From positions 6,930-70,929 of IMG/VR virus record IMGVR_UViG_3300028895_000202: a DNA stretch of 64,000 nucleotides; one strand, written 5' to 3'. Below, piece after piece: positions 1-64,000 of this stretch. This stretch comes from a virus. The notes below the pieces were generated by a model. It was not told where the DNA came from. It searched no databases and was given only the letters and a program-made list of their open reading frames with translations. Positions within the stretch are counted from its first letter, which is position 1, and each line of letters starts with the position of its first letter. Position numbers and translations under genes: made by a program.

Positions 1-339
1 ACTAACGCAGCCACGTTTACCGTCGTAACACACGGTTCCTACAACCCAGTTACGGGCACTGAATCAGAAGAGTCACTGACATACAGTATAAAGGTATCGC
101 CGCCGAGCCGCGTTCAGTACAAGACCGCGCTCACAGGTGAGTCCGCTGGTGTCGTAGGAACCGATCTAACTGTGTTCGTGTCTGCCAAAGACGCGGACGA
201 CGCCGGGCTGGACCTAACTCCAGCAACGAATAAGACCATCTCCCTGACCATCGCCAACCGCACGTTCAAAGTAGTGACTACTTTCGAGGTATGGAGTGGC
301 GATCAAACTGCGCTCTACGAGGTGGTGATACGTGGCTGA
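1..339 (+). CDS. Head-closure/neck protein (5'-truncated by window)
   Basis: Frame 1 is open from base 1 to TGA at 337-339 (TNAATFTVVTHGSYNPVTG...ALYEVVIRG). YNPxTG motif and position just before neck/tail genes. Confidence 0.6.
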   Translation, partial: TNAATFTVVTHGSYNPVTGTESEESLTYSIKVSPPSRVQYKTALTGESAGVVGTDLTVFVSAKDADDAGLDLTPATNKTISLTIANRTFKVVTTFEVWSGDQTALYEVVIRG

Positions 340-820
340 TCCCAACAAGGTTCTACAGCAGTTCCTAGAGAAGACCGTTGACAAAATGGAGAATGTCGCG
401 GTCGAACTGGGCTATGACCTTGCAGATAGGATCATGATCCAGTCACCCGTGTATACAGGGCAGTACAAGGCATCATTCCGTGCGAATGTGAACGTCCCGG
501 ACACGACGGCCGAACCGCCGCGTGATCGTAAGATGAGGGAAGGGCCGGGTAGGCCGGGGATATCTATCGGAGGAGTCGGTGACGGCGGCGAGATTGCTGG
601 GCGCGGAGGTGTTGAGACTGACGCCATGTACAACCAAGTCTATCTCGACTTCGACGCCGACGATAGTGCAATCTACATCTCGAACAGCACGCCGTATGCC
701 GGTGATATCGAGTTCACGCAACTCGCCGCAACGAGCCCCGAGGGTGTCATGCTTGTTGCTTACGAGGCCTTCAAAGGCTCCATAAATCAGATCATAGCGC
801 GAGCTATCCAGGAGAACTAA
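332..820 (+). CDS. HK97 gp10-like neck/tail-completion protein
   Basis: SPVYTGQYKASF resembles the SPVDTGxxRxxW motif; IYISNSTPYAGDIEF resembles IyixNxxPYAxxLE; synteny. Confidence 0.7.
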   Translation: MADPNKVLQQFLEKTVDKMENVAVELGYDLADRIMIQSPVYTGQYKASFRANVNVPDTTAEPPRDRKMREGPGRPGISIGGVGDGGEIAGRGGVETDAMYNQVYLDFDADDSAIYISNSTPYAGDIEFTQLAATSPEGVMLVAYEAFKGSINQIIARAIQEN

Positions 821-1263
821 TGCTTAAGGAGCGTGAACTACGGTCTGCCCTACGCAGCAAGGCTCTCGAACTCAGCCAGATGTATGCGCTGAGTGATAGC
901 GGCTTGATCGCGTGGGAGAATCGACCATTCACGCCTCCCGACCCGGATGACGGCACACTGTGGGTCAGCGAGCGCCTCGTCGTGCAGACTGAGAGGCAGA
1001 CAGCTACCGGGCAAAATCAGGCTGATGGAGCATACGAGCTTGCTATCTGGACGCCTGTAACAGCAGGAACGGAGGAGGCCGATGACCTTGCCGACGCACT
1101 GGTTGAACACCTCGCCCCCGTGACCGGGGTGTCCAACGGTGAGACAGAGGCCACAATCTATCGCACCTTCAGGCTACCACTTCAACAAAACAGAGCAAAC
1201 ACGGCATGGCGGGTCAAGACCGTTGCGTGCCTGTGGAGGTCTTTCAACGCAAATAACCCATAG
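820..1263 (+). CDS. Tail terminator-like protein (DUF4128-like)
   Basis: IAWENRPFTPP motif; size; position before tail tube gene. Confidence 0.7.
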   Translation: MLKERELRSALRSKALELSQMYALSDSGLIAWENRPFTPPDPDDGTLWVSERLVVQTERQTATGQNQADGAYELAIWTPVTAGTEEADDLADALVEHLAPVTGVSNGETEATIYRTFRLPLQQNRANTAWRVKTVACLWRSFNANNP

Positions 1264-1285
1264 GTAACCCACCAAACACACAATC

Positions 1286-2866
1286 ATGGCTTCACTCGCT
1301 TCTGGAACGAAAACACTCGTCGTCATGGCCCCCGAGTCGACGGCGTACACTTCCTTCGACGCCTCTGGCGCTGCCATCGCTAACAAGGACATCGCTGGCG
1401 CTGCAGTATCGACCGACGCGAACGGCGTTGTGAACGTGAACCTTACCGACCACGGTTTCGTCACCGGAGACTACGTCACTCTGACTATTGACGGAGGCAA
1501 CACCGACGAGAGCGCCGACCTAGACGGCAACTCCTACTACATCCGCCGTGTTGATGACGACAACTTCAAACTCTACACGGACCAGCGTCTTCGTCAGCTG
1601 CCCACCGCTACCAATATGGGCACCTCCTATACAGGCTCCGCACTCACCGGAACCAACACGGCCGAGTTCGTCACCCTTGGTGACGGCTACCACGTCGTGC
1701 GAGCCACCGAGAGGAATGTGAACCTTGAGAAGAACCTCCTGGAGTCTGAGGAGGTCCGCACTAGCCGCATGCAGCGCGATGTCCGTCACGGCTTCACGAC
1801 TGCCTCGGCAAGCATTGGGTTCGAGTGGGTGGCCCAGGGTCACACGCAGCTGATTGATGCTGTTCTGGACAGCATCACAGACGAGGTCTATACGGATAAC
1901 GCCATTGATATAACCAGTAGCCATTCAGGCGAAACTGCCACCGGCTTTGGGGATATCTGGGTCGCAGATGGTGACGCAGCCTCCATCAGCATCGGTGACC
2001 TACTTATCGCATTTAGGACCAACACTGGGGTTATCACTGGTTCATGCGTAGTCCTTGACATTGATGCAAGTGGCGACCCCGATGTGATAACAGTTAGTGA
2101 TCGTGCGCCGTTTGATGGTTCAACCGGCACTCCAATATCAGTTATAGTTGCTAGGAAGAACGAGATTGGCAACGGTGCCTTTCAGACCTACACGATTGAG
2201 CGGCAGTTCACTGACCTAGACACTCCCCAGTATGAGTCCTTCTATGGCATGGTCGGGAATACGCTCAATGTCTCGATTTCGCCAGAAGCAATTGTTGGTG
2301 GAACGGTTGAGTTTCTCGGCAGTGGAAGCGATGCGATGAGCGCCACGTCGAAAAACCCCACCCTCGACCCCACTCCTGTGAGCGCCCTGTCACCGTTCGC
2401 GGCCTTCGATGGGGCAATCTTCTCAAACGAGTTCGATGAGAATGGCGACCGTACAACCTCCATCCTGGCAGTCGTCACGTCGATCGAGTTCACTGTCAAC
2501 AACAACAGGACTACCGAGGCTAGGGTAGGCTCTAAGTTCTCACCAGCTGTATTCGATGCAACCTGTCAAGTAGAGGGCACTATGTCCGTGTTCTTCGAGA
2601 ACAAAACCCTCTACAACAAGTTCGTTGACGAGGAAGTAGTCGAGATCATTGTACACCTGAAAGGGCCTTCTGCCACGTCGCGCACCTACGCTTCTATTTA
2701 CTTCCCACGAGTCAAGTTCACTGGTGGCACCATTGATCCTCCCCAAGAGGGGCCGGTTACCATGGAGATGCCATTTAGGGCACTTGAGGGCTCTGCCGGA
2801 GAATCGGCCATCCGTATCTGCACGTTCGATTCTGACGTGTCAGCTATTGATACGGGTAATGCATAA
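1286..2866 (+). CDS. Major tail tube protein, paralog 1 (with inserted beta domains)
   Basis: ESEEVRTSRMQRDVRHG, YTIERQFTD, V(E)GTMSVFFE and GPVTMEMPFRAL tail-tube-like motifs; position before chaperones and TMP. Confidence 0.8.
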   Translation: MASLASGTKTLVVMAPESTAYTSFDASGAAIANKDIAGAAVSTDANGVVNVNLTDHGFVTGDYVTLTIDGGNTDESADLDGNSYYIRRVDDDNFKLYTDQRLRQLPTATNMGTSYTGSALTGTNTAEFVTLGDGYHVVRATERNVNLEKNLLESEEVRTSRMQRDVRHGFTTASASIGFEWVAQGHTQLIDAVLDSITDEVYTDNAIDITSSHSGETATGFGDIWVADGDAASISIGDLLIAFRTNTGVITGSCVVLDIDASGDPDVITVSDRAPFDGSTGTPISVIVARKNEIGNGAFQTYTIERQFTDLDTPQYESFYGMVGNTLNVSISPEAIVGGTVEFLGSGSDAMSATSKNPTLDPTPVSALSPFAAFDGAIFSNEFDENGDRTTSILAVVTSIEFTVNNNRTTEARVGSKFSPAVFDATCQVEGTMSVFFENKTLYNKFVDEEVVEIIVHLKGPSATSRTYASIYFPRVKFTGGTIDPPQEGPVTMEMPFRALEGSAGESAIRICTFDSDVSAIDTGNA

Positions 2867-2869
2867 ACC

Positions 2870-2903
2870 ACTGATCGGCTTGCGCGCAAAACTGCTGATC
2901 AGT
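2870..2903 (+). terminator. Intergenic hairpin between the two tube genes (possible attenuator or stabiliser)
   Basis: ACTGATCGGC...GCTGATCAGT inverted repeat; only a weak U-tract follows. Confidence 0.35.
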
Positions 2904-2940
2904 TAACTACTTCTAAACAACCTAGCTAGGGATAACTACT

Positions 2941-4203
2941 ATGTCTGGAATCTACTCAGGGATCAAGGTCCGGGTCGTCGCCAAGGAACTTGATGGCGGA
3001 CAACAGGCCGACGTGGCAAACACAACGACTGCGTGGGGCAATGAAACTTACAAAGCTGTAGAAAACGGCTCAGTAGCCGACGATACTACCGAGGCGCAAG
3101 TACTTCGCCTAACCGAACGTTCGCTCTCGCTTGAGAAGAACCTTCTGGAGACAGAGGAGGTACGAACCAGCCGAATGCAGTCGGACGTAAGGCACGGCTT
3201 CACAACGGCTACCGCTTCACTTGGCTTCGAGATTGCAAGCCCAAAGGATACGCCTGCTGGTACAGCACCATACGACGGTGGGCAAAAGATGCTCATGCAG
3301 GCAGTGCTTGAGAATGCCGTCGCTGGAGCGAGCGTAACCGTTTCAGGTGGCTCTGCCTCAGGTGGGTACAACCTTTCGTCGGGGACGGCCAGCTTTGGCG
3401 ATGTGCTTTATGCAGATGGTAATGCCCAGGTCGTAACCAGCAACAGCTACAACGCCAACTCTAGCCTTACGTGTGATAAGGCTACAGGCGCTTCAGATCT
3501 AAGCACTTCTGTCTACAGGGCTGAGGCCATGACCATCGGCAATGGCGTCCCACGCGCCTACGTACTTGAGCGCGTTTTCAGCCCAGATACGACTGGTGGT
3601 GATTACATCAGCGAAACCTTCGTCAACTGCGTAGGTAACTCGCTGAATATCAGCATCAGCCCAGAGGCCATCGCTACCGGCACAGTAGAGTTCATCTCTA
3701 CTGCGTCCCTTGGTATGTCGACAGACACCAATGAGGCTACTGCTACCTTCTTCGACTCACCAACAGCACCTGGGAGCACTCCCGTATACGCTGCATTCGA
3801 CGGTGCGGTCTTTGAAGGTGGCACTGCCCTGGCTATTGTTACCTCTGTCGAGTTCACTATCAACAACAACAGGACTACCGAGGCTCGCATCGGATCTAAG
3901 TTTGCTGACTGTGTCTTCGACGCAACGTGCCAGGTTGAGGGCACGATGAGTGTCTTCTTCGCCGGTCCTACGCAGTATAACAAGTTCGTAGAGGAGACGC
4001 CATCGCGTCTACTCGTTGTGCTTCGCGATCCAAACAACGACGGAGCCCTACTCGCCATCTCTTGCCCTAACGTCAAGTACAACGGTGGCACTATCGATCC
4101 GCCCCAGGAGGGCCCGATCACCATGGAGATGCCATTCCGGGCTCTTGAAGGGAACAACGGAGAGTCCGCGATCAAGATTGTCAACGTCAACTACGACGCC
4201 TGA
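2941..4203 (+). CDS. Tail tube protein, paralog 2
   Basis: Shares EEVRTSRMQxDVRHGFTTA, NNNRTTEAR, FDATCQVEGTMSVFF and GGTIDPPQEGPxTMEMPFRALEG with 1286..2866. Confidence 0.8.
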   Translation: MSGIYSGIKVRVVAKELDGGQQADVANTTTAWGNETYKAVENGSVADDTTEAQVLRLTERSLSLEKNLLETEEVRTSRMQSDVRHGFTTATASLGFEIASPKDTPAGTAPYDGGQKMLMQAVLENAVAGASVTVSGGSASGGYNLSSGTASFGDVLYADGNAQVVTSNSYNANSSLTCDKATGASDLSTSVYRAEAMTIGNGVPRAYVLERVFSPDTTGGDYISETFVNCVGNSLNISISPEAIATGTVEFISTASLGMSTDTNEATATFFDSPTAPGSTPVYAAFDGAVFEGGTALAIVTSVEFTINNNRTTEARIGSKFADCVFDATCQVEGTMSVFFAGPTQYNKFVEETPSRLLVVLRDPNNDGALLAISCPNVKYNGGTIDPPQEGPITMEMPFRALEGNNGESAIKIVNVNYDA

Positions 4204-4237
4204 TTGATTCCATAACCCCAGCAACACCCCAGTAACC

Positions 4238-4633
4238 ATGGACCTTTCAAAGTTTGATACCAAGTCCGTTGCCAACGAAGGCAAGTGGATGCACCTCATG
4301 TCCCCCGCCGGGGAGCCTCTGTACGCTGACGACTTCGACCAGGAGAAGCCGATGCGTATTAAGCTCCTCGGGGCTGACTCCGATGCCTTCCAGCGCCATG
4401 CCAAGCGTATGGGTCAATCCAACGCTAACAAGGCTATCGCCTCGAAGAGTGCCGAGTCCGCTGTGTACGCCATGCTTGTGGCATGTACCCGTGATATCGA
4501 GAACATCATCCTTAACGGAGATGAGCTTGAGTTTACCCCGGAAAACGTCAGGATGCTCTACGAAGACTACCCGTGGATTACGGATCAGGTCTTCGAGTTC
4601 ATCCGTGACCGCGCCCAGTACCTGGGGGACTGA
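4238..4633 (+). CDS. Tail assembly chaperone (G-like)
   Basis: MDLSKFDT...IKLLGADSD...EFTPENVRMLYEDYPWITDQV; position before TMP. Confidence 0.8.
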   Translation: MDLSKFDTKSVANEGKWMHLMSPAGEPLYADDFDQEKPMRIKLLGADSDAFQRHAKRMGQSNANKAIASKSAESAVYAMLVACTRDIENIILNGDELEFTPENVRMLYEDYPWITDQVFEFIRDRAQYLGD

Positions 4634-5031
4634 TGTCGGAGTTCCGCTCCTTCGCTGAACAGCAATTCAAGCTGTCAGCGAAGGGCGGTTCTGGTGCCTC
4701 CGTAGAAACGAACGAGAATCAGGTAAGGAATTCCGCCTTCGCAAGCGCCACTGTGAAGGAAAAGGCCAGGGAAGAGGCCGAGCAACGGATACCTTGCCCA
4801 GACGAGCTAGAGTGGTTGTGGGGAGTATTCAGCGAACTCAACGCGACCAGGAACTACACAGAAGCTGGCCCAACTGCTATCAATCATCATGACCTGATTT
4901 GCTGGCAGTATGTCAACCAGACCTGTCTGACAATATGGGAATCCGATCTGCTCTTTGACGTTGATCTGCGATACAGACTATTCGCGTCTAAGGAGAGGGA
5001 TAAACAACTGAAGAAAGGCAGGAAGAAATAG
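4633..5031 (+). CDS. Tail assembly chaperone (T-like; possible -1 frameshift partner)
   Basis: WLWGVFSELNATR...AINHHDLICWQ...WESDLLFDVD pattern; lies in the -1 frame relative to the upstream chaperone. Confidence 0.7.
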   Translation: MSEFRSFAEQQFKLSAKGGSGASVETNENQVRNSAFASATVKEKAREEAEQRIPCPDELEWLWGVFSELNATRNYTEAGPTAINHHDLICWQYVNQTCLTIWESDLLFDVDLRYRLFASKERDKQLKKGRKK

Positions 5032-8000
5032 ATGGCCGACATCGCTACACTATCAATCAAGATTGACACTGCCGATATCAAGCGCGCAAAAGGCGAGCTT
5101 ACGGCACTCGAAGCGTCAGTCAAGGCCATCTCAAAGGCACGCATCAATCCGGGTACGGCGCTGGGTATCCGCGACATCGTCGACGCCATGTCGCAGCTGG
5201 ACAAGGTAAACTACGTCCGTGTGCGGACGACGATGGCGTCAGTCTCGAACCTATCGAAGGTACTTAATTCACTGCCAACTCGCGCACTGCCTTCTAGGGC
5301 TATAGCGTCACTAGCAACATCACTGCAAGAGCTTAGTCGCGTGGATGGGGCTAAGCTAACTAGAGTTACTACAGCTATTGCGGCCCTTGGGCCAGCGATG
5401 GACACCCTGAAGGGGGCGGCTGGACTGCGTCCAGCCACTCTTGGCAACCTTGCGAAATCGCTGGTAGCTATCAGCGCGATAAACGGTGGGCAGGTAGCGG
5501 AGTCAGCCAAAGGTGTGCGAGCACTGGGTGCGGCACTTCGATCGATGCCTGCCAAGGCTGGTACGTCCCCCGCCGCTATTAGCAACCTTGCGAAGTCGCT
5601 GGAAGCTATCAGCAAGATAAACGGCGGGAAGGTAGCGGAGTCATCCAAGGGCATGCGCGCCCTTGGTGCCGCGCTACAAGCGATGCCTGCCAAGGCTGGT
5701 ACGTCCCCCGCCGCTATTAGTAACCTTGCGAAGTCGCTGGCGGCCATTAGCAGGATAAATGGTGGGAAGGTAACAGAAGCGGCTGCAGGTATGCGAGCCC
5801 TTAGTGCCGCGCTACAAGCGATGCCAACTAAGGTCGGCACGTCACCAACCGCTATAAGCAACCTTTCAAAGGCGCTACGGCAGATCTCAAACTTGAGCGG
5901 CCAAAAGCTGGTTGACATTTCCAACTCGATGCGTCAGCTTGGGCAGGGCCTCTCGGCCTTCTCCGGCGTAAGGTTCCGCCCGAAGTCGATATCAAACTTC
6001 GCCGTGGCACTAACCGAACTGTCACGGGTCGACGCAGCCAAGCTGAGGGCTGTAGCCAAAGCACTTAGCCAGATAGAGCGTACTGGAACGGGTAGAAGCA
6101 TAGAAGCGCTGACAAAGTCCGCCCTTCAGGCAGCCCGCTCCATAGAGCAACTCCAGGTGCGGACTAAGCGTCTTGAATCAAGGCTTAATCCTGCCAGAGT
6201 AACTGCGTTTGGCCGTGCGTTGTCATTCGTCGGTAGTGCTGCTGGGGGCGCTGTCGGTGCTATTCGACGCACGGTCTCTTCCATCACTACCCTAGGAGCC
6301 AAGATGCGTACATTCAGGGCCAACATCCTCAATGTTGGCGCTGGATTCTTGGTGTTCTCATTTCTGCAAAGATCTGTTGTTCAACTCATCAAGCCGATTC
6401 GTGAGTTCGAGACAGCACTGGTCAACATCTCGAAGACGACCAACCTGACGGGTAGAGACCTACAAGACCTCTCAGACGAACTCCTATCCATTGCCAGCAA
6501 CTCGGTTGCCACCACAGACCAGCTGCTGCAAGTGGCCGGTATCGCTGGTCAGCTTGGCGTTAAGGGAAGGAGCGACATCCTAAAGTTCGCAGACACGGTA
6601 ACCAGACTTGCCGACGCTGCACCGTCTCTCCGAGGTAGCTTCGAGCAGACCGCTCTACAACTGGCTCGTGTGCTCAACATCACTGGTGAGGGCATCGGCA
6701 AGGTTGACAGGCTGGCCTCTACCGTACTGAAGCTGGGTAACAACTTCGAGGCGCTGGAAAGCACCATCCTCAAAACTACGATTGAGGTTGCTGCTGCGTC
6801 GGCAGCCTTCGGTGTTACCTCCGCTGACGCTGCGGCTCTTGCAACCGCACTTGCCCGAGTTAGTGTACCGCCGGAACGTGGCCGAACGGCAATCATCACC
6901 ACGATGAAAGCCATCTCTGACGCTCTGAGAAGTACTGGTGAGGATGCCCAGAACTTCAATCAGATAATCGGAACTGGAAGCGTCAAGGCCCTGCAAGAAC
7001 TATTCAAGAACGATCCGACCGAAGCCTTCCTGAAGCTGGTAGAGGGTCTACGCGCTGTCCGAGACGGAGGCGGGGACGTTACGGCAACGCTGAACAGGCT
7101 TGGCCTGAACTCCATTCGTACTCAAACGTCTATCCTGGCACTGCTGGGTAGCACCGAGAAGTTCCGAAGGGCACTCTCCCTTGCACGGGAAGAGTTCGCC
7201 ACAACGGGCGATGAACTGGAACGAGTAACCAGGCTCGCTAGTGATCGTCTTGACGCTGCGTTTGTGCGACTGACGAACACGTTTAGAGGGCTCCTAATCG
7301 AGTTCTCGAAGACATCTGGGCTTGAAACTGCCCTGCGCGATTCACTTGAACTGATCAGTGACATAGCCAGGTCTATCAGCCCAAACACCGTCGATCAAGT
7401 CGGACAGTTCGCTGGTAACGTCAAGCGGCTTCGCGACCAGCTTCTTGGAGTCAAGAAGGATGATGCGCTGAACTCTGCGTTCTCAAACCTTGAGAACTAC
7501 AGGGAACTTATAGGTAAGATTGGCGACTTTGTAAGGTCAGTCAGTGGCGGTGTCATAACCACGGCAGCGTCTTTCGCCAGCTTGTTCCTCGCCAGCCGAG
7601 CACTCAGCATCGGACTGAGCACGGTACTGTCACCACTTGGCCTAATCTCACTTGGCATCACTGGAGCGGTAGGACTCCTGGACAAGTTTGGAGACAAGGC
7701 ACTCCGTGTCGGTGATCAGTTTGTCAGGCTTCGCGATGTAGTCAAGGCAATCGGCCAAGAATCCGCGAGACGCCTCGAATCGTTCATCCAGGTTGTGGGT
7801 GAGATCGCCTCAAAGCAATCCGCGCTAACAAGCGCAGTCCTGGAAGACATCCTCAGCATAGACGAGAGTAAGCCGGGGGATGTATTCGACAGGATACTCG
7901 ATGCGGCGGATATGGCTGTGGAGTACATCGGCGATCAATGGGTGACCACGCTTGCCAAGGTAGAGACGAGCTTGCTTAAGATAGGCAACTCCATGCGATC

Positions 8001-10662
8001 AATAACTACCGCAGTGCTTGAGACCACTGCCGCGTACCTCGATCTGCTGAAACCAGTGATAGCGTGGGCCCAGCTAGTTGGAGAAGAGATAGCTACTGCG
8101 GTAACGGACCTACTTGACGGCCAGGGGTCAGCTGTGCGTACCATAAACAGTGCCGCACGGATGTCTGGCACTGTCAGTGAAGGCTACGCGGAGCAGCTAA
8201 GGGGAGAAATCTCCAGCCTTATTGCTGAACAAGAACGGCTCAAGTCCGCGCTGGACGCATTCAAGGAGAGGGGGGAGATTGATGAGTCCCTGGGGCGGGA
8301 GGTCATAGGAAGAGAGAGGTTTGACGAGCTTGGTGGTATGAAGCGTATCACTTATCAATACGAGCTTCATGACAAGTGGCAAGAGGCTATCTACGAGAAG
8401 CGAAAGAAGATGGCGGAGCTTACCGCCATCGAGTTGCGTCTAACGACTAATCGTCTTAACGCGGAGTCAGCTGCGGCAGACAAGCGTATAGAGGATCTTA
8501 AGAAGGCTGCCTCCGGAGAGGCGTTCGACCAGTACAACAGCAGATTTGAGAAGACTGGTGAGGCAGTACGCAAAGCGATTAATTCTGTATTGACCTCGCT
8601 TGGTGCAACTGAGTCCTCTACAGACAAGCTGCTAGACGGCTTTATCGACGGTGTCCGTGAACTGGCTATAGCCGCTTTTGAATCGAGCAAGCCTGTAAAC
8701 GACGCTGCCCAGGGTGTAACCAACTATGTCGAGGCTGTAAACGGCTCTGCAAAGGCTGTAACCGACTATGTTCAGCTGGTGCAAGACGCATCTGACGCCG
8801 CAGAGGACTTCGGCGGGACAAGCCTCGGGCTCGCCCCAGAAGAGGCTGAGAAGGTAGATGATATTCTAAGGAGGCTTACTCGACAGTATGAAGACTTGCG
8901 TAGAGAGACGGTCGGTGTATTCGATCCAGCGAGGGCCGAGATAGAGCAACTGTCAGCTACGACAAGTCGCGAAGTAGAAGACATCAGCCGCGAGTTGAAC
9001 CAAATTGGTGCGACCCCCGAGCAACTTGCCAACTTTGATAGCCTGAAGGAAAAGCTAAAGGAGGCTCGCGAGGTTCTACTACAGACGCGGAGAGACAGGG
9101 CTGCCGAAGACCTGATTCGTACCCTAAGCCGTGGGGCAGAGGATGCCAAGCGCTCGATGGAAGCTGCGTCGTCCTACGTGCCAAGCCTAGGCCAGATGGC
9201 TGACGAGCAGGCTCGCTATGCACGGGAGGTCGAGGACACGGTTCGTCAGATGCGCGAGCTTGGTATGTCACAAGAAGACATAAAGATCTCGAAAGCCTTT
9301 GCGTTTGATATTGGTCCATTCAAGGGCATAAAAGAAGCAATAGCTGGCATCCGTGTAGCAACAGCCCGAGCCGTGGAGGATGCCATTCGGCTAGGCGCCA
9401 GTCTGCAAGAGATCGAACAAATCGAACTCAAGGGCAAGCTGCAGGAAGATCTGGCTGTGATTGAAGCGGCGCAGAGCGCGGCAAGCGGGTTCGGCTCTGC
9501 AATCACCGGGGCAATCCGCAGCGGTATTGAGGAGGGCAAGAAGTTCAGGGAGGTCATCGGTGACGTGATGCTGGCCGCGTCCGAGAAGATCGTCACTGAG
9601 ATCGCAATCAGGCCTATCGAGAACATCCTGGACAACGCCCTGGCGGGCCTTTTCGAGGGCATGATTGCAAACCAAGTGACGATCACGGCGACTAACGTCA
9701 CGCTGGCTGGTGCTGGGCTTGCCGCTGGTGCTCCTGGTGCGGTTGGTGCTGCTGGTGCGGTTGGTGCTCCTGGCGCTGGGGTATACGGCCCGCCGCTACC
9801 GGGGGTATACGGCCCGCCGCTACCGCCCGCCACCCCATCAGTTGATGCGGTAATAGGCGAAACCCTGCCAGGGGCAGCAGCAGGCGCCATTGATACAAGC
9901 GGCATCGAGGCCATGAATGCGGCTGCCGCCAATGGCGCTACGCAAGTCGCTGACATGGCTACCGCAGCGACCGCAGCCAGTGTAGCTACGTCAGGTCAAG
10001 AGGCTGCGGCCCTACTCGGCACTGTGGCCCAGCAGGCTGAATCAACTGAAGAAACCAAAGCTGCATTTATTGAGCAGGCAGAGGCTCAGGCTAGTCAGCA
10101 GGCAGCAGCTGCGGCGGTGACGCTGGCCGCCGCGATGAAAGCGGCAGCTGCTTCGGCGGTGATCAGCGCCAAGGGAAACATCTTCGGCGCGAGCGGTGTG
10201 GTTAAGGCGTTTGCGAAGGGAGGTGTTCCGGGAGGAGGCCTGCGCGGCAGGTTCGGTGACATGCTCACCAATGGGCCCGTGGCATTCCCATTAGGGCTGG
10301 CCGGTGAGGCTGGTCCGGAAGCCATTGTGCCTGTAAGCCGTCGTGGCGGGTCGTTCACCATGGGGACCGCCGACGGTAGGCAAATACCGCTGACGAGAGA
10401 CACGAGCGGAAACCTTGTGGCCGATCTGGCTGGCATGTCTAGTAGAAATACAAGGAAGTTCGCGAGCGGGGCCATCCTTGCCAATGGCAGGCAAATGGAG
10501 CCACACGGGGGTTCAACTTCCGGTTATAATGGTGGCACTGTAGTAAATCAGACCATCAACATTCAAACCAAGGATGCAGATAGCTTCCGAAGGTCTGAGC
10601 GTCAGGTTCAGTCCCAGCTACGCAAGTCTGTATCGCGAGCTAACAACGTCGGTCAAGGATGA
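5032..10662 (+). CDS. Tape measure protein
   Basis: 1876 aa, Ala-rich and helical; TP901-like core (EFETALVNISKT); C-terminal AKGN..FAKGG..LAGEAGPEAIVP motif; synteny. Confidence 0.93.
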   Translation: MADIATLSIKIDTADIKRAKGELTALEASVKAISKARINPGTALGIRDIVDAMSQLDKVNYVRVRTTMASVSNLSKVLNSLPTRALPSRAIASLATSLQELSRVDGAKLTRVTTAIAALGPAMDTLKGAAGLRPATLGNLAKSLVAISAINGGQVAESAKGVRALGAALRSMPAKAGTSPAAISNLAKSLEAISKINGGKVAESSKGMRALGAALQAMPAKAGTSPAAISNLAKSLAAISRINGGKVTEAAAGMRALSAALQAMPTKVGTSPTAISNLSKALRQISNLSGQKLVDISNSMRQLGQGLSAFSGVRFRPKSISNFAVALTELSRVDAAKLRAVAKALSQIERTGTGRSIEALTKSALQAARSIEQLQVRTKRLESRLNPARVTAFGRALSFVGSAAGGAVGAIRRTVSSITTLGAKMRTFRANILNVGAGFLVFSFLQRSVVQLIKPIREFETALVNISKTTNLTGRDLQDLSDELLSIASNSVATTDQLLQVAGIAGQLGVKGRSDILKFADTVTRLADAAPSLRGSFEQTALQLARVLNITGEGIGKVDRLASTVLKLGNNFEALESTILKTTIEVAAASAAFGVTSADAAALATALARVSVPPERGRTAIITTMKAISDALRSTGEDAQNFNQIIGTGSVKALQELFKNDPTEAFLKLVEGLRAVRDGGGDVTATLNRLGLNSIRTQTSILALLGSTEKFRRALSLAREEFATTGDELERVTRLASDRLDAAFVRLTNTFRGLLIEFSKTSGLETALRDSLELISDIARSISPNTVDQVGQFAGNVKRLRDQLLGVKKDDALNSAFSNLENYRELIGKIGDFVRSVSGGVITTAASFASLFLASRALSIGLSTVLSPLGLISLGITGAVGLLDKFGDKALRVGDQFVRLRDVVKAIGQESARRLESFIQVVGEIASKQSALTSAVLEDILSIDESKPGDVFDRILDAADMAVEYIGDQWVTTLAKVETSLLKIGNSMRSITTAVLETTAAYLDLLKPVIAWAQLVGEEIATAVTDLLDGQGSAVRTINSAARMSGTVSEGYAEQLRGEISSLIAEQERLKSALDAFKERGEIDESLGREVIGRERFDELGGMKRITYQYELHDKWQEAIYEKRKKMAELTAIELRLTTNRLNAESAAADKRIEDLKKAASGEAFDQYNSRFEKTGEAVRKAINSVLTSLGATESSTDKLLDGFIDGVRELAIAAFESSKPVNDAAQGVTNYVEAVNGSAKAVTDYVQLVQDASDAAEDFGGTSLGLAPEEAEKVDDILRRLTRQYEDLRRETVGVFDPARAEIEQLSATTSREVEDISRELNQIGATPEQLANFDSLKEKLKEAREVLLQTRRDRAAEDLIRTLSRGAEDAKRSMEAASSYVPSLGQMADEQARYAREVEDTVRQMRELGMSQEDIKISKAFAFDIGPFKGIKEAIAGIRVATARAVEDAIRLGASLQEIEQIELKGKLQEDLAVIEAAQSAASGFGSAITGAIRSGIEEGKKFREVIGDVMLAASEKIVTEIAIRPIENILDNALAGLFEGMIANQVTITATNVTLAGAGLAAGAPGAVGAAGAVGAPGAGVYGPPLPGVYGPPLPPATPSVDAVIGETLPGAAAGAIDTSGIEAMNAAAANGATQVADMATAATAASVATSGQEAAALLGTVAQQAESTEETKAAFIEQAEAQASQQAAAAAVTLAAAMKAAAASAVISAKGNIFGASGVVKAFAKGGVPGGGLRGRFGDMLTNGPVAFPLGLAGEAGPEAIVPVSRRGGSFTMGTADGRQIPLTRDTSGNLVADLAGMSSRNTRKFASGAILANGRQMEPHGGSTSGYNGGTVVNQTINIQTKDADSFRRSERQVQSQLRKSVSRANNVGQG
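5430..5900 (+). repeat. 138-bp (46-aa) tandem repeat inside TMP, about 3.5 copies
   Basis: ATGCC(T/A)..AAGG.. (MPAKAGTSPAAISNL-type) units start at 5545, 5683 and 5821. Confidence 0.85.
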
Positions 10663-11672
10663 GTTTCCACGAATCAGCAACCTTCCCCGAGAAGATAGCA
10701 GCGGGCTCAGAGCGCATCAGCCGGTTTAATACTCGCGTATTTACGCACGATAACGGTGCATCTACGCGAATCGCTGGATGGAGCCAGCCTCTGTTGTCGT
10801 TTGACGTGTCTCGCGGGCTTGATTTCCAGGAAGACGTAGCTGAGCTAGAGAGATTCTGGAGGGCGAGGCGCGGTGCTACGTTTGGTTTTCGGTTCAAGGA
10901 CTGGTGGGATTACCACACCAATCCCACCGGGACTACCCATAACCCGGGTGACTACACCGATTCTACGGACCAGCTAACTCACACCAAGGGCCGTCTTCTG
11001 CCAGTCGAGGACTCGCTATCCGGCGGGCTATACTACGCGGCACAGCTGTGTAAACTGTATGACGATGCCGGTGTTGAGGAATACCGTGTTATCAACAAGC
11101 CAAGATCCGGCGCCGTCATCTCTGGCCTCACCCACAGCGGTATCGATACGACTACTGGAATCGTCGGCACTCCGAACGGCTGGAATGAGGATAGCATACT
11201 GAACGCCAAGTGGAGGGGCCAGTTCGACGTCCCGTGTCACTTCTCGGCCAATATTGATAACCAGGGCCTATCACTGAGCGCCCAGGATTTCAACGCTAAC
11301 TCCGTTCCGTCGGTTGAGATCTACGAGATCCGGGCTGAGTTTGAAACGCCTTCTGCCGCTTATGCTGGTGGTTCTCGCGACTTTGGTGTATCGGCAAACA
11401 CGCTGCTGACTACATCTTCGGCAAACGGAAGGTTCCAGGTATTCCGCCCGTCAAGCGGCAGCACTATAACGGTCGTGGTTCTATCGCTATCCAAAGAGCC
11501 AGCCGGTGAAGGCATTCTGGTGTTGCACAACGCTGGCGAGGGCACACTCAGCGTACGCACGAGTTACGTCGATGGATCGCCAACTTCTGTCGCGTCTGGC
11601 GAGACTGCCAGGATCCACATCGTCCGCGACTATGTGTCTGGAAGCTACGAGTCCTTCACGACGGTGTCCTGA
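10659..11672 (+). CDS. Distal tail protein, DUF2460/RcGTA g12-like, with C-terminal extension
   Basis: MSFHESATFP...FWRARRGATFGFRFKDWWD...FDVPCHF; directly follows TMP. Confidence 0.85.
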   Translation: MSFHESATFPEKIAAGSERISRFNTRVFTHDNGASTRIAGWSQPLLSFDVSRGLDFQEDVAELERFWRARRGATFGFRFKDWWDYHTNPTGTTHNPGDYTDSTDQLTHTKGRLLPVEDSLSGGLYYAAQLCKLYDDAGVEEYRVINKPRSGAVISGLTHSGIDTTTGIVGTPNGWNEDSILNAKWRGQFDVPCHFSANIDNQGLSLSAQDFNANSVPSVEIYEIRAEFETPSAAYAGGSRDFGVSANTLLTTSSANGRFQVFRPSSGSTITVVVLSLSKEPAGEGILVLHNAGEGTLSVRTSYVDGSPTSVASGETARIHIVRDYVSGSYESFTTVS

Positions 11673-11675
11673 CAC

Positions 11676-14600
11676 ATGAGCCTTTCACAGAGACTACTCT
11701 ACGGGAACTCTCAGTCAGAGAGCCCTACGCTGGCATCTTCGGCCATCACCGTTGCTGGCAACACGACGATCCTGGTTGTGCGTGAGGGGTCGTCCGTATC
11801 AACGCTCACCATTACCCTACCAGCGGTAAGACAGTCCCTAGTTGGCAGGCTCATCCGAATTCTCCGCAGCCCGGCTAACGCAACCACAGTAGTTATCAAG
11901 GACGAGTCGGGCTCAACACTACAGACAATCACATCTGCCGGGTCAGTAGACAACATCGAGGTCTACCTGACTGACTACAACGGAGGCACGGGGTCCTGGG
12001 AGATCGTAGTTCCATCCACGACTTCCGTAACTCGACGCCAACCGCTGAACGTCATCATGATTAACTATGATGACTGCGGCAGGCACCAACTTCCCACCTA
12101 TTACGATCTGAACTCCTGGCCCGCAGGTTACTACCACCTGTATCCGCAGATGCCGTGGACTCAGGACCGTTGTGGAACCGTTTCTGATCAAGGTACTGAG
12201 GCCGGTACGCGGTTCGTGAACGCCCGCGTGTCTGCGCGCTGTACGCCGACACGGCAGTGCCTCGCCACCGGCAGGCAGCCGCATGTCTCGCAAACGCACC
12301 CATGGGGAAGTCGTGTGGGCAACATCCCTCAGCAGGGAGGCGTTACGCCAGAGTTCAGGACGATTAAGGGTATAACACGCGACCAAAACCCATTCCCTGT
12401 TGTTGCCAGGAACGCTGGGGCACCGCACTACTTCTTCCACATCGGAAAGATCCACGCTACTGAGCACGAGATTCGCGATGACGACAGTGACTATGTCTCT
12501 GTAGACGGGTTTGGTGTAGCCGACTTCACAAAGGCAGACGAGATCCGCACCAACTTCAAGCAGGTCATTACCGACTTTGGGTTTGACGAGTCATACAAGC
12601 TAGAACTCGCCAAGCCCGATGGCGCGGAGACAGAGCCTTACAAGGGCTACCGTGGAACGTGGAGTGGAGATGGAGCTGACACCACAACTCGCGACGCCCG
12701 CACCTTCTCCGTACACCACATCTACAGTGACACCGCCACTGCCGCTACAGGCTGGTCGGTAAACGGTACGGCGCGGCTTGGATCGAAGGTACTGCCAATC
12801 GCAGGAGGTAGCGGCCAGTTCAAGAAAGGTGACCGTATCCGCGTGTCAGGCGTCAATGGCGAGCTAATCGTCTGGGAGGATAGTGGGGCCTCACCTACGC
12901 AGATCACGCTATATCAGGGCTTGCTAGAAACGCCACGTGATGGTGCATCCATCACAGTCGTATTCCACATTGTTGGTGACGATGTGGAGAGTGGTGAGCT
13001 ATACGGCGGCAACGAGCTTGGCGGTATGCGTCGCGCAGGCTTTACCCAGCAGCGTGACCCTGGGCAAGGTGGGGCATCGCTCATCCTGGCTACGGGAGGA
13101 ACGCTAACAGAACGTCCGGACATACTGACAAGCAGCATAACAGTACACGGCACGGAGACCAGCACGAGTACCGACTACGGTGAGGATCCATACTACTTCA
13201 CCTACGAGCTTACCAAGATCAAGGAGTGCATCGACGCCTGCGCCAGCCGCAACAAGCCGTTCTTCATCGAGTGGTGGACTCACGCACCACACGGCACCCT
13301 GCCAGCTATCGAGTCAAACATAGGCCCCAACTGGAGCCGTTGTGGTGTAGCCGCTGACGGGACGACGTACTTCTTCACTGACGCTCAACACTCGGGTGGC
13401 GTAACGCCAGAGCAGTCTGTCGCGACTGGTATGCACCGTGAAGCTGACAGCGTGACTGGGCGCACGTTCAGCGCGGCAGAAGTTCAGGCAATGTGCCGTA
13501 GGTATCTACGTACCTTCAAGGACGAGGTGGTCGATGGTATCGACGTCAGCGATCCGCAGCATCCCCTGATCCAACAGGGCATCTACGCTACAGCTTCACT
13601 CGACGGGCGGATACGTATCAGTAACCTGTACAACAGGGATAAGCGATACACCGTAAGCGGTAACACAGCCAGCACCGAACCTCAGAACTTCGGGCCAGGA
13701 TACGACGCTGACGGCAACTGGGACAACAGCAGCCCATATGGTCCGCTTGGGCAGATCAGCGTCGCCTACAGGCGGATGATCGCGAACATGGAGTCCATCG
13801 ATCGCGGCTGCCAAATGCTCGATGACTGGCTTCAGCTGAACTACCCAGAGGTTCACGCCAACACGCTGTGGGTAATCCACGCCGATAACGGGCCGACAGA
13901 GTCAGACGCATCTCCACGCGCCGATTCCTGGGCATCCCATTACGACAACAGCGGAACTTCGATCTCTATCACAGGTGGTGGAGGCCCATCGCTCCGCACC
14001 CGTGGGGATCTTGTGCCAGCGAGGTGGACTACCTTGCGAGATTCGGAAGGGGACACGGCTGTCTGGGACAACTACAGCGCCTTGCCGCCCTGCGTCGGTG
14101 GGCGCGACGCGCTTACGGATCAGTTCTTTGGGTGGACTTCAGGCGTCGATAGCCCGGACATAACCTATCACAACCCCGATCACTCCAAGAACCAAGTCAA
14201 CGACGACGGCATTCTGACGCACCTGAGTGTCTGGGGTTACAACCTGCACGAGGGCGGCAACGACGCTACCGCGTTCATCGATGCATGTGACTTCTACAAG
14301 TTCGTGCTGGACATCATAGACCCGGGGTCATACGACGTCGCACTCTCTCCCGAGGGGAAGTACTACGCACAGGATTCGGTGAGCTTCGCGCCATCGCTAG
14401 CTGACCCATCCTTCGTCCCAAAGACCTCTACTCTTCATCAGATCTTTATTCCATCTGGAGGTTCTGAAGGAAACCTGCGTCGTATCGAGAGATGCGTCAT
14501 TGATGTAGCATCAAATTACAAGTTGATGCGTAGGTACAACGAGACCCTAACTGATGCATACTTCGGTGGAGTGGATAACAACGGCAGTCCACTACAGGGC

Positions 14601-15095
14601 GTCAAGTACTATAGGATCGCTGGTGGAACAATGCAGTTCCAGCTATCCGAACCAACAATAGACGTTGGGCCTGTCGAAGACGGAGAACCCGCACGTGCCG
14701 TAGCGCCCGTGCCGGAACCGATTGACGGTGATACGGTTTGGGACATCGTCAGCACTTACGGCGTCATCTACGTCCGTCTTATTGCGGAGGCCGATGATAC
14801 AACTGGCGCAATACTCGACCTGTGGAGAGATGCCGCTCTGACAACACCAGTAACGGCAGCTGGATTCACGGCCACAAGTTGGACAGAGATAAGTACGGCT
14901 GGGAACTGGGAGGTTAACTTCAAGCTATCCCGCGAGGAGTCCTGGATCTTTGATCCGGACAATACGGGCTGGTTCCTCTACAACCTCAACGACGACCCTC
15001 GTGAGACTACGAACCTATACGGGGCTGACGGATACGATAACGTGGTCTCCCTTATGCGTAACCTGTATCTGGACAAGGTCGGAAACCTGGACTGA
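11676..15095 (+). CDS. Virion-associated sulfatase-superfamily protein (S1/formylglycine type)
   Basis: PLNVIMINYDDCG, CTPTRQCLATGRQP (CxPxR), IGKIH, KPFFIEWWTHAPH, NTLWVIHADNG and LYNLNDDPRETTNL, in the canonical sulfatase order; located within the baseplate genes. Confidence 0.8.
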   Translation: MSLSQRLLYGNSQSESPTLASSAITVAGNTTILVVREGSSVSTLTITLPAVRQSLVGRLIRILRSPANATTVVIKDESGSTLQTITSAGSVDNIEVYLTDYNGGTGSWEIVVPSTTSVTRRQPLNVIMINYDDCGRHQLPTYYDLNSWPAGYYHLYPQMPWTQDRCGTVSDQGTEAGTRFVNARVSARCTPTRQCLATGRQPHVSQTHPWGSRVGNIPQQGGVTPEFRTIKGITRDQNPFPVVARNAGAPHYFFHIGKIHATEHEIRDDDSDYVSVDGFGVADFTKADEIRTNFKQVITDFGFDESYKLELAKPDGAETEPYKGYRGTWSGDGADTTTRDARTFSVHHIYSDTATAATGWSVNGTARLGSKVLPIAGGSGQFKKGDRIRVSGVNGELIVWEDSGASPTQITLYQGLLETPRDGASITVVFHIVGDDVESGELYGGNELGGMRRAGFTQQRDPGQGGASLILATGGTLTERPDILTSSITVHGTETSTSTDYGEDPYYFTYELTKIKECIDACASRNKPFFIEWWTHAPHGTLPAIESNIGPNWSRCGVAADGTTYFFTDAQHSGGVTPEQSVATGMHREADSVTGRTFSAAEVQAMCRRYLRTFKDEVVDGIDVSDPQHPLIQQGIYATASLDGRIRISNLYNRDKRYTVSGNTASTEPQNFGPGYDADGNWDNSSPYGPLGQISVAYRRMIANMESIDRGCQMLDDWLQLNYPEVHANTLWVIHADNGPTESDASPRADSWASHYDNSGTSISITGGGGPSLRTRGDLVPARWTTLRDSEGDTAVWDNYSALPPCVGGRDALTDQFFGWTSGVDSPDITYHNPDHSKNQVNDDGILTHLSVWGYNLHEGGNDATAFIDACDFYKFVLDIIDPGSYDVALSPEGKYYAQDSVSFAPSLADPSFVPKTSTLHQIFIPSGGSEGNLRRIERCVIDVASNYKLMRRYNETLTDAYFGGVDNNGSPLQGVKYYRIAGGTMQFQLSEPTIDVGPVEDGEPARAVAPVPEPIDGDTVWDIVSTYGVIYVRLIAEADDTTGAILDLWRDAALTTPVTAAGFTATSWTEISTAGNWEVNFKLSREESWIFDPDNTGWFLYNLNDDPRETTNLYGADGYDNVVSLMRNLYLDKVGNLD

Positions 15096-16105
15096 TGGCT
15101 GACCGTATTGCTCGTAGCGTCGTAGACGTGGTGACCCGCAGAGCGGTCACTTATAGCACAGCCTGGAGGGTTGAGCGCCGCGATGGCGTGATCATCGCTA
15201 TATGCAACCACTCCTCCGACGTGACGTTGCCTGACGGATACAGGTATCGTGCAGCCTTCGGCGGGGCTACGTCAGCAGTGCGACGCGAAGAGGGTATGGG
15301 TAACTCAGACGTTGAGGTGCAGAGCATCGTCAATAGCGCGTTTATCAGCTACACAGACCTTCAGCAAGGCAAATACGATGACGCTACCGTAGTCGTAAGC
15401 ATCTTCGATGCTGATAGGCCATACGCCGGTATCCTTGAGTCGAGAAGGTATCTGCTAAGGCCGAGTTCATATGGTGAGCTTGGCTGGAAGGCTACGCTTG
15501 TCGGTCTTCACGAAACTACCAGAACCGAGGTTGGTCAAACGCTATCGCCAACCTGTGTTCATGTCCTAGGGGCTGGGTACGATACTGGCAATCCCTACAT
15601 GTGTACGGTTAATCTGGCAAGGCATCCAGCCACCGTCTACGGGACAGTCGTAAGTCCAGCGTCTATTCCAGGTGAATTCACGGCTGCTAGGGCGGATGGG
15701 TATTTTGGCCGAGCGTATGTGATCGTTGACGGGGCAACACTTAACGATGCTGATGGCAACGTGCTGACAACTGTTGTGTCAGACTTCGCTAACGGGACAC
15801 TCTATTTCATGGATGGAGCTAACGTCGGAGCATCCGGGTACATCCGAGAGCATGGCAATCCTGGCGAACCAGGAACATACACAGACATTGGTGCCGGAGA
15901 TTTCGCCGTAAAGCTGCTGAACCCAATGCGCGCACCTATAGTGGGGGGCGAGCGCGTTCAGCTACGGCTTGGCTGCAATAAGCGTCTAGGCAATACGTCG
16001 TCAGACGGTCACTGCTACAACAGGTTCCAGAACACGCACCAGTTCAAGGGCGACCCAATCATCCCCGGAACCGCACCGGCCCTTAAAGTGTCCGCCGTGA
16101 ACTGA
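15095..16105 (+). CDS. Baseplate hub protein, DUF2163/RcGTA g13-like
   Basis: AWRVERRDG..., DLQQGKYDDA, C..LG...C.VNL and GCNK...C..RF.N...F.G.P.IPG motifs. Confidence 0.85.
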   Translation: MADRIARSVVDVVTRRAVTYSTAWRVERRDGVIIAICNHSSDVTLPDGYRYRAAFGGATSAVRREEGMGNSDVEVQSIVNSAFISYTDLQQGKYDDATVVVSIFDADRPYAGILESRRYLLRPSSYGELGWKATLVGLHETTRTEVGQTLSPTCVHVLGAGYDTGNPYMCTVNLARHPATVYGTVVSPASIPGEFTAARADGYFGRAYVIVDGATLNDADGNVLTTVVSDFANGTLYFMDGANVGASGYIREHGNPGEPGTYTDIGAGDFAVKLLNPMRAPIVGGERVQLRLGCNKRLGNTSSDGHCYNRFQNTHQFKGDPIIPGTAPALKVSAVN

Positions 16106-16530
16106 TGGATTACGGCAAGCAAGCACTCAGGATCGCCAGGGATCTCATCGGAACCCGCGCCGCCCTTACGTCAACGGACAAACGTAAGGGACTCTGCTGC
16201 TATGGCCTCATCTGGCACTGCCATCCACACCTACAAGACCGACTGCCCGAAGTAGACGACGTGTACAGCCTTGGTCACAAGCGCCAGATACTTGAGATCA
16301 CGAAGTATGCTGACCGAGTGAGTCGCCCGAAGCCAGGATGCGTAGCTGCCTTTAACAACAACATGCTTGGCAGAAACGGTCTATCGGAACTGCATCTAGC
16401 TGTTGTCTCCTCTGTAAGCCCGGACAGGGTAATACACGCGGATATGGGGAGTAGGAAGATAAGTGAGGATACCCTTACCGACTTGTTCTTACGGGGTCTG
16501 TCTCTGATAGGGTATTGGAGGGCTAAGTAG
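16105..16530 (+). CDS. NlpC/P60-like tail peptidase (RcGTA g14-like)
   Basis: ARDLIGT, GLCCYGLI, HLAVV and VIHA motifs; position between hub and megatron. Confidence 0.7.
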   Translation: MDYGKQALRIARDLIGTRAALTSTDKRKGLCCYGLIWHCHPHLQDRLPEVDDVYSLGHKRQILEITKYADRVSRPKPGCVAAFNNNMLGRNGLSELHLAVVSSVSPDRVIHADMGSRKISEDTLTDLFLRGLSLIGYWRAK

Positions 16531-16531
16531 T

Positions 16532-19500
16532 ATGGTATCACTCATCTTCGCTGCCGCAGTTGCTGGTGGTGCGATTACAAGCACTACAGCAATCATTATC
16601 GGTGGTATATTGGCTGCTGTAGCTGATGCAGCCCTAGCCCAGGCCTTCTTTAAGGATCGCACTGAAGATCCAATCGCCGGGGATACTGAGCGTGGCAAGC
16701 AAATCAAGACCAGTGCCTCCGCAGAGGGGCAGGGCCTGACATACGTGCTTGGTCGAGCCCGCGTCCCGATGCGCCTGATAGCGTCGCAGAACGGATGGAG
16801 GCTCCAGTCTGGTGATCCAGATAAGCATAACATCAACTTCGCCGTAGACGTATCCAATGGTCCCGTAAAAACGCGAGTAGTAAAGTCATCAACTACTGGG
16901 TATGACGAGACCGGGTTCATTGAGGCTGTATACGCGGAAGGGCAGCCGATCTACCTACAGTCGGGAGAAGTCACGTATTCTGGTCCAGACCTGTACTTCC
17001 TATCGTGCCCGAGACAAGTAGAGGCCGGGTCGAATCGTAATGACATTGATTCCTACACAAGCAGTATTTTAGGGACGAATATACAAAGGTATAAGACTAG
17101 ATATGATGCTTCCGTGTCTCAAGACGAGTTGGCATATCCATGGCCCACAATACAGCGCCCGATTGTAATTGTATCACCGCCCTGGGGACCTTCCCTCAGC
17201 AGCCTTCTGCCGGTTGGCGAGGAGGTCACATTTTCCGGCGTACCAGTAGCAACATACACACCTAGCTCTGCGGATCCATCCGGCGTAACTAGCATAACAT
17301 TCGATCCGAACATAGACGGGCAATTCTTTGGAAGAAGCGTTGACCAGCGCGTGCCGTCCGGTTCATCCGCCGACTTTTACGACGACGATACGAATTTATC
17401 TACGCAAGGGCATGACCAAGACGCGCCGGGGTATCGGCTTACGTACCGCGTCGCATATGTGTCTGATGGTTTCAATACATCGGTAGTCGGGACGTTGCCA
17501 TTGACAGTTTTCTCAAGCGTAGCAGACATGACGGGGTGGGAAGTTGCTTCGCTAGAACTATACCCTCACCGTAACGTGCGTGGTAACCAAGACGACTACG
17601 GTGATTGGAAATATGACATTAAAAAGCGCGGCATTAGATGCACTAGGCCAAGCGGTGTCCCGATACTAGCGACAGACATTACAAGTAAATCACTGTTTTG
17701 TTGCACCGCATCAGACGGCCAAACATCTGTATATCCGGGATTTGGCCGTGACATAGTAATATCCGCTGGTAACTCAACACTAGGCTACTACGGTGGCACC
17801 ACGGGGGACTTTCGTGCAGTAGATGCACTTGTAGTTCCAGGCATTCCATTGAATAGAACAGTAACTGCTAGTTACTTCGATCCCTACGGTAATATAAAAA
17901 CGGGTAAGGGTATTCAGCTAAATCAAAATTACGATAACACAGGGTTCCACAATGTTCTAATAAAAGAGTCTGGTATTAGTTACTATTTACCTGTCTTCAC
18001 ACCACCCCCGTCAACCACTAACCCGGCATATCTCGACTCATCAGACTACGATCTAGATGATGATGGAGTAACCCATCATAGCAATGACCTTGCTGAGTTC
18101 GTAGCTAGGTTCCCGCAGGGTGTAGTCCCAAGTAACTATGCGGAACACTACCCCCTAGCATTCGGCGTAGTACAGCATACGTCGTACCCATCGGGAGCGT
18201 CTACCGTCAAAAAGGGTATGGAAGGCACACTATCTACGACGCTCGGGACAAGCGGTACGCAGCCTTTTGCCGCCATGTATCAGATTTCTGGGTCTGATAC
18301 TACTCCTACCTCTGATGTACGTAACCCGAGCACGCCCGTAGGAGCAGTTCTAGCTGAGCTATTTGGGCAGCCGTCTGCGTCTGGGTCTACTAATCCGAAC
18401 ATCTCATCCTGGGTGCCAAACCGCGTTGGTCGAGCCTGGGTTGTGTTCAAGGATATGGACCTCGTCAACTTTGGCGACAGGATACCGAACATGGAGGCCG
18501 TTGTCGTGGAGCGAGAAGACCTGGATCTGGCAACAGCCATCGGAGCCCTGCTGGAGCGACACGGCATCAAACCCTGGCAGTATGACGTGTCAGAGGTTAC
18601 CGGCGAGCTAGAGGGGCTTGCCGTCGTGGAGCCCGTAGGCTCCATCGAGACTATCCAGGCATTGATGGAAGTGTATCGCATTGATGCTCGCGAAGTTGAC
18701 GGCAAACTCCACTTCTCAATGCGAGAAGACGCACCAACTTACGCACTAGAATACGGCGAGCTTGGGGCTAACGACTCAAACGAACGTGTAGAGCCCATAA
18801 ACGTAACCGTTCTACCGACGTCCGCTGCCCCAAAAGTAGTTCAGGTCAAGTTCATGGAAGATGGCGCTGGACTCATCATCAACGCCGTCACGGTCACATC
18901 TGACGGGTCTGGTACTGTATTCGACAGGACAAAGACAGAGAAGCTACAGTACCCGTTTGCCATGACCCGTCGGCGCGCAAACCTCGCCGCGCTACAAGAG
19001 CTTGTAGACAGACAACTGGAGCTTGAGCAGTACTCACTTAACATACCTCCAACGCGACTTGACATCCGTGACAGCGACTGCTTCAGCACCGTGGTAGATG
19101 CTGACGACTCTAGCTTCGAGGTGGTGGGTAGGATTACAGAGATTGAACGTGGTGCTAACTTCTACCCCGTAGCCAGGGCGACGAAGGTTAACCCGAGTGC
19201 TAAGGCCCTACCGATCGATCTAATACCGGAGGAAGGGGCGTCGGGTACATTCGGTGGTCAGGGTGATTCTGGCGGCGGGCAGCCACCAACAGATCAGGCC
19301 TATACCCCACACCCAGTGTTAGCTTCGTGGATTAACGTTGGTTACGTAAGCGGTAGCACTAACTCCACGGAAATTCATGACACGAATGTGCCGCAGGCCA
19401 CCGTGGCGTGGCTAAACCCAGGTGGAATAAGCCCCAACCAACAACTGCTTGAGACAGACGACGACCAAGAACGAGCTATAGTAGCCTCATCAGTAATTGA

Positions 19501-20581
19501 GAATTCCATACTGGGACTAGATCTTAGCTACGAGATAGTGGCAGCTAACCTCTACGGAAGTGCTAGTGCAGACCTAGCACAAAAACTAGGACTTGACCCG
19601 ACCGACTACGCCGCAGTGTCTGCGCCGACAAACTACCTTAGCAGGCATGAGAGCATCACAATCGAGGATCCGACCGGCTCGTTCCGCGATTTGTATGATG
19701 GCCCGGCGTATGATAACAGTGCCCCATCTGCCGCCGAAGCCTCCCTTCATCAAAGGTATCTGGTCATAGGTACGGAAATCATAAGCTGGTCAAAGTGGGA
19801 GATATCTGGCAGTCAAGTAACTCTGAGCGGACTGCAGCGCGGTATCGGCAACACGAACGCGCCAACTACGCTGGTGTATACGTCGGACGGAGACATAATC
19901 GACTATACGACAGAGCCACTATTCATCAATCCGCTAAGCACGATACCACGTGCCTATATCGATGCTGGACAAAGGGTTATGTTTACCGTCCCGCAAAGCG
20001 TACCGTCGGAAGAACTCCGGTTTGAGTCAGCTACTGGCGGTCAAGGTGGACTTGTCGATTTCCCATACTACAATGAGGGTGTAGCGATAACAGTCGGTGG
20101 TGATACGTTACCTACCCGAATCTATTACGACTCCACCTTCACGCGGAGACCGCCTGTACTGGTCAGGCCAGCCAAATACTTCCAATACGGGGCGGAATAT
20201 GGCTGCTCTGCCACTATCGCCCTGACACTGAGGTCTTCAGGCGGAGGACTGGAGATAGGTTGTTGGCCCCCATCCTTCGTGCTGAACCAGTTGGATAGTT
20301 TCCCAGGTGTCACCGGAGTACTGCGCGACTCTGCAAATGCTCCTATAGCCATTTTCCGGATAACCGGCACGTACGCCAACCCAACAGTAAGCATCACTTC
20401 TGGGTCTGAAACTGGCCTTCAAGTAGAGGCCCGTGGTGTCGGTGAGTCATCTACAGATGGCACGATTGCCATAAAACACGTCATTTCGATTATAGTAAAG
20501 GGAGTCAGCCAGGAATTCAGCCTCATGCTACGCGAGACAGAGCAGAACTATGGGGCATCCTGCGGCCTAATCGTAACCTGA
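16532..20581 (+). CDS. Central tail tip/host-specificity protein (RcGTA g15 megatron-like)
   Basis: S.EG..L.YV.GRARV; GRAWVVFKDMDLVNFGDRIPNMEAVV; IDAREVDGKLHF; LSGLQRG. Confidence 0.8.
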   Translation: MVSLIFAAAVAGGAITSTTAIIIGGILAAVADAALAQAFFKDRTEDPIAGDTERGKQIKTSASAEGQGLTYVLGRARVPMRLIASQNGWRLQSGDPDKHNINFAVDVSNGPVKTRVVKSSTTGYDETGFIEAVYAEGQPIYLQSGEVTYSGPDLYFLSCPRQVEAGSNRNDIDSYTSSILGTNIQRYKTRYDASVSQDELAYPWPTIQRPIVIVSPPWGPSLSSLLPVGEEVTFSGVPVATYTPSSADPSGVTSITFDPNIDGQFFGRSVDQRVPSGSSADFYDDDTNLSTQGHDQDAPGYRLTYRVAYVSDGFNTSVVGTLPLTVFSSVADMTGWEVASLELYPHRNVRGNQDDYGDWKYDIKKRGIRCTRPSGVPILATDITSKSLFCCTASDGQTSVYPGFGRDIVISAGNSTLGYYGGTTGDFRAVDALVVPGIPLNRTVTASYFDPYGNIKTGKGIQLNQNYDNTGFHNVLIKESGISYYLPVFTPPPSTTNPAYLDSSDYDLDDDGVTHHSNDLAEFVARFPQGVVPSNYAEHYPLAFGVVQHTSYPSGASTVKKGMEGTLSTTLGTSGTQPFAAMYQISGSDTTPTSDVRNPSTPVGAVLAELFGQPSASGSTNPNISSWVPNRVGRAWVVFKDMDLVNFGDRIPNMEAVVVEREDLDLATAIGALLERHGIKPWQYDVSEVTGELEGLAVVEPVGSIETIQALMEVYRIDAREVDGKLHFSMREDAPTYALEYGELGANDSNERVEPINVTVLPTSAAPKVVQVKFMEDGAGLIINAVTVTSDGSGTVFDRTKTEKLQYPFAMTRRRANLAALQELVDRQLELEQYSLNIPPTRLDIRDSDCFSTVVDADDSSFEVVGRITEIERGANFYPVARATKVNPSAKALPIDLIPEEGASGTFGGQGDSGGGQPPTDQAYTPHPVLASWINVGYVSGSTNSTEIHDTNVPQATVAWLNPGGISPNQQLLETDDDQERAIVASSVIENSILGLDLSYEIVAANLYGSASADLAQKLGLDPTDYAAVSAPTNYLSRHESITIEDPTGSFRDLYDGPAYDNSAPSAAEASLHQRYLVIGTEIISWSKWEISGSQVTLSGLQRGIGNTNAPTTLVYTSDGDIIDYTTEPLFINPLSTIPRAYIDAGQRVMFTVPQSVPSEELRFESATGGQGGLVDFPYYNEGVAITVGGDTLPTRIYYDSTFTRRPPVLVRPAKYFQYGAEYGCSATIALTLRSSGGGLEIGCWPPSFVLNQLDSFPGVTGVLRDSANAPIAIFRITGTYANPTVSITSGSETGLQVEARGVGESSTDGTIAIKHVISIIVKGVSQEFSLMLRETEQNYGASCGLIVT

Positions 20582-20598
20582 TTCGATAGAGAAGTATC

Positions 20599-23262
20599 AT
20601 GTCCAAATTCCTGACTAGGCACACAGAGGGCTCCACCGGGCAAGCACTGATTGCTAACGAGAACTACCTTCTGATGGAGGTTCTCTCGGGCGCGAACCCC
20701 GTGAAGGGGATTGTGCTGAACTACAACATCCCTGGTATATCTACCTCTAATGCCGCAGACAAGGTGCTGACCTACGACACGTCAGATGGTGCGACTGCGG
20801 TCACGCCTGCGGAAGGCGATGCGTATATCGTAGCTAACTGGGCAACGGAGATCAGGTTTAGGAACGATGCCCCCGGTTCGCTTATCTCGGGGGCTGCTGG
20901 TACTCCACTTGATGCCTCAGGCAACCCGCTCGCCAATGCTGTTGCCGCTAATGGTATAGACTTGGCAACATGTCTACCCTCCGACTGGCGTGCAGCTGAC
21001 AATTACCTGCCGCTCCCCGGCGATCTCATGATCTACACGGGTGCAGAGTGGCTGTGCTTCACTCCACAAGACGGGTGGACCGTAACGATGGCGCAGGATG
21101 CACGGGAGACCGACATCTGCTACAACCCAGTCCTCAACGTAAAGGCCGACGGTACGCTGGTCGCGGTAGATGGCGACGGGGATACGCACTACTCGAATGT
21201 AAACGAGATAGGCTCGCCAAGCCGTGGTATGACGCTTACATACAAGACGGCAAAGACGTTCAATGGTGCTACCCAGGGCTACGAGGACTGGCTTTTCCTT
21301 ACGCCAAAGGATCAGGCAGCAACGTCACAACCGACAGTTGTGAACGTAGCAACGACCGCGCACGCCCCGAGTGCCACGGCCCCAACCACAACTGGAACCA
21401 TCAGCGGGCGCTGGACCAGGGATGCAGTTGTCACCGTCAACGCTGGGAACACTCCGGCTGACGGTGCTAACTACGCCATTAGTGCCATGACAGCTGACGG
21501 TGACGGCGTTAGCTGGAACATAACCGTGGACTCTGGGGCTACTGTAGGTGTCGGTGACATAATATCTTATGCTAGGTCGGATGCGACTGCGTATCTCACA
21601 GGTACTCTCGGTTGGACCTTGACTGTTCTAACCGCAAGCAATACCAGTGGTGATAACTGGAACATCACCGTGATGCCATCTCGTGCAAACTTCAATTCAT
21701 ATGACGGTTCCCCAATTAGTCAGGCAAGCCTGAGTGCCCTTGGGTGGGATGAGACAGCCACACCACGTAGGGGTGGATCGCTGAAGTTCTCCAATAACGA
21801 CCTCGGACTGTGTGATACGGGTACGTTCTGGTACATGGTGCCTAACACAAGCGACGGAGACGTGTACCAGTGTAAGAACTTCTACGCCAAGCAGCGTACC
21901 TGGAAGAGCATCACCAGCGCATCCGGTGGCAGCGGGGCCGTTGACAATGCCATCAAAACGGTCACAGCCGACGCAGGTAGCACGTTCAATGCCGTTGGTG
22001 AGGATACTTTCAACATACGTGGAAGCGGTGCATCAGGCATAACCACTAGCATAACTAGCGATAACCTTACTATCTCACAATCAGCTGCGTCTGCCAGTTC
22101 TTCCGGGTATATGTCAGTCGCAGAGTACCGGCTAAACAAGGCTGTACAGTACTGGCTGGACGATCCTGTACTGAAGGGCTTTGGGACAACAGACCCGCCC
22201 TCTTCGCCATCAGAGGGTGACAAGTACCTTGTCGGATCGCCACCTACGGGAGTCTGGGCGTCCGGAGGATACGCGCTAAAAGTAGTCGTGTATGTCGGCT
22301 CAACCTGGGTCATCGTAGCAGACGTTACCCACGGGCTAACCGTATGTCTTGGAAATGAGACCGTTCCAGAGGGCCTTTTTAGTACGTATCCGGCTGAGTT
22401 CGCTGGCAAGACACTTGTGTACGACTCCGTCGCGCAGGCGTTCTACCCGACTACACCCGTTACGACAGCTACGCCACACTTCACGGGTAAGTACCAGTAT
22501 GTGGGGTCAACTGCGGCACCGGTATACGCGAAGTGCTTCGAGGAGGGGACACTTGAGACGACCACCGGCACCAAATTCGCGATTCGTGATAGCGATACAG
22601 TAACCACCGACGGGAACCTAAAAGTTGTCACGGCAGCGCCCGGTACGTATGGTTACGACATCCTAGGCGTCAGACACGCGATATGGGACACAACTACTGA
22701 GGAATTCTTCCTGATATTTGACAACCAGTCGCTTCGTAACACCTTCTTTAACCCGGGTAATGATCAAAGCGGCACACTTGACATAGCTTTCGACATCTCG
22801 CTAACTGTCCTAAACACATCGGCTTTATCCGAAACCGACACCCTACCCCTTGATACGAATGCGCTAGAACTAACCGCTGCACTTATATCCTTCAAGGGAC
22901 TTAGTGCCTACGCTCCAGGAGGTTCTGAGGTAGGCCTGTATTGGGCCTCAGGGACGCTCACACCTACGACGGCATCATACCTTGACGCTATTTCTACACT
23001 GCAGCTTAGAGTAAACGTGATCAACCCACCAGATCACTACATACCTCATGGGCTCTCAATTAGCTCAAGTTACCCGCGCAGCATCGACGCAACCTTTGCT
23101 CGTGGCACAATTCACTTCGCTTTGGGCGGCGTGCTTAAACTTGGTGGAAGCGAATTCGTTACGGCAGCGTTCGTGACTAACACGAATATCGTTTTGTCGT
23201 ACCCAGAAATCAGCACTCCATCTTCAAAGGTATTTGCCCGTCTGGAGTACACCCCACAGTAA
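20599..23262 (+). CDS. Tail fibre/receptor-binding protein with DUF2793-like segments
   Basis: TPAEGDAYIV...W...TPQDGW and PPSSPSEGDKYLVGSPPTGVWA; T/S/G-rich beta composition. Confidence 0.7.
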   Translation: MSKFLTRHTEGSTGQALIANENYLLMEVLSGANPVKGIVLNYNIPGISTSNAADKVLTYDTSDGATAVTPAEGDAYIVANWATEIRFRNDAPGSLISGAAGTPLDASGNPLANAVAANGIDLATCLPSDWRAADNYLPLPGDLMIYTGAEWLCFTPQDGWTVTMAQDARETDICYNPVLNVKADGTLVAVDGDGDTHYSNVNEIGSPSRGMTLTYKTAKTFNGATQGYEDWLFLTPKDQAATSQPTVVNVATTAHAPSATAPTTTGTISGRWTRDAVVTVNAGNTPADGANYAISAMTADGDGVSWNITVDSGATVGVGDIISYARSDATAYLTGTLGWTLTVLTASNTSGDNWNITVMPSRANFNSYDGSPISQASLSALGWDETATPRRGGSLKFSNNDLGLCDTGTFWYMVPNTSDGDVYQCKNFYAKQRTWKSITSASGGSGAVDNAIKTVTADAGSTFNAVGEDTFNIRGSGASGITTSITSDNLTISQSAASASSSGYMSVAEYRLNKAVQYWLDDPVLKGFGTTDPPSSPSEGDKYLVGSPPTGVWASGGYALKVVVYVGSTWVIVADVTHGLTVCLGNETVPEGLFSTYPAEFAGKTLVYDSVAQAFYPTTPVTTATPHFTGKYQYVGSTAAPVYAKCFEEGTLETTTGTKFAIRDSDTVTTDGNLKVVTAAPGTYGYDILGVRHAIWDTTTEEFFLIFDNQSLRNTFFNPGNDQSGTLDIAFDISLTVLNTSALSETDTLPLDTNALELTAALISFKGLSAYAPGGSEVGLYWASGTLTPTTASYLDAISTLQLRVNVINPPDHYIPHGLSISSSYPRSIDATFARGTIHFALGGVLKLGGSEFVTAAFVTNTNIVLSYPEISTPSSKVFARLEYTPQ

Positions 23263-23287
23263 ATAGCTAAGGCAAGGACGGAATAGT

Positions 23288-24037
23288 ATGGCACAAGCAA
23301 GACACTTCCTAGTGAACGCCTATAACGCGACATCACAGCCTACCGATCCGGTGAACGGTTATAGCGTTCACATTGCTAGTACTGGAGCTGCAGGGACGTT
23401 TGCTGACTACCCTGGGTACATCGCAACATACAACTCCGTATTCGGATGGACTTACGAGTATCCCAAAGTAGCAGACCGGATGACGCAGATCGCCGGATCT
23501 GAACAGACTTTCTTCTTCACCCCGCAAGGCCCCTCCCCAGCATCAACTTGGGTCAGCAAGTCAAACTTGTACTCTTACAAGTCCAACACGCAAGATCTTA
23601 CAACAAGCTATGCAGCTGTAGACGACTGGGAACCGGCGGACCCCTACTCCACGGCCAGCACATTCGGTGCATTCACGTGGAGCACAACTGATGGTGTGTT
23701 ATCGCTATCTCGCACTGTATATGGTTCCCTGGAGCTTATTTGGTGTGTACACGTACAGCAGACAGCATCAGGCAACCTCAACACATATACTGTAAAGGCA
23801 CAGAAAGATGCAGGTGGTACGGGTAGCTGGGTAGACATGGACGGTGGCTTTGCTGGAGGATCAACGTACTCAGACACAAACCTGTTTCACGCCTCTGCAA
23901 CGATATGCGTGCAGGATGCTGCCGCCCAGGAAGACGATGAGTACAGGCTGGTAGCTCAGGTTGAGAGCGACTCGGCTGACAACCTGCTCACCATCACCTC
24001 CGCGTCCCTCAGCGCGAAGGAGATCAGCCCATGGTGA
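23288..24037 (+). CDS. Minor tail fibre-associated protein
   Basis: Degenerate DUF2793-like N-terminus (TSQPTDPVNG...GTFA...IATY...GW); last gene of the tail operon. Confidence 0.5.
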   Translation: MAQARHFLVNAYNATSQPTDPVNGYSVHIASTGAAGTFADYPGYIATYNSVFGWTYEYPKVADRMTQIAGSEQTFFFTPQGPSPASTWVSKSNLYSYKSNTQDLTTSYAAVDDWEPADPYSTASTFGAFTWSTTDGVLSLSRTVYGSLELIWCVHVQQTASGNLNTYTVKAQKDAGGTGSWVDMDGGFAGGSTYSDTNLFHASATICVQDAAAQEDDEYRLVAQVESDSADNLLTITSASLSAKEISPW

Positions 24038-24070
24038 CGCACAGGTAGAGATATAAGACCAGAGCCCCGA

Positions 24071-24110
24071 GACACCGCCCTGTTCCAACACCCGGGGCGG
24101 TGTCATTCTG
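24071..24110 (+). terminator. Hairpin ending the tail operon
   Basis: GACACCGCCC...GGGCGGTGTC inverted repeat followed by ATTCTGT. Confidence 0.55.
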
Positions 24111-24213
24111 TATACTCACGAGTATATTGCGGGAGTCACGCCTACGTAGACCGGGTTACAGCTTTATACTCACGAGTATATTGCGGGAGTCACGCATACT
24201 TAGACCGGGTTAC
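24111..24213. repeat. Two direct copies of a 49-bp unit (54-bp period)
   Basis: TATACTCACGAGTATATTGCGGGAGTCACGC.TAC.TAGACCGGGTTAC at 24111 and 24165. Confidence 0.9.
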
Positions 24214-24350
24214 GGGGCAGGCTGTAAGCCAGCTACGGGCAGGCTGTAGGCTAGCTACGGGCAGGCTGTAGGCCGAGATACGGGCAGGCTGTGGGCTAGC
24301 TACTGGCAGGCTGTAGCCTAGCTACGGGCAGGCTGTAGGCCGAGATACTG
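24211..24350. repeat. About six tandem 22-23-bp iteron-like repeats
   Basis: Consensus TACGGGCAGGCTGTAGGCTAGC. Confidence 0.9.
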
Positions 24351-24590
24351 GGGCAGAACAGCAAGTCAAGATAGAACCCGCCCGATTCTACAGCAGACAT
24401 AAGTCGTGTACAGCTAGTACGTTACAACCTCGATGTTTTGGCCCTCTGGCTGGAGAGCGCGCGCAGCGCGCTCTTCTGCCAGCGAGACAAGGCCTCGGGT
24501 TGGCCGGGGCCTTCGGCCCCGGCCCATCCGGGGTCTTGTCTCCGTGGCCTCACCCCATCAATGTTGCACGCAGGCTGTAATATAGTTCAT

Positions 24591-24617
24591 GTAAGTGCTT
24601 ACTGTAGAAGTACTTAC
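24591..24617. promoter_or_regulatory. 27-bp palindrome (10-7-10), protein-binding or recombination site
   Basis: GTAAGTGCTT-ACTGTAG-AAGTACTTAC; near-copy at 61193. Confidence 0.55.
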
Positions 24618-24659
24618 AGCAACTACACCTCAACCGGCCCTTCAGCCCTGTATTCCTAG

Positions 24660-24716
24660 GACTCAATTGACTCAATTGGTTCAATTGAGTCAAAGGATTC
24701 AATTGACTCCTTTGAG
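24660..24716. repeat. TCAATTG repeat cluster (AT-richer patch)
   Basis: Four TCAATTG copies, the first three at 9-bp spacing. Confidence 0.7.
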
Positions 24717-25435
24717 CCTAAAGACCAATGACATACTCCTGTCACCAAGGGTGTCCTCTACGCTGCGTTTCGGGGAGGCTGACGCCTCCCCTCACTTACG
24801 TAGAGGCCACCCCCTTGGTGTTAGCTCGTACACTTCCTCGTCGGCGGCTTCGCCGCCTCCTCGTCGTGTACTTCACTAACACCAAGGATAACGTGGAAGG
24901 CCTGCCCGGAACTAGCTTGACCCGCAGACGTCCTCACGTACAGCCTGTTACATGGAGTGTGGGTACGGAGGCCCCCAGAACAGGCCAGGGAGAACACTTT
25001 CACCATTACCAGGGCTCAGGCGGGACCTGCACTACCGTGTTCACATGGAGTGCGAGAGGCTTGACCCTCTCGGCTCACTACCGGGGCCGAGGTAGTGAGA
25101 CTGGTTTACTCCCGTTGATTTCAGCCGTAGGGAGTGCCTGATGCGAACCTTACTCGACTGAGACACGCTGTGCAACGCCGAGGCCACGCGCTTTACCTGC
25201 TCCCAGCTTCCAACCCTAGCGAGGTCGGCAGCGCAGCTGCTGGACAGGCGATTCCAGATTGTGAAGAGGTCTCGATCCAGGGGTTCGCTCTTTCCCGGAC
25301 ACGATGAGACCGCTCCTACTATACAGTCTAGTCGGCTAGCTGGTACGCTACAACCCCCAAGAGTTTCTTTGTGCTCGTAACTCACCGTGATCCCGTGACT
25401 TACGACGGCTGGTATACGGAAAACCGGAAAGCTAC

Positions 25436-25462
25436 TGGAGATCTCAGGATCTGTGCTAAGAT
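25436..25462 (+). promoter_or_regulatory. Early sigma70-type promoter
   Basis: TGGAGA-15-TAAGAT with TG extended -10; nearly identical to 26296-26322. Confidence 0.6.
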
Positions 25463-25524
25463 CTGCCCATGTCGCCACGCAGGGTGGCGGCACCACTACC
25501 ACCTGCATCCACAGGAGCACCACG

Positions 25525-26220
25525 ATGCCCGTCACCTTCAAGAACGCCCGCATCTCCACGATTCTGCCCCTCTACGACGGCCACGGTCGGCAACGTGGCT
25601 ACACCGTCGGACACAGCCTGATCAACCGTAAGTGCTGGGTCCCTAACGAGGGCAGCCAGCCCCTCTCCCTCTGTGGCGACACCCACACCTCCCTGGTGGC
25701 GCGCTGGCGTCACGTGACTCCCTCGCTGGACGAACAGGGTGAGTACCGCCGCTACTACGACCGCGAGTTCCAGAAGAAGCGGCTGTACGCCGCTGAGCGC
25801 AGCCTCGCTAGCGTCCAGCTCTGGGGCTTCCACGAGGTCACCCCTACCCCGCTGGACACGGCACGCTTCCTCGACAAGGTGCTCCACTCGGCCACCTTCC
25901 AGCGCCGCTGGGGCCGTCGTAGAATCGAGCTGCGCTATGTTCCCCAGCTGAACGGGGCGCGCGCCCTCCTCGACACCATCAGCCTTCCCACCCAGGACCG
26001 CATCATCACCCCGCTCGTGGTGCTTCACGAGCTGGCCCATTGCCTCTGCCCCATGTGGGAGCGCCACGGTCGCCTGTACGCTGCGAACTACCTGGAGCTT
26101 GTCCGCCTGTTCCACCCCGACGAGGATGCCTACCCGCAGCTCAAGGCGGCCTTCCGTGCCTACGGGGTCAAGAAGAACGCCCGCCGCGCCCCTCGCGCCT
26201 GGGAGGCCTGGGGGCGCTAG
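25525..26220 (+). CDS. HEXXH zinc metallopeptidase-like early protein
   Basis: VVLHELAH and HG..YA..YLELV motifs; ATG preceded by AGGAG. Confidence 0.7.
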   Translation: MPVTFKNARISTILPLYDGHGRQRGYTVGHSLINRKCWVPNEGSQPLSLCGDTHTSLVARWRHVTPSLDEQGEYRRYYDREFQKKRLYAAERSLASVQLWGFHEVTPTPLDTARFLDKVLHSATFQRRWGRRRIELRYVPQLNGARALLDTISLPTQDRIITPLVVLHELAHCLCPMWERHGRLYAANYLELVRLFHPDEDAYPQLKAAFRAYGVKKNARRAPRAWEAWGR

Positions 26221-26234
26221 AGGGTACAGCCTGG

Positions 26235-26265
26235 ACCTAACCCGCCTGTACTAAGCGGGTTAGGT
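26235..26265 (+). terminator. Hairpin after gene
   Basis: ACCTAACCCGC...GCGGGTTAGGT 11-bp stem. Confidence 0.5.
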
Positions 26266-26295
26266 TCATGCCCAAGAAGAAACCAGAAAAGCTAC

Positions 26296-26412
26296 TTGAG
26301 ATCTCAGGATCTGTGCTAAGATCTGGACATCGCTCGACGGCGGCTGCCACACGGCGGCGACCAAGATCTCTCGAAGATACTGCTTGACACCGAGCGATAC
26401 CCGTACTAGACT
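26296..26412 (+). promoter_or_regulatory. Tandem early promoters
   Basis: TTGAGA-15-TAAGAT (26296-26322) and TTGACA-17-TAGACT (26384-26412); AAGGAG RBS downstream. Confidence 0.65.
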
Positions 26413-26454
26413 AGGAAGCATCAGCTACCACCCTTACACAAAGGAGAAACTACC

Positions 26455-27471
26455 ATGGCTCACATGATCAACACCACCGACAAGTTCGCGGAAGTTCGTT
26501 ACAACGGGCAGCGTGCGTGGCACGGCCTCGGCATCGGGCTGCCCCAGGAAGTGGAGTCCGCCTCCGAGGCCTTCGAGTTCGTCGGCCTGGACTGGCGCAC
26601 CGACAAGCAGCCCGTGTTCTACACGGGTCCTAACGGCGAGAAACTCACGGTTCCGGGCCAGTACGCCCACCTCCGCGAGGACACTGGCGAGCTTCTCGGC
26701 ATGGTTGCCGAGCGGTACAAGCCGCTGGAGAACAGCGACCTCGCTGATTTCGCTGACGCCGTCGCCCTGACGGCTGAGGGCGCTGCCCGGGTCGAGACCT
26801 GTGGCTCGCTGCGTAGCGGCAAGACCGTGTACGCCCTGATGGCCCTTGACAAGGACATCGACATCAACGGCGACGTGACGAAGCCCTACATCATGGTCAG
26901 CAACGGCCATGGTGGCACCTCCGGGCTCCGCGCCTACTTCACGGGCGTCCGCGTCGTCTGCGCCAACACCGAGGCCATGAGCCTCGCTGACCTCGGGACC
27001 GGCGTCAGCTTCGCCCACACGGGTGATGTGGCTGCCAAGATCGAGGCCGCCAAGATGGTCCTGGGTCGCGCTACCGAGGCCGTCAAGAAGTTCGAGTCCG
27101 AGGCGTATCACCTGACTGGTGCGTCCTGGAACAAGAAGGAGATGGAGGAGGCGCTCCGGACCGTCTGGGAGGTCGTCCACGCCGACGCTCTGCGCGGCGC
27201 TAAGACCTCCAAGGCCGTCCGGGACAGGCTGACGCAGCAGTGCGATGAGGATGTCGCCCGTTGGCTGGAGCTTGCCTCTGCCGATGGCAACTCCGTGGCC
27301 TCGACGCAGGGGACGGCCTTCGCCGCCCTCCAGGGTGTGACCTACGACCTGGATCACACGCCTGCCGCTCGCCGGAAGCTGTCCCCCGATGCGCGGATCA
27401 ACAGCCGTCTGTTCGGCACCTCCAGCCGGATGAAGAGCCGGGCGCGAGCCGCCATGCTCCAGCTGGTCTGA
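26455..27471 (+). CDS. DUF932 / TIGR03299 phage-plasmid protein
   Basis: MAHMI...AWHGLG, YKPLEN, ETCGSLRSGK, NGHGG and VRVVCANT motifs. Confidence 0.85.
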   Translation: MAHMINTTDKFAEVRYNGQRAWHGLGIGLPQEVESASEAFEFVGLDWRTDKQPVFYTGPNGEKLTVPGQYAHLREDTGELLGMVAERYKPLENSDLADFADAVALTAEGAARVETCGSLRSGKTVYALMALDKDIDINGDVTKPYIMVSNGHGGTSGLRAYFTGVRVVCANTEAMSLADLGTGVSFAHTGDVAAKIEAAKMVLGRATEAVKKFESEAYHLTGASWNKKEMEEALRTVWEVVHADALRGAKTSKAVRDRLTQQCDEDVARWLELASADGNSVASTQGTAFAALQGVTYDLDHTPAARRKLSPDARINSRLFGTSSRMKSRARAAMLQLV

Positions 27472-27682
27472 TCCGCTGCCATCCCCCCGATGGGGAGTCA
27501 CCTACGCCCTCCCCCGTAGGTGGCTCCCCGCCACACGGACCAGTGTGGTACAATCCAGGACCGGGAGGGTGCTCAGGCAGCGCGTTAGCCTTCATGCGCG
27601 CCGGGCGCTACCTAGGTCCACGGGCCGTCACCGTTGTGGTAGGCGGTGACGGCCCACCTCACACCCCATACCACACCAGGGA

Positions 27683-29008
27683 ATGGATAACAACCTAACG
27701 ATCAGGGCTGAGCTACGCGCCTGCCTACATGCGGTAGCCAGACGCATGCGGTACTTCACTACCGATGAGATCTGGGAAGAGGCCGATCGTCGTGGAATCA
27801 ACGTGGAGCGGAGAGGCGCCGATCCTAGGGTCCTCGCTCCGGTCATCCAGCAGTCATCTCGTGCCGGAGAGATCGAGAAGACTGGGGGTACGAGAAACAG
27901 CCGCGATCGTACTTGCCACGGTCGCGGTAAGACAGTGTGGCGATCACTGATCTGCGAAGTTGATTGCGAGGAAGCGGAGGAACCCTCCGCTGACGTCCTG
28001 CGCGAGAGACTTGAACGCGAAGAAGACGCGATAAAGCACGAGATCAGCGTAAGGGAACTTCGTCGCAAACTATCCTCTCAGCGTCGGATCATCGACAGGC
28101 TCTCTACTCGTCTGTCTGCGTACGAATCCACAGAGGATCTTGGCGAGCAGATAGACGGGATCCCGAAGCGACTGAAAGAGAGCCACACGGTGGAGCTTCG
28201 CGCTAGCGAGCCCGACGAGAGTACCCTGCTCGTGCTGGCTTCTGACTGGCACGTTGAAGAGGTAGTCGATCCGGCGGAGGTGCCTGGGAACGAGTACAAC
28301 CCAAACATCGCTGAGGAGCGCGTGAACAACTTCATCCGTGGTGTACTGGCCGTTAGGGACATGTCGCCAGGGACTGTGGAGCGCCTTGTCTTCGCGATGA
28401 TGGGTGACTTCATAACCGGACACATCCACGAGGAGCTTATCCATACAACCGCGATGCCTCCGCTGGAAGCGATGGCGTTCGCTGAGGAGCTTCTTGAGCG
28501 ATGCCTGGATATCTTCATCGAGGAGTTCCCGGAGGTCGTGGTGCCGACGTGTAACGGTAACCACGGAAGAACTACACAGCGTAGTTATTACTCCCGTAAC
28601 AGCGACTTCTCCCTGGAGTACCAGACGTACGTGCGCCTCGCACGGCGATATAAGTCGAAGGCTACTTTCCTGGTGAATAGGTCCAGGCAGAATGAAGACC
28701 TCTCCATCTACGGCAAGAGGCTTCGCTTTCACCATGGGGAGGATTGCCGCAGTTCTGGTGGTGATGTGCTTGCCGGGCTACGGAAGTACCACTACAAGCA
28801 GAACACGAAGACGATGGACTGCGACATGTCTTACGTGGGGCACTGGCACACGGCATCGAGCAGCTTCTCATTCGGAGCCGTGAACGGTTCCCTGATAGGC
28901 AACACGGCTTACGGTCTACAGTACGGGGCCGAGCGCCCGCAGCAGGTCTACCAACTTCTCTGCCCGACTAGAGGCGTGATACAGACTGGTCCTATCTTTG
29001 TAGAGTGA
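27683..29008 (+). CDS. Calcineurin-like metallophosphoesterase with N-terminal extension
   Basis: SDWH, GDFITG, GNHGR, FHHG, GHWH and NGSLIG motifs. Confidence 0.85.
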   Translation: MDNNLTIRAELRACLHAVARRMRYFTTDEIWEEADRRGINVERRGADPRVLAPVIQQSSRAGEIEKTGGTRNSRDRTCHGRGKTVWRSLICEVDCEEAEEPSADVLRERLEREEDAIKHEISVRELRRKLSSQRRIIDRLSTRLSAYESTEDLGEQIDGIPKRLKESHTVELRASEPDESTLLVLASDWHVEEVVDPAEVPGNEYNPNIAEERVNNFIRGVLAVRDMSPGTVERLVFAMMGDFITGHIHEELIHTTAMPPLEAMAFAEELLERCLDIFIEEFPEVVVPTCNGNHGRTTQRSYYSRNSDFSLEYQTYVRLARRYKSKATFLVNRSRQNEDLSIYGKRLRFHHGEDCRSSGGDVLAGLRKYHYKQNTKTMDCDMSYVGHWHTASSSFSFGAVNGSLIGNTAYGLQYGAERPQQVYQLLCPTRGVIQTGPIFVE

Positions 29009-29370
29009 AGGTCACCTGGGATAACAAAGAGTGGCGTAGAGCCAAGCAGCGACTTTCTGGACTGTGCCCGCCGCCCGATGACTGCGATGTCATTGTGCGG
29101 CGGGTGCGTATGGACGACGAGTCGTTCGGAGATAGTGAGCGCGAGGAGGTGAAGCCAGAGCCTGGGTTTGAGGATGAGCCCACGAAGTACCGCTACGTCA
29201 TCCGCGTCAACAGCGGCCTCCCAACGGACTTCGCGATCTGGGTTCTGATCCACGAGTGGGCCCACGTCCTTGTGTGGCCGATTTACGGAGAACGTGACAC
29301 CGACCATGGTGCCTACTGGGGTGTCGCGTACGGCAAGGCTTATCAGGCTGCATACCCTTCTAACCAATGA
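29005..29370 (+). CDS. Small HEXXH metallopeptidase-like protein
   Basis: VLIHEWAH...DHG..WG..Y. Confidence 0.7.
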   Translation: MKVTWDNKEWRRAKQRLSGLCPPPDDCDVIVRRVRMDDESFGDSEREEVKPEPGFEDEPTKYRYVIRVNSGLPTDFAIWVLIHEWAHVLVWPIYGERDTDHGAYWGVAYGKAYQAAYPSNQ

Positions 29371-29528
29371 GAGACATCGATTTGAACCCAAACGGGCGTG
29401 GCAAGCGCAACCTGATCCCCCTAGAACCTGAGAAGCGCACGTTTGTGTCCGCAGACACAGCCGTAGGTTTACTTGTCTTGATGTTCATGATCTACTACGT
29501 GGCTAAGGTAGTTGGGGTGGAAGGTTGA
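29367..29528 (+). CDS. Small membrane protein (53 aa; not in ORF track)
   Basis: MRDIDLNP...VGLLVLMFMIYYVAKVVGVEG; ATGA and TTGA overlaps with neighbouring genes. Confidence 0.6.
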   Translation: MRDIDLNPNGRGKRNLIPLEPEKRTFVSADTAVGLLVLMFMIYYVAKVVGVEG

Positions 29529-30037
29529 GCGACGACGAGTTTGATGCTCTACTTGGGAGCCTGATGGACCTGACGCCGGAACAGCGCAAGCTAGTTTCGG
29601 CGCAGCTGGTTATGGTGAGAAACCAGCATCGCAAGTTCGAGGTTGCAGACGAGACCCTTGAGACTGTCGATCCAGTACGAATCGTATGGGTCGCAAGCAA
29701 GACCGTAGCGGAGCATCTCGGCTTGGGCATGGTGTGGATCGACCCGACCCGCATGGCCCAGGCTTACGTCAATCAAGCTGATATTGACGAGTACACTGGA
29801 GCGTGTCATAGGCTGATGTCGTATGTCGAGCATCATGTCGCACCTCGCAGTTACAAGGAAAGGTGGAGAGCCGTTTACAAGATACTTCTTGCGTGCTTCC
29901 ATGCCGATCCGTTTCCTAAGAAGAGAACGATTAGCGTCAAAGCTCTTGTGAGCCGTATCTCCAACTTCGAGGGAGCGGTCAACAACCAGTACCCAGGATA
30001 CGCCGCCGCAGGACAGCTGCGATTCGCGCTACTCTAG
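29525..30037 (+). CDS. Hypothetical protein upstream of helicase
   Basis: ORF tightly coupled to the operon. Confidence 0.6.
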   Translation: MSDDEFDALLGSLMDLTPEQRKLVSAQLVMVRNQHRKFEVADETLETVDPVRIVWVASKTVAEHLGLGMVWIDPTRMAQAYVNQADIDEYTGACHRLMSYVEHHVAPRSYKERWRAVYKILLACFHADPFPKKRTISVKALVSRISNFEGAVNNQYPGYAAAGQLRFALL

Positions 30038-30047
30038 ACCTACCACG

Positions 30048-31454
30048 ATGAAGCTACAGTCAGCAGTACAGAATGCGATCGTTGGCCTCCTGTGCATGGA
30101 CGACAGGGCGGCTGCCGAGTTGTCCATGATGGTTGAGCCCGAGGATCTCGACCTGGGCTACCGCGAGGTGGCTGAGGTGGCCCTCGCGCATCGGCAGCGG
30201 TGGGGATCCGTACTGGGGAAGTCCACGCGAGTTGCGCTGGAGGATCTGGCGCGCCAGGACGAGAACATGGTCCAGGCTTACGCCAACATCTACAGCTACA
30301 TCCAGAGCGAGCTTGGTAGCGTAGGGGTGGAGTATGTGCTGGACAAGGCCAGAGCCTTCGTGCGCTATCAGCGGTTCCGCAAGGCCGCGTCTGACGCGAT
30401 CCGTGGCCTGGGCAAGAACAACGAGGAGGGCGTAGACGAGGCTGAGGCAGCATTCACCAGAGCACTCCAGACGACCGTCAACGCTTTCGATCCTGGTGTT
30501 GTCTTCGGCGTGGACGAGGAGAAGACGCTAGAGTTCTTGACTCGCAAGGAGTCTCCCCTCATGAAGATCGGAATCCCGGCTCTGGACGAGGCGAACATTG
30601 GTCCGATGGAGTCCAGGCTCATGATCCTCAATGCCGCGTCTGGCCGGGGCAAGTCGTGGTTTCTGATCCACCTCGCCGTCCAGGCTCTTCGCCAGGGAGT
30701 TCCCGTCGCGTACATCGCGTTGGAGATGACCGAGACCGAGGTCACGGCTCGTCTCATGCAGTGCCTCATGAACGCCCCGAAGCGACCGGGTACGGGCGGT
30801 GAGCTACGCAAGTTCGACAAGACCACGTCTCCAGAGGACGTGGGCAGCGTCCTGTTGTCGTCTGGGCCCGCGTCGAATATCTCGCTGTACGGCAACCAGG
30901 ACAAGGTCGTTGATGAGGTCCGCAAGTGGCGCGACGAGAGCCGCCTCGTGATCAAGGAATTCGCGCAAGGTACTCTCACGCCGCAGCAACTAGACGCCTA
31001 CCTCACGGTGCTCTCCGACCGGACGAATTTCATGCCGAGGCTGCTCCTCGTTGACTACGGCGACATCATGCGCCTACCCTCTGGTATGGACAGGTGGCAG
31101 GCACTCATCCAGAACACCGAGGCACTGCGGCGTATTGCCCAGGAGCGCAAGATTGCGGTTGTCACGGTGTCGCAGGTGAAGCACGAGGGCGCCAACGCCG
31201 AGGAGGTAGACGTGGAGCACACTGCCGGAGCATGGGACAAGGTTGCAACTGCGGACACGATCTTGACGCTATCGCAGACCAAGAGCGAGCGCGAGGATCA
31301 GCGTGCGCGGATCTTCGTTGCTAAGAACCGCGCCGACGCCGACCGCTTTCGTGTGGCTATCACGCAGAACTACGCGACTGGTCAGTTCGTCGTAGACAGC
31401 GTCAAGCTGGATAACGATTCGACCTACGACGCTAATAGCCGAGCCGCGATCTGA
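30048..31454 (+). CDS. dnaB: DnaB-like replicative helicase
   Basis: Walker A AASGRGKS; ALEMT; LLLVDYGD; VSQ; KNR motifs. Confidence 0.88.
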   Translation: MKLQSAVQNAIVGLLCMDDRAAAELSMMVEPEDLDLGYREVAEVALAHRQRWGSVLGKSTRVALEDLARQDENMVQAYANIYSYIQSELGSVGVEYVLDKARAFVRYQRFRKAASDAIRGLGKNNEEGVDEAEAAFTRALQTTVNAFDPGVVFGVDEEKTLEFLTRKESPLMKIGIPALDEANIGPMESRLMILNAASGRGKSWFLIHLAVQALRQGVPVAYIALEMTETEVTARLMQCLMNAPKRPGTGGELRKFDKTTSPEDVGSVLLSSGPASNISLYGNQDKVVDEVRKWRDESRLVIKEFAQGTLTPQQLDAYLTVLSDRTNFMPRLLLVDYGDIMRLPSGMDRWQALIQNTEALRRIAQERKIAVVTVSQVKHEGANAEEVDVEHTAGAWDKVATADTILTLSQTKSEREDQRARIFVAKNRADADRFRVAITQNYATGQFVVDSVKLDNDSTYDANSRAAI

Positions 31455-33436
31455 TGCCGATTAGCCAGAGCAAGATCTTCGAGTTCAAGAACCGCGAGCT
31501 TCAGTCGTTTGCCAAGTACAAGGGCCTAGACGACGACAGGCTTCAGGCCATGGTCAGCGACGCTGACCTCAGCTTTCACACCAAACCTCGGCGCGCCCAG
31601 CTTCTCTGCACGCTTCTTGGGTGGCATCAGGAGTCGTTCATGTTCCTGCTTGGGCTTGGCGCTGGCAAAGCCCTGGCGAACGGTGAGCCGGTTCTGCTGC
31701 CTGACATGACGTGGAAGCCTATCGAGGATCTGCGTGTGGGGGAGTACGTGCTGGGCTGGGACGGTGAACCCAAGATCGTGGAGGGCGTATACCCGCAAGG
31801 CGTGACCGAGCTATGCAAGGTCAAGTTCACTGGCGGCCTGTACTCGATCTGTTCGCCGGATCATCTGTGGACGGTCTGGATGCGAGATCTCTCGCCCCAG
31901 ACCATGACTCTCCGCGAGATCGAAGCTAAGGGCCTCAAGTTCGGCACCCGCAGGCGTACTACACGGTACAAGTGGAAGGTCCCCGTATTCATTAAGAAAG
32001 CAGGCTACTCAAACTACCGGAAGATCGTAGGCGTCGAGGAGTATGAGCCTGGAGAGTCCACCTGCATCAAGGTAGACGGTGGGCATTTCATCACTCGTGA
32101 CTACGTCGGAACGCACAATACGAAGGTCTCGCTCGACCTAGCCGCCAACAGGAAGCGTCACGGCCAGATCAAGTCTGCTATTGTTCTGGTTCCGAACACG
32201 GCGAACCTTTGGGCTTGGCAGATCGAGGTCCAGAAGCACGCACCCGATCTTTCCGTTGTTGTGATCGACCAAAGCGGCCCGGCAGCCCGTGAACGTGCGC
32301 TGTATTCTGGCGCAGACGTCGTGGTCTGCACCTACGTTGGGCTTGGCAACCTGCTATCCAAGAACAGGAAACTGGATAACAAGAAGGTGCAGCGGTTGTG
32401 CCAGCAGTTCCAGATGCTTGTGATGGATGAGATCACGGCTATCAAGAATCCGCAGAGCCGCAACTTCAAGATGTGCAGACTTTTGTCTGTGGGTATGAAG
32501 TACCGCTACGGGCTCACGGGTACGCCGATCCACAAGGACCCCGCCGACCTGTGGAGTCAGTTCTGGACGATCGATCACGGGAAAGCCCTTGGCGAGAACA
32601 TCACCTTGTTCCGCGAAACCTATTTTAGAACTGACTATAATAGGTTCGGGTTCACGGAGTACAAGTTCGATAGACGCTTCACCAGCGAGGTGGCTCGCCG
32701 CGTAGAGTCGTGTAGTGTCCGCTTTGCTGAGCACGAGGTTCAGGATCTCCCTGAGGCCGTCGGTGGCCTCAGCTCTGACGACTATCTGCGTATCCCGGTT
32801 GAGATGCCAAAGGCCCAGACTGGCTACTACAGGTCAGCCCTCGGGGAACTCAAGTCTGCCGAGGACACTGTCGCTATCGACCAAGCCTACGCCAAGATGC
32901 GGATGGTCTGCTCCGGCTGGTGCGCGGCGAGTGATGAGGCTGGCGAGCGTGTCGAGGTAGAGTTCCCCAAGGTGCCTAAGCTGGATGCGCTCGTGCAGCT
33001 CCTGGAGGACATCCCGCCCGAGGAGAAGGTGGTCGTTGTAGCTTGGTATCATCACTCGATCAAGCTCATGCAACGCCGTTTCCGCAAGGAGAACATCAGC
33101 TTCACCGAGGTGACTGGTCGCGTTTCTGCCAAGAAGAAGATCGAGAGCCTGGAGGCGTTCTGCTCTGAGGGCGGACCCCGCGTCCTCATTGGTAGTACCG
33201 CCATTAGCAAAGGCGTAAACCTACAGGGAGCTTCCCGCTACATGGTCTTCTACGAGAGCCCCGACAGCACCATCGAGAGAGCGCAGATCGAGGGCCGGAT
33301 CCGTAGGGAGGGTGGAATCTCCGGCACCAGATACTACTACGATCTGGTGACCAAGGACTCCGTGGAGGAGAGCATCCTCCAGAGCCTCCGCACCGGACGT
33401 AACATCCACGAGCTACTGATCGAGGGAAAGAAGTGA
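31454..33436 (+). CDS. SNF2-family helicase containing an intein
   Basis: LGAGK|T split by intein; DEITAIKNP; LTGTP; GVNLQ; QIEGRIRR. Confidence 0.88.
   Translation: MPISQSKIFEFKNRELQSFAKYKGLDDDRLQAMVSDADLSFHTKPRRAQLLCTLLGWHQESFMFLLGLGAGKALANGEPVLLPDMTWKPIEDLRVGEYVLGWDGEPKIVEGVYPQGVTELCKVKFTGGLYSICSPDHLWTVWMRDLSPQTMTLREIEAKGLKFGTRRRTTRYKWKVPVFIKKAGYSNYRKIVGVEEYEPGESTCIKVDGGHFITRDYVGTHNTKVSLDLAANRKRHGQIKSAIVLVPNTANLWAWQIEVQKHAPDLSVVVIDQSGPAARERALYSGADVVVCTYVGLGNLLSKNRKLDNKKVQRLCQQFQMLVMDEITAIKNPQSRNFKMCRLLSVGMKYRYGLTGTPIHKDPADLWSQFWTIDHGKALGENITLFRETYFRTDYNRFGFTEYKFDRRFTSEVARRVESCSVRFAEHEVQDLPEAVGGLSSDDYLRIPVEMPKAQTGYYRSALGELKSAEDTVAIDQAYAKMRMVCSGWCAASDEAGERVEVEFPKVPKLDALVQLLEDIPPEEKVVVVAWYHHSIKLMQRRFRKENISFTEVTGRVSAKKKIESLEAFCSEGGPRVLIGSTAISKGVNLQGASRYMVFYESPDSTIERAQIEGRIRREGGISGTRYYYDLVTKDSVEESILQSLRTGRNIHELLIEGKK
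31670..32119 (+). mobile_element. 150-aa mini-intein, Ala1, class-3-like
   Basis: Starts ALANGEPVLLPD right after the Walker A Lys; CSPDHLW; TCIKVD; ends VGTHN followed by Thr. Confidence 0.88.
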
Positions 33437-34392
33437 TGGATTGGATAGCTTTCTTCGAGCAGCATGGTATCCGCTATGTCGAAGGCCCTAGCAAAGATGT
33501 CTCAGCGGGCGCCATCGGCATTCCGTGCCCAGTGTGCGGTAACGACACGGGTACTCACTATGCTGTCGTTGCTGGCGAGCCGCTAGTCAAGGGGTGCTGG
33601 AGAAATCAAACACACTTCATGCCAGCGAGCGAGCTTGTACAGCTGCTGTCTGGTTGCGGACCTGATCGAGCTAGACGTATACTCTTCGGTGAGGACGCGA
33701 TCCCGACTGTTGAGCAGCTTGAACAACGTATCGTTGCGATCGGATCGACGGAGTCTGTGGCTACTGCTAGTCATGGACGTATGGTCGGTGATGCGTCGTT
33801 CAAGCTGTTCACGGATCAGCCTTCGGAAGGTGATGCCACCTACAGGGCTTACCTCGAATCCCGGGGCTTCAACCCGGCTCGACTGTCCGACGTGTATGAC
33901 GTTAGCTGGTGCGATAGCGGGCCGTTTGGTGGCAGGATCATCGTGCCGATCTATGAATACGAGACGCAGTCGAGGCGCACGCTGATGGGCTGGACTGGGC
34001 GCACGGTCATGAATAGCCCAATCAGGTACAGGGCACACCCGTCTGGTGATGCCTTGTCACGGTGTCTTCTTGAGACTGGCTTTGTTGACAAGCAAAGCCA
34101 CCTAGTTATCGTGGAGGGGCCGTTCGACGCGCTTCGTGTGGCTGAGGCGGGCTATGCTGCCGTCGCGTTGATGACCAACCGCGTTGGTCCGGGCAAGTTC
34201 GCCAGACTTGAGTACCTTGCCGACAGGGCCAGGAGGGTAAGCATCATGCTGGACTCAGACGCGATGGAGACGCATGCCTTCAACGTCATGGCGGGCATCA
34301 GAAGCAGCACGGACATCGAGTTGGCCTTCCTTCCAGACGGCGTGAAGGACCCAGGCGATATGACGGAGGACATGATCAGATGCGCGCTATGA
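33433..34392 (+). CDS. DNA primase (Zn finger + TOPRIM)
   Basis: CPVC...CW; YLESRG; RIIVPI; GRT; VEGPFDA; LDSDA; KDPGDM. Confidence 0.85.
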   Translation: MMDWIAFFEQHGIRYVEGPSKDVSAGAIGIPCPVCGNDTGTHYAVVAGEPLVKGCWRNQTHFMPASELVQLLSGCGPDRARRILFGEDAIPTVEQLEQRIVAIGSTESVATASHGRMVGDASFKLFTDQPSEGDATYRAYLESRGFNPARLSDVYDVSWCDSGPFGGRIIVPIYEYETQSRRTLMGWTGRTVMNSPIRYRAHPSGDALSRCLLETGFVDKQSHLVIVEGPFDALRVAEAGYAAVALMTNRVGPGKFARLEYLADRARRVSIMLDSDAMETHAFNVMAGIRSSTDIELAFLPDGVKDPGDMTEDMIRCAL

Positions 34393-35300
34393 AGCCTAAT
34401 GCGCTGTCGCTGGAGCGGGAGTTCGTGGAAGCGACGGGCCTGTACCGGAAGAACGACGAGGACGAGTTCAGCTGGGTGGCAAGGTGCTGCGCGGCGCTAA
34501 TGTCTCTACCCGAGGATGAGCTTAACTCGGATATCGTCAGTGACGAGGCCTACGAGTTTGCGTCCAACAACCTGGACGCGATGGACTCTGGATACATGAT
34601 TCGGGGGTTCAACGGGTATCCTCTGATGGCGTTGGCGAGGACTTACAGGTTCAACGGCATTGCCCCATCTAAATACGCCAGGATGAAGTCGCTGCCCCCT
34701 ATCCCGATTGACTTCTACAAGCGTGGGGATAAGATCTCTATCAGCGATATGTTCTGTCTGGTAGCCGCACCCAGCACTGGCGGTAGGAGCGGTATCATGA
34801 AATCTCACGGGCCCGTATCTGGGGCCTATGTCAGCATGACAGCCGCGTTTCGGGAACTGGCCGTGTGCTTCGCTGAAGACTACGAGGATGACGAAGTTAT
34901 CGGCTATGGATACGCACTAGGGCTTACGTTGACTCCATCTAGTGCGAGGTCAGTGCTGGCGTCTGTCAGGGCTGTGTTCAATGCCGTGAAGCGAGTGTTC
35001 GGGCTAGATGTCGGACAGCATATTCGTGAGTTCAAGCAAGAGCACCCGTTCCCTGTGTGGACGCTGTTCACCCGCAGCATGATCGACAGCGCCACCAAGG
35101 AGTACTCTGCCCTCGACTATGAGAGGCGACTGCTAGACAGCTATGGCCCTGGTCTGCGAGACGATATCGATCTATACAAGCGTACAGGCGTCGTTCAGGG
35201 CGGGCTGAGGGATTGGGCTCGCGATCATGGCCGACTAGGGATAATGGAGAGTTCAGGAAAAGCCTTCATGGAGACGTATGGACAGGATCTCAGCGAATGA
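34389..35300 (+). CDS. Hypothetical protein
   Basis: ORF with ATGA overlap to primase stop. Confidence 0.6.
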   Translation: MKPNALSLEREFVEATGLYRKNDEDEFSWVARCCAALMSLPEDELNSDIVSDEAYEFASNNLDAMDSGYMIRGFNGYPLMALARTYRFNGIAPSKYARMKSLPPIPIDFYKRGDKISISDMFCLVAAPSTGGRSGIMKSHGPVSGAYVSMTAAFRELAVCFAEDYEDDEVIGYGYALGLTLTPSSARSVLASVRAVFNAVKRVFGLDVGQHIREFKQEHPFPVWTLFTRSMIDSATKEYSALDYERRLLDSYGPGLRDDIDLYKRTGVVQGGLRDWARDHGRLGIMESSGKAFMETYGQDLSE

Positions 35301-36330
35301 GCTTGGCGAAATACTTACGCTAGCTAAGACGTGGCAGAAGGGGGACAGCGTGATTGTTCCGTCGTTCAAGCAGCTGATCCTGCACAACGGCGGTGTGGAC
35401 GTATACAGCGAGCATGGCATCATCAGCTTCCCGGTAGCCACGCTCTCACTGGCGGAGCCGGTTGCTGTCGATAAGCCAACCATCGCAGCTTGGCACGGCA
35501 CCCGACGCGGCGCTTTCGACATTATGGTCGAGGTCGTCGATGGATCCGTCAGGCTTAGCGAGGGCGATGTCAGCACGCTGATCCTTCCGACGATGCCCGT
35601 CGAGGGTTTCGTTGGGTCTAACTGGGATGTCGTCGAGCGTGTCGTTGTCACCGAGGAGCGCGGTAGGCGTTTCACTGACGATCTGCGTGTAGTCGGCGGC
35701 TTCTCCGGTGATCCAACCGTGTCGGGTCAGCACTCCGGCGTGCATGTCTACCCGTCTAGCGATGGAACCCGTATGTTCTCTACGGATAACCTTGGCGCTG
35801 CGTCTGCCGTTAGTGAGCCGATGGAGGGCCGTAGCTTCGTGATCCCCCACCAGCTGGCCGCCAGGAGCGGGTTCCTGTCGGCAGCGATCCCGATTGTCGA
35901 GGTCTCATACGGGTCCGGCTCTCAGATAACCCTGGTCCGCGAAGACGGTGCCTCGTGCTCGTTCGAGGACATGGGTACTTACGACGAGGGATGGTGGCGA
36001 GACGTCCTGCCGGGCTATAGTGGTGGCGACGCGATCGCAGACGGGTTTGGGCACACCATTGCGTCGTTGCGAAGACTGGCAAGCGTGGACGCCAACGGGG
36101 CACCGTGCGTTAGCCTCACCATCCGTGACGGCATTATGACTGTTCGGCTGTCCGAGTGCAATCTAGCCGAGGCTGTCTCGACCTTCCCCTGCCGACTGGC
36201 TGACGTGTCTGCCTCATTGCCGATGACGCAGTTCAGCCGGGCCATGTCGGGAGCAACGCACTTCAACGTGTCGGAGAATCTGCTTGTAACCAAGCGTGGC
36301 CGCGTCTCGGCCTACTGTACGTCGCAATGA
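35278..36330 (+). CDS. Putative beta sliding clamp-like protein
   Basis: About 350 aa; SGVHV...MFSTDN...FVIP resembles the DnaN domain II pattern; adjacent to polymerase and clamp loader. Confidence 0.5.
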   Translation: MDRISANELGEILTLAKTWQKGDSVIVPSFKQLILHNGGVDVYSEHGIISFPVATLSLAEPVAVDKPTIAAWHGTRRGAFDIMVEVVDGSVRLSEGDVSTLILPTMPVEGFVGSNWDVVERVVVTEERGRRFTDDLRVVGGFSGDPTVSGQHSGVHVYPSSDGTRMFSTDNLGAASAVSEPMEGRSFVIPHQLAARSGFLSAAIPIVEVSYGSGSQITLVREDGASCSFEDMGTYDEGWWRDVLPGYSGGDAIADGFGHTIASLRRLASVDANGAPCVSLTIRDGIMTVRLSECNLAEAVSTFPCRLADVSASLPMTQFSRAMSGATHFNVSENLLVTKRGRVSAYCTSQ

Positions 36331-38933
36331 AGAAGGGTTTCCTCGGCGGAGTTAGCAGGAGCGCCAAGGTCGCAGGAGTTTCGGCCTCAAGCGTCTTTGA
36401 ACGCAGTCACGGTTGGGCTGCTGTGGCGCACTTGTGCCAGAAGTACCCCTCGGAGCTACCGGGCCATACCCCCGACGGCAATGTGTCGGCGCTGGTCATC
36501 ACAGGGCTCCCCTCGGAGGAGTCGGCTGCGTCTGGCAGGTGTTACTCTCCGACGGATCTGCTCATGTTTGAGCGGCTAGCAGTCGCTGGGCGAATCAATC
36601 GTGGTTACGTCAACCGTATTGCGGTTGAGTCCATCTGCCCCGTTCGCCCAGATAGCGACAAGGTTACCAACAACACGAAGCCGTACCTGATCAAGGCGTA
36701 CTCGACTCATGTCGATGACATGGTCAGGAAGCACGCCCCAAACCTAGTCGTCCTCCTGGGGTCCGAGGTCGTCAAGGCTGTCCTTGGCGACGGGTCTGTG
36801 GAGAGCTACCGGGGCAAGCCGCTGCGTGCGTACCTAGGTGGTAGACCCGTGTGGGTATTCGTCGCACACTCCTCAGCCGAGATGGCTTCGATCTCTGCCG
36901 AGGGCAGGTTGGGCAAGGTAAACTCCGACGAGTGGATTCGTGTTCGCGAGCAGGACATCTGCCACATGATGTCCCCCGCGTTCATTGCCAAGCCTCCGAA
37001 AGCTGTCAGTGACGCTGAGGCCAAGCAATGTGGGCTCGCGTGTAGGTATACCGATGCTGGCCGCATCGTAGAGGTGCTGCGTACGTTTACCGAGTTCGTA
37101 GCCTTCGATATCGAGACGAACGGGCTCCGCCCATACAAGTCCGGGGCGAAGATCCTCTCGATCGCCATTTCCGATGGTGAGAGGACGGTGGCGTTCCCGA
37201 TCAACCACCCTGGGCATGAATGGTCACCGGCAGAGAAGCAGGCGATCGGCATCGCCATTCTGGACCTGTTCATGGACGACAGCATTCGGAAGGTGGCCCA
37301 CAACCTCCCCTTCGACCTGGAGTGGATGGCGTACTTCTTCGGACAGCAGATCCTGACTGGGGTGTATGGCGACACTCTTGGGCAGGCGTATTGCATCAAC
37401 CCGGGCCCACCTGGAGACGGTCCTTCGGGACTGTCCCTTGGTCAGCTGTGTCGCCAGTACTTTGGTTTCTCACTTAAGAGGCTCACGGAGGGGGCTGCGG
37501 AGGTCGGAAGACTGGAGTACGTCACCACGGACCAAGTCTGCGAGTACAACGCGCTTGACGCTTACTGGACCGCGAGGCTGCACGTCGAGCTTTGCAAGGC
37601 CCTTGATGAGGCTGGTCAGGATAAGGCCTACGAGATGCACATAGAGCGTATTCCGGCGCTCGTGCAGGCGCAGATCTTGGGCTTGCCCGTGAATCAGGAG
37701 ATTCGTGCTAGGCTGGCAAGGGAGGGCAGGGCCGAGATCGAGAAACTCCAAGAAGAGCTTTGTCAGATGGAGGAAGTCAAGGGTACTGGGCTCAACCCCA
37801 ACTCTCCCTCGACTGTAGGTGCCTTCATCGTCAATGTGCTGAAGGACGATCGAGTCATCGGAGAGGACGGCAAAGTTAGCACCCGACGTAACGTGCTTGA
37901 GGTCATTGCTGAAGATCACCGCAGCGTGAAGGCCATCCTCGACATCCGCAACCAGCACAAGCTGGTCAGTACCTTCGTGGACAGGTTCGATCCAAGACAC
38001 CCGAAGGCACTATGCTTCCCAGACGGCAAGGTTCATGGCATCTACAAGGTCTCGGGCACCCGCACGGGTCGTCTCTCGTCCTCTGACCCTAACTGTCAGA
38101 ACTTCCCCAAAAGAACAAACAAGCACATCCGCTCGCAGTTCTCGGCTCCAGAGGGCTGGGTGTGGCTGGCGTGCGACCTCGCGCAGATCGAGGCGCGTGT
38201 ATTGGCGATGGCGAGCCGAGATCCACGCTGGGTGCAGTCAATCAAGGACGGCATCGACGTACACTCACACTGGGCGAACAGGGCTGCGGAGATCAGCCCA
38301 GTGTGGGCTCAGATGGTTGAGCGCGACTTCAAGGGCGCAAGAACAACGGCTAAGAACGCATGGGTGTTCGCGTCCTTCTATGGGAGTAGCTTCAAGTCAG
38401 TAGCCCGCAACATGGGATTCGATCGGGAGGGCCCGCAGGTGATGCATGATGCCGAAGCCCTGTTCGCAGACTTCTGGCGCGAGTTCGCCGGGATCAAGTC
38501 GTGGCAAGAGGGGTCCTGGGAGACCTACAAGAAGACGGGGATGGTCAGGTCACTCACAGGTCGTCGTCGTCTGGCACCGTTGAGTTGGAACCAAGTGATC
38601 AACTCGGGCATCCAGGGAGCCGCGTCTGATATCTGCGTTGATGCGGCGGTTAGGCTCTGGCGTACTGGCGTTGAAACCGAGCAGATTTGGCTTACACCAC
38701 GTTGGATCATCCACGACGACCTCAGCATGATGGTTCCGCTTGATCGCGTAGGCTATGCCGCAAAGCTGCTAGTTGAGGCGCAGATCGGGTTCAGCGCCCC
38801 GTGGGTAAACGTGCCGATCGGGGCAGAACTTGAGGTCGGAACCGACTACAGTAAGATGGTCGCTGTCGGTGAATGGTTCACCGGAGACGACACCTCAGAC
38901 GTAGCAGAGAAGACACTAGCGGCACTCTCGTGA
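36327..38933 (+). CDS. polA: Family A DNA polymerase with N-terminal UDG-like domain and 3'-5' exonuclease
   Basis: PNLVVLLG...YRG (UDG family 4-like); FDIETNGL, HNLPFD, YNALD; TGRLSSSDPNCQN; DLAQIEAR; R..AK...F..FYG; IHDD. Confidence 0.92.
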   Translation: MKKGFLGGVSRSAKVAGVSASSVFERSHGWAAVAHLCQKYPSELPGHTPDGNVSALVITGLPSEESAASGRCYSPTDLLMFERLAVAGRINRGYVNRIAVESICPVRPDSDKVTNNTKPYLIKAYSTHVDDMVRKHAPNLVVLLGSEVVKAVLGDGSVESYRGKPLRAYLGGRPVWVFVAHSSAEMASISAEGRLGKVNSDEWIRVREQDICHMMSPAFIAKPPKAVSDAEAKQCGLACRYTDAGRIVEVLRTFTEFVAFDIETNGLRPYKSGAKILSIAISDGERTVAFPINHPGHEWSPAEKQAIGIAILDLFMDDSIRKVAHNLPFDLEWMAYFFGQQILTGVYGDTLGQAYCINPGPPGDGPSGLSLGQLCRQYFGFSLKRLTEGAAEVGRLEYVTTDQVCEYNALDAYWTARLHVELCKALDEAGQDKAYEMHIERIPALVQAQILGLPVNQEIRARLAREGRAEIEKLQEELCQMEEVKGTGLNPNSPSTVGAFIVNVLKDDRVIGEDGKVSTRRNVLEVIAEDHRSVKAILDIRNQHKLVSTFVDRFDPRHPKALCFPDGKVHGIYKVSGTRTGRLSSSDPNCQNFPKRTNKHIRSQFSAPEGWVWLACDLAQIEARVLAMASRDPRWVQSIKDGIDVHSHWANRAAEISPVWAQMVERDFKGARTTAKNAWVFASFYGSSFKSVARNMGFDREGPQVMHDAEALFADFWREFAGIKSWQEGSWETYKKTGMVRSLTGRRRLAPLSWNQVINSGIQGAASDICVDAAVRLWRTGVETEQIWLTPRWIIHDDLSMMVPLDRVGYAAKLLVEAQIGFSAPWVNVPIGAELEVGTDYSKMVAVGEWFTGDDTSDVAEKTLAALS

Positions 38934-39862
38934 GCCTCCACACAACCTACAGGCCGAACACCCTTGACGCGCTTGTCGGCGTCCCGTCGGCTGGCGTTGC
39001 CATTGAAACCCTGATCAAGAACCGTTGCGGCTCTCTGCTGCTAACCGGACCCCCTGGTACGGGCAAGACTACCGTGGCTAGACTCCTCGCCAAGGAGGTC
39101 GGCGCTACCGTAGGTTTGCATGAAATCTCAGGCTCTGAGCACACTGGTGTGGATGATGCTAGGGCACTTGTTGACCTAGCGAGGACGCGCCCCATCGGTG
39201 GTGGCCCCCGCGTTATCGTCGTCGATGAGGCCCACTACCTCTCCAAGAACGCCTGGAGTGCCCTTCTGAAGGCGCTCGAAGAGCCTCAGAGGGATGTGTA
39301 CTGGGCGATCGCCACCAGCGAGGCGGGGAAAGTCCCGAAGGCTATCGCAAGCCGCTGCCAGCATGTCAAGACAAGGCTGCTATCTCCAGCCGAGATGGCG
39401 ACCATTCTTGGCAGCGTCTGCGAGGCAGAGGGCATAAAGGTCAGCCAGGACGTCGGAACACTTTTGCTGCGTGAGGCCGGAGGTTCGCCACGCGAGGCAC
39501 TTGTCCTCCTAGACGCACTCGTCACCGGGGGAGCCCTGACTGACGCTACAGCTGCGGCGGGTATCATGGGCCAGGGGACCTGTGAGTCTGACCCCATGCG
39601 AGATCTCCTGGCGGCTTTCGCAAGGCCGCTGTCGATTGACGGGCTGGCGAAGGCCGTTCTTGATGCCGGTCTTGATCCTGAGGCCTGCCGCCGCGCCGTC
39701 GTGTCGATGCTTGCTGGAAAGGTAGCCAGAGGTTCTGCCAAGGATGAGCACATAGCTATCCTGCAAAGTTTCGGGACATCGATTGAGGCCGGAGCCGAGC
39801 CGTCGAGGCTTGTCGCGCTCCTGGCGTCGAACTACGAAAGGCTGTCCCGAAACACGGGATAA
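38930..39862 (+). CDS. dnaX: Clamp loader, DnaX gamma/tau-like AAA+
   Basis: YRP..L..LVG; GPPGTGKTT; DEAH.LSK.A..ALLK.LEEP; SRC; GSPREA. Confidence 0.88.
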   Translation: MSLHTTYRPNTLDALVGVPSAGVAIETLIKNRCGSLLLTGPPGTGKTTVARLLAKEVGATVGLHEISGSEHTGVDDARALVDLARTRPIGGGPRVIVVDEAHYLSKNAWSALLKALEEPQRDVYWAIATSEAGKVPKAIASRCQHVKTRLLSPAEMATILGSVCEAEGIKVSQDVGTLLLREAGGSPREALVLLDALVTGGALTDATAAAGIMGQGTCESDPMRDLLAAFARPLSIDGLAKAVLDAGLDPEACRRAVVSMLAGKVARGSAKDEHIAILQSFGTSIEAGAEPSRLVALLASNYERLSRNTG

Positions 39863-39953
39863 TGCCACACAAGTGCGCTACGGTTTGGTACACTGATGTT
39901 GCACCAGGGATAGAACTTCCAAGACGCGCACAGTCACAAGCCCCGATAATACA

Positions 39954-40367
39954 TTGCTTACAATCGAAGAAGCAGAGGAGTGCCTCGCCATCGACGTGGA
40001 TAACCTCGACGGCGAGCTTGCCCGACAGCCGCAACTCGTGTACTCAGTGGGAGAGGCCACAGCTAACGCCCTCGCCCTGTCAGATACTGCCAAGGACGCC
40101 GTCCGTTCGGCTGAGGCCGTGGCACAGCAGGAGGCTAGAGCAGTGCTGTCTGCCCGTAATGAGCGAGTCACGGAAGCGATGGTTTCGGCCCAGACGCAGC
40201 TGCAGCCGGTTCTGCTGTCCGCAAGGGAGGACTACGCTGTGGCTATCACGACCAGCCGTAAGTGGCAGGCCATGCAGGACGCCGTCCACAGCCGTGGTTT
40301 TGCGCTTCTGAAGCTGGCGGACATCGAGCTTCAGCATCAGAAGTCAATCGGAATGTCGTCCCGATGA
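39954..40367 (+). CDS. UvsY-like recombination mediator
   Basis: LAIDVDNLDGELARQPQL; helical; position next to SSB and RecA. Start uncertain. Confidence 0.55.
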   Translation: MLTIEEAEECLAIDVDNLDGELARQPQLVYSVGEATANALALSDTAKDAVRSAEAVAQQEARAVLSARNERVTEAMVSAQTQLQPVLLSAREDYAVAITTSRKWQAMQDAVHSRGFALLKLADIELQHQKSIGMSSR

Positions 40368-40462
40368 AGCTATTCAGGACAGCAGAGGAATCGTTGGAGA
40401 TCGTCGTCACAGTAGCAGCGATTGTTGTGGCACTGCTGGCTCTGATTGTAGCAATCAGTTAG
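40364..40462 (+). CDS. Small membrane peptide (32 aa)
   Basis: MKLFRTAEESLEIVVTVAAIVVALLALIVAIS; ATGA overlap. Confidence 0.5.
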   Translation: MKLFRTAEESLEIVVTVAAIVVALLALIVAIS

Positions 40463-40531
40463 AATAGAGAACAGCCGTACTCACTTCGGGTACGGCGTAC
40501 ACAACGACACCTAGCAAGTAAAGCATTAGTC

Positions 40532-41305
40532 ATGAGTTTCGAGTACAAGCCGTCTGATCCGAACATCGCCAGCCGTGCCGCCCAGGGTGGTACTGGCTCC
40601 CGCTTTGACAACGCCCTGGAAACCCCCATTGGCGTTTGGGTTCCTGCCGAGGGTAAGAACCGAGTCCGCATCCTCCCCCGCACCTGGGGTGACGACGAGG
40701 GCCCCGCACACTGGGGCTACGAGGTCGCGATCCACTACAGCATTGGGCCTGACAAGGGTTCTTTCCTCTGCAACCAGACGATGAAGGGTGAGAAGTGCCC
40801 TGTGTGCGAAGAGCGGGCACGTCTCAGTCGCCTTGGTGACGAGGAAGGTGCCAAGGAACTGCGCGTCAGCCGTGCCGTTGTCGTCTACATCGTTGACCGC
40901 GATAAGCCTCAGGACAGTCCGAAGCTGTGGAAGATGCCCATGTCCATCTTCCGCGACATCTGCGACCTGAGCTTCTCTGGTAACAGCGTTCTGGCGATTG
41001 ATCACCCCATCGAGGGGTTTGACATCGACTTCCGTCGTGCTGGTCAGGGTCTCATGACGAAGTACTCCGGCCTTCAGATTGCGCGTGACGCGAGCCCGGC
41101 CATGGACAGCCCTGACGAGCTGGAGCGCGTGCTCCGGGTTATCTCCGAGAACCCCGTCCCGAAGGCTTTCAACTGGAAGGACTACGACTACATCTCCCGC
41201 GTCTTCGGGGGCGCTGTTGAGCAGACTGAGCCGTATACCGGCCAGAACTCCGAGCCCAGCAACGACGCTTTTGCTGACGCCGTCAGCCGCGCCTTCGGGG
41301 GCTGA
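40532..41305 (+). CDS. T4 gp32-like single-stranded DNA-binding protein
   Basis: GKNRVRILP; H...C...CPVCE; DHPIEGFDI; TKY. Confidence 0.8.
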   Translation: MSFEYKPSDPNIASRAAQGGTGSRFDNALETPIGVWVPAEGKNRVRILPRTWGDDEGPAHWGYEVAIHYSIGPDKGSFLCNQTMKGEKCPVCEERARLSRLGDEEGAKELRVSRAVVVYIVDRDKPQDSPKLWKMPMSIFRDICDLSFSGNSVLAIDHPIEGFDIDFRRAGQGLMTKYSGLQIARDASPAMDSPDELERVLRVISENPVPKAFNWKDYDYISRVFGGAVEQTEPYTGQNSEPSNDAFADAVSRAFGG

Positions 41306-41310
41306 GCTAG

Positions 41311-42339
41311 ATGGCGGCCAAGGCAAAGGCCGCAGCTAAGGAGAGCGTCCCGTCCATCTACGGGACGCTCTCTCCTCGCTGCGAGGAGGTTATCCCCACT
41401 GGCTGTACGATGCTTGACTGCGTCATCGGCGGTGGGTGGCCTGTTGGCAGGATGTCGAATCTGGTTGGCAACAAGTCCAGCGGTAAGACTCTCCTGGCTA
41501 TCGAGGCTGCAACGAACTTCATGGAGAAGTACCCAGACGGGCGCGTTATCTACTTCGAGGCGGAATCCGCTTTCGATTCGGAATACGCAGCAAGTCTTGG
41601 GCTGCCCCTTGAGAGCGTCGCGTTCCCCTCTGTGAACACCGTCGAGGACGTGTTTGACGCGATGCAGCCCCTGTACGAGGAGAAGGTTCCGACATTCGTC
41701 GTGATCGACTCCCTTGACAGCCTATCTGACGAGGCTGAGGCGGACAGGGACATCCGTGCGGGTACTTATGGTGCCACCAAGCAGAAGAAGCTCTCCGAGC
41801 TTTTCCGCCGTGATGTACGTAAGATGACCAAGAGCAACGTCACCCTGCTGATCGTCTCGCAAATCAGGGACAACATCGGGGTGTCGTTTGGCGACAAGCA
41901 CACACGTTCAGGCGGGAAGTCGATCGACTTCTATGCTTCGACTATCGTGTGGCTCGCGCACATTGGCAAGATCAAGCGTACAATCCGTGGCATCGACAGG
42001 ACTGTCGGCGTGAAGGTCAAGGCATCAGTCAAGAAGAACAAGGTTGCAGCGCCCTTCCGTGACGCGGAGTACGAGTTGTACTTCGGCTATGGTACGGAGG
42101 AGCTAACGTCTTGCGCGAAGTGGCTGAAGAAGACTCTGAAGGATTCCGAGGTCAAGGTTCTCGACGAGAAGCTACCTGAGGGCGTTGATCTCAAGTACCT
42201 CTGCACGGGCTTCAACGCCTACGATCTCGAAGCGGATAGCTACGCGGCTGCGATGGAGGTTGTAAAACCGTTCACGATAAGCTGCTGGAACGCTATCGAG
42301 GACACGTTCGCCCCTAAACGTAAGAAGTACCGGGGCTAA
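41311..42339 (+). CDS. recA: RecA/UvsX recombinase
   Basis: IPTG...LD..IGGGWPVGR; GNKSSGKT; VIDSL; SQIR; GGKSIDFYAS; KNKVAAPFR. Confidence 0.93.
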   Translation: MAAKAKAAAKESVPSIYGTLSPRCEEVIPTGCTMLDCVIGGGWPVGRMSNLVGNKSSGKTLLAIEAATNFMEKYPDGRVIYFEAESAFDSEYAASLGLPLESVAFPSVNTVEDVFDAMQPLYEEKVPTFVVIDSLDSLSDEAEADRDIRAGTYGATKQKKLSELFRRDVRKMTKSNVTLLIVSQIRDNIGVSFGDKHTRSGGKSIDFYASTIVWLAHIGKIKRTIRGIDRTVGVKVKASVKKNKVAAPFRDAEYELYFGYGTEELTSCAKWLKKTLKDSEVKVLDEKLPEGVDLKYLCTGFNAYDLEADSYAAAMEVVKPFTISCWNAIEDTFAPKRKKYRG

Positions 42340-42349
42340 GTTCGGGGAT

Positions 42350-42402
42350 GGGGGCGGCTCTATTAACCAACATGTCGTCGGGTAGAGTCGCCCCCTCTTT
42401 CT
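42350..42402 (+). terminator. Intrinsic terminator after recA
   Basis: GGGGGCGGCTCTA...TAGAGTCGCCCCC followed by TCTTTCT. Confidence 0.55.
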
Positions 42403-42413
42403 AAAGTAGAACA

Positions 42414-42722
42414 ATGGCACTGAAGAAAGCGGCCAAGGCATTCAGAGAGAAGTATGGTGAGGTTCTTGGTAGGCGTCTCGATACGGCGCAGTACATCAAG
42501 CACCCGCGCCGACTTCTCAACGTCGTGTGGGGTAGGTCCAGGAAGGTGGCGATTGAGGCCATGTGCCTCTCGTGCCTTGGCGAGCACCAACTGACGAAGG
42601 TTGCCGAATGCACTTGCGATACATGCCCGCTCTGGTGCGTGCGTCCTGGAGCCAAGCCCGGCGATAGGCCTTCCTGGGCCCCGGACAAGCAGGATGTCAT
42701 TGATGCGCTGGAGGGGGAGTGA
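42414..42722 (+). CDS. Cys-rich (Zn-binding) phage protein
   Basis: AI...CLSC...C...CPLW..RP. Confidence 0.6.
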   Translation: MALKKAAKAFREKYGEVLGRRLDTAQYIKHPRRLLNVVWGRSRKVAIEAMCLSCLGEHQLTKVAECTCDTCPLWCVRPGAKPGDRPSWAPDKQDVIDALEGE

Positions 42723-43213
42723 TGCGGTTCTATTTCGATCCGGGCGATATCTCCATGCTCCCTACCGGTGGCTTCGTTGGTGTGGATCCAGGCCGCTCAT
42801 CCGGTGGTATTGCGTATATCGGGCCTGGGGATGCGCCCAAGCTGGGCTGGTGTCGCAAGATCTCGGACATGACCGACCAAGACCTGTGGCACGTCTTCGC
42901 GGCTGTCGGTAGGCTACAGCCCTCTCACGCGGTGCTTGAGAAGGTGTCTGCCATGCCTGGGCAAGGCGTGTCAAGCACGTTCAAGTTTGGGGCTAGCTTT
43001 GGCGAGTTGAAGATGGCCCTTACAGCGATTGGCGTCCCGTTCACGCTGGTTACCCCCGCCACATGGCAGAAAAGCATGAAATGCCTCTCGAAGGGGGACA
43101 AGAACGTGACTAAGAGTAGGGCACAGCAGCTGTATCCGAAGGCTAACGTGACACACGCCACAGCCGACGCTCTGCTGATTGCCACCTACGCTAAGACCCT
43201 ACACTACATCTGA
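42719..43213 (+). CDS. ruvC: RuvC-like Holliday junction resolvase
   Basis: GVDPG; EKV.AMPGQGVSSTFKFG; VTPATWQK; ADALLIA. Confidence 0.85.
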   Translation: MMRFYFDPGDISMLPTGGFVGVDPGRSSGGIAYIGPGDAPKLGWCRKISDMTDQDLWHVFAAVGRLQPSHAVLEKVSAMPGQGVSSTFKFGASFGELKMALTAIGVPFTLVTPATWQKSMKCLSKGDKNVTKSRAQQLYPKANVTHATADALLIATYAKTLHYI

Positions 43214-43218
43214 TACCC

Positions 43219-43617
43219 ATGAACTTCGACGAGTACCAGAAACTAGCGATCGAGACAGCCTCCCCAGCCAACAACGCTACCATGCAGGTGGCCGACTTCT
43301 ACGTCTACCCTGGTTCTGAGGTAGCGAAGTCAGATATGGCAGGCGTGCTTCGTATGCACTATGGCGCGATGGGGCTGTGCTCTGAGGCAGGCGAAGTTGC
43401 TGGCAAAGTCAAGAAGATCATGCGTGATGACCTCTGTAATCCAGACGCGAAAACCGTGGATGCTCTAGCTTCTGAGGTTGGCGACGTGCTTTGGTACGTC
43501 GCGTATATCTGCGACGTTATTGGAATTGACATGAGCGAGGTTGCGAGCCGCAACCTCTTCAAGCTGCGGCAGCGCGCCTCGCGTGGCACGCTGACCGGCA
43601 GCGGGGATCAGAGGTAG
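43219..43617 (+). CDS. mazG: MazG-like nucleotide pyrophosphohydrolase
   Basis: MNFDEYQK; GL.SEAGEV; EVGDVLWY; N..KL..R..RG...GSGD.R. Confidence 0.88.
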   Translation: MNFDEYQKLAIETASPANNATMQVADFYVYPGSEVAKSDMAGVLRMHYGAMGLCSEAGEVAGKVKKIMRDDLCNPDAKTVDALASEVGDVLWYVAYICDVIGIDMSEVASRNLFKLRQRASRGTLTGSGDQR

Positions 43618-43618
43618 A

Positions 43619-43975
43619 GTGCTGAGGATCGCAAGGAAGCTGGCCGAGAGGGCCGAGTCCAGGTTCAAGCATGGAGCTGTGATCGCGAAGGGAAACCGGG
43701 TGCTTGGCTGCGGCATCTGCGACAGCACCAAGACGCACCCGAGGTGGGGGTCTGGCCCTATCTGCTCCATCCACGCAGAGGCTGCTGCCATCCGCGATGC
43801 ACTTAGCCGTGGAATCGACATTGCGAGGGCTACGATCTACGTTGCCAGACACGGTCGATGCAGCCACATCTCCCGCCCGTGCCCGGACTGCATGGAACTC
43901 ATCATTTCACATAACCTAAAGGCTGTCGTGTACACTACTGCTGATGGCGGCCACAAGATGGAGAAGCTACGATGA
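43619..43975 (+). CDS. Cytidine/deoxycytidylate deaminase-fold protein
   Basis: HGAVI; IHAE; SRPCPDC. Confidence 0.8.
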   Translation: MLRIARKLAERAESRFKHGAVIAKGNRVLGCGICDSTKTHPRWGSGPICSIHAEAAAIRDALSRGIDIARATIYVARHGRCSHISRPCPDCMELIISHNLKAVVYTTADGGHKMEKLR

Positions 43976-44232
43976 CTGAAGAAACCCTACCCGATGGCGT
44001 CCAGGAGGTGCCTGTCGTTGACGACCTGACCCCCGAGCAGGAGGCTGAGCAGACTATTCGTAGCCACAAGGCCGCGTTCTACGAGGGCTTCGAGGTCGGC
44101 AGGAACGCCGTTCGGAATAGCGTCGTAACCAACGCTGAGACTTCGTGGCAGGAGTCGCAGATCTACAAGGTTATCCAGGGGGCTGTTGATGTGTACCTTC
44201 AGCACATGAGGGAGAAGGAGGGCTCCGAGTAA
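43972..44232 (+). CDS. Hypothetical protein
   Basis: Coupled ORF. Confidence 0.55.
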   Translation: MTEETLPDGVQEVPVVDDLTPEQEAEQTIRSHKAAFYEGFEVGRNAVRNSVVTNAETSWQESQIYKVIQGAVDVYLQHMREKEGSE

Positions 44233-45239
44233 TGATCGTTGTAATCAGCGATCTACACCTGACTGCCCAGCCACTCGATGAGTACCGCTGGGCAGTCATG
44301 TACCGTCTCCGAGACGAGGTCAACGCACGCGACGACGTTGACGAAGTGTGGTGCCTCGGAGACATCACAGACGCCAAGGACAAGCACCCATCCGCGCTGG
44401 TAAACCGGCTTGTGGGCTGGGTACTGTCGTTTGACGTTCCAGTGCGTATCCTGAAGGGTAACCACGACTACATCAACGGCGAGATGCCGTTCTTCAAGTT
44501 CCTCGATAGTTTTGAGGATATCTACTACTACACAGAGCCGACCCTGGAGGACACTCCGGCTGGCCGCGTCCTGTGGCTACCTCACACGAGGACGGCTGTA
44601 GAGGACTGGGCCAAGCAGAGCCTAAAGGGCGTGGACATTGTCCTGACGCACCAGAGCTACGACGGGGCCATGGCCGCAAACGGCTTCAAGCTGGAGTCGA
44701 AGCTGACGCCGCGCTACTTCAGTAAGCGAGGCTTCAATGGGGTCGTGCTGTCCGGCGACATTCACACGCCGCAGGCTATCGGTGATGTCACCTACGTCGG
44801 AACTCAATACCCGGTGGTCTTCGGGGATACGTATTCCCCGCGATACCTTGAGGTGCATGGCTCTGGTAGTGATGTCGAGGTTCGGCCAGTGCCCGTGGAT
44901 TCGATCAGGAAGATGGTCGTACAGATGACGACGCTTGAGGATCTACCCAAGCTAAGGGCTGGCGACCAGATCAAGGTCGTCTACAACCTCGAAAGGTCGG
45001 AGATCGGACGCTGGGACGAGATCTGCAACGATGTTCGTACGTGCGTCGAGTTCGCAGGTGCCGTGCTTCGCGGGATGGAGTGTAAGTTCACCGACGTGAA
45101 CCACAAGCAGGGTACGGCCCATCGATACTCTAAGGACGCCAAGTCAAGCAGCGACATCGTGCGTTCCTTCATCATGAGCGTTGGTCTTGGGCAAGAGGAC
45201 GAGCGATACGCTCTCAAGTTCACCAATGACAAGGGATGA
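44232..45239 (+). CDS. sbcD: SbcD/Mre11 (gp47-like) nuclease
   Basis: SDLH; LGD; GNHD; THQ; SGDIH; upstream of an SMC ATPase. Confidence 0.88.
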   Translation: MIVVISDLHLTAQPLDEYRWAVMYRLRDEVNARDDVDEVWCLGDITDAKDKHPSALVNRLVGWVLSFDVPVRILKGNHDYINGEMPFFKFLDSFEDIYYYTEPTLEDTPAGRVLWLPHTRTAVEDWAKQSLKGVDIVLTHQSYDGAMAANGFKLESKLTPRYFSKRGFNGVVLSGDIHTPQAIGDVTYVGTQYPVVFGDTYSPRYLEVHGSGSDVEVRPVPVDSIRKMVVQMTTLEDLPKLRAGDQIKVVYNLERSEIGRWDEICNDVRTCVEFAGAVLRGMECKFTDVNHKQGTAHRYSKDAKSSSDIVRSFIMSVGLGQEDERYALKFTNDKG

Positions 45240-45402
45240 GGCTATAAAGTCGGCGCAGCAGGCACTAGATGCGTGTGGTGAGCTTGTGCCTGCAATGCAG
45301 AAGTTTAGGCGTAAACTTGTAGGCGCTGGATTCACGACTGACGAGATCGCCCACATCATGGGCGTGGTTATCCTGCAGATCATGACACCACGATGCGACT
45401 GA
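45226..45402 (+). CDS. Small hypothetical protein
   Basis: MTRDEAIK...; fills the gap between sbcD and sbcC. Confidence 0.45.
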   Translation: MTRDEAIKSAQQALDACGELVPAMQKFRRKLVGAGFTTDEIAHIMGVVILQIMTPRCD

Positions 45403-47228
45403 ACCACATCGAGGCCGAGGGCTTCAAGGCGTTTCGACAACCAACCGGGCTGGCTTTCGACGAGGAGGCTGGCCTGTGGTTCGTTCAGGGCAGAAACCTG
45501 GACTCCCCCGCCCTAGGAGCCAACGGGGCCGGAAAGTCAACGCTATGGGACGCCCTTTGCTGGTGTCTGTACGGCAAGACTGTCCGGGGCACATACGGTT
45601 CTGCCGTATCCAGCTGGGGAGGGGACGGACACTCCCGGGTCACGCTGTCGATCGAGGTCGGGGGTCGCGGGCACATCATCGAGAGAACCAGGAAACCCAA
45701 CGCCCTGATCCTAGACGGCGACACGGTGGTGCAATCCGACGTGGACTCGCTACTGGAGATGAACTATGAGGCGTTTCTAAACACGACGATCTTCGGTCAG
45801 TTCAACTCCCAGTTCGCGGACAAGACGCCAGCACAGCGGCTGGACGCCCTTAGCTCCGCGCTGTGTCTCGACGTCTGGGATACGTACTCTGCCGCGTCCA
45901 AGGATGACGTACGCGAGACCGAGCGTCGGCTCGTGGCTCTTGAGGCTGATCTCTCCTCCGCCAGGGCCGTCCAGGACAGCCGGGTGGCAGATCTGCGCGA
46001 TATGCGTCAGCGTGACGACGAGTGGCTTGAGGGCGTCCAGAACGACAGGGAGCGCCTAGAGCGGAGGCTTGGGGTAAAGCGTGCGGAAATGGAGGCCCTG
46101 AGTTCGGAGCTTGCGCGGGCCCGAAACGAGGTCCGCGAGAAGAGGTCCGAGGAGGCAGACTGCCGCCGACTCCTTGCTAGTGCAAAGCTGGCGCTCGACA
46201 ATACAAACGCCGCAATCCTACAGACACGCACGGATCTCCGCAACAAGCGTGAGAACCTGACCTCCATCCAGGCCAAGATCGAGGGCATGAGGTCCTCCGA
46301 GGGGGCCTGCCCGGGGTGCCTTCAACCAATCACGGAGGCCGCCCGCGAGCACTTCTGCGCGGAGGGCGCCCTAGCGGCCCAAAAGACAGGCGAATATATC
46401 GCAAAACTTGAGTCCAAGCTCCAGGACGACCTGGAAGACCTGGAGACGCTCAAGTCGTCTGTTTTGGATGCAGAACGTCGATTATCGCGTACTGGTAAAG
46501 AAGCGGCGGGGCTATCCGCGACCGTCGCATCACTGCCCCGTGAGATCGAGATGGCGGAGAGGGCGTATTCAGAGGTCGTTTCTGACCTTGAGAACCTTGA
46601 AATGGGGACTTCACCCTATATGGACATGATCCGCCAGGAGGAGGAGAGGATCCATGAGGGTGACGTCGCTATCGCCGAGCTTGAGGAAGCCCGCGACGCC
46701 GTAGCAACAGCTTTGGAGATAGCGAAGCCGTGGCCCAAGAGGTTCAGGCAGATTCGTCTTTGGCTGCTGGAAGAGGCGGTTGATGAGCTTTCTGCGCTGA
46801 CATCTTCCGCCCTTTCGCAACTCGGCCTGTCTGGCTGGGAGATCGAATACAGGCTTGAGAAGGAGAATTCGGCAGGTAAAGTAACACGAAGTTTCGAGAT
46901 TCTGGTAAGATGTGACGCAACAGACGGATATGTCCCGTGGACATCTTGGTCTGGCGGTGAGACGCAGCGCCTTCGTCTTGCCATATCAATTGCGTTGAGT
47001 ACTCTACTGCGAAGCAGGATGTCTAATCCCCCGTCAATCGAAGTCTGGGATGAGCCCACGACGCATCTGAACGCAGATGGCGTGGATGACCTGATTCGTC
47101 TGCTTGGGGATAGGGCACAGTCAAGGCCTGTGTATCTCGTGGATCACAGGGCTCTGGACCAGGGTATCTTCTCAGGCACTGTCACGGTAACCAAGAGTGA
47201 TGGGCTTTGTACAATCACCAGATCCTAG
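45393..47228 (+). CDS. sbcC: SbcC/Rad50 (gp46-like) ATPase
   Basis: NGAGKS; CPGC zinc hook within coiled coil; SGGE; DEP; DH. Confidence 0.92.
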   Translation: MRLNHIEAEGFKAFRQPTGLAFDEEAGLWFVQGRNLDSPALGANGAGKSTLWDALCWCLYGKTVRGTYGSAVSSWGGDGHSRVTLSIEVGGRGHIIERTRKPNALILDGDTVVQSDVDSLLEMNYEAFLNTTIFGQFNSQFADKTPAQRLDALSSALCLDVWDTYSAASKDDVRETERRLVALEADLSSARAVQDSRVADLRDMRQRDDEWLEGVQNDRERLERRLGVKRAEMEALSSELARARNEVREKRSEEADCRRLLASAKLALDNTNAAILQTRTDLRNKRENLTSIQAKIEGMRSSEGACPGCLQPITEAAREHFCAEGALAAQKTGEYIAKLESKLQDDLEDLETLKSSVLDAERRLSRTGKEAAGLSATVASLPREIEMAERAYSEVVSDLENLEMGTSPYMDMIRQEEERIHEGDVAIAELEEARDAVATALEIAKPWPKRFRQIRLWLLEEAVDELSALTSSALSQLGLSGWEIEYRLEKENSAGKVTRSFEILVRCDATDGYVPWTSWSGGETQRLRLAISIALSTLLRSRMSNPPSIEVWDEPTTHLNADGVDDLIRLLGDRAQSRPVYLVDHRALDQGIFSGTVTVTKSDGLCTITRS

Positions 47229-47556
47229 ATTAGACGTGCTCTGGGCACCGATGGCGGCCATGCTTGGGCAGCTATCGCTAGTTGGTAAGCGCCCTATCCG
47301 TGCAGAGGATCATGTTTTACGAGAGCAGGATAGCGGTCTTTACATCAACATCGACGGTGGCAAGCTGTGCTGGTGCCATGAGCCTGAGTGCGCCACGCTC
47401 ATGGCTCGCGATGACGCCAAGGAGCTTGCCCAGTACTTCATGTTCAAGGCCCACCAGATTGGCATCGAGAGCATCGTCCACTACGACGCTGTGGATCCAA
47501 CCCTGACAACTCCTGACTACATGCCAGAGGATCTGGACGGGGAGCCAGAGAAGTGA
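47197..47556 (+). CDS. Hypothetical protein
   Basis: Coupled ORF; start uncertain. Confidence 0.5.
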   Translation: MMGFVQSPDPRLDVLWAPMAAMLGQLSLVGKRPIRAEDHVLREQDSGLYINIDGGKLCWCHEPECATLMARDDAKELAQYFMFKAHQIGIESIVHYDAVDPTLTTPDYMPEDLDGEPEK

Positions 47557-47810
47557 GCGATCTATACATGGATGACTTCGAGGAGATCGAAGAGATTCAC
47601 GTTCTATACACTGATGGCGGGGAGATCGAGGCCCGCTATCGTTTCCTGGGCGACGATGTCTGGGATTGGGTTTCTCTTGACGAGTACAGCGGCAGGCGTA
47701 AACGTCTGACGCAGTCTGCGATCGTGGAGTACATTGAGGATGCGCTGGGTGTTCCCGTTGCAAACGACTGCAATGTCACTCTCACGTGGGTTGACGATAT
47801 TGATGAGTGA
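47553..47810 (+). CDS. Acidic hypothetical protein
   Basis: GTGA-coupled ORF. Confidence 0.55.
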   Translation: MSDLYMDDFEEIEEIHVLYTDGGEIEARYRFLGDDVWDWVSLDEYSGRRKRLTQSAIVEYIEDALGVPVANDCNVTLTWVDDIDE

Positions 47811-48297
47811 GAAGCCCAAGAGGGAGCGCCGAGACGTGTCTATAGAGCCATACTCCGCGCCTATAGCAAGGACAGGACGCCGGATGGATCTACCATTCAT
47901 GGCGCCTATCCGGCGTGCTCCAGGGTCTCACCCTGTGTTCGGCTCCAATCCAGCGGCAGAGCTAGATGAGCACCTTCTGGCGAACATCCGAGCGGTGTGT
48001 CAGGGTGATGTCTCTCCGTCGTACAGCACAATAGCGGCGCGTGTCGGCGTTACGGAGGGTACGCTACAGCGGTGGCTAGATGAGTACCCGGCGCTTGCTG
48101 GTCAGATCGCGTCGTGGCGGGCCGACGGGCTGGCTGCGCTACGTAGGCGAGCTGCCGAGTTGGCTATGGAGGGCAACCCGCAGCTGCTGAAGATGCTCCT
48201 CGAAAAGCGCGATCCAGACTTCCGTGACGATCCTCGCGATGGCTTCTCCAGCGGAGCTGAGAGCGACGGAACCGCACCAGACCCCAGTTTCCTCTAA
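47803..48297 (+). CDS. HTH protein, terminase small subunit-like
   Basis: IAARVGVTEGTLQRWLDEYP HTH; A.EGN..LLK.LLE.R.P..RD C-terminus. Confidence 0.5.
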   Translation: MSEKPKRERRDVSIEPYSAPIARTGRRMDLPFMAPIRRAPGSHPVFGSNPAAELDEHLLANIRAVCQGDVSPSYSTIAARVGVTEGTLQRWLDEYPALAGQIASWRADGLAALRRRAAELAMEGNPQLLKMLLEKRDPDFRDDPRDGFSSGAESDGTAPDPSFL

Positions 48298-48342
48298 CTC
48301 TCGCCAGCTTGCTGCAGCCGCCTTGAGCGCCTAGCGATAGCC

Positions 48343-48666
48343 ATGCACCTCATCACGCTAATTCTGGGCAACACGCGGGTTGTTGATCCGACGAATCATG
48401 TGACCTCCTGCTGGTTGTGGGATGCCGCTTTCGATCATGGTGAGCCCAGCCTGTGGGTGAATGGTGTTCGGTATAGAGCGCGTCAGGAGCTTTTCCGGCA
48501 GGAGTTCGGCTACGATAACGACGCGCCGTTCAGGGGCACCCACTGCGGCGTCCCAGGCTGCGTCAACCCGCTGCACGACCTGCGCGCACCGAAACCTCAG
48601 CGCATGGTCGGAGTCTTTGAGGAGGTCGATACCGGACAACGCATTGTCCACAGCCCTAAGTTCTGA
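48343..48666 (+). CDS. HNH/His-Cys-box-like nuclease (possibly degenerate)
   Basis: CWLW...G....HCG...CVNPLH. Confidence 0.55.
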   Translation: MHLITLILGNTRVVDPTNHVTSCWLWDAAFDHGEPSLWVNGVRYRARQELFRQEFGYDNDAPFRGTHCGVPGCVNPLHDLRAPKPQRMVGVFEEVDTGQRIVHSPKF

Positions 48667-50303
48667 TGGAACAACGACTTAACAACATCGAGTCGCTAGC
48701 GAAGCGCATTCTTAGCGAGGTACACTACATGCGGCAGGGCGACGAGCCTGTCCGCGAGCCCGCGCCTGTTCGCGAGCCCGCTCCTGTCCGCGAACCCGCG
48801 CCGGTTCGCCCGCCTGTCTCTGGTCTTCCCGTGCAGGTCAGGATGATTCTGGGCGGACAGCCGAAGACGCTGACGTTCCGTGCCTGCGAGAACCTTCCGG
48901 AAGTCTTCATGACTGACGTCGCTGGTGGCGTTTGTGCCGTCGCGATGCCGACGTTTGGTGGCTATGCTGTCGGCGTGCTGAATCCGTTCGCGGATAACGG
49001 TAGTGTTCAGATCGATGAGCTTACCGTTGTCGTGGACGGCACGACAGTTACTGCGGACGACGTGATCATCCACCCCGGCTTCGGGCGTTGGCATGTTTCG
49101 AAGCTGCATGATGTGCCGGACCCGCAGACAGCGACCGGGCCTGGGCGTGAGAACGCTCGCAAGACGCTTGAGAAGTTCCAGTTCAGCTTCCACGACGGCC
49201 TTAGGATCTCGACTCCCAAGGATGCCAATGGACCCGGAGGCACTGGTATCTACATGGAGAATGCCTGGGCTGTTGGCTGCCGTGACGGTATGGAGGTCGC
49301 GCACTACGTCCTCCAGGGCTGGGCTAACAGGAACGCAATCTTCCGGTTTGATCGTGCAAGCTGGGCGCGGGGTCTGATCGTGCCGCACAAGTTTGAGTTC
49401 GATGCTCCGTTCAACGGGGTTGACAAGACCAAGACGTTCCCCGCTCAGGGGTACGAGTTCACCAAGCCTGTTGGCGAGCGCCAGGGGGCACTCAACCAGC
49501 TGGACTATTCGCACATCGTGCGTATGGTTCACGTGGCCGAGGCGGTAGCAATCCACGGTAGCAAGTTCGGCTTCCTGATGACGCTCTGCCTAGCCGCCGA
49601 TGCGCGTGCCTGCTGGATCATCCCCACCAAGCACGACACTGGCACGAACCTGCACTACTGGAGCCTAGCGGGCGCGGCCAACAGCCGACCCGTGGGCGGT
49701 GGATCACAGTTCGGTGGTAGGGGCCTCAACGGCCTGATGCGCGCGCTGACGGCTCAGGTTTGGGCCTCTCTGTGCCACGCTGAGCCGGATCCCGAGGTGT
49801 TCTACGACCCCTATGTCAGCGGGCTTGAGATGGTCGTGAAGTTCGTCAAGCACTGCTTCTCGTGGGATGAGGGCCTGCTTTACCGCCTGGGTTATACTGC
49901 TGACAATGGCTACCAGCCGAACAACGCATGGAAGCACAAGGTGGAGCAGGAGCAGTGGCCTCACCACATTCCAGAGGGTGAGAAGCCCGCTGTGTGGAAG
50001 GGCTTCGAGGCCGCACTCACCTTCGGCGGTCTGCGCGAGGTTGAGGAGGTACTCAACGGCGTTCTAGGCCACGAAGATCACGAGCTAGAGGACATCGTGG
50101 AGCGTATGCGTGAGCGGATGGCCGAGAACAATCCTACGCTTGGTGTCTGGGGTAACAGTCGCTGGGGAACCCACGACGTTGCAACGTGGACGGAATACAT
50201 CCTGGGGTATGGTAGAGATGAGGTCATCGAACTAACGAAGACGTACCCAACCCCGTGGACCGGAGATCACCCAGCGAACTCGTTCTACGGCGATCTGAAC
50301 TAG
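48666..50303 (+). CDS. Hypothetical 545-aa protein with (VREPAP)n linker
   Basis: Long ORF with typical codon usage; no family recognised. Confidence 0.7.
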   Translation: MEQRLNNIESLAKRILSEVHYMRQGDEPVREPAPVREPAPVREPAPVRPPVSGLPVQVRMILGGQPKTLTFRACENLPEVFMTDVAGGVCAVAMPTFGGYAVGVLNPFADNGSVQIDELTVVVDGTTVTADDVIIHPGFGRWHVSKLHDVPDPQTATGPGRENARKTLEKFQFSFHDGLRISTPKDANGPGGTGIYMENAWAVGCRDGMEVAHYVLQGWANRNAIFRFDRASWARGLIVPHKFEFDAPFNGVDKTKTFPAQGYEFTKPVGERQGALNQLDYSHIVRMVHVAEAVAIHGSKFGFLMTLCLAADARACWIIPTKHDTGTNLHYWSLAGAANSRPVGGGSQFGGRGLNGLMRALTAQVWASLCHAEPDPEVFYDPYVSGLEMVVKFVKHCFSWDEGLLYRLGYTADNGYQPNNAWKHKVEQEQWPHHIPEGEKPAVWKGFEAALTFGGLREVEEVLNGVLGHEDHELEDIVERMRERMAENNPTLGVWGNSRWGTHDVATWTEYILGYGRDEVIELTKTYPTPWTGDHPANSFYGDLN

Positions 50304-50381
50304 ATAACGCAGTACAGCCGACGAGGGGCTGCCCGGAAGGTCAGCTGCTCCGAGTAAGACGCGGCCTCGTCGGCTTCAAGT

Positions 50382-50458
50382 GCGCCCATAGCTCAATTGG
50401 TCAGAGCACTCGTCTTATATGCGATAGGTTCTAGGTTCAAGTCCTAGTGGGCGTACCA
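50382..50458 (+). tRNA. tRNA-Ile (anticodon TAT)
   Basis: GCGCCCA/TGGGCGT acceptor stem; GCTC/GAGC D-arm; anticodon loop CT-TAT-AT; GTTCAAGT T-loop; ACCA end. Confidence 0.88.
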
Positions 50459-50509
50459 CACTCACACCCGGCTTCGCAGCGTGACTAACTCGCAACCCTA
50501 CACTAAGTC

Positions 50510-51127
50510 ATGAAATACCTACTTCCCACCATTGCGGCCTGCCTGTTTGCGCTGGCCGTCATGCCAGCGAGCACGACTGCTGGGCAGGGTGCTCGCCCCG
50601 TTGTACATACACAGCAGATTGAGGTTCAGGAGAACGGGTTCGCGTCCGTAAACCTGCCCCAGTCGCCCACCACACCTGTCCGAGTTGAGCTTCGTGCCAG
50701 CTACAGCATCGAGTGGCTCGACACGATCACGGCTGGCGAGACTCCGGCAGCCGTGATCGCTTCGTGGGACTACCCCGAGCGAGGCGGCCTTCCGTCGCAG
50801 GGCGACTACGGTAGCTTTGGCGACACCTTTGTTGACCTCGATGTGCGTGCTTTCGGAATGCGATCGGTTGCTCGCGTCTCGCGCATCATTCAGACGGTGC
50901 TGGTTCAGCCCGGCGAGACCGACTTCCTCGGCTATGACGGGGGCGCGTTCGTCGGCGTGAACTCCACTACCGATCCCAAGGTCATCGCCAACTTCGTCGG
51001 TGACGGTGAGGTGTTCCTTCCCTACGTCTTCACCAGCGAGGATCACCTTGCTGGTGGTAGCAACGCTTCGATCCAGCGCAGCACCACGGCGGCTGCCGCA
51101 ATCACGGTGATTTACTACTATGAATAG
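50510..51127 (+). CDS. Exported protein, choice-of-anchor E-like beta domain
   Basis: Signal peptide; FVGDGEV...TTAAAAITVIYYY C-terminus resembles that family (recognised from memory). Confidence 0.5.
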   Translation: MKYLLPTIAACLFALAVMPASTTAGQGARPVVHTQQIEVQENGFASVNLPQSPTTPVRVELRASYSIEWLDTITAGETPAAVIASWDYPERGGLPSQGDYGSFGDTFVDLDVRAFGMRSVARVSRIIQTVLVQPGETDFLGYDGGAFVGVNSTTDPKVIANFVGDGEVFLPYVFTSEDHLAGGSNASIQRSTTAAAAITVIYYYE

Positions 51128-51821
51128 CCTACTCAAAGCAGTCGTTATGGTCTGCCTTATGGCAGCCTCCGCGTCGGCCCAGTTCGCCAACACTTCGGTA
51201 GCCACTGGGCCTGCCAGGAAGCCGATTGTTCTCACTAACCGAGAGCTGATCGGTGCCGGGGTTCCGCGCAGCTTCCAGATTCCCGACCAGCCGGTCGGCA
51301 CGGACACCCTGCGGATGCAACTGTTCACGAGGCAGTGGACTCGGGTGGGCGGTCAGAACCGCAGCGGGCAGGTCCACCCTGGGTTCGACTACAACATCGA
51401 GAACCCCCAGCACGCTCGCGCCTCGCTCCAGCAATACTTCTACGACGACAACGGCTACGCCGGACTGCCGAGCAGTTGGAACGCACACTTGGTCCTCTGG
51501 GAGTGGGGTCCGACCCTCCCGGCTTCTCCCTCGGAGTACATCGACCCCCAGGACTGGGAGTGGGCGTGTGAGAACAACCCCACATGCTATTGGGGCGCGG
51601 CCACCTACGACGGCCCGAAGAGCCACCGCGACACCTGGAGGGAGTATACGATTCAGCAGGGCTCTCCCTGGTATCCTGCCGCGCAGACCCCCGGCTCGAC
51701 AATCCACTTCGTCCCGGTGCTGGAGTGGTACGACGCCCAGGGCGTGTGGGATGGCAGCCACGCTTGGCCCGTGGCAATCCGATGGGAGCAGACCACCCTC
51801 CTCTGGCTGACCTGGGAGTGA
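51120..51821 (+). CDS. Exported Trp-rich protein
   Basis: Signal peptide ending ASA-Q; Trp/Tyr/Pro-rich. Confidence 0.6.
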   Translation: MNSLLKAVVMVCLMAASASAQFANTSVATGPARKPIVLTNRELIGAGVPRSFQIPDQPVGTDTLRMQLFTRQWTRVGGQNRSGQVHPGFDYNIENPQHARASLQQYFYDDNGYAGLPSSWNAHLVLWEWGPTLPASPSEYIDPQDWEWACENNPTCYWGAATYDGPKSHRDTWREYTIQQGSPWYPAAQTPGSTIHFVPVLEWYDAQGVWDGSHAWPVAIRWEQTTLLWLTWE

Positions 51822-51825
51822 TCCG

Positions 51826-52095
51826 ATGTCCGACGACGAGATCTATGCTCACCTCGAAGAGATGAACCCGGATGCCCTCGTGGCTGACGGCTTCGAGTCT
51901 GCGTATGTTGGGCATACTGTGCTGGGCCCATGCGGCCCCGTGCGTGCCGTATACGACGCTTACAAGTGCATCGACGTCCTGGTAGAGGACGAGGGCATGA
52001 CAACTGTGGAAGCGATGGAGTTCCTGGACTTCAACGTGTTCGGGGCGCACATGGGAGAGCATACTCCGATCTTCGTCTGGATCAAGAAGACGTAA
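51826..52095 (+). CDS. Conserved phage hypothetical protein
   Basis: ADGFE.A..G...AVYD..KCI..L...GM...EA.EF..FN..GA..G..TPIF pattern, common in environmental phages. Confidence 0.7.
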   Translation: MSDDEIYAHLEEMNPDALVADGFESAYVGHTVLGPCGPVRAVYDAYKCIDVLVEDEGMTTVEAMEFLDFNVFGAHMGEHTPIFVWIKKT

Positions 52096-52121
52096 CCTAC
52101 TATAGGATACGCACTTAGGGC

Positions 52122-52183
52122 GGCCCGCAGGTTCTCTCAGGAAATGAGTTGACCTGCGGGCCTTTCTGTGCCAAGATAGCGCC
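52122..52183 (+). promoter_or_regulatory. Terminator hairpin overlapping a promoter for a probably leaderless sigma mRNA
   Basis: GGCCCGCAGGT/ACCTGCGGGCC followed by TTTCT; TTGACC-17-CAAGAT ending 6 nt before the ATG. Confidence 0.5.
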
Positions 52184-53194
52184 ATGATCACTTCTACTGA
52201 CATCACGGCGCTGCTCACTGAGTACGCTGCCGACATGGAGACCTACGACACGAAACTCGCTTCGCTAGTCGAGCAGCACCGGGGCATCCGGCTGGAGATC
52301 CAGCAGGAGCGCCGCGAAGTTCGACCGTCCAAGTTCCCACTACCCGCCGAGCGGGCCTTCCGCCGCGACCTCTACAAGTACCCGGCGTGGAGCGCCAAGA
52401 AGAGCACTGAAGCTGCCCGCCTCCTCGAATACTGCCGTGCCCGCTACGAGGACGACCCGAGCGAGGCGCGTGAGGCAGAACTTCACAGGGTTCGGGACCT
52501 CTTCGTCGTGCATAATATGCGCTTGGTACTCAAGAAGCTCGACAAGTATACTAAGCAAGACGACGACTTCCGCCTCGACCTTCTCCAGGAGTGCAGTCTG
52601 TCACTCTTCGATGCTGTCGATCGGTATGAGTGGCGGCGGGGCATCAGCTTTACTACTTACGCTTCCTACTGGGTCCACGAGCGTGCCATGAATACCTGTT
52701 ATGATCGGCATGTCGTGAAGGTTTCCAGGAGTCTCCAGAAGGAGGCTCGACGGGCAGCCAGCATCGCGTCCACCTACGAGTCTCTGGTTTCCGAGCAGGT
52801 TGCTGAGCAACTCGGTGTTAGCAGCGAGCGGGCGGACTACCTGCTCAGCCAAGACAGTCGTCGTACCATGTCGATCCATGGGCCCGACGACGGCGACGAC
52901 GAAGGTGAGATCGGTGATACCATCGAGGACGAAGGCTACGAGGTCTACAGCCCCAAGATGGAGGACATGTCTCCGAAGGATTGTGTGGCTGCGGCCATGG
53001 AGCGCCTGCTGGAGAGGGAGCAGGAGGTCATTGCACGGTACTACGGTATCGGCTGCGAGGCTCAGAGCATGCCTAGCATTGCCCGGGATCTCGGCGTTAG
53101 CTCTCAGCGGATCCAGCAGATTCACCGACGTGCGCTTGGGAAGATGAGCACGCACAAGATCTACAGCATCTCAGAGCCCTATCTGCCGTGCTGA
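52184..53194 (+). CDS. Phage-encoded sigma-70 family factor
   Basis: HNMRLV; DLLQE...L..AVDRY...RG.SFTTYA.YW (region 2); L.EREQEVI..YYG...IARDLGVS.QRI.QI..RAL.KM (region 4). Confidence 0.92.
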   Translation: MITSTDITALLTEYAADMETYDTKLASLVEQHRGIRLEIQQERREVRPSKFPLPAERAFRRDLYKYPAWSAKKSTEAARLLEYCRARYEDDPSEAREAELHRVRDLFVVHNMRLVLKKLDKYTKQDDDFRLDLLQECSLSLFDAVDRYEWRRGISFTTYASYWVHERAMNTCYDRHVVKVSRSLQKEARRAASIASTYESLVSEQVAEQLGVSSERADYLLSQDSRRTMSIHGPDDGDDEGEIGDTIEDEGYEVYSPKMEDMSPKDCVAAAMERLLEREQEVIARYYGIGCEAQSMPSIARDLGVSSQRIQQIHRRALGKMSTHKIYSISEPYLPC

Positions 53195-53592
53195 GCCTAC
53201 GTAAAGATGGCGTAATTCCGAAGATTGTTCTTGAGTTCCTGGAGGCGGTAGCCGATACTCTGGTTGTCGCGCCAATCGCGATTCCAACCGAAGGAGACAC
53301 TACGACGATGATTCAGACATGCCACATGTGCGAGTGCCCGCTGCCCTCGCTGATCCCCAGCATCAAAGCAAAGGCGAGTATCGCCGATGGCGTTGCACAG
53401 CTAGTGCCCAGCCAGGATGGTACGTACCACATCTGTCTCGGGTGTGCGCCTAAGATGGTGTCCATCTTCGATGTGACGTGTGACGACCCGCTGTCGGCTC
53501 AGCTGTGGGTTTCGGCCATCAACGATGCGTGGGCTGAGATTGAGCCCGGAGTGGAGTTTTACCTTAGCGACTACAGGCAGGATACGGTCTGA
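53188..53592 (+). CDS. Hypothetical CxxC protein (start may be about 53308)
   Basis: CHMC...CLGC. Confidence 0.5.
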   Translation: MLSLRKDGVIPKIVLEFLEAVADTLVVAPIAIPTEGDTTTMIQTCHMCECPLPSLIPSIKAKASIADGVAQLVPSQDGTYHICLGCAPKMVSIFDVTCDDPLSAQLWVSAINDAWAEIEPGVEFYLSDYRQDTV

Positions 53593-53795
53593 TGATGTAC
53601 GCGGAATACTGCAAGGTGGCGCAGGTCTGGCGCCTTATCTTCGGCGCTCCCGGTGCCTACAACGAATCCAGCCTCATCGACCTGGACGGCCAGTTTGGCT
53701 GGCAAACCAGGACTGAGTTGGCGTTCGATCTGGGCCGTAAGGGGCTTACGCTCACCGAGTCGAACAAGGTGGTTCTTACTGAGGCTACGAAGTAA
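53592..53795 (+). CDS. Hypothetical protein
   Basis: Coupled ORF. Confidence 0.55.
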   Translation: MMYAEYCKVAQVWRLIFGAPGAYNESSLIDLDGQFGWQTRTELAFDLGRKGLTLTESNKVVLTEATK

Positions 53796-54043
53796 TGGAA
53801 TCCGGATACCTCAAGGCGTTTTGCCTCATGATGTGCAACGTGTCCCCTAGGGGCATTGCACAGTACGTCTACGGCAGCCAACACGAGCAAAGCTACCTTG
53901 GCGCTAAGGAACACAGTATCGCTACTGATCCGCTGCGGTGGGTCGCGACGCTGGACAGCGTCAGCCTGGGTAGGCTACGCAAGATGGTGGCGGACTACGA
54001 TTCGATGTACTTTTGCGAGGAGGATCATGTCAGCCAAGACTAG
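53795..54043 (+). CDS. Hypothetical protein, paralog of 63468..63689
   Basis: P....YVYG....YL..K.......PLRW...LD...L.RL pattern shared with 63468..63689. Confidence 0.6.
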   Translation: MESGYLKAFCLMMCNVSPRGIAQYVYGSQHEQSYLGAKEHSIATDPLRWVATLDSVSLGRLRKMVADYDSMYFCEEDHVSQD

Positions 54044-54452
54044 AGTATGGGACCAGCGCATGCTTGGCCTTGCTGAGCTGGTCGCTAGTTGGTCGAAAGA
54101 CCCCAGGACCAAGGTGGGTGCCGTCATTGCCGACACGAGCTTCAGAGTCTGTGGAGTCGGCTACAATGGCTTTCCCCGAGGCGTGATCGACGTTGCATCT
54201 CGCTTGGCTGATCACGACGCCAAGCATGCGTGTACGGTGCATGCTGAGGTGAACGCTATCCACAATGCCTCCCTAACCGAGGGCTGCACGATCTACACCA
54301 CGCTGGCCCCGTGCTCGCAGTGCATGGCGCAGATCATCCAAGCTGGAATCATTCGTGTGATTTACGGTAGGAGGCATGACAACATCGACTACACATATAC
54401 AGACACAATGGCGCGTGAGGCCAAGGTGATCCTGGAGCAACATCATGGATAA
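54027..54452 (+). CDS. dCMP deaminase
   Basis: SWSKDPRTKVGAVI; GYNGFPRG; HAEVNAI; PCSQC; GGAGG RBS. Confidence 0.9.
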   Translation: MSAKTRVWDQRMLGLAELVASWSKDPRTKVGAVIADTSFRVCGVGYNGFPRGVIDVASRLADHDAKHACTVHAEVNAIHNASLTEGCTIYTTLAPCSQCMAQIIQAGIIRVIYGRRHDNIDYTYTDTMAREAKVILEQHHG

Positions 54453-54672
54453 CGTGAATCATCCCCCGCATTACACCGCAGGCGGTTTCGAGGCGATCGA
54501 TGTGATTGCGTCGAAGCTGGGGGACGAGGGGTTCGTAGCGTATTGCCACGGCAATGCTCTCAAGTATCTCCTCCGTTGCAGGTACAAGGGCAAGATGCTG
54601 GAGGACTTGTCGAAGGCGCGGTGGTACATCACGGCAATCATTGAACAGATGGAGAAAGACGATGCACAGTGA
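54445..54672 (+). CDS. DUF3310 protein
   Basis: DNVNHPPHY..G..EAID...GNALKY..R...KG...EDL.KA.WY. Confidence 0.9.
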   Translation: MDNVNHPPHYTAGGFEAIDVIASKLGDEGFVAYCHGNALKYLLRCRYKGKMLEDLSKARWYITAIIEQMEKDDAQ

Positions 54673-54868
54673 AGACGAAAACCAATGGCATGTCCCGTAT
54701 GACGGTGGCGACGAGTTCGAGGAGTACGACAAGGACGCCCTGGATCTGTTCTTCGACAGAGCCAATATTCGTTACGGCAAGAAGCGTAAGGCGGCTATCC
54801 CGCTGCCCGACGCCATCACTGTTCCTAGGCTTATTGACGAAATGAATCTCTGGTGGTGCAACAATTGA
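54662..54868 (+). CDS. Hypothetical protein
   Basis: GGAG RBS; overlaps neighbouring genes. Confidence 0.5.
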   Translation: MHSEDENQWHVPYDGGDEFEEYDKDALDLFFDRANIRYGKKRKAAIPLPDAITVPRLIDEMNLWWCNN

Positions 54869-55227
54869 AGATCGAGGCTGAAGACTTTACTCCGGACGCT
54901 TGCGAGAGCAAGAATCGTACTGGATCCCCTCGGTTCACTGTAGGTGAGATGTTCGTGCTGGCTACAGTAGCGTCGCAGATTGTTGACAACATCAACCAGG
55001 ACATCCGAGACGTAGGTACTGACGTTTACTACCACGAGTGCCGTGTTACTAACGCTGCCAATAGGATCGTGATGTCGTTCAAGAGCGGTATGCCCAGGGC
55101 TGAGGCTAACCTATCCCATGATTCAATCGATGAGGGCAGCGCGCTCGTGTCGGTCGAGATCGTGGGTGGGCTGTCCACCCCAGGCACTCGTCAACTCGCC
55201 AAGGCCCTGTCTCGGTGTCTGATTTAG
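54853..55227 (+). CDS. Hypothetical protein
   Basis: ORF track. Confidence 0.5.
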   Translation: MVQQLKIEAEDFTPDACESKNRTGSPRFTVGEMFVLATVASQIVDNINQDIRDVGTDVYYHECRVTNAANRIVMSFKSGMPRAEANLSHDSIDEGSALVSVEIVGGLSTPGTRQLAKALSRCLI

Positions 55228-55229
55228 CC

Positions 55230-55421
55230 ATGACTGAACGCAAGTGGGAGAACGACGAGGACGAGGTCGAGCGCCGGGAAGAGCACGCACCGGACGGCGC
55301 ACTGTCCAACTTTGTCGATTACGATAGGCTTCTGGTTGAGATTATGGAGATCATGGATGAGATTGGCGATGACGACGGTGACTCGTCTGTGTCAATCGAA
55401 AGCGAGGATTCTTATGACTGA
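55230..55421 (+). CDS. Very acidic small protein
   Basis: 63 aa dominated by D/E. Confidence 0.55.
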   Translation: MTERKWENDEDEVERREEHAPDGALSNFVDYDRLLVEIMEIMDEIGDDDGDSSVSIESEDSYD

Positions 55422-55743
55422 TGCAACTAACTACAAGGGTGCGCGCAGCATCATCGCGCTCCTGACGCTTCTCGGTCTCTGCGCGTGTGCGATTGAGTTC
55501 GCCGTATCTGTTGGCACGCTTTTGTACGCCCTCTCGTACAACGGCGCGTTCAGCTACGTGTCTGCCGCCATAGGCATGGTCCTGTCCGTGGTCGGCTTCG
55601 TAGCCACGATGGCGATGTTCAACGCTCTGAGCGTTGTGTTCGACATCGCTGACAGGGCTGCGGATCAGTGCTACGTGCTGCACAAGATCAAGGACGAGGT
55701 CAAGCTGATTCGGCAGAACTCCGTTCCGGGAGAGTTCGAGTAG
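55414..55743 (+). CDS. Two-TM membrane protein
   Basis: Two long hydrophobic segments; GAGG RBS. Confidence 0.6.
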   Translation: MTDATNYKGARSIIALLTLLGLCACAIEFAVSVGTLLYALSYNGAFSYVSAAIGMVLSVVGFVATMAMFNALSVVFDIADRAADQCYVLHKIKDEVKLIRQNSVPGEFE

Positions 55744-55761
55744 ATTTCCTCTCGAAATGGC

Positions 55762-55839
55762 TTGAGTTCTGGCCGCCCCCGTGCGATATTCCCCCTGTCG
55801 CCAACGGGGGCGGCGTTTCACCTACCAGGAGACACGAGC
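55762..55839 (+). promoter_or_regulatory. Early promoter/leader cassette
   Basis: TTGAGT-17-GATATT; GTCGCC..GGCGGC hairpin; AGGAGACAC RBS. Confidence 0.6.
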
Positions 55840-56067
55840 ATGTACCACTACGACGACGAGCAAGTCCAGCGTCACAAGCTGGAGTACGAGCAGGCCAGGA
55901 TGGCGCGCCGCGATGCGTGGGTCATCGCCAACGGCGGCACCGAACAACCCTTTCAGGCTGCTGACAAGAACTGGTACGTCTACGTTCACAACTTCCGTAC
56001 GGGCAAGCACGGCTATCTCGGCCTGCACAACGACGTGGTCATCGACAACGTGGAGGTGGTGCTGTGA
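55840..56067 (+). CDS. Early hypothetical protein
   Basis: ANGGTEQPF motif; cassette RBS. Confidence 0.7.
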   Translation: MYHYDDEQVQRHKLEYEQARMARRDAWVIANGGTEQPFQAADKNWYVYVHNFRTGKHGYLGLHNDVVIDNVEVVL

Positions 56068-56294
56068 TCCGTAAGATCTCGGAGTACCAGTGGCGAGTCC
56101 GGTATGAGCCGCTGCACTGCTCCAAGTGCTTGGACGCTCTGGTTGACCCCTACAAGGAGTCCACTGGCGACTACTTCACCGTGGGCGGTCACGTCTGGGA
56201 GGCGTTCGAGAAGCGCCTCGGGCGGGCCGAGATCGTCGTTTTCGCCGTGTGCGCGGACTGCCAGAAGGACGGTGAGCCGAGGGTGGTGCGATGA
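56064..56294 (+). CDS. Small Zn-finger protein
   Basis: CSKC...CADC. Confidence 0.55.
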   Translation: MIRKISEYQWRVRYEPLHCSKCLDALVDPYKESTGDYFTVGGHVWEAFEKRLGRAEIVVFAVCADCQKDGEPRVVR

Positions 56295-56737
56295 GGGTCC
56301 TCGTTGCTATGGTCGCGCTTGCCAGCCTCGCCTTCGGGCAGGCTGGCGCGTCGGCCAGCAAGGCCATCGAGGCCAAGGACGGGAAAGCGTGCGCGGCCTC
56401 GTTTGTAGATGCGATCGAGGTCAACGTTCGACCGGAGTGCCGCGATCGGCTTGCACCTATCGTGGCTGCAATCCGGTACGCGGAGAATGGAGGGCGAGGC
56501 CGGGAGTACGGCATCCTCCACCCCAGGGTGAAGCCGACCTACAGGTCGCAGGCTGGATGGTGCGCTGCCACCGTGCAGAAGAACTACGATAGATGGAAGA
56601 AGGCTGGCAGTAAAGGCGAGTTTATCGCCTATCTAGGGGCTAAGTACTGTCCAGTTGACGACCCGAGGGACAAGGAAGGCCTGAATCGGCATTGGGTTAG
56701 GAACGTCACGTACTTCAGCAAGAAGTTCACGGATTGA
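56291..56737 (+). CDS. Signal-peptide lysozyme-fold protein (candidate endolysin/transglycosylase)
   Basis: AAIRYAENGG (putative catalytic Glu); LGAKYCP...LN.HW..NV C-terminus. Confidence 0.5.
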   Translation: MRVLVAMVALASLAFGQAGASASKAIEAKDGKACAASFVDAIEVNVRPECRDRLAPIVAAIRYAENGGRGREYGILHPRVKPTYRSQAGWCAATVQKNYDRWKKAGSKGEFIAYLGAKYCPVDDPRDKEGLNRHWVRNVTYFSKKFTD

Positions 56738-56739
56738 GC

Positions 56740-56820
56740 TTGAACCCGGGCGCTCATGGCCTATAATCTCTTCGTCGTGGCAAGGAGAGCCGCGACTCGA
56801 ACTCAACCACATAAACTACC
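56740..56820 (+). promoter_or_regulatory. Early promoter/leader cassette
   Basis: TTGAAC-16-TATAAT; GTCGTGGC/GCCGCGAC hairpin. Confidence 0.7.
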
Positions 56821-57012
56821 ATGAACGAGATCACCTTTGAGGAGTTTGTCGAGCGCCTTCGTTGGCTTGACTGGTACTACATGATGTCTGAGGACCCGTC
56901 GGCGTATCGCCGTGGGTGCGACGCGATCCGCAAGTACCGCGAGATCGCTGAGAGCCACGGGCAGGACTGGGTCGCTGCGTTTGACGCCGAAGAGCGCAAG
57001 CACTGCATTTGA
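56821..57012 (+). CDS. Early hypothetical protein
   Basis: DWYY.MS.D...Y.RG motif. Confidence 0.7.
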   Translation: MNEITFEEFVERLRWLDWYYMMSEDPSAYRRGCDAIRKYREIAESHGQDWVAAFDAEERKHCI

Positions 57013-57031
57013 CAACGGAGGGCTAGATACG

Positions 57032-57436
57032 ATGAATAACCAAGAAATCATCAAAAGCCTTGAGGCAATCATTGAGAGCCTGAAGACTGAACAAGAAACC
57101 ACTACCTTTGATTTTGGTAATGGACCTGTTCCTGCCCATAGGCACAAGAACCCTGATGGTAGTATCGGTGGTTGGGTAGCTAATACTGCCTATGTTGCTG
57201 ATACTGCCTATATTGGCGAAGATGCCTTGGTGTATGGCAATGCCAAGGTGTTTGGCTATGCCAAGGTGTATGATAGTACTAAGGTGTTTGGTAATGCCAA
57301 GGTGTATGATTATGCCAGGGTGTATGATAATGCCAGGGTGTTTGGTACTGCCTTGGTGTATGGTAATGCCTGGGTGCATGGTACTGCTATGGTGTGTGAT
57401 TATGCCGAGGTGTGTGGAGTGGAAGAAGTAAATTAG
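57032..57436 (+). CDS. Hexapeptide-repeat (left-handed beta-helix) protein
   Basis: H.NPDGS.GGWVA followed by (VYGNAK)n repeats; AT-rich codon usage. Confidence 0.8.
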   Translation: MNNQEIIKSLEAIIESLKTEQETTTFDFGNGPVPAHRHKNPDGSIGGWVANTAYVADTAYIGEDALVYGNAKVFGYAKVYDSTKVFGNAKVYDYARVYDNARVFGTALVYGNAWVHGTAMVCDYAEVCGVEEVN

Positions 57437-57487
57437 TAAGGAAAGGAAGCTACTAGAAGAACTACAGGCTAAGTACGGAGAAACCAA

Positions 57488-57979
57488 GTGAACATCTTCT
57501 ACCTCGATCACGACCCCCGTATCTGCGCTCAATATCACGCTGACGTTCACGTCGGAAAGATGATCCTTGAGACTGCCCAACTTCTAAGCACCGCTCACCG
57601 GGAGACGGACAGCATTTACTCCGACCTAGTTTACAAGAGCACGCACAAGAATCACCCGTCTGCGATCTGGGCACGTGCTTCACAGGACAACTATAGCTGG
57701 CTCTATGAGCTTTTCCGTGAGCTGACTAACGAGTTCTTCTACCGCCGCGAGAAGGTTCATATGTCTTGGGCCAAGCTAAAGTCTCCGCTTGCCAACAACC
57801 CAGACCTCCCCACTATCGGGTTCACGGAGCCCCCGCAGTGCATGCCCGACGAGTACAAGGTAGAAGGCGACGCTGTTTCGGCCTACCGAAGGTACTACAT
57901 GGGCGCCAAGGCGGATATCGCTAGCTGGCGATGGGGTCGTCTCGAACCCTACTGGTGGGACGTCCCGGTCTCGGTCTAA
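57488..57979 (+). CDS. Pyrimidine-dimer DNA glycosylase/DenV-related protein
   Basis: MNIFYLD.DP...A..H.D.HV.KMILE.AQLLSTAH; H.NHP; PQCMPD.YK; AYR.YY. Confidence 0.8.
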   Translation: MNIFYLDHDPRICAQYHADVHVGKMILETAQLLSTAHRETDSIYSDLVYKSTHKNHPSAIWARASQDNYSWLYELFRELTNEFFYRREKVHMSWAKLKSPLANNPDLPTIGFTEPPQCMPDEYKVEGDAVSAYRRYYMGAKADIASWRWGRLEPYWWDVPVSV

Positions 57980-57994
57980 ATCGGTGTCGCGTAC

Positions 57995-58180
57995 ACTCCG
58001 GCTGCGGTTATTGGCGTCGCTGTCGGCTGGAGTCAGGTGGGTTGGCCTGTTCTGTCACCCACCGTTTTTGAACACCTCGTGGTAGGTGTCTCCTTCGATC
58101 CGTCTGCCCGTCGAGCACGGGTGGTAGCGTGCAAAGCGTGCGTCACACGTCATGTGTGTCGTATGCCGGGCAGGCGGGTC
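57995..58180 (+). ncRNA. Candidate structured RNA upstream of tRNA-Arg
   Basis: Three hairpins plus a 14-bp stem (58097-58110/58167-58180) enclosing two sub-stems; many G-U pairs; no ORF. Confidence 0.4.
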
Positions 58181-58191
58181 ACCCTCCCCAC

Positions 58192-58268
58192 GCGCCCGTA
58201 GCTCAGCAGGATAGAGCATCGGATTCCTAATCCGAGGGCCGCAGGTTCAAGTCCTGCCGGGCGCGCCA
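58192..58268 (+). tRNA. tRNA-Arg (anticodon CCT)
   Basis: GCGCCCG/CGGGCGC acceptor stem; TCGGA-TTCCTAA-TCCGA anticodon arm; GTTCAAGT T-loop; GCCA end. Confidence 0.95.
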
Positions 58269-58305
58269 CTTACGTCAGCCTGCGCGGATTTCCGTCAAGT
58301 AGTGC

Positions 58306-58381
58306 TTGAGGTCTCGCCTACTCAGGCTAGATTCTCTCCGTCGCGGCAAGGAGGCCGCGCCAACCAACAACAACACACGCC
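58306..58381 (+). promoter_or_regulatory. Early promoter/leader cassette
   Basis: TTGAGG-16-TAGATT; GCGGC-AAGGAG-GCCGC hairpin; CA-rich leader. Confidence 0.7.
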
Positions 58382-58663
58382 ATGCAGAACGCCATCACCA
58401 AGCCCGCCCGCCTCGCCTACGTCATCTCCCGTGGTGAGGGCCGCGCCGACGACCGCTGGCCCGTCGGGGAAACCCGGGTCTACACCACGACACAAGCCTA
58501 CCTGATGAACGACGACCTGACCAGGGCAGCCAACGACCTCACCCACCCTGGCTACGACAAGTTCGACGTGGAGGTCATCTACAGCGACAACAGCCGCACC
58601 CACCACCGCCTGGACCTCGACTCGCACTTCTGCGGCCTCTTCCACGTCGAGGTCCAGCCTTGA
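58382..58663 (+). CDS. Early hypothetical protein
   Basis: Follows a cassette; high-GC3 codons. Confidence 0.7.
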   Translation: MQNAITKPARLAYVISRGEGRADDRWPVGETRVYTTTQAYLMNDDLTRAANDLTHPGYDKFDVEVIYSDNSRTHHRLDLDSHFCGLFHVEVQP

Positions 58664-58671
58664 CCCCACCT

Positions 58672-58792
58672 CGGGCGAGATCTCAGGAAGTTTCCCAAGA
58701 ATCTACTTGAGATCCCGGGTTCCTCGGCTAGATTCTCCCTGTCGGCGCGACAAGGCGCCGCGACACGCCACCCCAACACAGGGGACACTACC
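58672..58792 (+). promoter_or_regulatory. Repeated ~120-bp promoter/leader cassette
   Basis: TTGAGA-16-TAGATT; strongly similar to 59836-59950 and 60369-60485. Confidence 0.8.
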
Positions 58793-58990
58793 ATGCAGAA
58801 CGTGAAGAACATCATCAAGGACATTCAGGACGACCTGTACGAGGCGCTCGCAACCGACCTAGAACGTGGCGTAGCGTGGATGAACGACGAAGCCTGGGAG
58901 AAGTGGAGGAAGGACTACCCGACTCTCAATAGGGCAATTCAAAAGATTCTCGACATCGAAACCGAAAAACCTCTTGACGAGACCGCGTGA
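58793..58990 (+). CDS. Early hypothetical protein
   Basis: Follows a cassette. Confidence 0.7.
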   Translation: MQNVKNIIKDIQDDLYEALATDLERGVAWMNDEAWEKWRKDYPTLNRAIQKILDIETEKPLDETA

Positions 58991-59310
58991 GTCCGGTGGA
59001 AGACATGCAGAAGACGTACTGGGAGATGACGGCGAACAGCATCGAGGCACTCGACGAACTGCGCCAGCTGATGGCGATGGACAGCTTCGGTCGTGAGGAC
59101 GTCGAGTACTTCGTGCAGGCGGCGGACTACGCCGAGCTGACGCAGGGGTACAACTGCGAGACGGAGGCGGCGGCCACGCTGCTCCGCAAGCTGGCCGTCC
59201 GCCTGCTGACCGAGGGTTCGGGGATCCTCGCCATCGACGGTATCCTGCGCGACGAGGGGGCGACGGCGATCTTCGGGATGGAGGCTGAGGGCTCCTTCTC
59301 GTGGGACTAG
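58987..59310 (+). CDS. Acidic hypothetical protein
   Basis: GTGA-coupled ORF. Confidence 0.65.
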   Translation: MSPVEDMQKTYWEMTANSIEALDELRQLMAMDSFGREDVEYFVQAADYAELTQGYNCETEAAATLLRKLAVRLLTEGSGILAIDGILRDEGATAIFGMEAEGSFSWD

Positions 59311-59378
59311 CGCCGCGACCGTCATAAGCTGTTTGGCTGCAAGAGGTTACGGAACCCTGGATTTCTGGCAGAAGATGC

Positions 59379-59454
59379 TTGAGATCCAGGGTTCCTCGGC
59401 TACATTCTCCCTGTCGCAACAAGGCGACACCAACGCCACCCCAACACAGACGCC
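59379..59454 (+). promoter_or_regulatory. Early promoter/leader cassette
   Basis: TTGAGA-16-TACATT; TGTCGC-AACAAG-GCGACA hairpin. Confidence 0.75.
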
Positions 59455-59826
59455 ATGCAGAACACCATCCACGAGATCAAGCTCTCCTCCTCCCGCTCCA
59501 CCCTCACGCTGCACGGCCAGTACGTCGTCGATGCATGGGAACTCCAGCGCGAGTCCGACGATACCTGCCAGCGCATCCTGTCCATCAAGGACAAGATGGA
59601 GTGGTTCGACGGGTTCGCTCCCAAGGGCTGGCACCTGGAGTGCGTGATCCGCGATCGTGCCGGGTACGACGGCCAGCTGGAGGTCCGCTGCTCCCTGGTG
59701 CTGGATCCTGAGGTCGCCCCGACCGCCACCCTCGGGTCCGAGATGCTGCCGCCCAGCTGCACCCTGGAGCAGGCCGAGGGGGCCATCCACGCGATGCACA
59801 TGATGGTCGGGGGCTGGCTGTTCTAG
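59455..59826 (+). CDS. Early hypothetical protein
   Basis: Follows a cassette. Confidence 0.7.
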   Translation: MQNTIHEIKLSSSRSTLTLHGQYVVDAWELQRESDDTCQRILSIKDKMEWFDGFAPKGWHLECVIRDRAGYDGQLEVRCSLVLDPEVAPTATLGSEMLPPSCTLEQAEGAIHAMHMMVGGWLF

Positions 59827-59835
59827 CCCAGCCTA

Positions 59836-59950
59836 GGGCGAGATCTCGAAACTTTCCAACGAAGCTACTTGAGATCTCGCCAGCCTCTGCTATATTCCCC
59901 CTGTCGCAACAAGGCGGCACCAACACCACACCAACACAGGAGACACTACC
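59836..59950 (+). promoter_or_regulatory. Repeated promoter/leader cassette
   Basis: TTGAGA-16-TATATT; hairpin; AGGAGACACTACC before ATG. Confidence 0.8.
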
Positions 59951-60349
59951 ATGGTCAAGACCTACACCATCACGCGCAAGTCCAGCACGTACATGGAGGT
60001 TCCCACCACCACCGCCCTCCGTGCCATCCCGGAGGTCGAAGGCATGATCACGGGCGTGATCGTGTGGGAGGGGGTCACGAAGAGCGACCTCGCTGACGCG
60101 CACTACAACGCCCGCCGTGGCTGGCCGTCTACTCCCCGCGTCACGATGCGGGTCGTCGGACGCAACGGGGAGGTGTACTTCGGCACGAAGCCGAAGGCCC
60201 TCATCGGGTTCCAAGCGAGCGCCGTGGTGGCCTTCAAGGCCTCCTCCGTGTCCGAGTCCAAGAACGGCGCCGTGTCGTACTTCAAGCGTCCCAGCAAGGC
60301 CCGCGAGCTGGGCAGCCTGACGGAGGAGACGGGCTTCCTGCCCGCCTGA
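59951..60349 (+). CDS. Early basic hypothetical protein
   Basis: Follows a cassette. Confidence 0.7.
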   Translation: MVKTYTITRKSSTYMEVPTTTALRAIPEVEGMITGVIVWEGVTKSDLADAHYNARRGWPSTPRVTMRVVGRNGEVYFGTKPKALIGFQASAVVAFKASSVSESKNGAVSYFKRPSKARELGSLTEETGFLPA

Positions 60350-60368
60350 TCCCCTCACCTCTCACCCT

Positions 60369-60485
60369 CGGGCGAGATCTCAGGAAGTTTCCCGAGAATC
60401 TACTTGAGATCTCGCCTTCCCAGGCTATATTCCCTCTGTCGCAACAAGGCGGCACCAACACCACCCCAACACAGGAGACACTACG
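60369..60485 (+). promoter_or_regulatory. Repeated promoter/leader cassette
   Basis: TTGAGA(60404)-16-TATATT; hairpin; AGGAG RBS. Confidence 0.8.
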
Positions 60486-60731
60486 ATGTACAAGCTGGAC
60501 CTCCCCTACGACCTGCTCCTCTCCGCTCCCCGGCTTCTCGACGCGATGGTCTACGAGCGCAAGGGTGCCTTCGGCCTCGCCATCTACACCATGAACGGCA
60601 TGATCGCCCTCCGTCAGGAGCTGGAGGCCACCTCCGACGCCGACGCCATCCAGGAGGCCTACGCTCTTCTCCAGGCGTGGAAGGGCTTCGACGAGGAGAC
60701 CCTGGAGACGCTGGGCGTGAAGGCCGCCTGA
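60486..60731 (+). CDS. Early hypothetical protein
   Basis: Follows a cassette. Confidence 0.7.
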   Translation: MYKLDLPYDLLLSAPRLLDAMVYERKGAFGLAIYTMNGMIALRQELEATSDADAIQEAYALLQAWKGFDEETLETLGVKAA

Positions 60732-60790
60732 TCACCTCCCATAAGCTAGCCAGACTCACACCCCGACAACCAAGAAAGGAGATAGATACC

Positions 60791-60979
60791 ATGGCTTACG
60801 AGACGAAGGAATTCCTCATCTCTGCGCTTGACAGCGACGGAGAGGAGATCAGAACGCGCATGAACGTCTCCCTCCCCGAGGAATCCCCCGCCGTCTACTT
60901 CCTGGACAACGCGTACGAGTACGCATGGCGCTGGGCCTCCAGGAACGACGTCGATCCGGACACCATCGAGATCTGCTAA
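60791..60979 (+). CDS. Small acidic protein
   Basis: AAGGAG RBS; MAYETKEF...; real start lies inside track ORF 60404..60979. Confidence 0.65.
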   Translation: MAYETKEFLISALDSDGEEIRTRMNVSLPEESPAVYFLDNAYEYAWRWASRNDVDPDTIEIC

Positions 60980-60992
60980 CTCAGCATGGGAT

Positions 60993-61093
60993 AATCGACG
61001 ATTAGAGATCGAATTCTGGCTTCCGTGGGGTTGACATGACACAGAACTCATACCACTTCACGGAAGCCGAAATTCGCTCTCTAATCGTCGATT
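60993..61093. repeat. Long imperfect inverted repeat (~35-bp arms)
   Basis: AATCGACGATTAGAGA..GAATT..GGCTTCCGTG pairs with CACGGAAGCC..AATTC..TCTCTAATCGTCGATT. Confidence 0.85.
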
Positions 61094-61192
61094 TTAAGGC
61101 CTGCGAGACCACTTAATGAACATACGCACAAGTGCGTAGAAATAGGCCAAGAAAAGCGAGCTTCCCATGGGGGTTATAAGTCTAAATGTGTC

Positions 61193-61219
61193 GTAAGTGC
61201 TTATCTGACAAGAACTTAG
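61193..61219. promoter_or_regulatory. Second copy of 27-bp palindrome
   Basis: GTAAGTGCTT-ATCTGAC-AAGAACTTAG. Confidence 0.5.
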
Positions 61220-61364
61220 ATCTATACATAGCAGCAGTGCTATATGTGATAGGTATCTTGTTATGGGTTACGGTATAAGGGGAAAGGAAGAAAGAACGAG
61301 TGATGACCAACAACCCTCGCAACTAGATCACGCCCTGGAACACCTCCGCTTCTTCAGGACTAAC

Positions 61365-61480
61365 GCATACCAGCCCGACCGCCCTACCAGCATACCAGCC
61401 CTACCAGCATACCAGCATACCAGCATACCAGCATACCAGCATACCAGCCTGACCGGCCTACCAGCCCGACCAGCCCGACT
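61365..61480. repeat. 8-9-bp tandem repeat (ATACCAGC)n
   Basis: A run of perfect ATACCAGC copies with degenerate flanks. Confidence 0.9.
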
Positions 61481-61537
61481 GCATGCCGTCACACGCTCCC
61501 TCTGTCCGATTACCGTTGGCCCCATTGGTGTAACATG

Positions 61538-62092
61538 GGCTGATTACCCTCGGTCTCGGTCTCGGTCTCGGTATGAGTCGGTCTGATTACTCTCGGTCTC
61601 GGTCTCGGTATGGGCAAGTCGGTCTGATTACTCTCGGTCTCGGTATGGGTAATTTACCCTACTTACTCTCGGTCTCGGTCTCAGTAAGTCGGTCTGCTTA
61701 CTCTCGGTCTCGGTCTCAGGACAATCACGTCTGATTACCCTGCTATGAGGATAGTCGGGTCTGCTTACCCTGATATCAGGATAGTGAGGTCTGATTACCC
61801 TGCGCCAGAGTAATCAGGCGTCAGGTCTGATTATCGTCCATATCAGGATAGCGGGGTCTGCTTACCCTGTGCCAGAGTAATCAGACGTGAGGTCTGCTTA
61901 CCCTGATATCAGGATAGTGAGGTCTGATTACCCTGATATCAGGATAACCAGGTCTGATTACCCTGATATGAGGATAGCGAGGTCTGATTACCCTGATATG
62001 AGGATAGCGAGGTCTGATTACCCGGCGCCAGAGTAATCAGACGTCAGGTCTGATTACTCTGGGGGTATGAGGATAGCGGGGTCTGCTTATTG
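61538..62092. repeat. Array 1 of GGTCTG(A/C)TTAC elements (~16 units, 30-41-bp period) with (CGGTCT)n tracts
   Basis: Cores at about 61538, 61580, 61621, 61691, 61728, 61758, 61788, 61824, 61855, 61891, 61921, 61951, 61981, 62011, 62047 and 62080. Confidence 0.92.
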
Positions 62093-62154
62093 TGGGCCCC
62101 GGGGGCGCCCCTCTCCCTGTTCAGGGTAGGGTGAGGATTTCTCCGAATTCAGGC

Positions 62155-62231
62155 TTGCATCCCCGGGATCCCCGGCTATATTCTCCCTTGTCGCGGGGAT
62201 GGTCCCGCGCGCTACCTACGGAGATACGCTC
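62155..62231 (+). promoter_or_regulatory. Early promoter/leader cassette
   Basis: TTGCAT-16-TATATT; CGCGGG/CCCGCG hairpin; GGAG RBS. Confidence 0.75.
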
Positions 62232-62879
62232 ATGACCACGCTCACCTCGTCCGCTAGCTGGAAGGCGCTTGACGCCATCACCGGGGGGCTCAGCAAGCCT
62301 TCCAAGATGCCTTCCTTCGGGTGGAGCATCCCCGCGCAAGCGTGCGGGATGGGCTCGCTGCTCCGGAAGGTCAAGGGGTCCCCCTGCTCCGGCTGCTACG
62401 CTCTGAAAGGGCGCTACGTCTTCCGGAACGTGCAGGGGGCCCTTGAGCGGCGTCTGGCCCTCTACAACGCCAACCCGGCGGCGTGGGAGGCTGCTATGGT
62501 CGCGAGCATCGCGAAGGCCGGGCGCGACGTCTTCCGCTGGTTCGATAGCGGGGACCTGCAGGGGCTCGCGATGCTGGAAGCCATCGGGCGCATCGCGTCG
62601 GCCCTTCCGGGCGTCCGGTTCTGGCTCCCGACGCAAGAGCGGGGGATCCTTCGGGAGGCTGAGCGGAACGGGTGGACCCCGCCCCCGAATCTCACGATCC
62701 GCGTGTCCGGCGCTATGATCGACCGGGAGCCGACCGAATCCCTCCCCGCGTGGGCCGTCCGGAGCATGGTCCGCACGTCCGGCCGGACGTGCCCGGCGCC
62801 CGATCAAGGGAACGAGTGCCGGGATTGCCGGGCATGCTGGGACCGGGAGGTTCCCCTGGTGAGCTACGGGAAACACTAG
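62232..62879 (+). CDS. GP88-family Cys-rich protein (radical-SAM-like)
   Basis: LSKPSKMP; C..CYA.KG.Y; FRWFDSGD; FWLPT.E; P.NL.IR.S; CPA....C..CRACWD; Y.KH. Confidence 0.8.
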   Translation: MTTLTSSASWKALDAITGGLSKPSKMPSFGWSIPAQACGMGSLLRKVKGSPCSGCYALKGRYVFRNVQGALERRLALYNANPAAWEAAMVASIAKAGRDVFRWFDSGDLQGLAMLEAIGRIASALPGVRFWLPTQERGILREAERNGWTPPPNLTIRVSGAMIDREPTESLPAWAVRSMVRTSGRTCPAPDQGNECRDCRACWDREVPLVSYGKH

Positions 62880-62904
62880 GGGAAAGGGGGAGAAATCCCC
62901 CTCC

Positions 62905-62956
62905 TTCCCATCCCCGGGAATGTGCTGGAAAGTGAGCACGTTCCCGGGGATGGGAA
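62905..62956. repeat. 22-bp-stem hairpin after gene
   Basis: TTCCCATCCCCGGGAATGTGCT/AGCACGTTCCCGGGGATGGGAA. Confidence 0.85.
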
Positions 62957-62957
62957 T

Positions 62958-63325
62958 TCTCGGTCTCAGTAAGGCGGGCTGCTTACTCTCGGTCTCGGTC
63001 TGCTTACTCTCGGTCTCGGTATGAGGATAAGGCGGTCTGCTTACCGTGGCAGGGGTCTGCTTACCCTGCCGCATGCATATCAGGATAGCGGGGTCCGATT
63101 ATCGTGGCGTATCAGGATAGCGAGGTCTGCTTACCGTCTCACCCTCATCAGAGCATATCAGGATAGCGAGGTCTGATTACCGTCTCACCCTGAACGGGGC
63201 GATATCAGGATAGTGAGGTCTGATTACCGTGATATCAGGATAGTCGGGTCTGATTATCCTGCACCACAGTAATCAGACGTGAGGTCTGATTACCGTGATA
63301 TCAGGATAGTCGGGTCTGATTACTG
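62958..63325. repeat. Array 2 of GGTCTG(A/C)TTAC elements (~11 units)
   Basis: TATCAGGATAG..GGTCTG(A/C)TTAC units separated by variable linkers. Confidence 0.9.
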
Positions 63326-63387
63326 TAGGCCTCCTGGGGGCCCCTCACCACACCCTGAGTAGGGTCAGGATTTCTCCGGGAATAGGC

Positions 63388-63467
63388 TTGAACCCTCCGA
63401 ACTAGGGTCTATGATTTCACTGTCGCGGCAAGGGAGCCTCCCGCCGCACTACCACGGAGACACAAGC
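63388..63467 (+). promoter_or_regulatory. Early promoter/leader cassette
   Basis: TTGAAC-16-TATGAT; GCGGC...GCCGC hairpin; GGAGACAC RBS. Confidence 0.75.
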
Positions 63468-63689
63468 ATGTCGAACGAAGCGAAGACGATCCTCCACCTC
63501 GCCCGCGCCCTCTTTAGCACCCCTCCCGCCGTCGTCGTTGCGTGGGTACACGGGGACGAGGCGCAAGGCTACCTCGAAGAGAAGGCGCGGCAGCTGCAGC
63601 GCTCCCCGTTCCGCTGGATCGGGGAGCTGGAACCCCCGCAGCTCGAACGGCTCACGGCCCTCGCGTGGTCCGCTCCCGACCCGAAGTAG
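63468..63689 (+). CDS. Early hypothetical protein, paralog of 53795..54043
   Basis: Cassette RBS; shared motif with 53795..54043. Confidence 0.7.
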   Translation: MSNEAKTILHLARALFSTPPAVVVAWVHGDEAQGYLEEKARQLQRSPFRWIGELEPPQLERLTALAWSAPDPK

Positions 63690-63695
63690 GCCGCA

Positions 63696-63745
63696 TCCCA
63701 GATCCGGGAATCTCGGGAATATATCCCAGATTCCCAGATCTGGGA
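63696..63745. repeat. Long hairpin after gene
   Basis: TCCCAGATCCGGGAATCTCGGGA-ATATA-TCCCAGATTCCCAGATCTGGGA. Confidence 0.8.
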
Positions 63746-63763
63746 ACGCCCCATACAGGGTGA

Positions 63764-63856
63764 GTAATCAGACCTGACGTCTGATTACCGTAGCATATCA
63801 GGATAGCGAGGTCTGATTACCCTGCATCAGAGTAATCAGACGTGAGGTCTGATTAC
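63764..63856. repeat. Array 3 (two 25-bp palindromes plus one direct unit)
   Basis: GTAATCAGAC-N5-GTCTGATTAC at 63764 and 63832. Confidence 0.9.
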
Positions 63857-63864
63857 TGAGACGG

Positions 63865-63900
63865 AGTCTCACCCTACCCTGAGTAGGGTGAGACTTTCTT
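63865..63900 (+). terminator. Hairpin between array and promoter
   Basis: AGTCTCACCCTAC/GTAGGGTGAGACT followed by TTCTT; related sequences at about 62110 and 63343. Confidence 0.55.
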
Positions 63901-63911
63901 CGGATTCATGC

Positions 63912-63993
63912 TTGCATCCTGCGGATCCGGGTCTATGATCTCCCTTGTCGCGGCGAGGAAGCCTCCCGCCGCACTACCTACGGAGACACTACC
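63912..63993 (+). promoter_or_regulatory. Early promoter/leader cassette for a gene starting at 63994 (runs off window)
   Basis: TTGCAT-16-TATGAT; hairpin; GGAGACACTACC-ATG. Confidence 0.75.
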
Positions 63994-64000
63994 ATGACGA

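What the first reader, a model, noticed from the sequence alone, without database searches (positions are those of the whole stretch)
11676..15095. A formylglycine-type sulfatase built into the phage tail-tip/baseplate module
Seen: the 1139-aa ORF carries the S1-sulfatase motifs in order: NVIMINYDD (metal Asp-Asp), CTPTR..LATGR.P (CxPxR, Cys codon at 12240), GKIH, KPFF...APH, M..ID....L......NTLWVIHADNG, SKNQVNDDGI (matching GxK..YEGG) and LYNL.DDP.E..NL. Beta-rich insertions interrupt the fold, and a ~120-aa N-terminal domain looks like a tail-protein adaptor. The gene sits tightly packed between the DUF2460 distal-tail gene and the DUF2163 hub gene. Known: these two genes are adjacent in RcGTA-type tails, and CxPxR sulfatases need host FGE or anSME to convert Cys to formylglycine. 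Inference: a virion enzyme or lectin that desulfates or binds a sulfated capsule or glycan during adsorption. This would be a depolymerase class I do not know from phage tails, and it would depend on a host post-translational modification because no FGE gene is present in the window.
Basis: partly seen in the sequence, partly recalled or inferred. Interest (0 to 1): 0.88.

Follow-up and report, generated by a model that had tools for sequence, protein, structure and literature searches.

The report
Sulfatase built into a phage tail tip
An uncultured phage carries a complete sulfate-ester-cleaving enzyme gene wedged into its tail-tip genes, apparently hung on the tail by a small docking domain, which would be a kind of tail enzyme not described before.

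Summary
Window 11676-15095 (+) is one 1139-aa ORF whose S1 (formylglycine-type) sulfatase motifs are all present and in order. Its own Pfam score is below threshold, at 20.2 bits against 25. Its relatives pass, the family profile matches solved sulfatases at E 7.6e-36, and the AlphaFold model matches S1 sulfatases only. The catalytic residues are kept in at least 90% of 26 relatives.

The gene is translationally coupled between the DUF2460 distal tail protein (Dit) and the hub. Two other viral contigs, about 35% identical, show the same arrangement. A further lineage fuses the sulfatase to the protein that follows the tape measure, and another fuses it to a tail-fibre anchor.

New here: the sulfatase's N-terminal ~115 aa are homologous to a C-terminal extension of the Dit itself (hhalign E 1e-8; shuffles score at most 15 against 51). 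In other contigs, Dits with this extension are followed by different cargo genes, including a pectin-lyase-fold protein. This suggests a modular docking slot.

Close relatives without the anchor lie outside tail modules. No FGE or anSME gene is present. Virion location, formylglycine formation, substrate and host are inferred, not shown. No report of a phage tail sulfatase was found.

The parts
11676..15095 (+). Tail-module sulfatase gene (P0001, 1139 aa plus stop)
   Evidence: ORF and translation; sulfatase family by profile and by fold.
11676..12020 (+). N-terminal 'X' domain (res 1-~115), a nine-strand beta domain and the proposed docking module
   Evidence: Homologous to the Dit C-terminal extension: hhalign prob 95.6, E 1.1e-8, score 51.1 over 98 columns. 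Controls: reversed 10.2; 20 column shuffles at most 15.2. An HMM built from Dit sequences alone finds the L001 and L002 sulfatase N-termini at E 1.6e-10 and 5.4e-8. Model pLDDT 64.5.
12069..12074 (+). Asp132-Asp133, metal ligands (NYDD)
   Evidence: Invariant in 4 of 4 and 7 of 7 sequences, and kept in at least 90% of 26.
12240..12275 (+). CTPTRQCLATGR: the CxPxR formylglycine signature (Cys189, Arg193)
   Evidence: Read directly from the sequence. R193 invariant and C189/P191 kept in at least 90% of 26. Aligned to CSPTR of the solved sulfatase 6uss_A. pLDDT blocks 95-96.
12447..12455 (+). Lys258-Ile-His260 (GKxH)
   Evidence: Kept in at least 90% of 26. Aligned to GKAH / GKWH of solved sulfatases.
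12660..13184 (+). Insertion 1 (res ~329-503), beta-rich, mostly low confidence
   Evidence: Absent from the relatives of 640-790 aa. pLDDT <50 for 430-504.
12729..12962 (+). Sub-domain of insertion 1 (res 352-429) shared with a phage tail-tube protein
   Evidence: 40% identity, E 2e-14, to res 94-171 of P0032, which is a Phage_tube_2 protein (102.5 bits). Weak hit to phrog_283 'major head protein'.
13290..13292 (+). His539 (WWTxAPH)
   Evidence: Kept in at least 90% of 26.
13341..13661 (+). Insertion 2 (res ~556-662), low confidence
   Evidence: L001 and L002 carry a different insert at the same site.
13884..13889 (+). Asp737-Asn738 (HADNG), metal ligands
   Evidence: Kept in at least 90% of 26. 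Aligned to SDNG of solved sulfatases. pLDDT block 95.
14187..14189 (+). Lys838 (HSKN..DDG)
   Evidence: Kept in at least 90% of 26. Aligned to GKGSAYEGG of 6uss_A.
14538..14960 (+). Insertion 4 (res ~955-1095), a confident beta-sandwich inside the C-terminal subdomain
   Evidence: Present only in P0001 and P0003. pLDDT blocks mostly 72-91. It may account for the 100-165-column BFVD matches to tail-fibre, C1q and collagen proteins; which part of the model matched is not reported.
10659..11672 (+). Distal tail protein (Dit), 337 aa: DUF2460 core plus a C-terminal X-domain extension (res ~232-337, nt 11352-11669)
   Evidence: PF09343 on res 8-225. Long (320-340 aa) and short (207-215 aa) homologs. 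The extension is homologous to the sulfatase N-domain.
15095..16105 (+). Baseplate hub protein
   Evidence: PF09931 plus PF09356. Its start overlaps the sulfatase stop.
5032..10662 (+). Tape measure protein (1876 aa)
   Evidence: PF10145 at 32.9 bits, just under the 33.2 cut-off; assignment also rests on position and size.
16532..20581 (+). Megatron / host-specificity-like tail tip protein (1349 aa)
   Evidence: PF13550 Phage-tail_3, 52.3 bits; phrog_4271 tail protein.

Best explanation
The gene encodes an S1 (formylglycine-dependent, Cys-type) sulfatase that is an accessory structural protein of an RcGTA-type siphophage tail tip.

Shown:
- It has the S1 sulfatase fold and the full catalytic set (D132, D133, C189, R193, K258, H260, H539, D737, N738, K838).
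- It is translationally coupled between the distal tail protein (Dit) and the hub.
- Its first ~115 residues are a paralog of a ~105-residue domain ('X') appended to the C-terminus of the Dit.

Inferred:
- During late expression, a host maturase (FGE or anSME) converts Cys189 to formylglycine in the cytoplasm.
- The sulfatase's X domain docks on or beside the X domains that project from the Dit ring just above the hub, so that several enzyme copies surround the tail tip.
- On contact with a sulfated capsule, exopolysaccharide, LPS or S-layer glycan of the host, the enzyme removes sulfate esters. This would either clear a charged barrier or act as a receptor-modifying, reversible attachment step, so that the hub and megatron can reach the membrane.
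- The extra beta domains (res 352-429, shared with a tail-tube protein; res ~955-1095) probably add glycan contacts.
For: Sulfatase identity:
- Motifs in order.
- Relatives pass PF00884 and PF16347.
- The family profile finds 81 solved sulfatases at E<=1e-3, best 7.6e-36, with CxPxR, GKxH, SDNG and K..YEGG aligned.
- The model (pTM 0.70) matches S1 sulfatases in all 50 listed Foldseek rows, with target-normalised TM 0.48-0.64.
- The catalytic residues are kept in at least 90% of 26 relatives at 22-62% identity, and in 7 of 7 anchor-bearing forms. This argues for selection on catalysis.

Tail location:
- A 3-nt gap and a TGATG overlap with the flanking tail genes. Promoter-like and terminator-like sites across 5000-24500 do not exceed the shuffled expectation (11 against 11.6; 13 against 12.8).
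- The same gene order occurs in L001 and L002, at 37-38% identity.
- In two GenBank phages with this tail type, the Dit and hub genes abut. They also abut in 56 of 66 surveyed IMG/VR loci whose Dit lacks X.

Docking:
- X-domain homology between the Dit C-terminus and the sulfatase N-terminus, with controls.
- In RcGTA the Dit is a hexamer whose C-terminus (Arg209) sits at the hub/megatron interface (passages of PMC7296036). An appended domain would therefore sit at the baseplate periphery.
- Of 80 DUF2460 loci, 7 have an X-Dit. Of the 6 of those with a detectable hub, 5 carry more than 900 nt between Dit and hub, against 10 of 66 without X (Fisher p 0.0011, but the loci are not independent).
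- In those slots, L106 holds a 149-aa X-like protein plus a 676-aa pectin-lyase-fold protein. L111 holds a protein whose C-terminus matches a solved 'major tail structural protein' at 2.7e-25. So the slot carries tail appendages.

Independent virion fusions of the same sulfatase clade:
- P0010 has a tail-fibre N-terminal anchor (phrog_1858, 2.4e-14) and a cement/decoration-like domain (PF09956, 44.3 bits) ahead of the sulfatase.
- L012 and P0015 encode a protein of 1364-1381 aa directly after the tape measure, with the sulfatase at its C-terminus.

Host maturase dependence: no PF03781 or TIGR03942 match in the 70.9-kb record, nor in 5 related records, one of which is rated 100% complete.
Against: - Nothing shows the protein is in virions, is modified to formylglycine, or is active. 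The host and any sulfated host glycan are unknown.
- The nearest anchor-less relatives lie between replication genes (helicase, primase-polymerase) and the terminase/portal genes, not in tail modules (L003, L008, L009, L016-L019). On the tree they interleave with the tail forms. The enzyme therefore evidently works without a tail anchor, and the tail-module copies could be passengers.
- Three full-length clade members sit on contigs of bacterial MAGs, and no flanking ORF of theirs matched any protein of the phage loci compared (phmmer E<=1e-5). One has a DinB-like neighbour.
- The protein's own Pfam score is under the curated cut-off.
- 353 of the 1139 residues have pLDDT <50, all of them in the insertions and termini.
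- The X-domain model is only moderately confident, and no PDB match reaches E<=1e-3.
- X-like matches at the start of the non-sulfatase slot genes are weak: 10-14 bits, hhalign scores 22-32.
- The arrangement is rare: 1 of the 80 surveyed DUF2460 loci, and that one is the L002 contig again.
Confidence: 0.55

Rival explanations
1. Sulfate-ester lectin. The protein is on the tail, but Cys189 is not converted, or turnover is irrelevant. The intact pocket simply binds sulfated sugars, making it a receptor-binding protein rather than an enzyme.
For: No maturase gene in the record or in the relatives. The extra beta domains resemble virion decoration or fibre domains.
Against: Every residue needed for chemistry, not only for binding, is kept across 22-62% identity: the nucleophile Cys, the four metal ligands and both His. 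Binding-only descendants of enzymes usually lose such residues (established knowledge, not tested here).
Confidence: 0.12
2. Matrix-penetration enzyme. It is virion-borne and active, but its substrate is the sulfated polysaccharide of the habitat (algal cell-wall glycans, mucins, biofilm matrix) rather than the host's own envelope. It would help the phage move through, or stay in, the gel where hosts live.
For: The best solved matches are carbohydrate sulfatases acting on porphyran, carrageenan, mucin and glycosaminoglycans. More distant genomic relatives come from the polysaccharide-degrading Planctomycetota, Verrucomicrobiota and Bacteroidota.
Against: Nothing links the enzyme to any particular substrate. 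Placement at the Dit/hub level is typical of host-contact proteins, as described for the RcGTA baseplate (PMC7296036 passages).
Confidence: 0.13
3. Non-structural passenger. It is a soluble phage sulfatase (an auxiliary or lysis-time enzyme) that happens to be inserted in the tail operon and is not assembled into particles.
For: Anchor-less relatives lie outside tail modules in at least 7 loci and interleave with the tail forms on the tree.
Against: The same insertion point recurs in three lineages at about 35% identity, always with the X domain shared with the Dit. There are independent fusions to a tail-fibre anchor and to the post-tape-measure protein. The gene is tightly translationally coupled.
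Confidence: 0.12
4. Different substrate class. It is a member of the sulfatase fold that hydrolyses phosphonate monoesters or phosphodiesters (for example in teichoic-acid-like or phosphoglycan surface polymers) rather than sulfate esters.
For: Catalytic promiscuity of formylglycine enzymes is known: Pseudomonas arylsulfatase variants were crystallised with phenylphosphonate ligands and appear among the fold matches. The clade is very divergent, with only 30 representative clusters at E<=1e-3 among 1.84 billion.
Against: The Lys/His pair (GKxH) and the Asp-Asn metal ligands match the arylsulfatase pattern. That phosphonate monoester hydrolases differ at these positions is recalled, not tested.
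Confidence: 0.08

Closest known systems
Bacterial S1 carbohydrate sulfatases and arylsulfatases (solved examples: 6uss_A, 7stt_A, 7lha_B BuS1_11, 1hdh_A Pseudomonas arylsulfatase, 1auk_A human arylsulfatase A)
   Same: The fold, the two-subdomain layout, the CxPxR formylglycine signature, and the metal and sulfate-binding residues.
   Different: About 9-12% identity in the structural alignments. Four large insertions, about 450 extra residues. An N-terminal phage docking domain. Encoded inside a tail-tip operon. The clade is tiny: 30 representative clusters among 1.84 billion.
Virion-associated polysaccharide depolymerases and receptor-modifying esterases of phage tailspikes and fibres (recalled from general knowledge; a 2023 review of phage carbohydrate-interacting proteins, PMC9853417, was read in passages)
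   Same: An N-terminal virion anchor plus a C-terminal enzyme that acts on surface glycans; encoded among the tail genes. The same slot in L106 holds a pectin-lyase-fold protein.
   Different: The chemistry would be removal of sulfate esters rather than chain cleavage or deacetylation. It needs a host post-translational modification. The fold is alkaline-phosphatase-like, not a beta-helix or SGNH fold.
RcGTA-type tail tip (Dit g12 hexamer, hub g13, peptidase g14, megatron g15; PMC7296036, passages read)
   Same: DUF2460 Dit, hub (PF09931/PF09356) and a Phage-tail_3 megatron-like protein, in the same order.
   Different: The Dit is 337 aa rather than about 209 and carries an extra C-terminal X domain. 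A 3.4-kb sulfatase gene separates the Dit from the hub. The 141-aa protein at the peptidase position has no family hit.
Sulfatase-fold proteins of giant viruses of eukaryotes (BFVD: Yasminevirus, Satyrvirus, Terrestrivirus, Tetraselmis virus 1)
   Same: They are the only viral proteins with the sulfatase fold among the 50 BFVD rows listed (ranks 1, 2, 7, 27).
   Different: They are not phage proteins and have no tail context. Identity is 8-9%.
phrog_19870 (PHROGs family of unknown function)
   Same: Matched by clade members P0006, P0016, P0018 and P0023 at E 2.3e-13 to 4.1e-10, so a phage sulfatase family is already catalogued, without a function.
   Different: P0001 itself does not reach it at E<=0.01. 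tblastn of P0001, P0006 and P0016 against 50,697 GenBank phage records finds nothing.

Membership tests
S1 formylglycine-dependent sulfatases (Pfam PF00884 with PF16347 C-terminal part) | Alkaline-phosphatase-like alpha/beta fold with an N-terminal catalytic subdomain and a C-terminal subdomain | tested here: met
   AlphaFold model with pTM 0.70 and core blocks at pLDDT 83-97. All 50 listed Foldseek PDB rows are sulfatases or sulfamidase; best E 9.5e-10; target-normalised TM 0.48-0.64.
S1 formylglycine-dependent sulfatases (Pfam PF00884 with PF16347 C-terminal part) | Significant sequence-profile similarity to the family | tested here: met
   The single sequence is below the curated cut-off (20.2 against 25 bits). 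The 34-member clade profile hits 81 solved sulfatases at E<=1e-3, best 7.6e-36. Relatives at 31-43% identity pass PF00884 at 40-73.5 bits.
S1 formylglycine-dependent sulfatases (Pfam PF00884 with PF16347 C-terminal part) | C/S-x-P-x-R signature carrying the residue that is converted to formylglycine | tested here: met
   C189-T-P-T-R193, followed by QCLATGR. R193 invariant and C189/P191 kept in at least 90% of 26. Aligned to CSPTR of 6uss_A.
S1 formylglycine-dependent sulfatases (Pfam PF00884 with PF16347 C-terminal part) | Metal ligands (Asp-Asp near the N-terminus; Asp-Asn/His after the central strand) and the Lys/His/His/Lys substrate-binding set | tested here: met
   D132, D133, K258, H260, H539, D737, N738 and K838 are kept in at least 90% of 26, and are invariant in 7 of 7 anchor-bearing forms. 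The roles of these residues are recalled from the solved enzymes.
S1 formylglycine-dependent sulfatases (Pfam PF00884 with PF16347 C-terminal part) | Catalytic residues converge on one pocket in 3D | not testable with these tools
   Model coordinates are not exposed to scripts. It is known only that the residues lie in blocks of mean pLDDT 89-96.
S1 formylglycine-dependent sulfatases (Pfam PF00884 with PF16347 C-terminal part) | Formylglycine actually formed; sulfate-ester hydrolysis | not testable with these tools
   Needs protein chemistry. No FGE or anSME gene in the record.
RcGTA-type siphophage tail-tip module | DUF2460 Dit, PF09931/PF09356 hub and a Phage-tail_3 megatron-like protein in this order after the tape measure | tested here: met
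   Compared with Microcystis phage Mwe-JY26 and Rhodobacter phage RcRudolph.
RcGTA-type siphophage tail-tip module | Dit and hub genes adjacent; NlpC/P60 peptidase after the hub | tested here: not met
   3.4 kb (the sulfatase) lies between the Dit and the hub. The 141-aa ORF after the hub has no Pfam, PHROG or NCBIfam hit. This is a variant of the module, not the canonical layout.
Virion-anchored tail enzymes (tailspike/fibre depolymerase-like) | N-terminal domain that attaches to the tail, followed by an enzymatic domain | tested here: inconclusive
   The N-terminal X domain is a paralog of the Dit C-terminal extension. Its top three PDB fold rows are phage baseplate, capsid-spike and tailspike proteins, but at E 0.013-0.43 and from a model of pLDDT 64.5. 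Binding was not demonstrated.
Virion-anchored tail enzymes (tailspike/fibre depolymerase-like) | Protein present in purified virions and active on the host surface polymer | not testable with these tools
   Uncultured phage; no proteome or host is available.

The most novel reading that the evidence does not exclude
RcGTA-type siphophages have a plug-in socket at the tail tip. A ~105-residue 'X' domain added to the C-terminus of the distal tail protein recruits any cargo protein that starts with the same X domain and is encoded in the slot between the Dit and the hub. The cargos are swapped between lineages: a formylglycine sulfatase here, a pectin-lyase-fold enzyme in L106, unknown domains elsewhere.

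The sulfatase cargo would be the first virion enzyme whose activity depends on a host post-translational modification (Cys to formylglycine). If so, productive particles could be made only in hosts that have an FGE or anSME, and sulfated surface glycans would be a phage receptor class that is read by desulfation.
Probability: 0.3. Interest if true: 0.85.

Novelty: new variant of a known kind. Interest (0 to 1): 0.72.

Why it matters
Phage tail enzymes described so far cut or deacetylate surface polysaccharides. A sulfatase would add a new chemistry to phage adsorption and would point to sulfated capsules, exopolysaccharides or S-layer glycans as phage receptors. Such glycans are common in marine, hypersaline and host-associated bacteria but are hardly studied as receptors.

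Because the enzyme needs formylglycine, the phage's infectivity could depend on a host maturase. That would be an unusual form of host dependence, and it can be tested directly.

The shared X domain on the Dit and on the cargo gives a concrete, testable rule for how accessory enzymes are mounted on this widespread tail type. It could also be used to find, or to engineer, other tail-borne enzymes.

The clade itself is a compact, very divergent branch of S1 sulfatases and may have new specificities. It has about 30 representative clusters, and every member whose genomic context could be seen lies on a viral contig, apart from three on MAG contigs.

Tried and rejected
- Single-sequence searches gave nothing: phmmer against PDB sequences, tblastn of P0001, P0006 and P0016 against 50,697 GenBank phages, and pattern scans of IMG/VR with P0001 or P0010 alone.
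- The first scan of 185,579 species genomes, with two clade-specific patterns, found no relative.
- Two scans with the 26-sequence alignment failed because it had no conserved stretch. They were repeated with the 4-sequence alignment.
- Complex prediction on the full Dit plus sulfatase res 1-122 gave no verdict: scores 0.27 and 0.29, under the 0.32 mark, and the controls were not run. It counts neither for nor against binding.
- The N-terminal 780 aa of P0015 and L012 show no similarity to DUF2460 (hhalign E 0.75). Whether that fusion partner is a Dit is therefore open.
- Insertion 1 is not similar to the window's own two tube proteins.
- The ESM Atlas gave only unnamed viral clusters of ~100-115 aa for the X domain (score 0.92, a lead only) and nothing usable for res 955-1095.
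- A PHROGs scan of the genes around the short-form sulfatase gave only a portal-like hit.
- Host inference stayed weak. Two of the three full-length genomic relatives are on Planctomycetaceae MAG contigs, but no flanking ORF of theirs matched any protein of the phage loci compared. One neighbour had no match in the phage records and one is DinB-like. Relatives of a virus record cannot be drawn.
- Six literature searches found no report of a phage virion or tail sulfatase (passages read). The hits concern bacterial sulfatases, FGE-domain proteins and phage-encoded FGE. Supplements were not read.

Full report
**1. The observation**

The window is bases 6930-70929 of a 70,929-base IMG/VR virus record, linear and estimated 71% complete. 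Positions 11676-15095 (+) hold a single 1139-aa ORF with an ATG start.

Taken alone, the sequence is only weakly recognisable:
- PF00884 scores 20.2 bits against a 25-bit cut-off, on res 171-256.
- An NCBIfam arylsulfatase model touches res 1084-1133 at E 0.0063.
- phmmer against all PDB sequences finds nothing.

The two weak hits are independent and collinear: profile positions 30-99 near the N-terminus and 406-455 near the C-terminus. That is what a real but much-interrupted sulfatase would give.

**2. Family membership**

An exhaustive HMMER search of 1.84 billion representative proteins found only 30 with E<=1e-3, 16 of them at E<=1e-30. The word-indexed search found four, including an identical cluster and P0003 (60% identity, 1113 aa).

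- Shorter relatives (P0004, P0005; 643-657 aa; 38-43% identical) match PF00884 across positions 1-299 of 301, at 46 and 42.8 bits, and also pass PF16347.
- In a 26-sequence alignment, D132, D133, C189, P191, K258, H260, H539, D737, N738 and K838 are at least 90% conserved, and R193 is invariant. I left out P0014, P0025-27 and P0031 as short or partial, and P0032 because it is not a sulfatase.
- A profile of 34 members finds 81 solved sulfatase sequences at E<=1e-3, best 7.6e-36. CxPxR, GKxH, SDNG and K..YEGG are aligned residue by residue.
- An AlphaFold2 model from the same alignment has mean pLDDT 67.5 and pTM 0.70. The catalytic residues lie in blocks of mean pLDDT 89-96. The 353 residues below 50 lie in the insertions and termini.
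- Foldseek against the PDB gives 128 matches at E<=1e-3. All 50 listed rows are S1 sulfatases or sulfamidase.

**3. Surroundings**

All large ORFs from 332 to 24037 are on the + strand and form a siphophage tail module:
- a tail terminator-like protein;
- two Phage_tube_2 paralogs;
- a chaperone;
- an 1876-aa tape measure;
- a DUF2460 distal tail protein (Dit, 337 aa);
- the sulfatase;
- the hub (PF09931 plus PF09356);
- a 141-aa ORF without any family hit;
- a 1349-aa Phage-tail_3 protein;
- an 887-aa DUF2793 fibre-like protein.

The Dit stop and the sulfatase ATG are 3 nt apart, and the sulfatase stop overlaps the hub ATG (TGATG). Promoter-like and terminator-like sites across 5000-24500 are no more frequent than in shuffles.

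In two GenBank phages with this tail type (Microcystis phage Mwe-JY26 and Rhodobacter phage RcRudolph), a Dit of about 200 aa is directly followed by the hub, a peptidase and the large tip protein. The window's hub is only 23-26% identical to any of the 31 matching GenBank phage records, so this is a distant lineage.

**4. Recurrence**

Pattern scans of IMG/VR with family alignments returned the following.

- L001 and L002 have the order tube, tape measure, DUF2460 (333 aa), sulfatase (784 and 792 aa; PF00884 at 53.6 and 43.2 bits), hub, then, in L002, a Phage-tail_3 protein. This is the window's arrangement at 37-38% protein identity.
- L012 lies on a 67,694-base record rated 100% complete. 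With L011 and P0015 it shows a 1419-aa tape measure, then a 1381-aa protein whose res 771-1361 are the sulfatase, then a 233-aa protein, then an 1891-aa Phage-tail_3/LamG protein. The first ~770 aa of the fusion show no similarity to DUF2460.
- P0010 (771 aa; its context could not be fetched) starts with the N-terminal anchor shared by tail-fibre PHROGs (phrog_1858 at 2.4e-14, phrog_2617 at 2.1e-12). A cement/decoration-like domain follows (PF09956, 44.3 bits), and then the sulfatase.
- Anchor-less forms of 570-675 aa (L003, L008, L009, L016-L019) lie 1-3 kb upstream of the terminase large subunit and portal. In L016 they lie downstream of a helicase and a primase-polymerase. L004 has the same pattern of ORF lengths but was not tested.

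A maximum-likelihood tree was built from 34 rows with the quick method. It left out P0002, P0014, P0024-27, P0031 and P0032.
- A 30-row clade separates (100*) from four generic sulfatases.
- The window plus P0003 (100*) is sister to the short forms, with support of only 82. Both sit inside a 99* clade that also holds the L001/L002 group.
- The post-tape-measure fusions interleave with near-terminase forms in a 100* clade.

Tail attachment has therefore been gained or lost more than once.

Among the 50 BFVD rows listed, the only sulfatase-fold matches are from giant viruses of eukaryotes. GenBank phages have no tblastn match to P0001, P0006 or P0016. PHROGs holds one family of unknown function (phrog_19870) that four clade members hit.

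**5. The anchor**

The Dit here, and in L001 and L002, is about 125 aa longer than the 207-215-aa homologs. Its C-terminal extension (res 232-337) aligns with the sulfatase N-terminal domain (res 1-122) in hhalign: probability 95.6%, E 1.1e-8, score 51.1 over 98 columns. A reversed copy scores 10.2, and 20 column shuffles score at most 15.2. An HMM built only from Dit extensions finds the L001 and L002 sulfatase N-termini at E 1.6e-10 and 5.4e-8. No other ORF of the window carries the domain at E<=1.

Passages of the RcGTA structure paper say three things (PMC7296036). The Dit is a hexamer. Its C-terminus (Arg209) contacts the hub and megatron. The Dit and hub carry oligosaccharide-binding domains. 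A domain appended to that C-terminus should therefore project at the baseplate rim.

A separate model of the X domain has nine strands and pLDDT 64.5. No PDB match reaches E<=1e-3. The three best rows are a phage baseplate-cup protein, a phage capsid spike and a tailspike depolymerase, at E 0.013-0.43. That is a lead only.

**6. A cargo slot**

I surveyed the best 80 of at least 587 DUF2460 loci in IMG/VR, using HMMs built here.
- 7 of the 80 have an X-bearing Dit. One of them, L102, is the L002 contig again.
- Of the 6 with a detectable hub, 5 have more than 900 nt between the Dit and the hub.
- Of the 66 loci whose Dit lacks X and where a hub was found, 10 do. Fisher p is 0.0011, but related contigs are not independent, so the number overstates the case.
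- Only L102 has a sulfatase.

The other occupied slots hold other things:
- L106 holds a 149-aa protein that is little more than an X-like domain, followed by a 676-aa protein that matches pectin-lyase-fold and mannuronan-epimerase beta-helices (E 4.7e-6 to 1.2e-3).
- L111 holds a 923-aa protein whose C-terminus matches a solved 'major tail structural protein' at 2.7e-25.
- L103 holds a protein of about 975 aa with no PDB match.

The first gene after the Dit in L103, L104, L106 and L129 begins with a full-length but weak X-like match: 10-14 bits, hhalign scores 22-32 against 15 or less for shuffles. I read this as a modular socket in which Dit-X recruits X-cargo. The sulfatase loci support this well; the other loci support it only weakly.

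**7. Maturation and host**

No FGE (PF03781) or anSME (TIGR03942) was found in the record, nor in five related records including the complete one. If the enzyme is active, the host must supply the maturase. This is an inference.

The second scan of 185,579 species genomes found 268 sulfatase relatives, of which the best 80 are listed. Only three of those 80 are strong, near-full-length matches (E<=6e-62), and two of those are on Planctomycetaceae MAG contigs. The rest match mainly the C-terminal part and come mostly from Planctomycetota, Verrucomicrobiota and Bacteroidota. No flanking ORF of the three full-length contigs matched any protein of the phage loci compared (phmmer E<=1e-5), and one neighbour is DinB-like. 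The host remains unknown. The window is 57% G+C; the related contigs are 64-68%.

**8. Mechanism and rivals**

The best reading (confidence 0.55) is a formylglycine sulfatase mounted around the tail tip through X-X docking. It would strip sulfate from a sulfated host surface glycan during adsorption.

Shown: the fold, the catalytic set, the operon position, the recurrence, and the shared domain. Inferred: assembly into virions, maturation, substrate, and effect on adsorption.

The rivals are:
- a binding-only lectin (0.12);
- an enzyme aimed at sulfated gels in the habitat rather than at the host envelope (0.13);
- a soluble passenger enzyme (0.12), kept alive by the anchor-less relatives outside tail modules;
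- a different ester substrate (0.08).

**9. Novelty**

Six full-text searches found no report of a sulfatase on a phage virion or tail (passages read). The hits concern bacterial mucin sulfatases, FGE-fold domains, or phage-encoded FGE. The library does not hold most subscription journals, and supplements were closed.

The protein is a new, very divergent member of a known enzyme family. It is used in what looks like a new variant of a known strategy, the tail-borne glycan-modifying enzyme, and the evidence suggests a previously undescribed docking domain.

Noticed in passing
window 1286-2866 and 2941-4203 (+): Two tandem tail-tube paralogs of 526 and 420 aa. In both, the 266-position Phage_tube_2 profile is stretched over ~365-378 residues, which implies large inserted decoration domains. 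They are not similar to the sulfatase's tube-like insertion.
   Followed up: partly
window 16105-16530 (+): A 141-aa ORF at the position where related phages encode the NlpC/P60 tail peptidase. It has no Pfam, PHROG or NCBIfam hit.
   Followed up: partly
window 50382-50458 and 58192-58268 (+): Two phage-encoded tRNAs, Ile (anticodon TAT) and Arg (anticodon CCT), both for rare codons.
   Followed up: no
L106 3691-4137 and 4137-6164: Between an X-bearing Dit and the hub lie a 149-aa X-like protein and a 676-aa pectin-lyase-fold (beta-helix) protein. This is a different enzyme in the same slot as the sulfatase.
   Followed up: partly
L012 8001-12146 (also L011, P0015): A 1381-aa protein directly after the tape measure. 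Its first ~770 aa have no recognisable family, and its last ~590 aa are the sulfatase.
   Followed up: partly
P0010 (771 aa, no locus): A three-part protein: tail-fibre N-terminal anchor, cement/head-decoration-like domain, then sulfatase. Its contig could not be found in IMG/VR.
   Followed up: partly
L003, L008, L009, L016-L019: The anchor-less sulfatase keeps a fixed place 1-3 kb upstream of the terminase large subunit and portal, after the replication genes, in a group of high-G+C viral contigs. Its role there is unexplained.
   Followed up: partly
window 15081-15092 (C-terminus of P0001): The last four residues, GNLD, are shared by P0001, P0003, P0005, P0006 and the L001 protein (GNRD in L002, GNLN in P0007). 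They are therefore conserved in both tail-anchored and free forms.
   Followed up: no
window 5032-10662 (+): The tape measure is very long at 1876 aa, which implies an unusually long tail if length scales as in other siphophages (an inference). Its PF10145 hit is just under the cut-off.
   Followed up: no
window 26455-27471 (+): A DUF932 protein (139.2 bits) and a DnaB-like helicase (30048-31454) mark the start of the replication region after the tail genes. G+C rises from ~0.53 to ~0.60 at about 24 kb.
   Followed up: no

Follow-up and report, generated by a model that had tools for sequence, protein, structure and literature searches.

Tandem arrays of an oriented 11-bp site between putative promoter cassettes of a marine siphovirus-type phage

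Several loci of plasmids and plasmid prophages, such as P1 incA/oriR, F sopC, R1 parC, and the pSM19035 omega heptads, consist of tandem direct repeats, now and then paired in inverted orientation and often near promoters. On these iteron and centromere arrays a single DNA-binding protein assembles in many copies, and they have regular spacing and an adjacent cognate Rep or Par gene. In T7, Dunn and Studier are said to have described short repeat arrays at the left end, beside the terminal repeat and ahead of early promoters A1–A3. PeSL cassettes of T4-type myoviruses were reportedly treated by Comeau et al. in 2014.

The DNA analyzed here is a stretch of 64,000 nucleotides (the window) from a 70,929-bp contig of a marine/sediment phage. 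Near its end, three spacers between putative promoter cassettes are filled with tandem units that carry an oriented 11-bp site (the core, GGTCTGMTTAC), and a close relative (L014/L015) adds four such arrays, seven in total. These arrays match no named system. Like those of T7, they are non-coding repeats that immediately precede strong early promoters of host type, several in number, but the T7 arrays adjoin a mapped end, once per end, whereas ours lie between successive genes. Unlike plasmid iterons and centromeres, they are irregularly spaced, and no Rep or Par gene was found.

The cassettes are similar to the PeSL (promoter-early stem-loop) cassettes known from T4-type phages. In the part of Arbiol et al. 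(2010; PMC2839356) considered here, as in our phage, a strong sigma-70-like promoter and a stable stem-loop are repeated between a stop codon and the next ribosome-binding site; ORFans follow, and the surrounding region is hyperplastic and varies among very close relatives; a stem-loop over the -35, found in three window cassettes, defines one PeSL subclass there. On the other hand, this is an ~80-kb phage of a different lineage with siphovirus-type tail genes and its own sigma factor, its cassettes add a conserved 5'-UTR stem-loop, and its distal stem-loops and promoters are separated by arrays that reach 550 bp, with which that part of the source describes no PeSL (PMC2839356). Because the closest matches are Mardecavirus-type phages and not T4-type myoviruses, the cassettes would be PeSL-like in working, not by descent.

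Two other phage systems are comparable, each according to the sections of its source considered here. The T5 pre-early/iss region also has repeats between strongly promoted small genes, occupies ~7–8% of the genome, and contains repeat regions whose function is still unproven (bioRxiv 10.1101/866236). However, T5 repeats lie in the mapped terminal repeat and first-step-transfer DNA, include paired DnaA boxes in iss, and are highly conserved in relatives, whereas ours are known from assembled contigs, have no such boxes in the window, and are hypervariable around one oriented 11-bp core (bioRxiv 10.1101/866236). The stoperators of cluster A mycobacteriophages are dozens of asymmetric 11–13 bp intergenic sites whose orientation tracks transcription direction (PMC9283540), similar to the 29 forward and 5 reverse cores found here. 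They are single sites distributed genome-wide, one of them in the early promoter (PMC9283540), whereas here all 34 sites with up to one mismatch are in tandem in a 2.3-kb segment, outside the promoters. In addition, no L5 gp71-like repressor was found when two helix-turn-helix candidates were searched against PDB sequences, and our phage looks virulent.

The phage and its cassette region

The phage appears to be virulent and of siphovirus type, with a closed map of ~80 kb and a genome G+C of ~0.57. All genes are on the + strand, including siphovirus-type tail genes, a phage sigma factor, and replisome genes for a DnaB-like helicase, primase, PolA, clamp-loader-like ATPase, gp32-like protein, and RecA-like protein. 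The best matches of its polymerase (28% identity) and large terminase (40%) are Mardecavirus-type Vibrio siphophages. IMG/VR classes the record as linear, with zero end repeats. The relative closes the map in the order arrays, ~9.5 kb (known from the relative alone), then terminase and portal. Structural genes of the two phages are 98.6% identical, but the array/promoter region is just 70–86% identical; the cassette region is thus hypervariable, and it is positioned immediately upstream of the packaging genes.

Nine copies of a promoter/5'-UTR cassette are found in the window, the first at 56740, and four in the relative, giving 13 aligned cassettes. Features of the region are listed below with coordinates, strand, and evidence.

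56740..60488, +: six array-less cassettes (promoter scan, 13-cassette alignment)
60993..61093, +: post-gene hairpin 1, -59.7 kcal/mol, z = -9.8; imperfect, 35-nt arms with 91% complementarity, 31-nt loop; adjoins a 62-aa gene (60791-60979)
61100..61330, no strand: low-G+C stretch (0.38–0.46), non-coding, the region's lowest
61365..61479, +: ~10 tandem copies of the 8-bp unit TACCAGCA (C-rich, G-poor)
61537..62090, +: array 1, 16 forward cores (motif counts, contig pieces in four runs)
62095..62231, +: pre-promoter element (..CCCTGTTCAGGGTAGGGTGAGGATTTCTCC) and promoter 1, with -35 TTGCAT at 62155, -10 TATATT at 62177, 5' stem-loop, and GGAGA ribosome-binding site (sequence, alignments, folds)
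62232..62879, +: GP88-family gene (PF17338), 215 aa, Cys-rich (Pfam)
62880..62956, +: two post-gene hairpins directly 3' of the GP88-like gene, z = -9.9; the second (62905) has 22-nt arms, 95% complementarity, and no U tract; fold of 62880-62960 with both, -61.2 kcal/mol
62976..63323, +: array 2, 11 forward cores (motif counts)
63325..63467, +: pre-promoter element (ACCCTGAGTAGGGTCAGGATTTCTCC) and promoter 2, with -35 TTGAAC at 63388, -10 TATGAT, 5' stem-loop, and ribosome-binding site (scan, alignments, folds)
63468..63689, +: ORFan gene, 73 aa, also scanned as a 92-aa form
63696..63745, +: post-gene hairpin 3, -37.5 kcal/mol, z = -6.4; 21-nt arms, 90% complementarity
63764..63856, +: array 3, three forward and two reverse cores
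63857..63993, +: hairpin and promoter 3, with -35 TTGCAT at 63912, -10 TATGAT at 63934, 5' stem-loop, and ribosome-binding site (terminator-like site in scan; folds, alignments)
63994..64000, +: start codon of the next gene, truncated by the contig end; continues as a loose end in run X2

The cassette promoters are nearly identical to one another and are predicted to be sigma-70-type. A consensus promoter scan gave ten sites compared with 2.7 +/- 1.7 in shuffles, and six of the nine window cassettes passed. Among the array-bearing promoters, for all of which an earlier note on this DNA had proposed sigma70 recognition, only that at 63388 passed; 62155 and 63912, with their TTGCAT -35, are called promoters because both align with the cassette family. 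In the array-less cassettes, -35 elements start at 56740, 58306, 58707, 59379, 59869, and 60404; one or two ORFan genes lie downstream of each, and the inverted repeat GGCGAGATCTCA / TGAGATCTCGCC overlaps the -35 in three of them (58707, 59869, and 60404). That these six share the promoter family but have no arrays counts against a protein-site reading of the arrays. The three-copy architecture described in the same note therefore holds for the array modules and not for the promoter/gene module, which is present nine times, and its label of "earliest genes" is unsupported, since the same promoter family precedes the six array-less cassettes upstream.

No Pfam family was detected in nine of ten scanned cassette proteins, and the tenth gave one weak match below the curated cut-off. 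The 14 cassette proteins are mutually unrelated, each being specific to one phage. In other phage records, relatives of the GP88-family gene are found with the small genes that begin or close the record.

Stable stem-loops follow the preceding gene in all seven array-bearing modules (z = -4.7 to -9.9), including the three long window hairpins reported previously at 60993, 62905, and 63696, which folding confirmed (z = -9.8, -9.9, and -6.4). They have no U tracts, so the arrays may be transcribed. Alternatively, as these stem-loops occur in seven of seven modules and the pre-promoter element is terminator-like, the arrays may sit in transcription-shielded spacers. The pre-promoter ACCCT..AGGGT, proposed to be a conserved hairpin, is a conserved sequence, but its fold is better than shuffles in just one of the three window modules (z = -5.2 at 63855-63905 vs. 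+0.9 and +0.6 in the other two), and in two of seven when the relative is included. The third-module hairpin consists of GAGAC..GTCTC and CUCACCCUAC-CCUGA-GUAGGGUGAG, followed by UUUCUU.

Core sites and other repeats in the spacers

Exact matches to the core number 23 in the window (22 on the + strand and one on the - strand), compared with 0.04 expected from shuffles, and 34 sites (29 + and 5 -) with up to one mismatch compare with 2.04 expected. All 34 lie within 61537-63856, with none in the remaining 61.5 kb of the window, and a relaxed search of the entire 70,929-bp contig found zero copies outside this segment. In L015, all 21 core sites are in arrays. The core was the top 10-mer in an unbiased k-mer count and the sole element found in all seven arrays.

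Array units have the consensus GG-TCTG(A/C)TTAC-YNT, with one oriented site each. In the seven arrays of the two phages, the exact core 10-mer has 29 forward and 9 reverse copies, the latter confined to 25-bp dyads. Across 51 forward sites from both phages, the GG preceding the core, which was outside the search pattern used to collect sites, and a T at +11 have an information content of 1.3–1.9 bits, positions +9 and +10 have ~1.0 bit, and the remaining flank positions have <1 bit. The core is thus far more conserved than the linkers in window and relative alike, which is compatible with a binding site. With arrays known from two variants of a single phage lineage, the evolutionary depth of this conservation is shallow. 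Every gene is on one strand, so that transcription is inseparable from other polar processes as a cue for orientation.

The dyads (GTAATCAG(A/G)C-N5-GTCTG(A/C)TTA(C/T), 25 bp) occur six times in the window, at 61810, 61877, 62033, 63269, 63764, and 63832, the first two being imperfect. A perfect 12-bp palindrome, CCTGATATCAGG, has only three copies. The conserved linker motif is AT[AC]T[CG]AGGATA, mostly ATATCAGGATAG, with 12 copies. No core overlaps any -35 or -10.

Forward units, counted with a relaxed core pattern, number 16, 11, and 3 in the three window arrays, which total ~1.1 kb. Array 1 begins with (TCTCGG)n-type units of 37–70 bp; its remainder consists of 30-bp units (ATATCAGGATAG plus core) and of 36-bp dyad units at 61810, 61877, and 62033. 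Array 2 has units of 20–47 bp, including two of 46–47 bp, and one dyad at 63269. Array 3 consists of two dyads and one 32-bp unit, and the small arrays A and B of the relative likewise have two dyads and one unit at a similar promoter distance. The last core of the small arrays belongs to the conserved cassette. Among 27 core-to-core intervals, 30 bp occurs eight times and 36 bp five times, the rest ranging over 20–70 bp. Such irregular spacing misfits a cooperative, phased filament, a point against protein sites of that kind.

Several points of the earlier note on the arrays were borne out: the core array itself, with its exact matches far above expectation and its pieces reproduced in four runs; the unit counts of 16, 11, and 3; the six dyads and their operator-like appearance, fit for a dimer; and, in the relative, a core clearly better conserved than its linkers. 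Its picture of a palindromic array did not survive, as most units have one oriented core and CCTGATATCAGG occurs three times, nor did that of ~30 sites phased at three helical turns, given 30-bp spacing in only 8 of 27 intervals. Extending the search, as it had advised, yielded four more cassettes in the relative and helix-turn-helix candidates but no recombinase or integrase family among the scanned proteins. The 70–86% vs. 98.6% identity fits cassette shuffling.

The spacers hold further repeats. The TACCAGCA array has a GC skew of -0.41 to -0.45, and its copy number differs among runs (a 75-bp skip and a 7-bp insertion). The relative's spacers contain a 16-bp unit, GATGTCGCATT, ~9.5 times and a 45-bp unit three times. 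Support from sequencing runs consisted of assembled Logan contigs from four runs in four studies. These matched 61773-61920 exactly in all four runs, 61994 or 62029 to 63242 in three, and 61481-61697 in one. Variants of array 3 lacking one unit, with joints from 63791/63792 to 63830, are present in all four runs. No contig covers an entire array, and total unit counts thus depend on a single assembly.

Possible functions of the arrays

Our tentative preference, with less than even confidence, is that the arrays are clustered DNA sites for one sequence-specific protein controlling the distal early cassettes. The stretch would then form the distal portion of an early-gene region that is hyperplastic, at least 11 kb long, and made of at least 13 cassettes. 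In each cassette, a conserved promoter, probably of sigma-70 type, precedes a 5' stem-loop, a GGAG ribosome-binding site, and one or two unrelated small ORFans. In the last cassettes (three in the window and four in the relative), tandem units fill the spacer between the gene-ending stem-loop and the next promoter, a second core occasionally facing the first to form a 25-bp dyad; such dyads have the look of operators to which a dimer would bind. The basic element may be the one present in the small arrays, two dyad operators located 55–75 bp before the -35, from which the large arrays might have expanded by unit duplication.

We infer that a protein binds these sites, and it is probably phage-coded; several helix-turn-helix candidates exist (47734-48297 in the window, 7988-8368 and 6824-7138 in L015). 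When two of them were compared with PDB sequences, the stoperator repressor included, no match below E = 0.2 was obtained. As for the effect of binding, simple steric repression is impossible because the core never lies on a -35 or -10. The likeliest effect would be control of the distal early promoter subset or insulation between cassettes, possibly by timed shut-off or by a stoperator-like polar block to read-through. Precedents, in the portions of the sources considered, are D29 Gp36, one phage regulator acting on direct repeats (PMC12266134), and the stoperators, many oriented asymmetric sites for one phage regulator (PMC9283540). One protein would be insufficient for all the repeats, as TACCAGCA, (TCTCGG)n, GATGTCGCATT, and the 45-bp unit share the spacers; general satellite growth in spacers would explain multiple repeat families.

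A replication origin with iterons is unlikely. It would occupy the 1.17-kb gene-free gap (60980-62150), which contains a long hairpin, the low-G+C stretch, and three direct-repeat families. The core would then be the initiator iteron, bound by monomers on direct repeats and by dimers on dyads, and an auxiliary or titrating role would fall to the arrays farther downstream. The arrays follow the classical iteron/operator grammar of plasmid and phage origins, in which direct repeats are mixed with a few inverted pairs. G+C drops to 0.38 (61200-61299) beside the largest array, and the replisome is phage-encoded. However, at least seven separate arrays over ~6 kb with promoters between them are unlike known origins, and a low-G+C neighbor is found at the first array only. 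No initiator gene is adjacent, the neighbors being ORFans or GP88-family; replication genes are 11–34 kb distant, and the cumulative GC skew near 58 kb is a maximum rather than a minimum.

It is distinctly unlikely that the array-bearing cassettes are the first-entering end of the DNA, where arrays would pause entry in stages, as suggested for the injection-stop region of T5, be recognized by terminase, or protect the end. On the closed map, the large terminase gene lies 3–9.5 kb downstream of the arrays, which stop at a strong terminator, after which a C-tract-rich gap has two 24-bp repeats. Some distant portal relatives have big repeat arrays just upstream of packaging genes (L134, 30 bp ~13 times; L154), and in other phage records GP88-family genes are at the beginning or the end. 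The stretch from the 1.17-kb gap to the terminator, ~6 kb, is ~7.5% of the map; in T5, according to the portion of the source considered, first-step-transfer DNA is 7.9% of the genome with three repeat regions among pre-early genes (bioRxiv 10.1101/866236). On the other hand, IMG/VR found zero end repeats, contig depth has no consistent two-fold step as expected of a long terminal repeat, and the small terminase subunit was not found. The window has no copy of the E. coli consensus DnaA box TTATNCACA, and paired boxes of the T5-iss type are accordingly missing. Mardecavirus, the nearest isolates (~40% large-terminase identity), is gene-dense and array-free upstream of terminase.

We consider it improbable that the arrays are satellite-like spacer expansions without site-specific function, tolerated or mildly favored for the extra homology they offer to unequal crossing-over and cassette shuffling. 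Unrelated repeat families in the same spacers, unit-level indels among runs, the 70–86% identity of arrays and promoters compared with 98.6% for structural genes, and 14 unrelated, phage-specific cassette proteins would all fit, and PeSL cassettes drive such shuffling in T4-type phages according to the part of the source considered (PMC2839356). But the core is near-invariant over ~50 copies while linkers drift, all seven arrays keep an identical core, ~1.1 kb of arrays is costly for a capsid-limited genome, and the repeated promoters already supply homology for recombination.

Very doubtful too is an RNA function, in which the upstream message would extend through the arrays at its 3' end and be cut at the long hairpin, an RNase III-like substrate, to release a repeat-rich ncRNA such as a sponge. 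Read-through into the arrays is plausible, since the post-gene hairpins (21–35-nt arms) lack a U tract and a hairpin with UUUCUU precedes the next promoter. The transcribed strand carries all repeat families, including the CAGGATA motif at least 12 times, which is loosely like GGA-repeat sponge RNAs. Against this, an Rfam scan matched tRNA only, the pre-promoter hairpin is better than shuffles in merely two of seven modules, and the core is unpaired in most units, being paired in dyads only. In the palindromes of the 46–47-bp units, the variable pair is non-compensatory: it is mostly G/C or A/A in the unit listings and never A with T, which argues against an RNA hairpin there.

Even less credible, to the point of being nearly negligible, is a plasmid-like prophage with the arrays as its centromere for partition or tethering: dyad-bearing tandem units do recall sopC and parC, centromeres made of tandem units, but ParA, ParB, ParR, integrase, and replication-initiator families are absent among 59 Pfam-scanned and 28 PHROG-scanned proteins, gene content is of the virulent type, and similar arrays were found in none of 72,556 plasmid records. 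The earlier proposal of a partition centre or recombinase handles is thus not supported, with no such family, recombinases included, detected among these proteins. The arrays may instead serve as a nucleoprotein coat or a host-protein sponge. CRISPR was rejected, as in the earlier note, because linkers are a few recombined unit types at 20–70 bp spacing; no cas family was found among the 59 Pfam-scanned and 28 PHROG-scanned proteins, in which small ORFs are partly covered.

Finally, a special form of the genome-end explanation, to which we assign a low probability, is a first-entering segment of ~6 kb in which each array brakes the DNA until the newly exposed gene is expressed. Braking would be achieved via a bound host protein or an ejected phage protein, and the 1.17-kb gap would be the last stop before the rest of the genome. 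If true, this would mean that an unrelated marine lineage has used a single oriented 11-bp site to make a multi-stage version of the two-step injection of T5.

Phage genome and promoter cassettes

The IMG/VR record (70,929 bp) is classed as linear, with a completeness estimate of 71%; the window covers its bases 6930-70929. All long ORFs of the contig lie on the + strand, and the array-bearing stretch forms its extreme end. The features which place this stretch in the genome are as follows.

Contig start, + strand: portal gene (within which the contig begins), then scaffold, major head protein and adaptor
After the head genes, + strand: tail genes
After the tail genes, + strand: replication block with exonuclease, DnaB-like helicase, helicase-primase, Toprim protein and PolA; further members are a clamp-loader-like ATPase, gp32-like and RecA-like proteins and an SbcCD-like nuclease
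Window 52184-53194, + strand: sigma-70-family sigma factor (336 aa); regions 2 and 4 exceed the Pfam cut-offs, whereas region 3 is weak
After the sigma factor: two tRNAs and a run of small genes
Window 61365-61479, transcribed strand: TACCAGCA array, strongly enriched in C and poor in G (GC skew near -0.4)
Window 61537-62090, 62976-63323 and 63764-63856: arrays 1, 2 and 3, whose units consist of the core GGTCTGMTTAC (M = A or C) and a linker

The closest isolated phages, Mardecavirus-type Vibrio siphophages, are distant (PolA 28% identity, C-terminal part of the large terminase 40%), and a portal search detected the relatives P0001 (92%) and P0002 (79%). Among 50,697 phage records, no nucleotide match to the region was found except 46 bases within the GP88 gene (window 62232-62879). 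Homologs of GP88 with approximately 50% identity occur on IMG/VR contigs of low-G+C phages, including L011, L012 and L013. In three of four such contigs, 7-bp repeat arrays (AAGCNNC, up to 14 copies) border the GP88-family gene and adjoin a palindrome and a TTGACA promoter, a grammar similar to that of the window with an unrelated repeat. The window also contains two dCMP/cytidine deaminase-like genes (43619-43975 and 53856-54452), a MazG-like pyrophosphohydrolase (43219-43617) and a DUF932 protein (26455-27471), the first three of which hint at nucleotide-pool or DNA-modification functions.

An earlier note on this DNA had described a repeated module seen three times in succession. The module is real but not confined to three copies, since nine cassettes are present in the window (-35 elements starting at 56740, 58306, 58707, 59379, 59869, 60404, 62155, 63388 and 63912), the first six of which lack arrays. 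Each contains, in order, a -35 element CTTGAN, a 16-bp spacer, a -10 element (G)CTAnATT, a TGTCGCGGC..GCCGC stem-loop, a CACTACC..GGAGACAC ribosome-binding stretch and the ATG of usually one small ORFan gene. A 12-bp inverted repeat (GGCGAGATCTCA / TGAGATCTCGCC) lies across the -35 element in three of the six array-less cassettes. Of the three sigma70 promoters of the same note, two have the -35 element TTGCAT and fail a consensus scan; they are predicted to be promoters because they are homologous to the cassette family. The alphaproteobacterial sigma-70 consensus is CTTGAC-N17-CTATAT, which the cassette promoter would fit; this clue to the host is a lead, not a result. An 18-bp tandem repeat of about 10.5 copies (window 57229-57417, + strand) inside the ORF at 56912-57436 is coding, of hexapeptide type and unrelated to the arrays.

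All seven array-bearing modules, three in the window and four in the close relative described below, have a very stable hairpin directly 3' of the upstream gene (z = -4.7 to -9.9), and these post-gene hairpins have no U tracts. The 14 cassette proteins of the two phages are mutually unrelated, each being present in only one of them. G+C content is about 0.50 in the arrays, about 0.57 in the genome and 0.66-0.76 in the genes of the array-bearing cassettes (window 62232-62879 and 63468-63689), which suggests that these genes were recently acquired from a higher-G+C source.

Core sites and array structure

The exact core was found 23 times against 0.04 expected, and 34 times against 2.04 expected when one mismatch was allowed, all 34 sites being within window 61537-63856. 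No copy outside the arrays was detected when the pattern was relaxed and the entire contig was searched, with the 6.9 kb preceding the window. Unbiased counting of k-mers in the seven arrays of the window and the relative ranked GTCTGATTAC first (29 forward and 9 reverse copies); it alone is present in all seven, whereas TATCAGGATA occurred in five and (TCTCGG)n words in four. In 51 forward sites, both G residues preceding the core, which lie outside the search pattern, are highly conserved (92% and 98%), as is a T at +11 (86%); apart from +9 and +10 at about 1.0 bit, the information at the remaining flank positions is below 1 bit. The core is thus better conserved than the linkers across these sites, the opposite of what the earlier note had named as grounds for abandoning its proposal.

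Splitting the arrays at the cores confirmed 16, 11 and 3 forward units in arrays 1, 2 and 3, and the six proposed dyads (25-bp inverted pairs of cores) are all present where the earlier note had placed them. Reverse cores were found only as the left half of such dyads. Phasing of the units at 30 bp, or three helical turns, does not hold, as the spacing is 30 bp in 8 of 27 intervals, 36 bp in 5 and 20-70 bp in the rest. Nor is a perfect 12-bp palindrome the general unit: it occurs only three times, and the conserved block is ATATCAGGATAG with a variable left neighbor. The ACCCT..AGGGT element ahead of the promoters is conserved as sequence, but as a hairpin it folds better than shuffled sequences in only one of the three window modules; in the relative the same is true for one of three folded elements.

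A strong stem-loop bounds the arrays on one side and a terminator-like element on the other. In the small arrays, two dyads are combined with one unit, and the last core, 55-75 bp upstream of the -35 element, belongs to the conserved cassette. The large arrays resemble expanded forms, with ATATCAGGATAG in place of the left half-site. Further repeat families occupy the same spacers as the cores. The TACCAGCA array, located between the array-less and array-bearing cassettes, has the composition of a Rho-utilization site. Array pieces were matched without one difference in contigs of four runs from four studies. The same contigs include unit-level variants: one unit of array 3 is missing in variants from all four runs, and the TACCAGCA array shows a 75-bp skip and a 7-bp insertion. 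Because run assemblies break at repeats, total unit numbers are provisional.

Several other identities of the repeats were rejected. Translation is interrupted by stops in the 36-bp units, although one frame of the 30-bp unit stays open; the ORFs measure 49-53 aa. Promoters for the phage sigma factor are not indicated, as no 16-18 bp spacing separates conserved blocks. A restriction decoy is contradicted by the rest of the genome, where GATATC and GGTCTC are not avoided (16 versus 11.5 and 37 versus 42.3 expected, respectively). A by-eye check revealed no convincing likeness to IHF, LexA, Fur, MetJ or tetO sites.

A close relative and searches in other genomes

Scanning metagenome contigs for the dyad yielded two contigs of a close relative, L014 (4,031 bp) and L015 (11,818 bp), whose mutual overlap is 99.9% identical. 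At its far end, L015 is 98.6% identical to bases 1-2337 of the window's contig, so the map closes in the order arrays, about 9.5 kb, large terminase and portal, at about 80 kb overall. The arrays are known from only two variants of one uncultured lineage, with about 50 oriented core copies. No small terminase subunit was recognized in the relative's annotation, which includes the following features.

L014 2330-2735: last cassette, with a 45-bp unit in three copies and a 16-bp GATGTCGCATT unit in about 9.5 copies and then two inverted copies, each beside a short hairpin, immediately upstream of the promoter
L015 3277-6117, - strand: large terminase, 946 aa, with an intein-like insert at roughly residues 222-684
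L015 7247-7627: HNH endonuclease gene, about 1.1 kb upstream of the large terminase

The relative contains four further array-bearing cassettes (A-D), with 47-bp units. Beyond cassettes A-D are two very stable hairpins (z = -6.2) and two 24-bp direct repeats, followed by a short block with opposite-strand ORFs, some encoding HTH proteins and one an HNH endonuclease. Between the relative and the window, arrays and promoters share only 70-86% identity. For the best-matching cassette, the preceding hairpin and the first codons downstream are unrelated between the two phages, and both continuations occur as loose ends among the run contigs. Cassette A may be a paralog of the third cassette in the window and not its counterpart by position.

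The exact dyad, the 30-bp unit and the pre-promoter element had no match in IMG/VR. A looser two-core pattern gave 77 loci there, and all except L065 resemble chance or coding repeats. At L065 9066-9258, approximately 12 tandem 15-bp units carrying the identical 10-mer GTCTGATTAC are followed by a 37-bp unit in three copies. This unrelated phage contig has no protein in common with the window phage, so the match is chance or reflects a shared host factor. In a genome collection of 185,579 species, the dyad had one single-copy match, in a Clostridia MAG, which we took as chance, and no host-side array was found.

Using the large terminase as an IMG/VR probe revealed no relatives, whereas the portal profile detected 80 loci. 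The closer portal relatives (L097-L101, 47-49% identity) have no comparable arrays under a TRF filter of period at least 6, copies at least 4 and span at least 80 bp. A 105.9-kb virus record (G001, portal 39% identical) carries about 58 GGTCT(G/C) hexamers in two blocks (L176 6853-7208). Each block has a ribosome-binding site and an ATG ahead and a stop at its end, and we discarded it as a related DNA array because it reads as two small ORFs, which probably encode MQ(GL)n peptides. In more distant portal relatives (35-37% identity), the non-coding DNA 2-9 kb ahead of the portal gene contains large repeat arrays, and those listed here adjoin long C or T tracts.

L134 7241-7671: 30-bp unit, about 13 copies
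L154 1037-3551: 87-bp and 28-bp units

Named systems and possible function

The feature is real, well delimited and unusual. PeSLs of T4-type phages are defined (PMC2839356) as a strong sigma-70-type promoter with a stable stem-loop, upstream of the promoter or overlapping it, repeated ahead of ORFans in a region that varies between near-identical phages. The window cassettes share the promoter and stem-loop, the ORFans and the variable region, although their phage belongs to a lineage other than T4-type. Because these defining features are present, we filed the cassettes as PeSL-like in function, a known design of which they are a new example.

The arrays are a variant without a named counterpart. 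They are not CRISPR, as had been stated earlier, since the linkers are no unique spacers and cas genes are absent among the proteins scanned. No known RNA family matched. Stoperators, which are dispersed single sites (PMC9283540), were ruled out because all sites in the window and L015 are in tandem arrays. Other suggestions of the earlier note fared poorly. Against a partition site or recombination handles, scans of 59 proteins with Pfam and 28 with PHROGs yielded no ParA, ParB, ParR, integrase or recombinase, and BLAST of the array against 50,697 phage and 72,556 plasmid records gave no array match, its absence from the plasmids counting against a partition site. For a signal like the T5 injection-stop repeats, the only testable hallmark, DnaA boxes (10.1101/866236), is absent from the window by a scan with the E. 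coli consensus.

Summed over three DNA-level readings (control, origin and genome end), the cores are quite probably protein-binding sites on DNA. Among these, we tentatively propose that one regulator might control or insulate the distal early cassettes, because the dyads are operator-like near each promoter and other phage regulators are known to act at dozens of oriented sites (PMC9283540, PMC12266134). Candidate HTH proteins for this role are encoded at window 47734-48297 and, in the relative, at L015 7988-8368 and 6824-7138. That the arrays are origin iterons is unlikely: the first array has a low-G+C neighbor, but seven arrays interleaved with promoters do not fit. A genome-end role, as a T5-like staged-entry signal or in terminase recognition, is rather improbable; a location immediately ahead of the packaging genes, a segment size of about 7.5% and the arrays upstream of packaging genes in some distant portal relatives speak for it. 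For the run contigs, no sites at which many molecules start or stop were reported. A transcribed repeat RNA, with which post-gene hairpins lacking U tracts are consistent, is very unlikely, no RNA run being listed among those that contain the sequence, and there is equally little to expect of a functionless satellite which only feeds recombination.

PeSL-type cassettes, known mainly from T4-type phages, are now found in an unrelated, uncultured siphophage lineage, and the same design in a second lineage suggests that phages may generally assemble and exchange host-takeover genes in this manner. If a protein binds the arrays, they would be a new regulatory or DNA-handling device and would offer a compact natural set of strong promoters, insulators and multi-copy operators. 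If instead they mark the entering end, they would provide a second, independent system for staged DNA injection, a process unresolved in T5.
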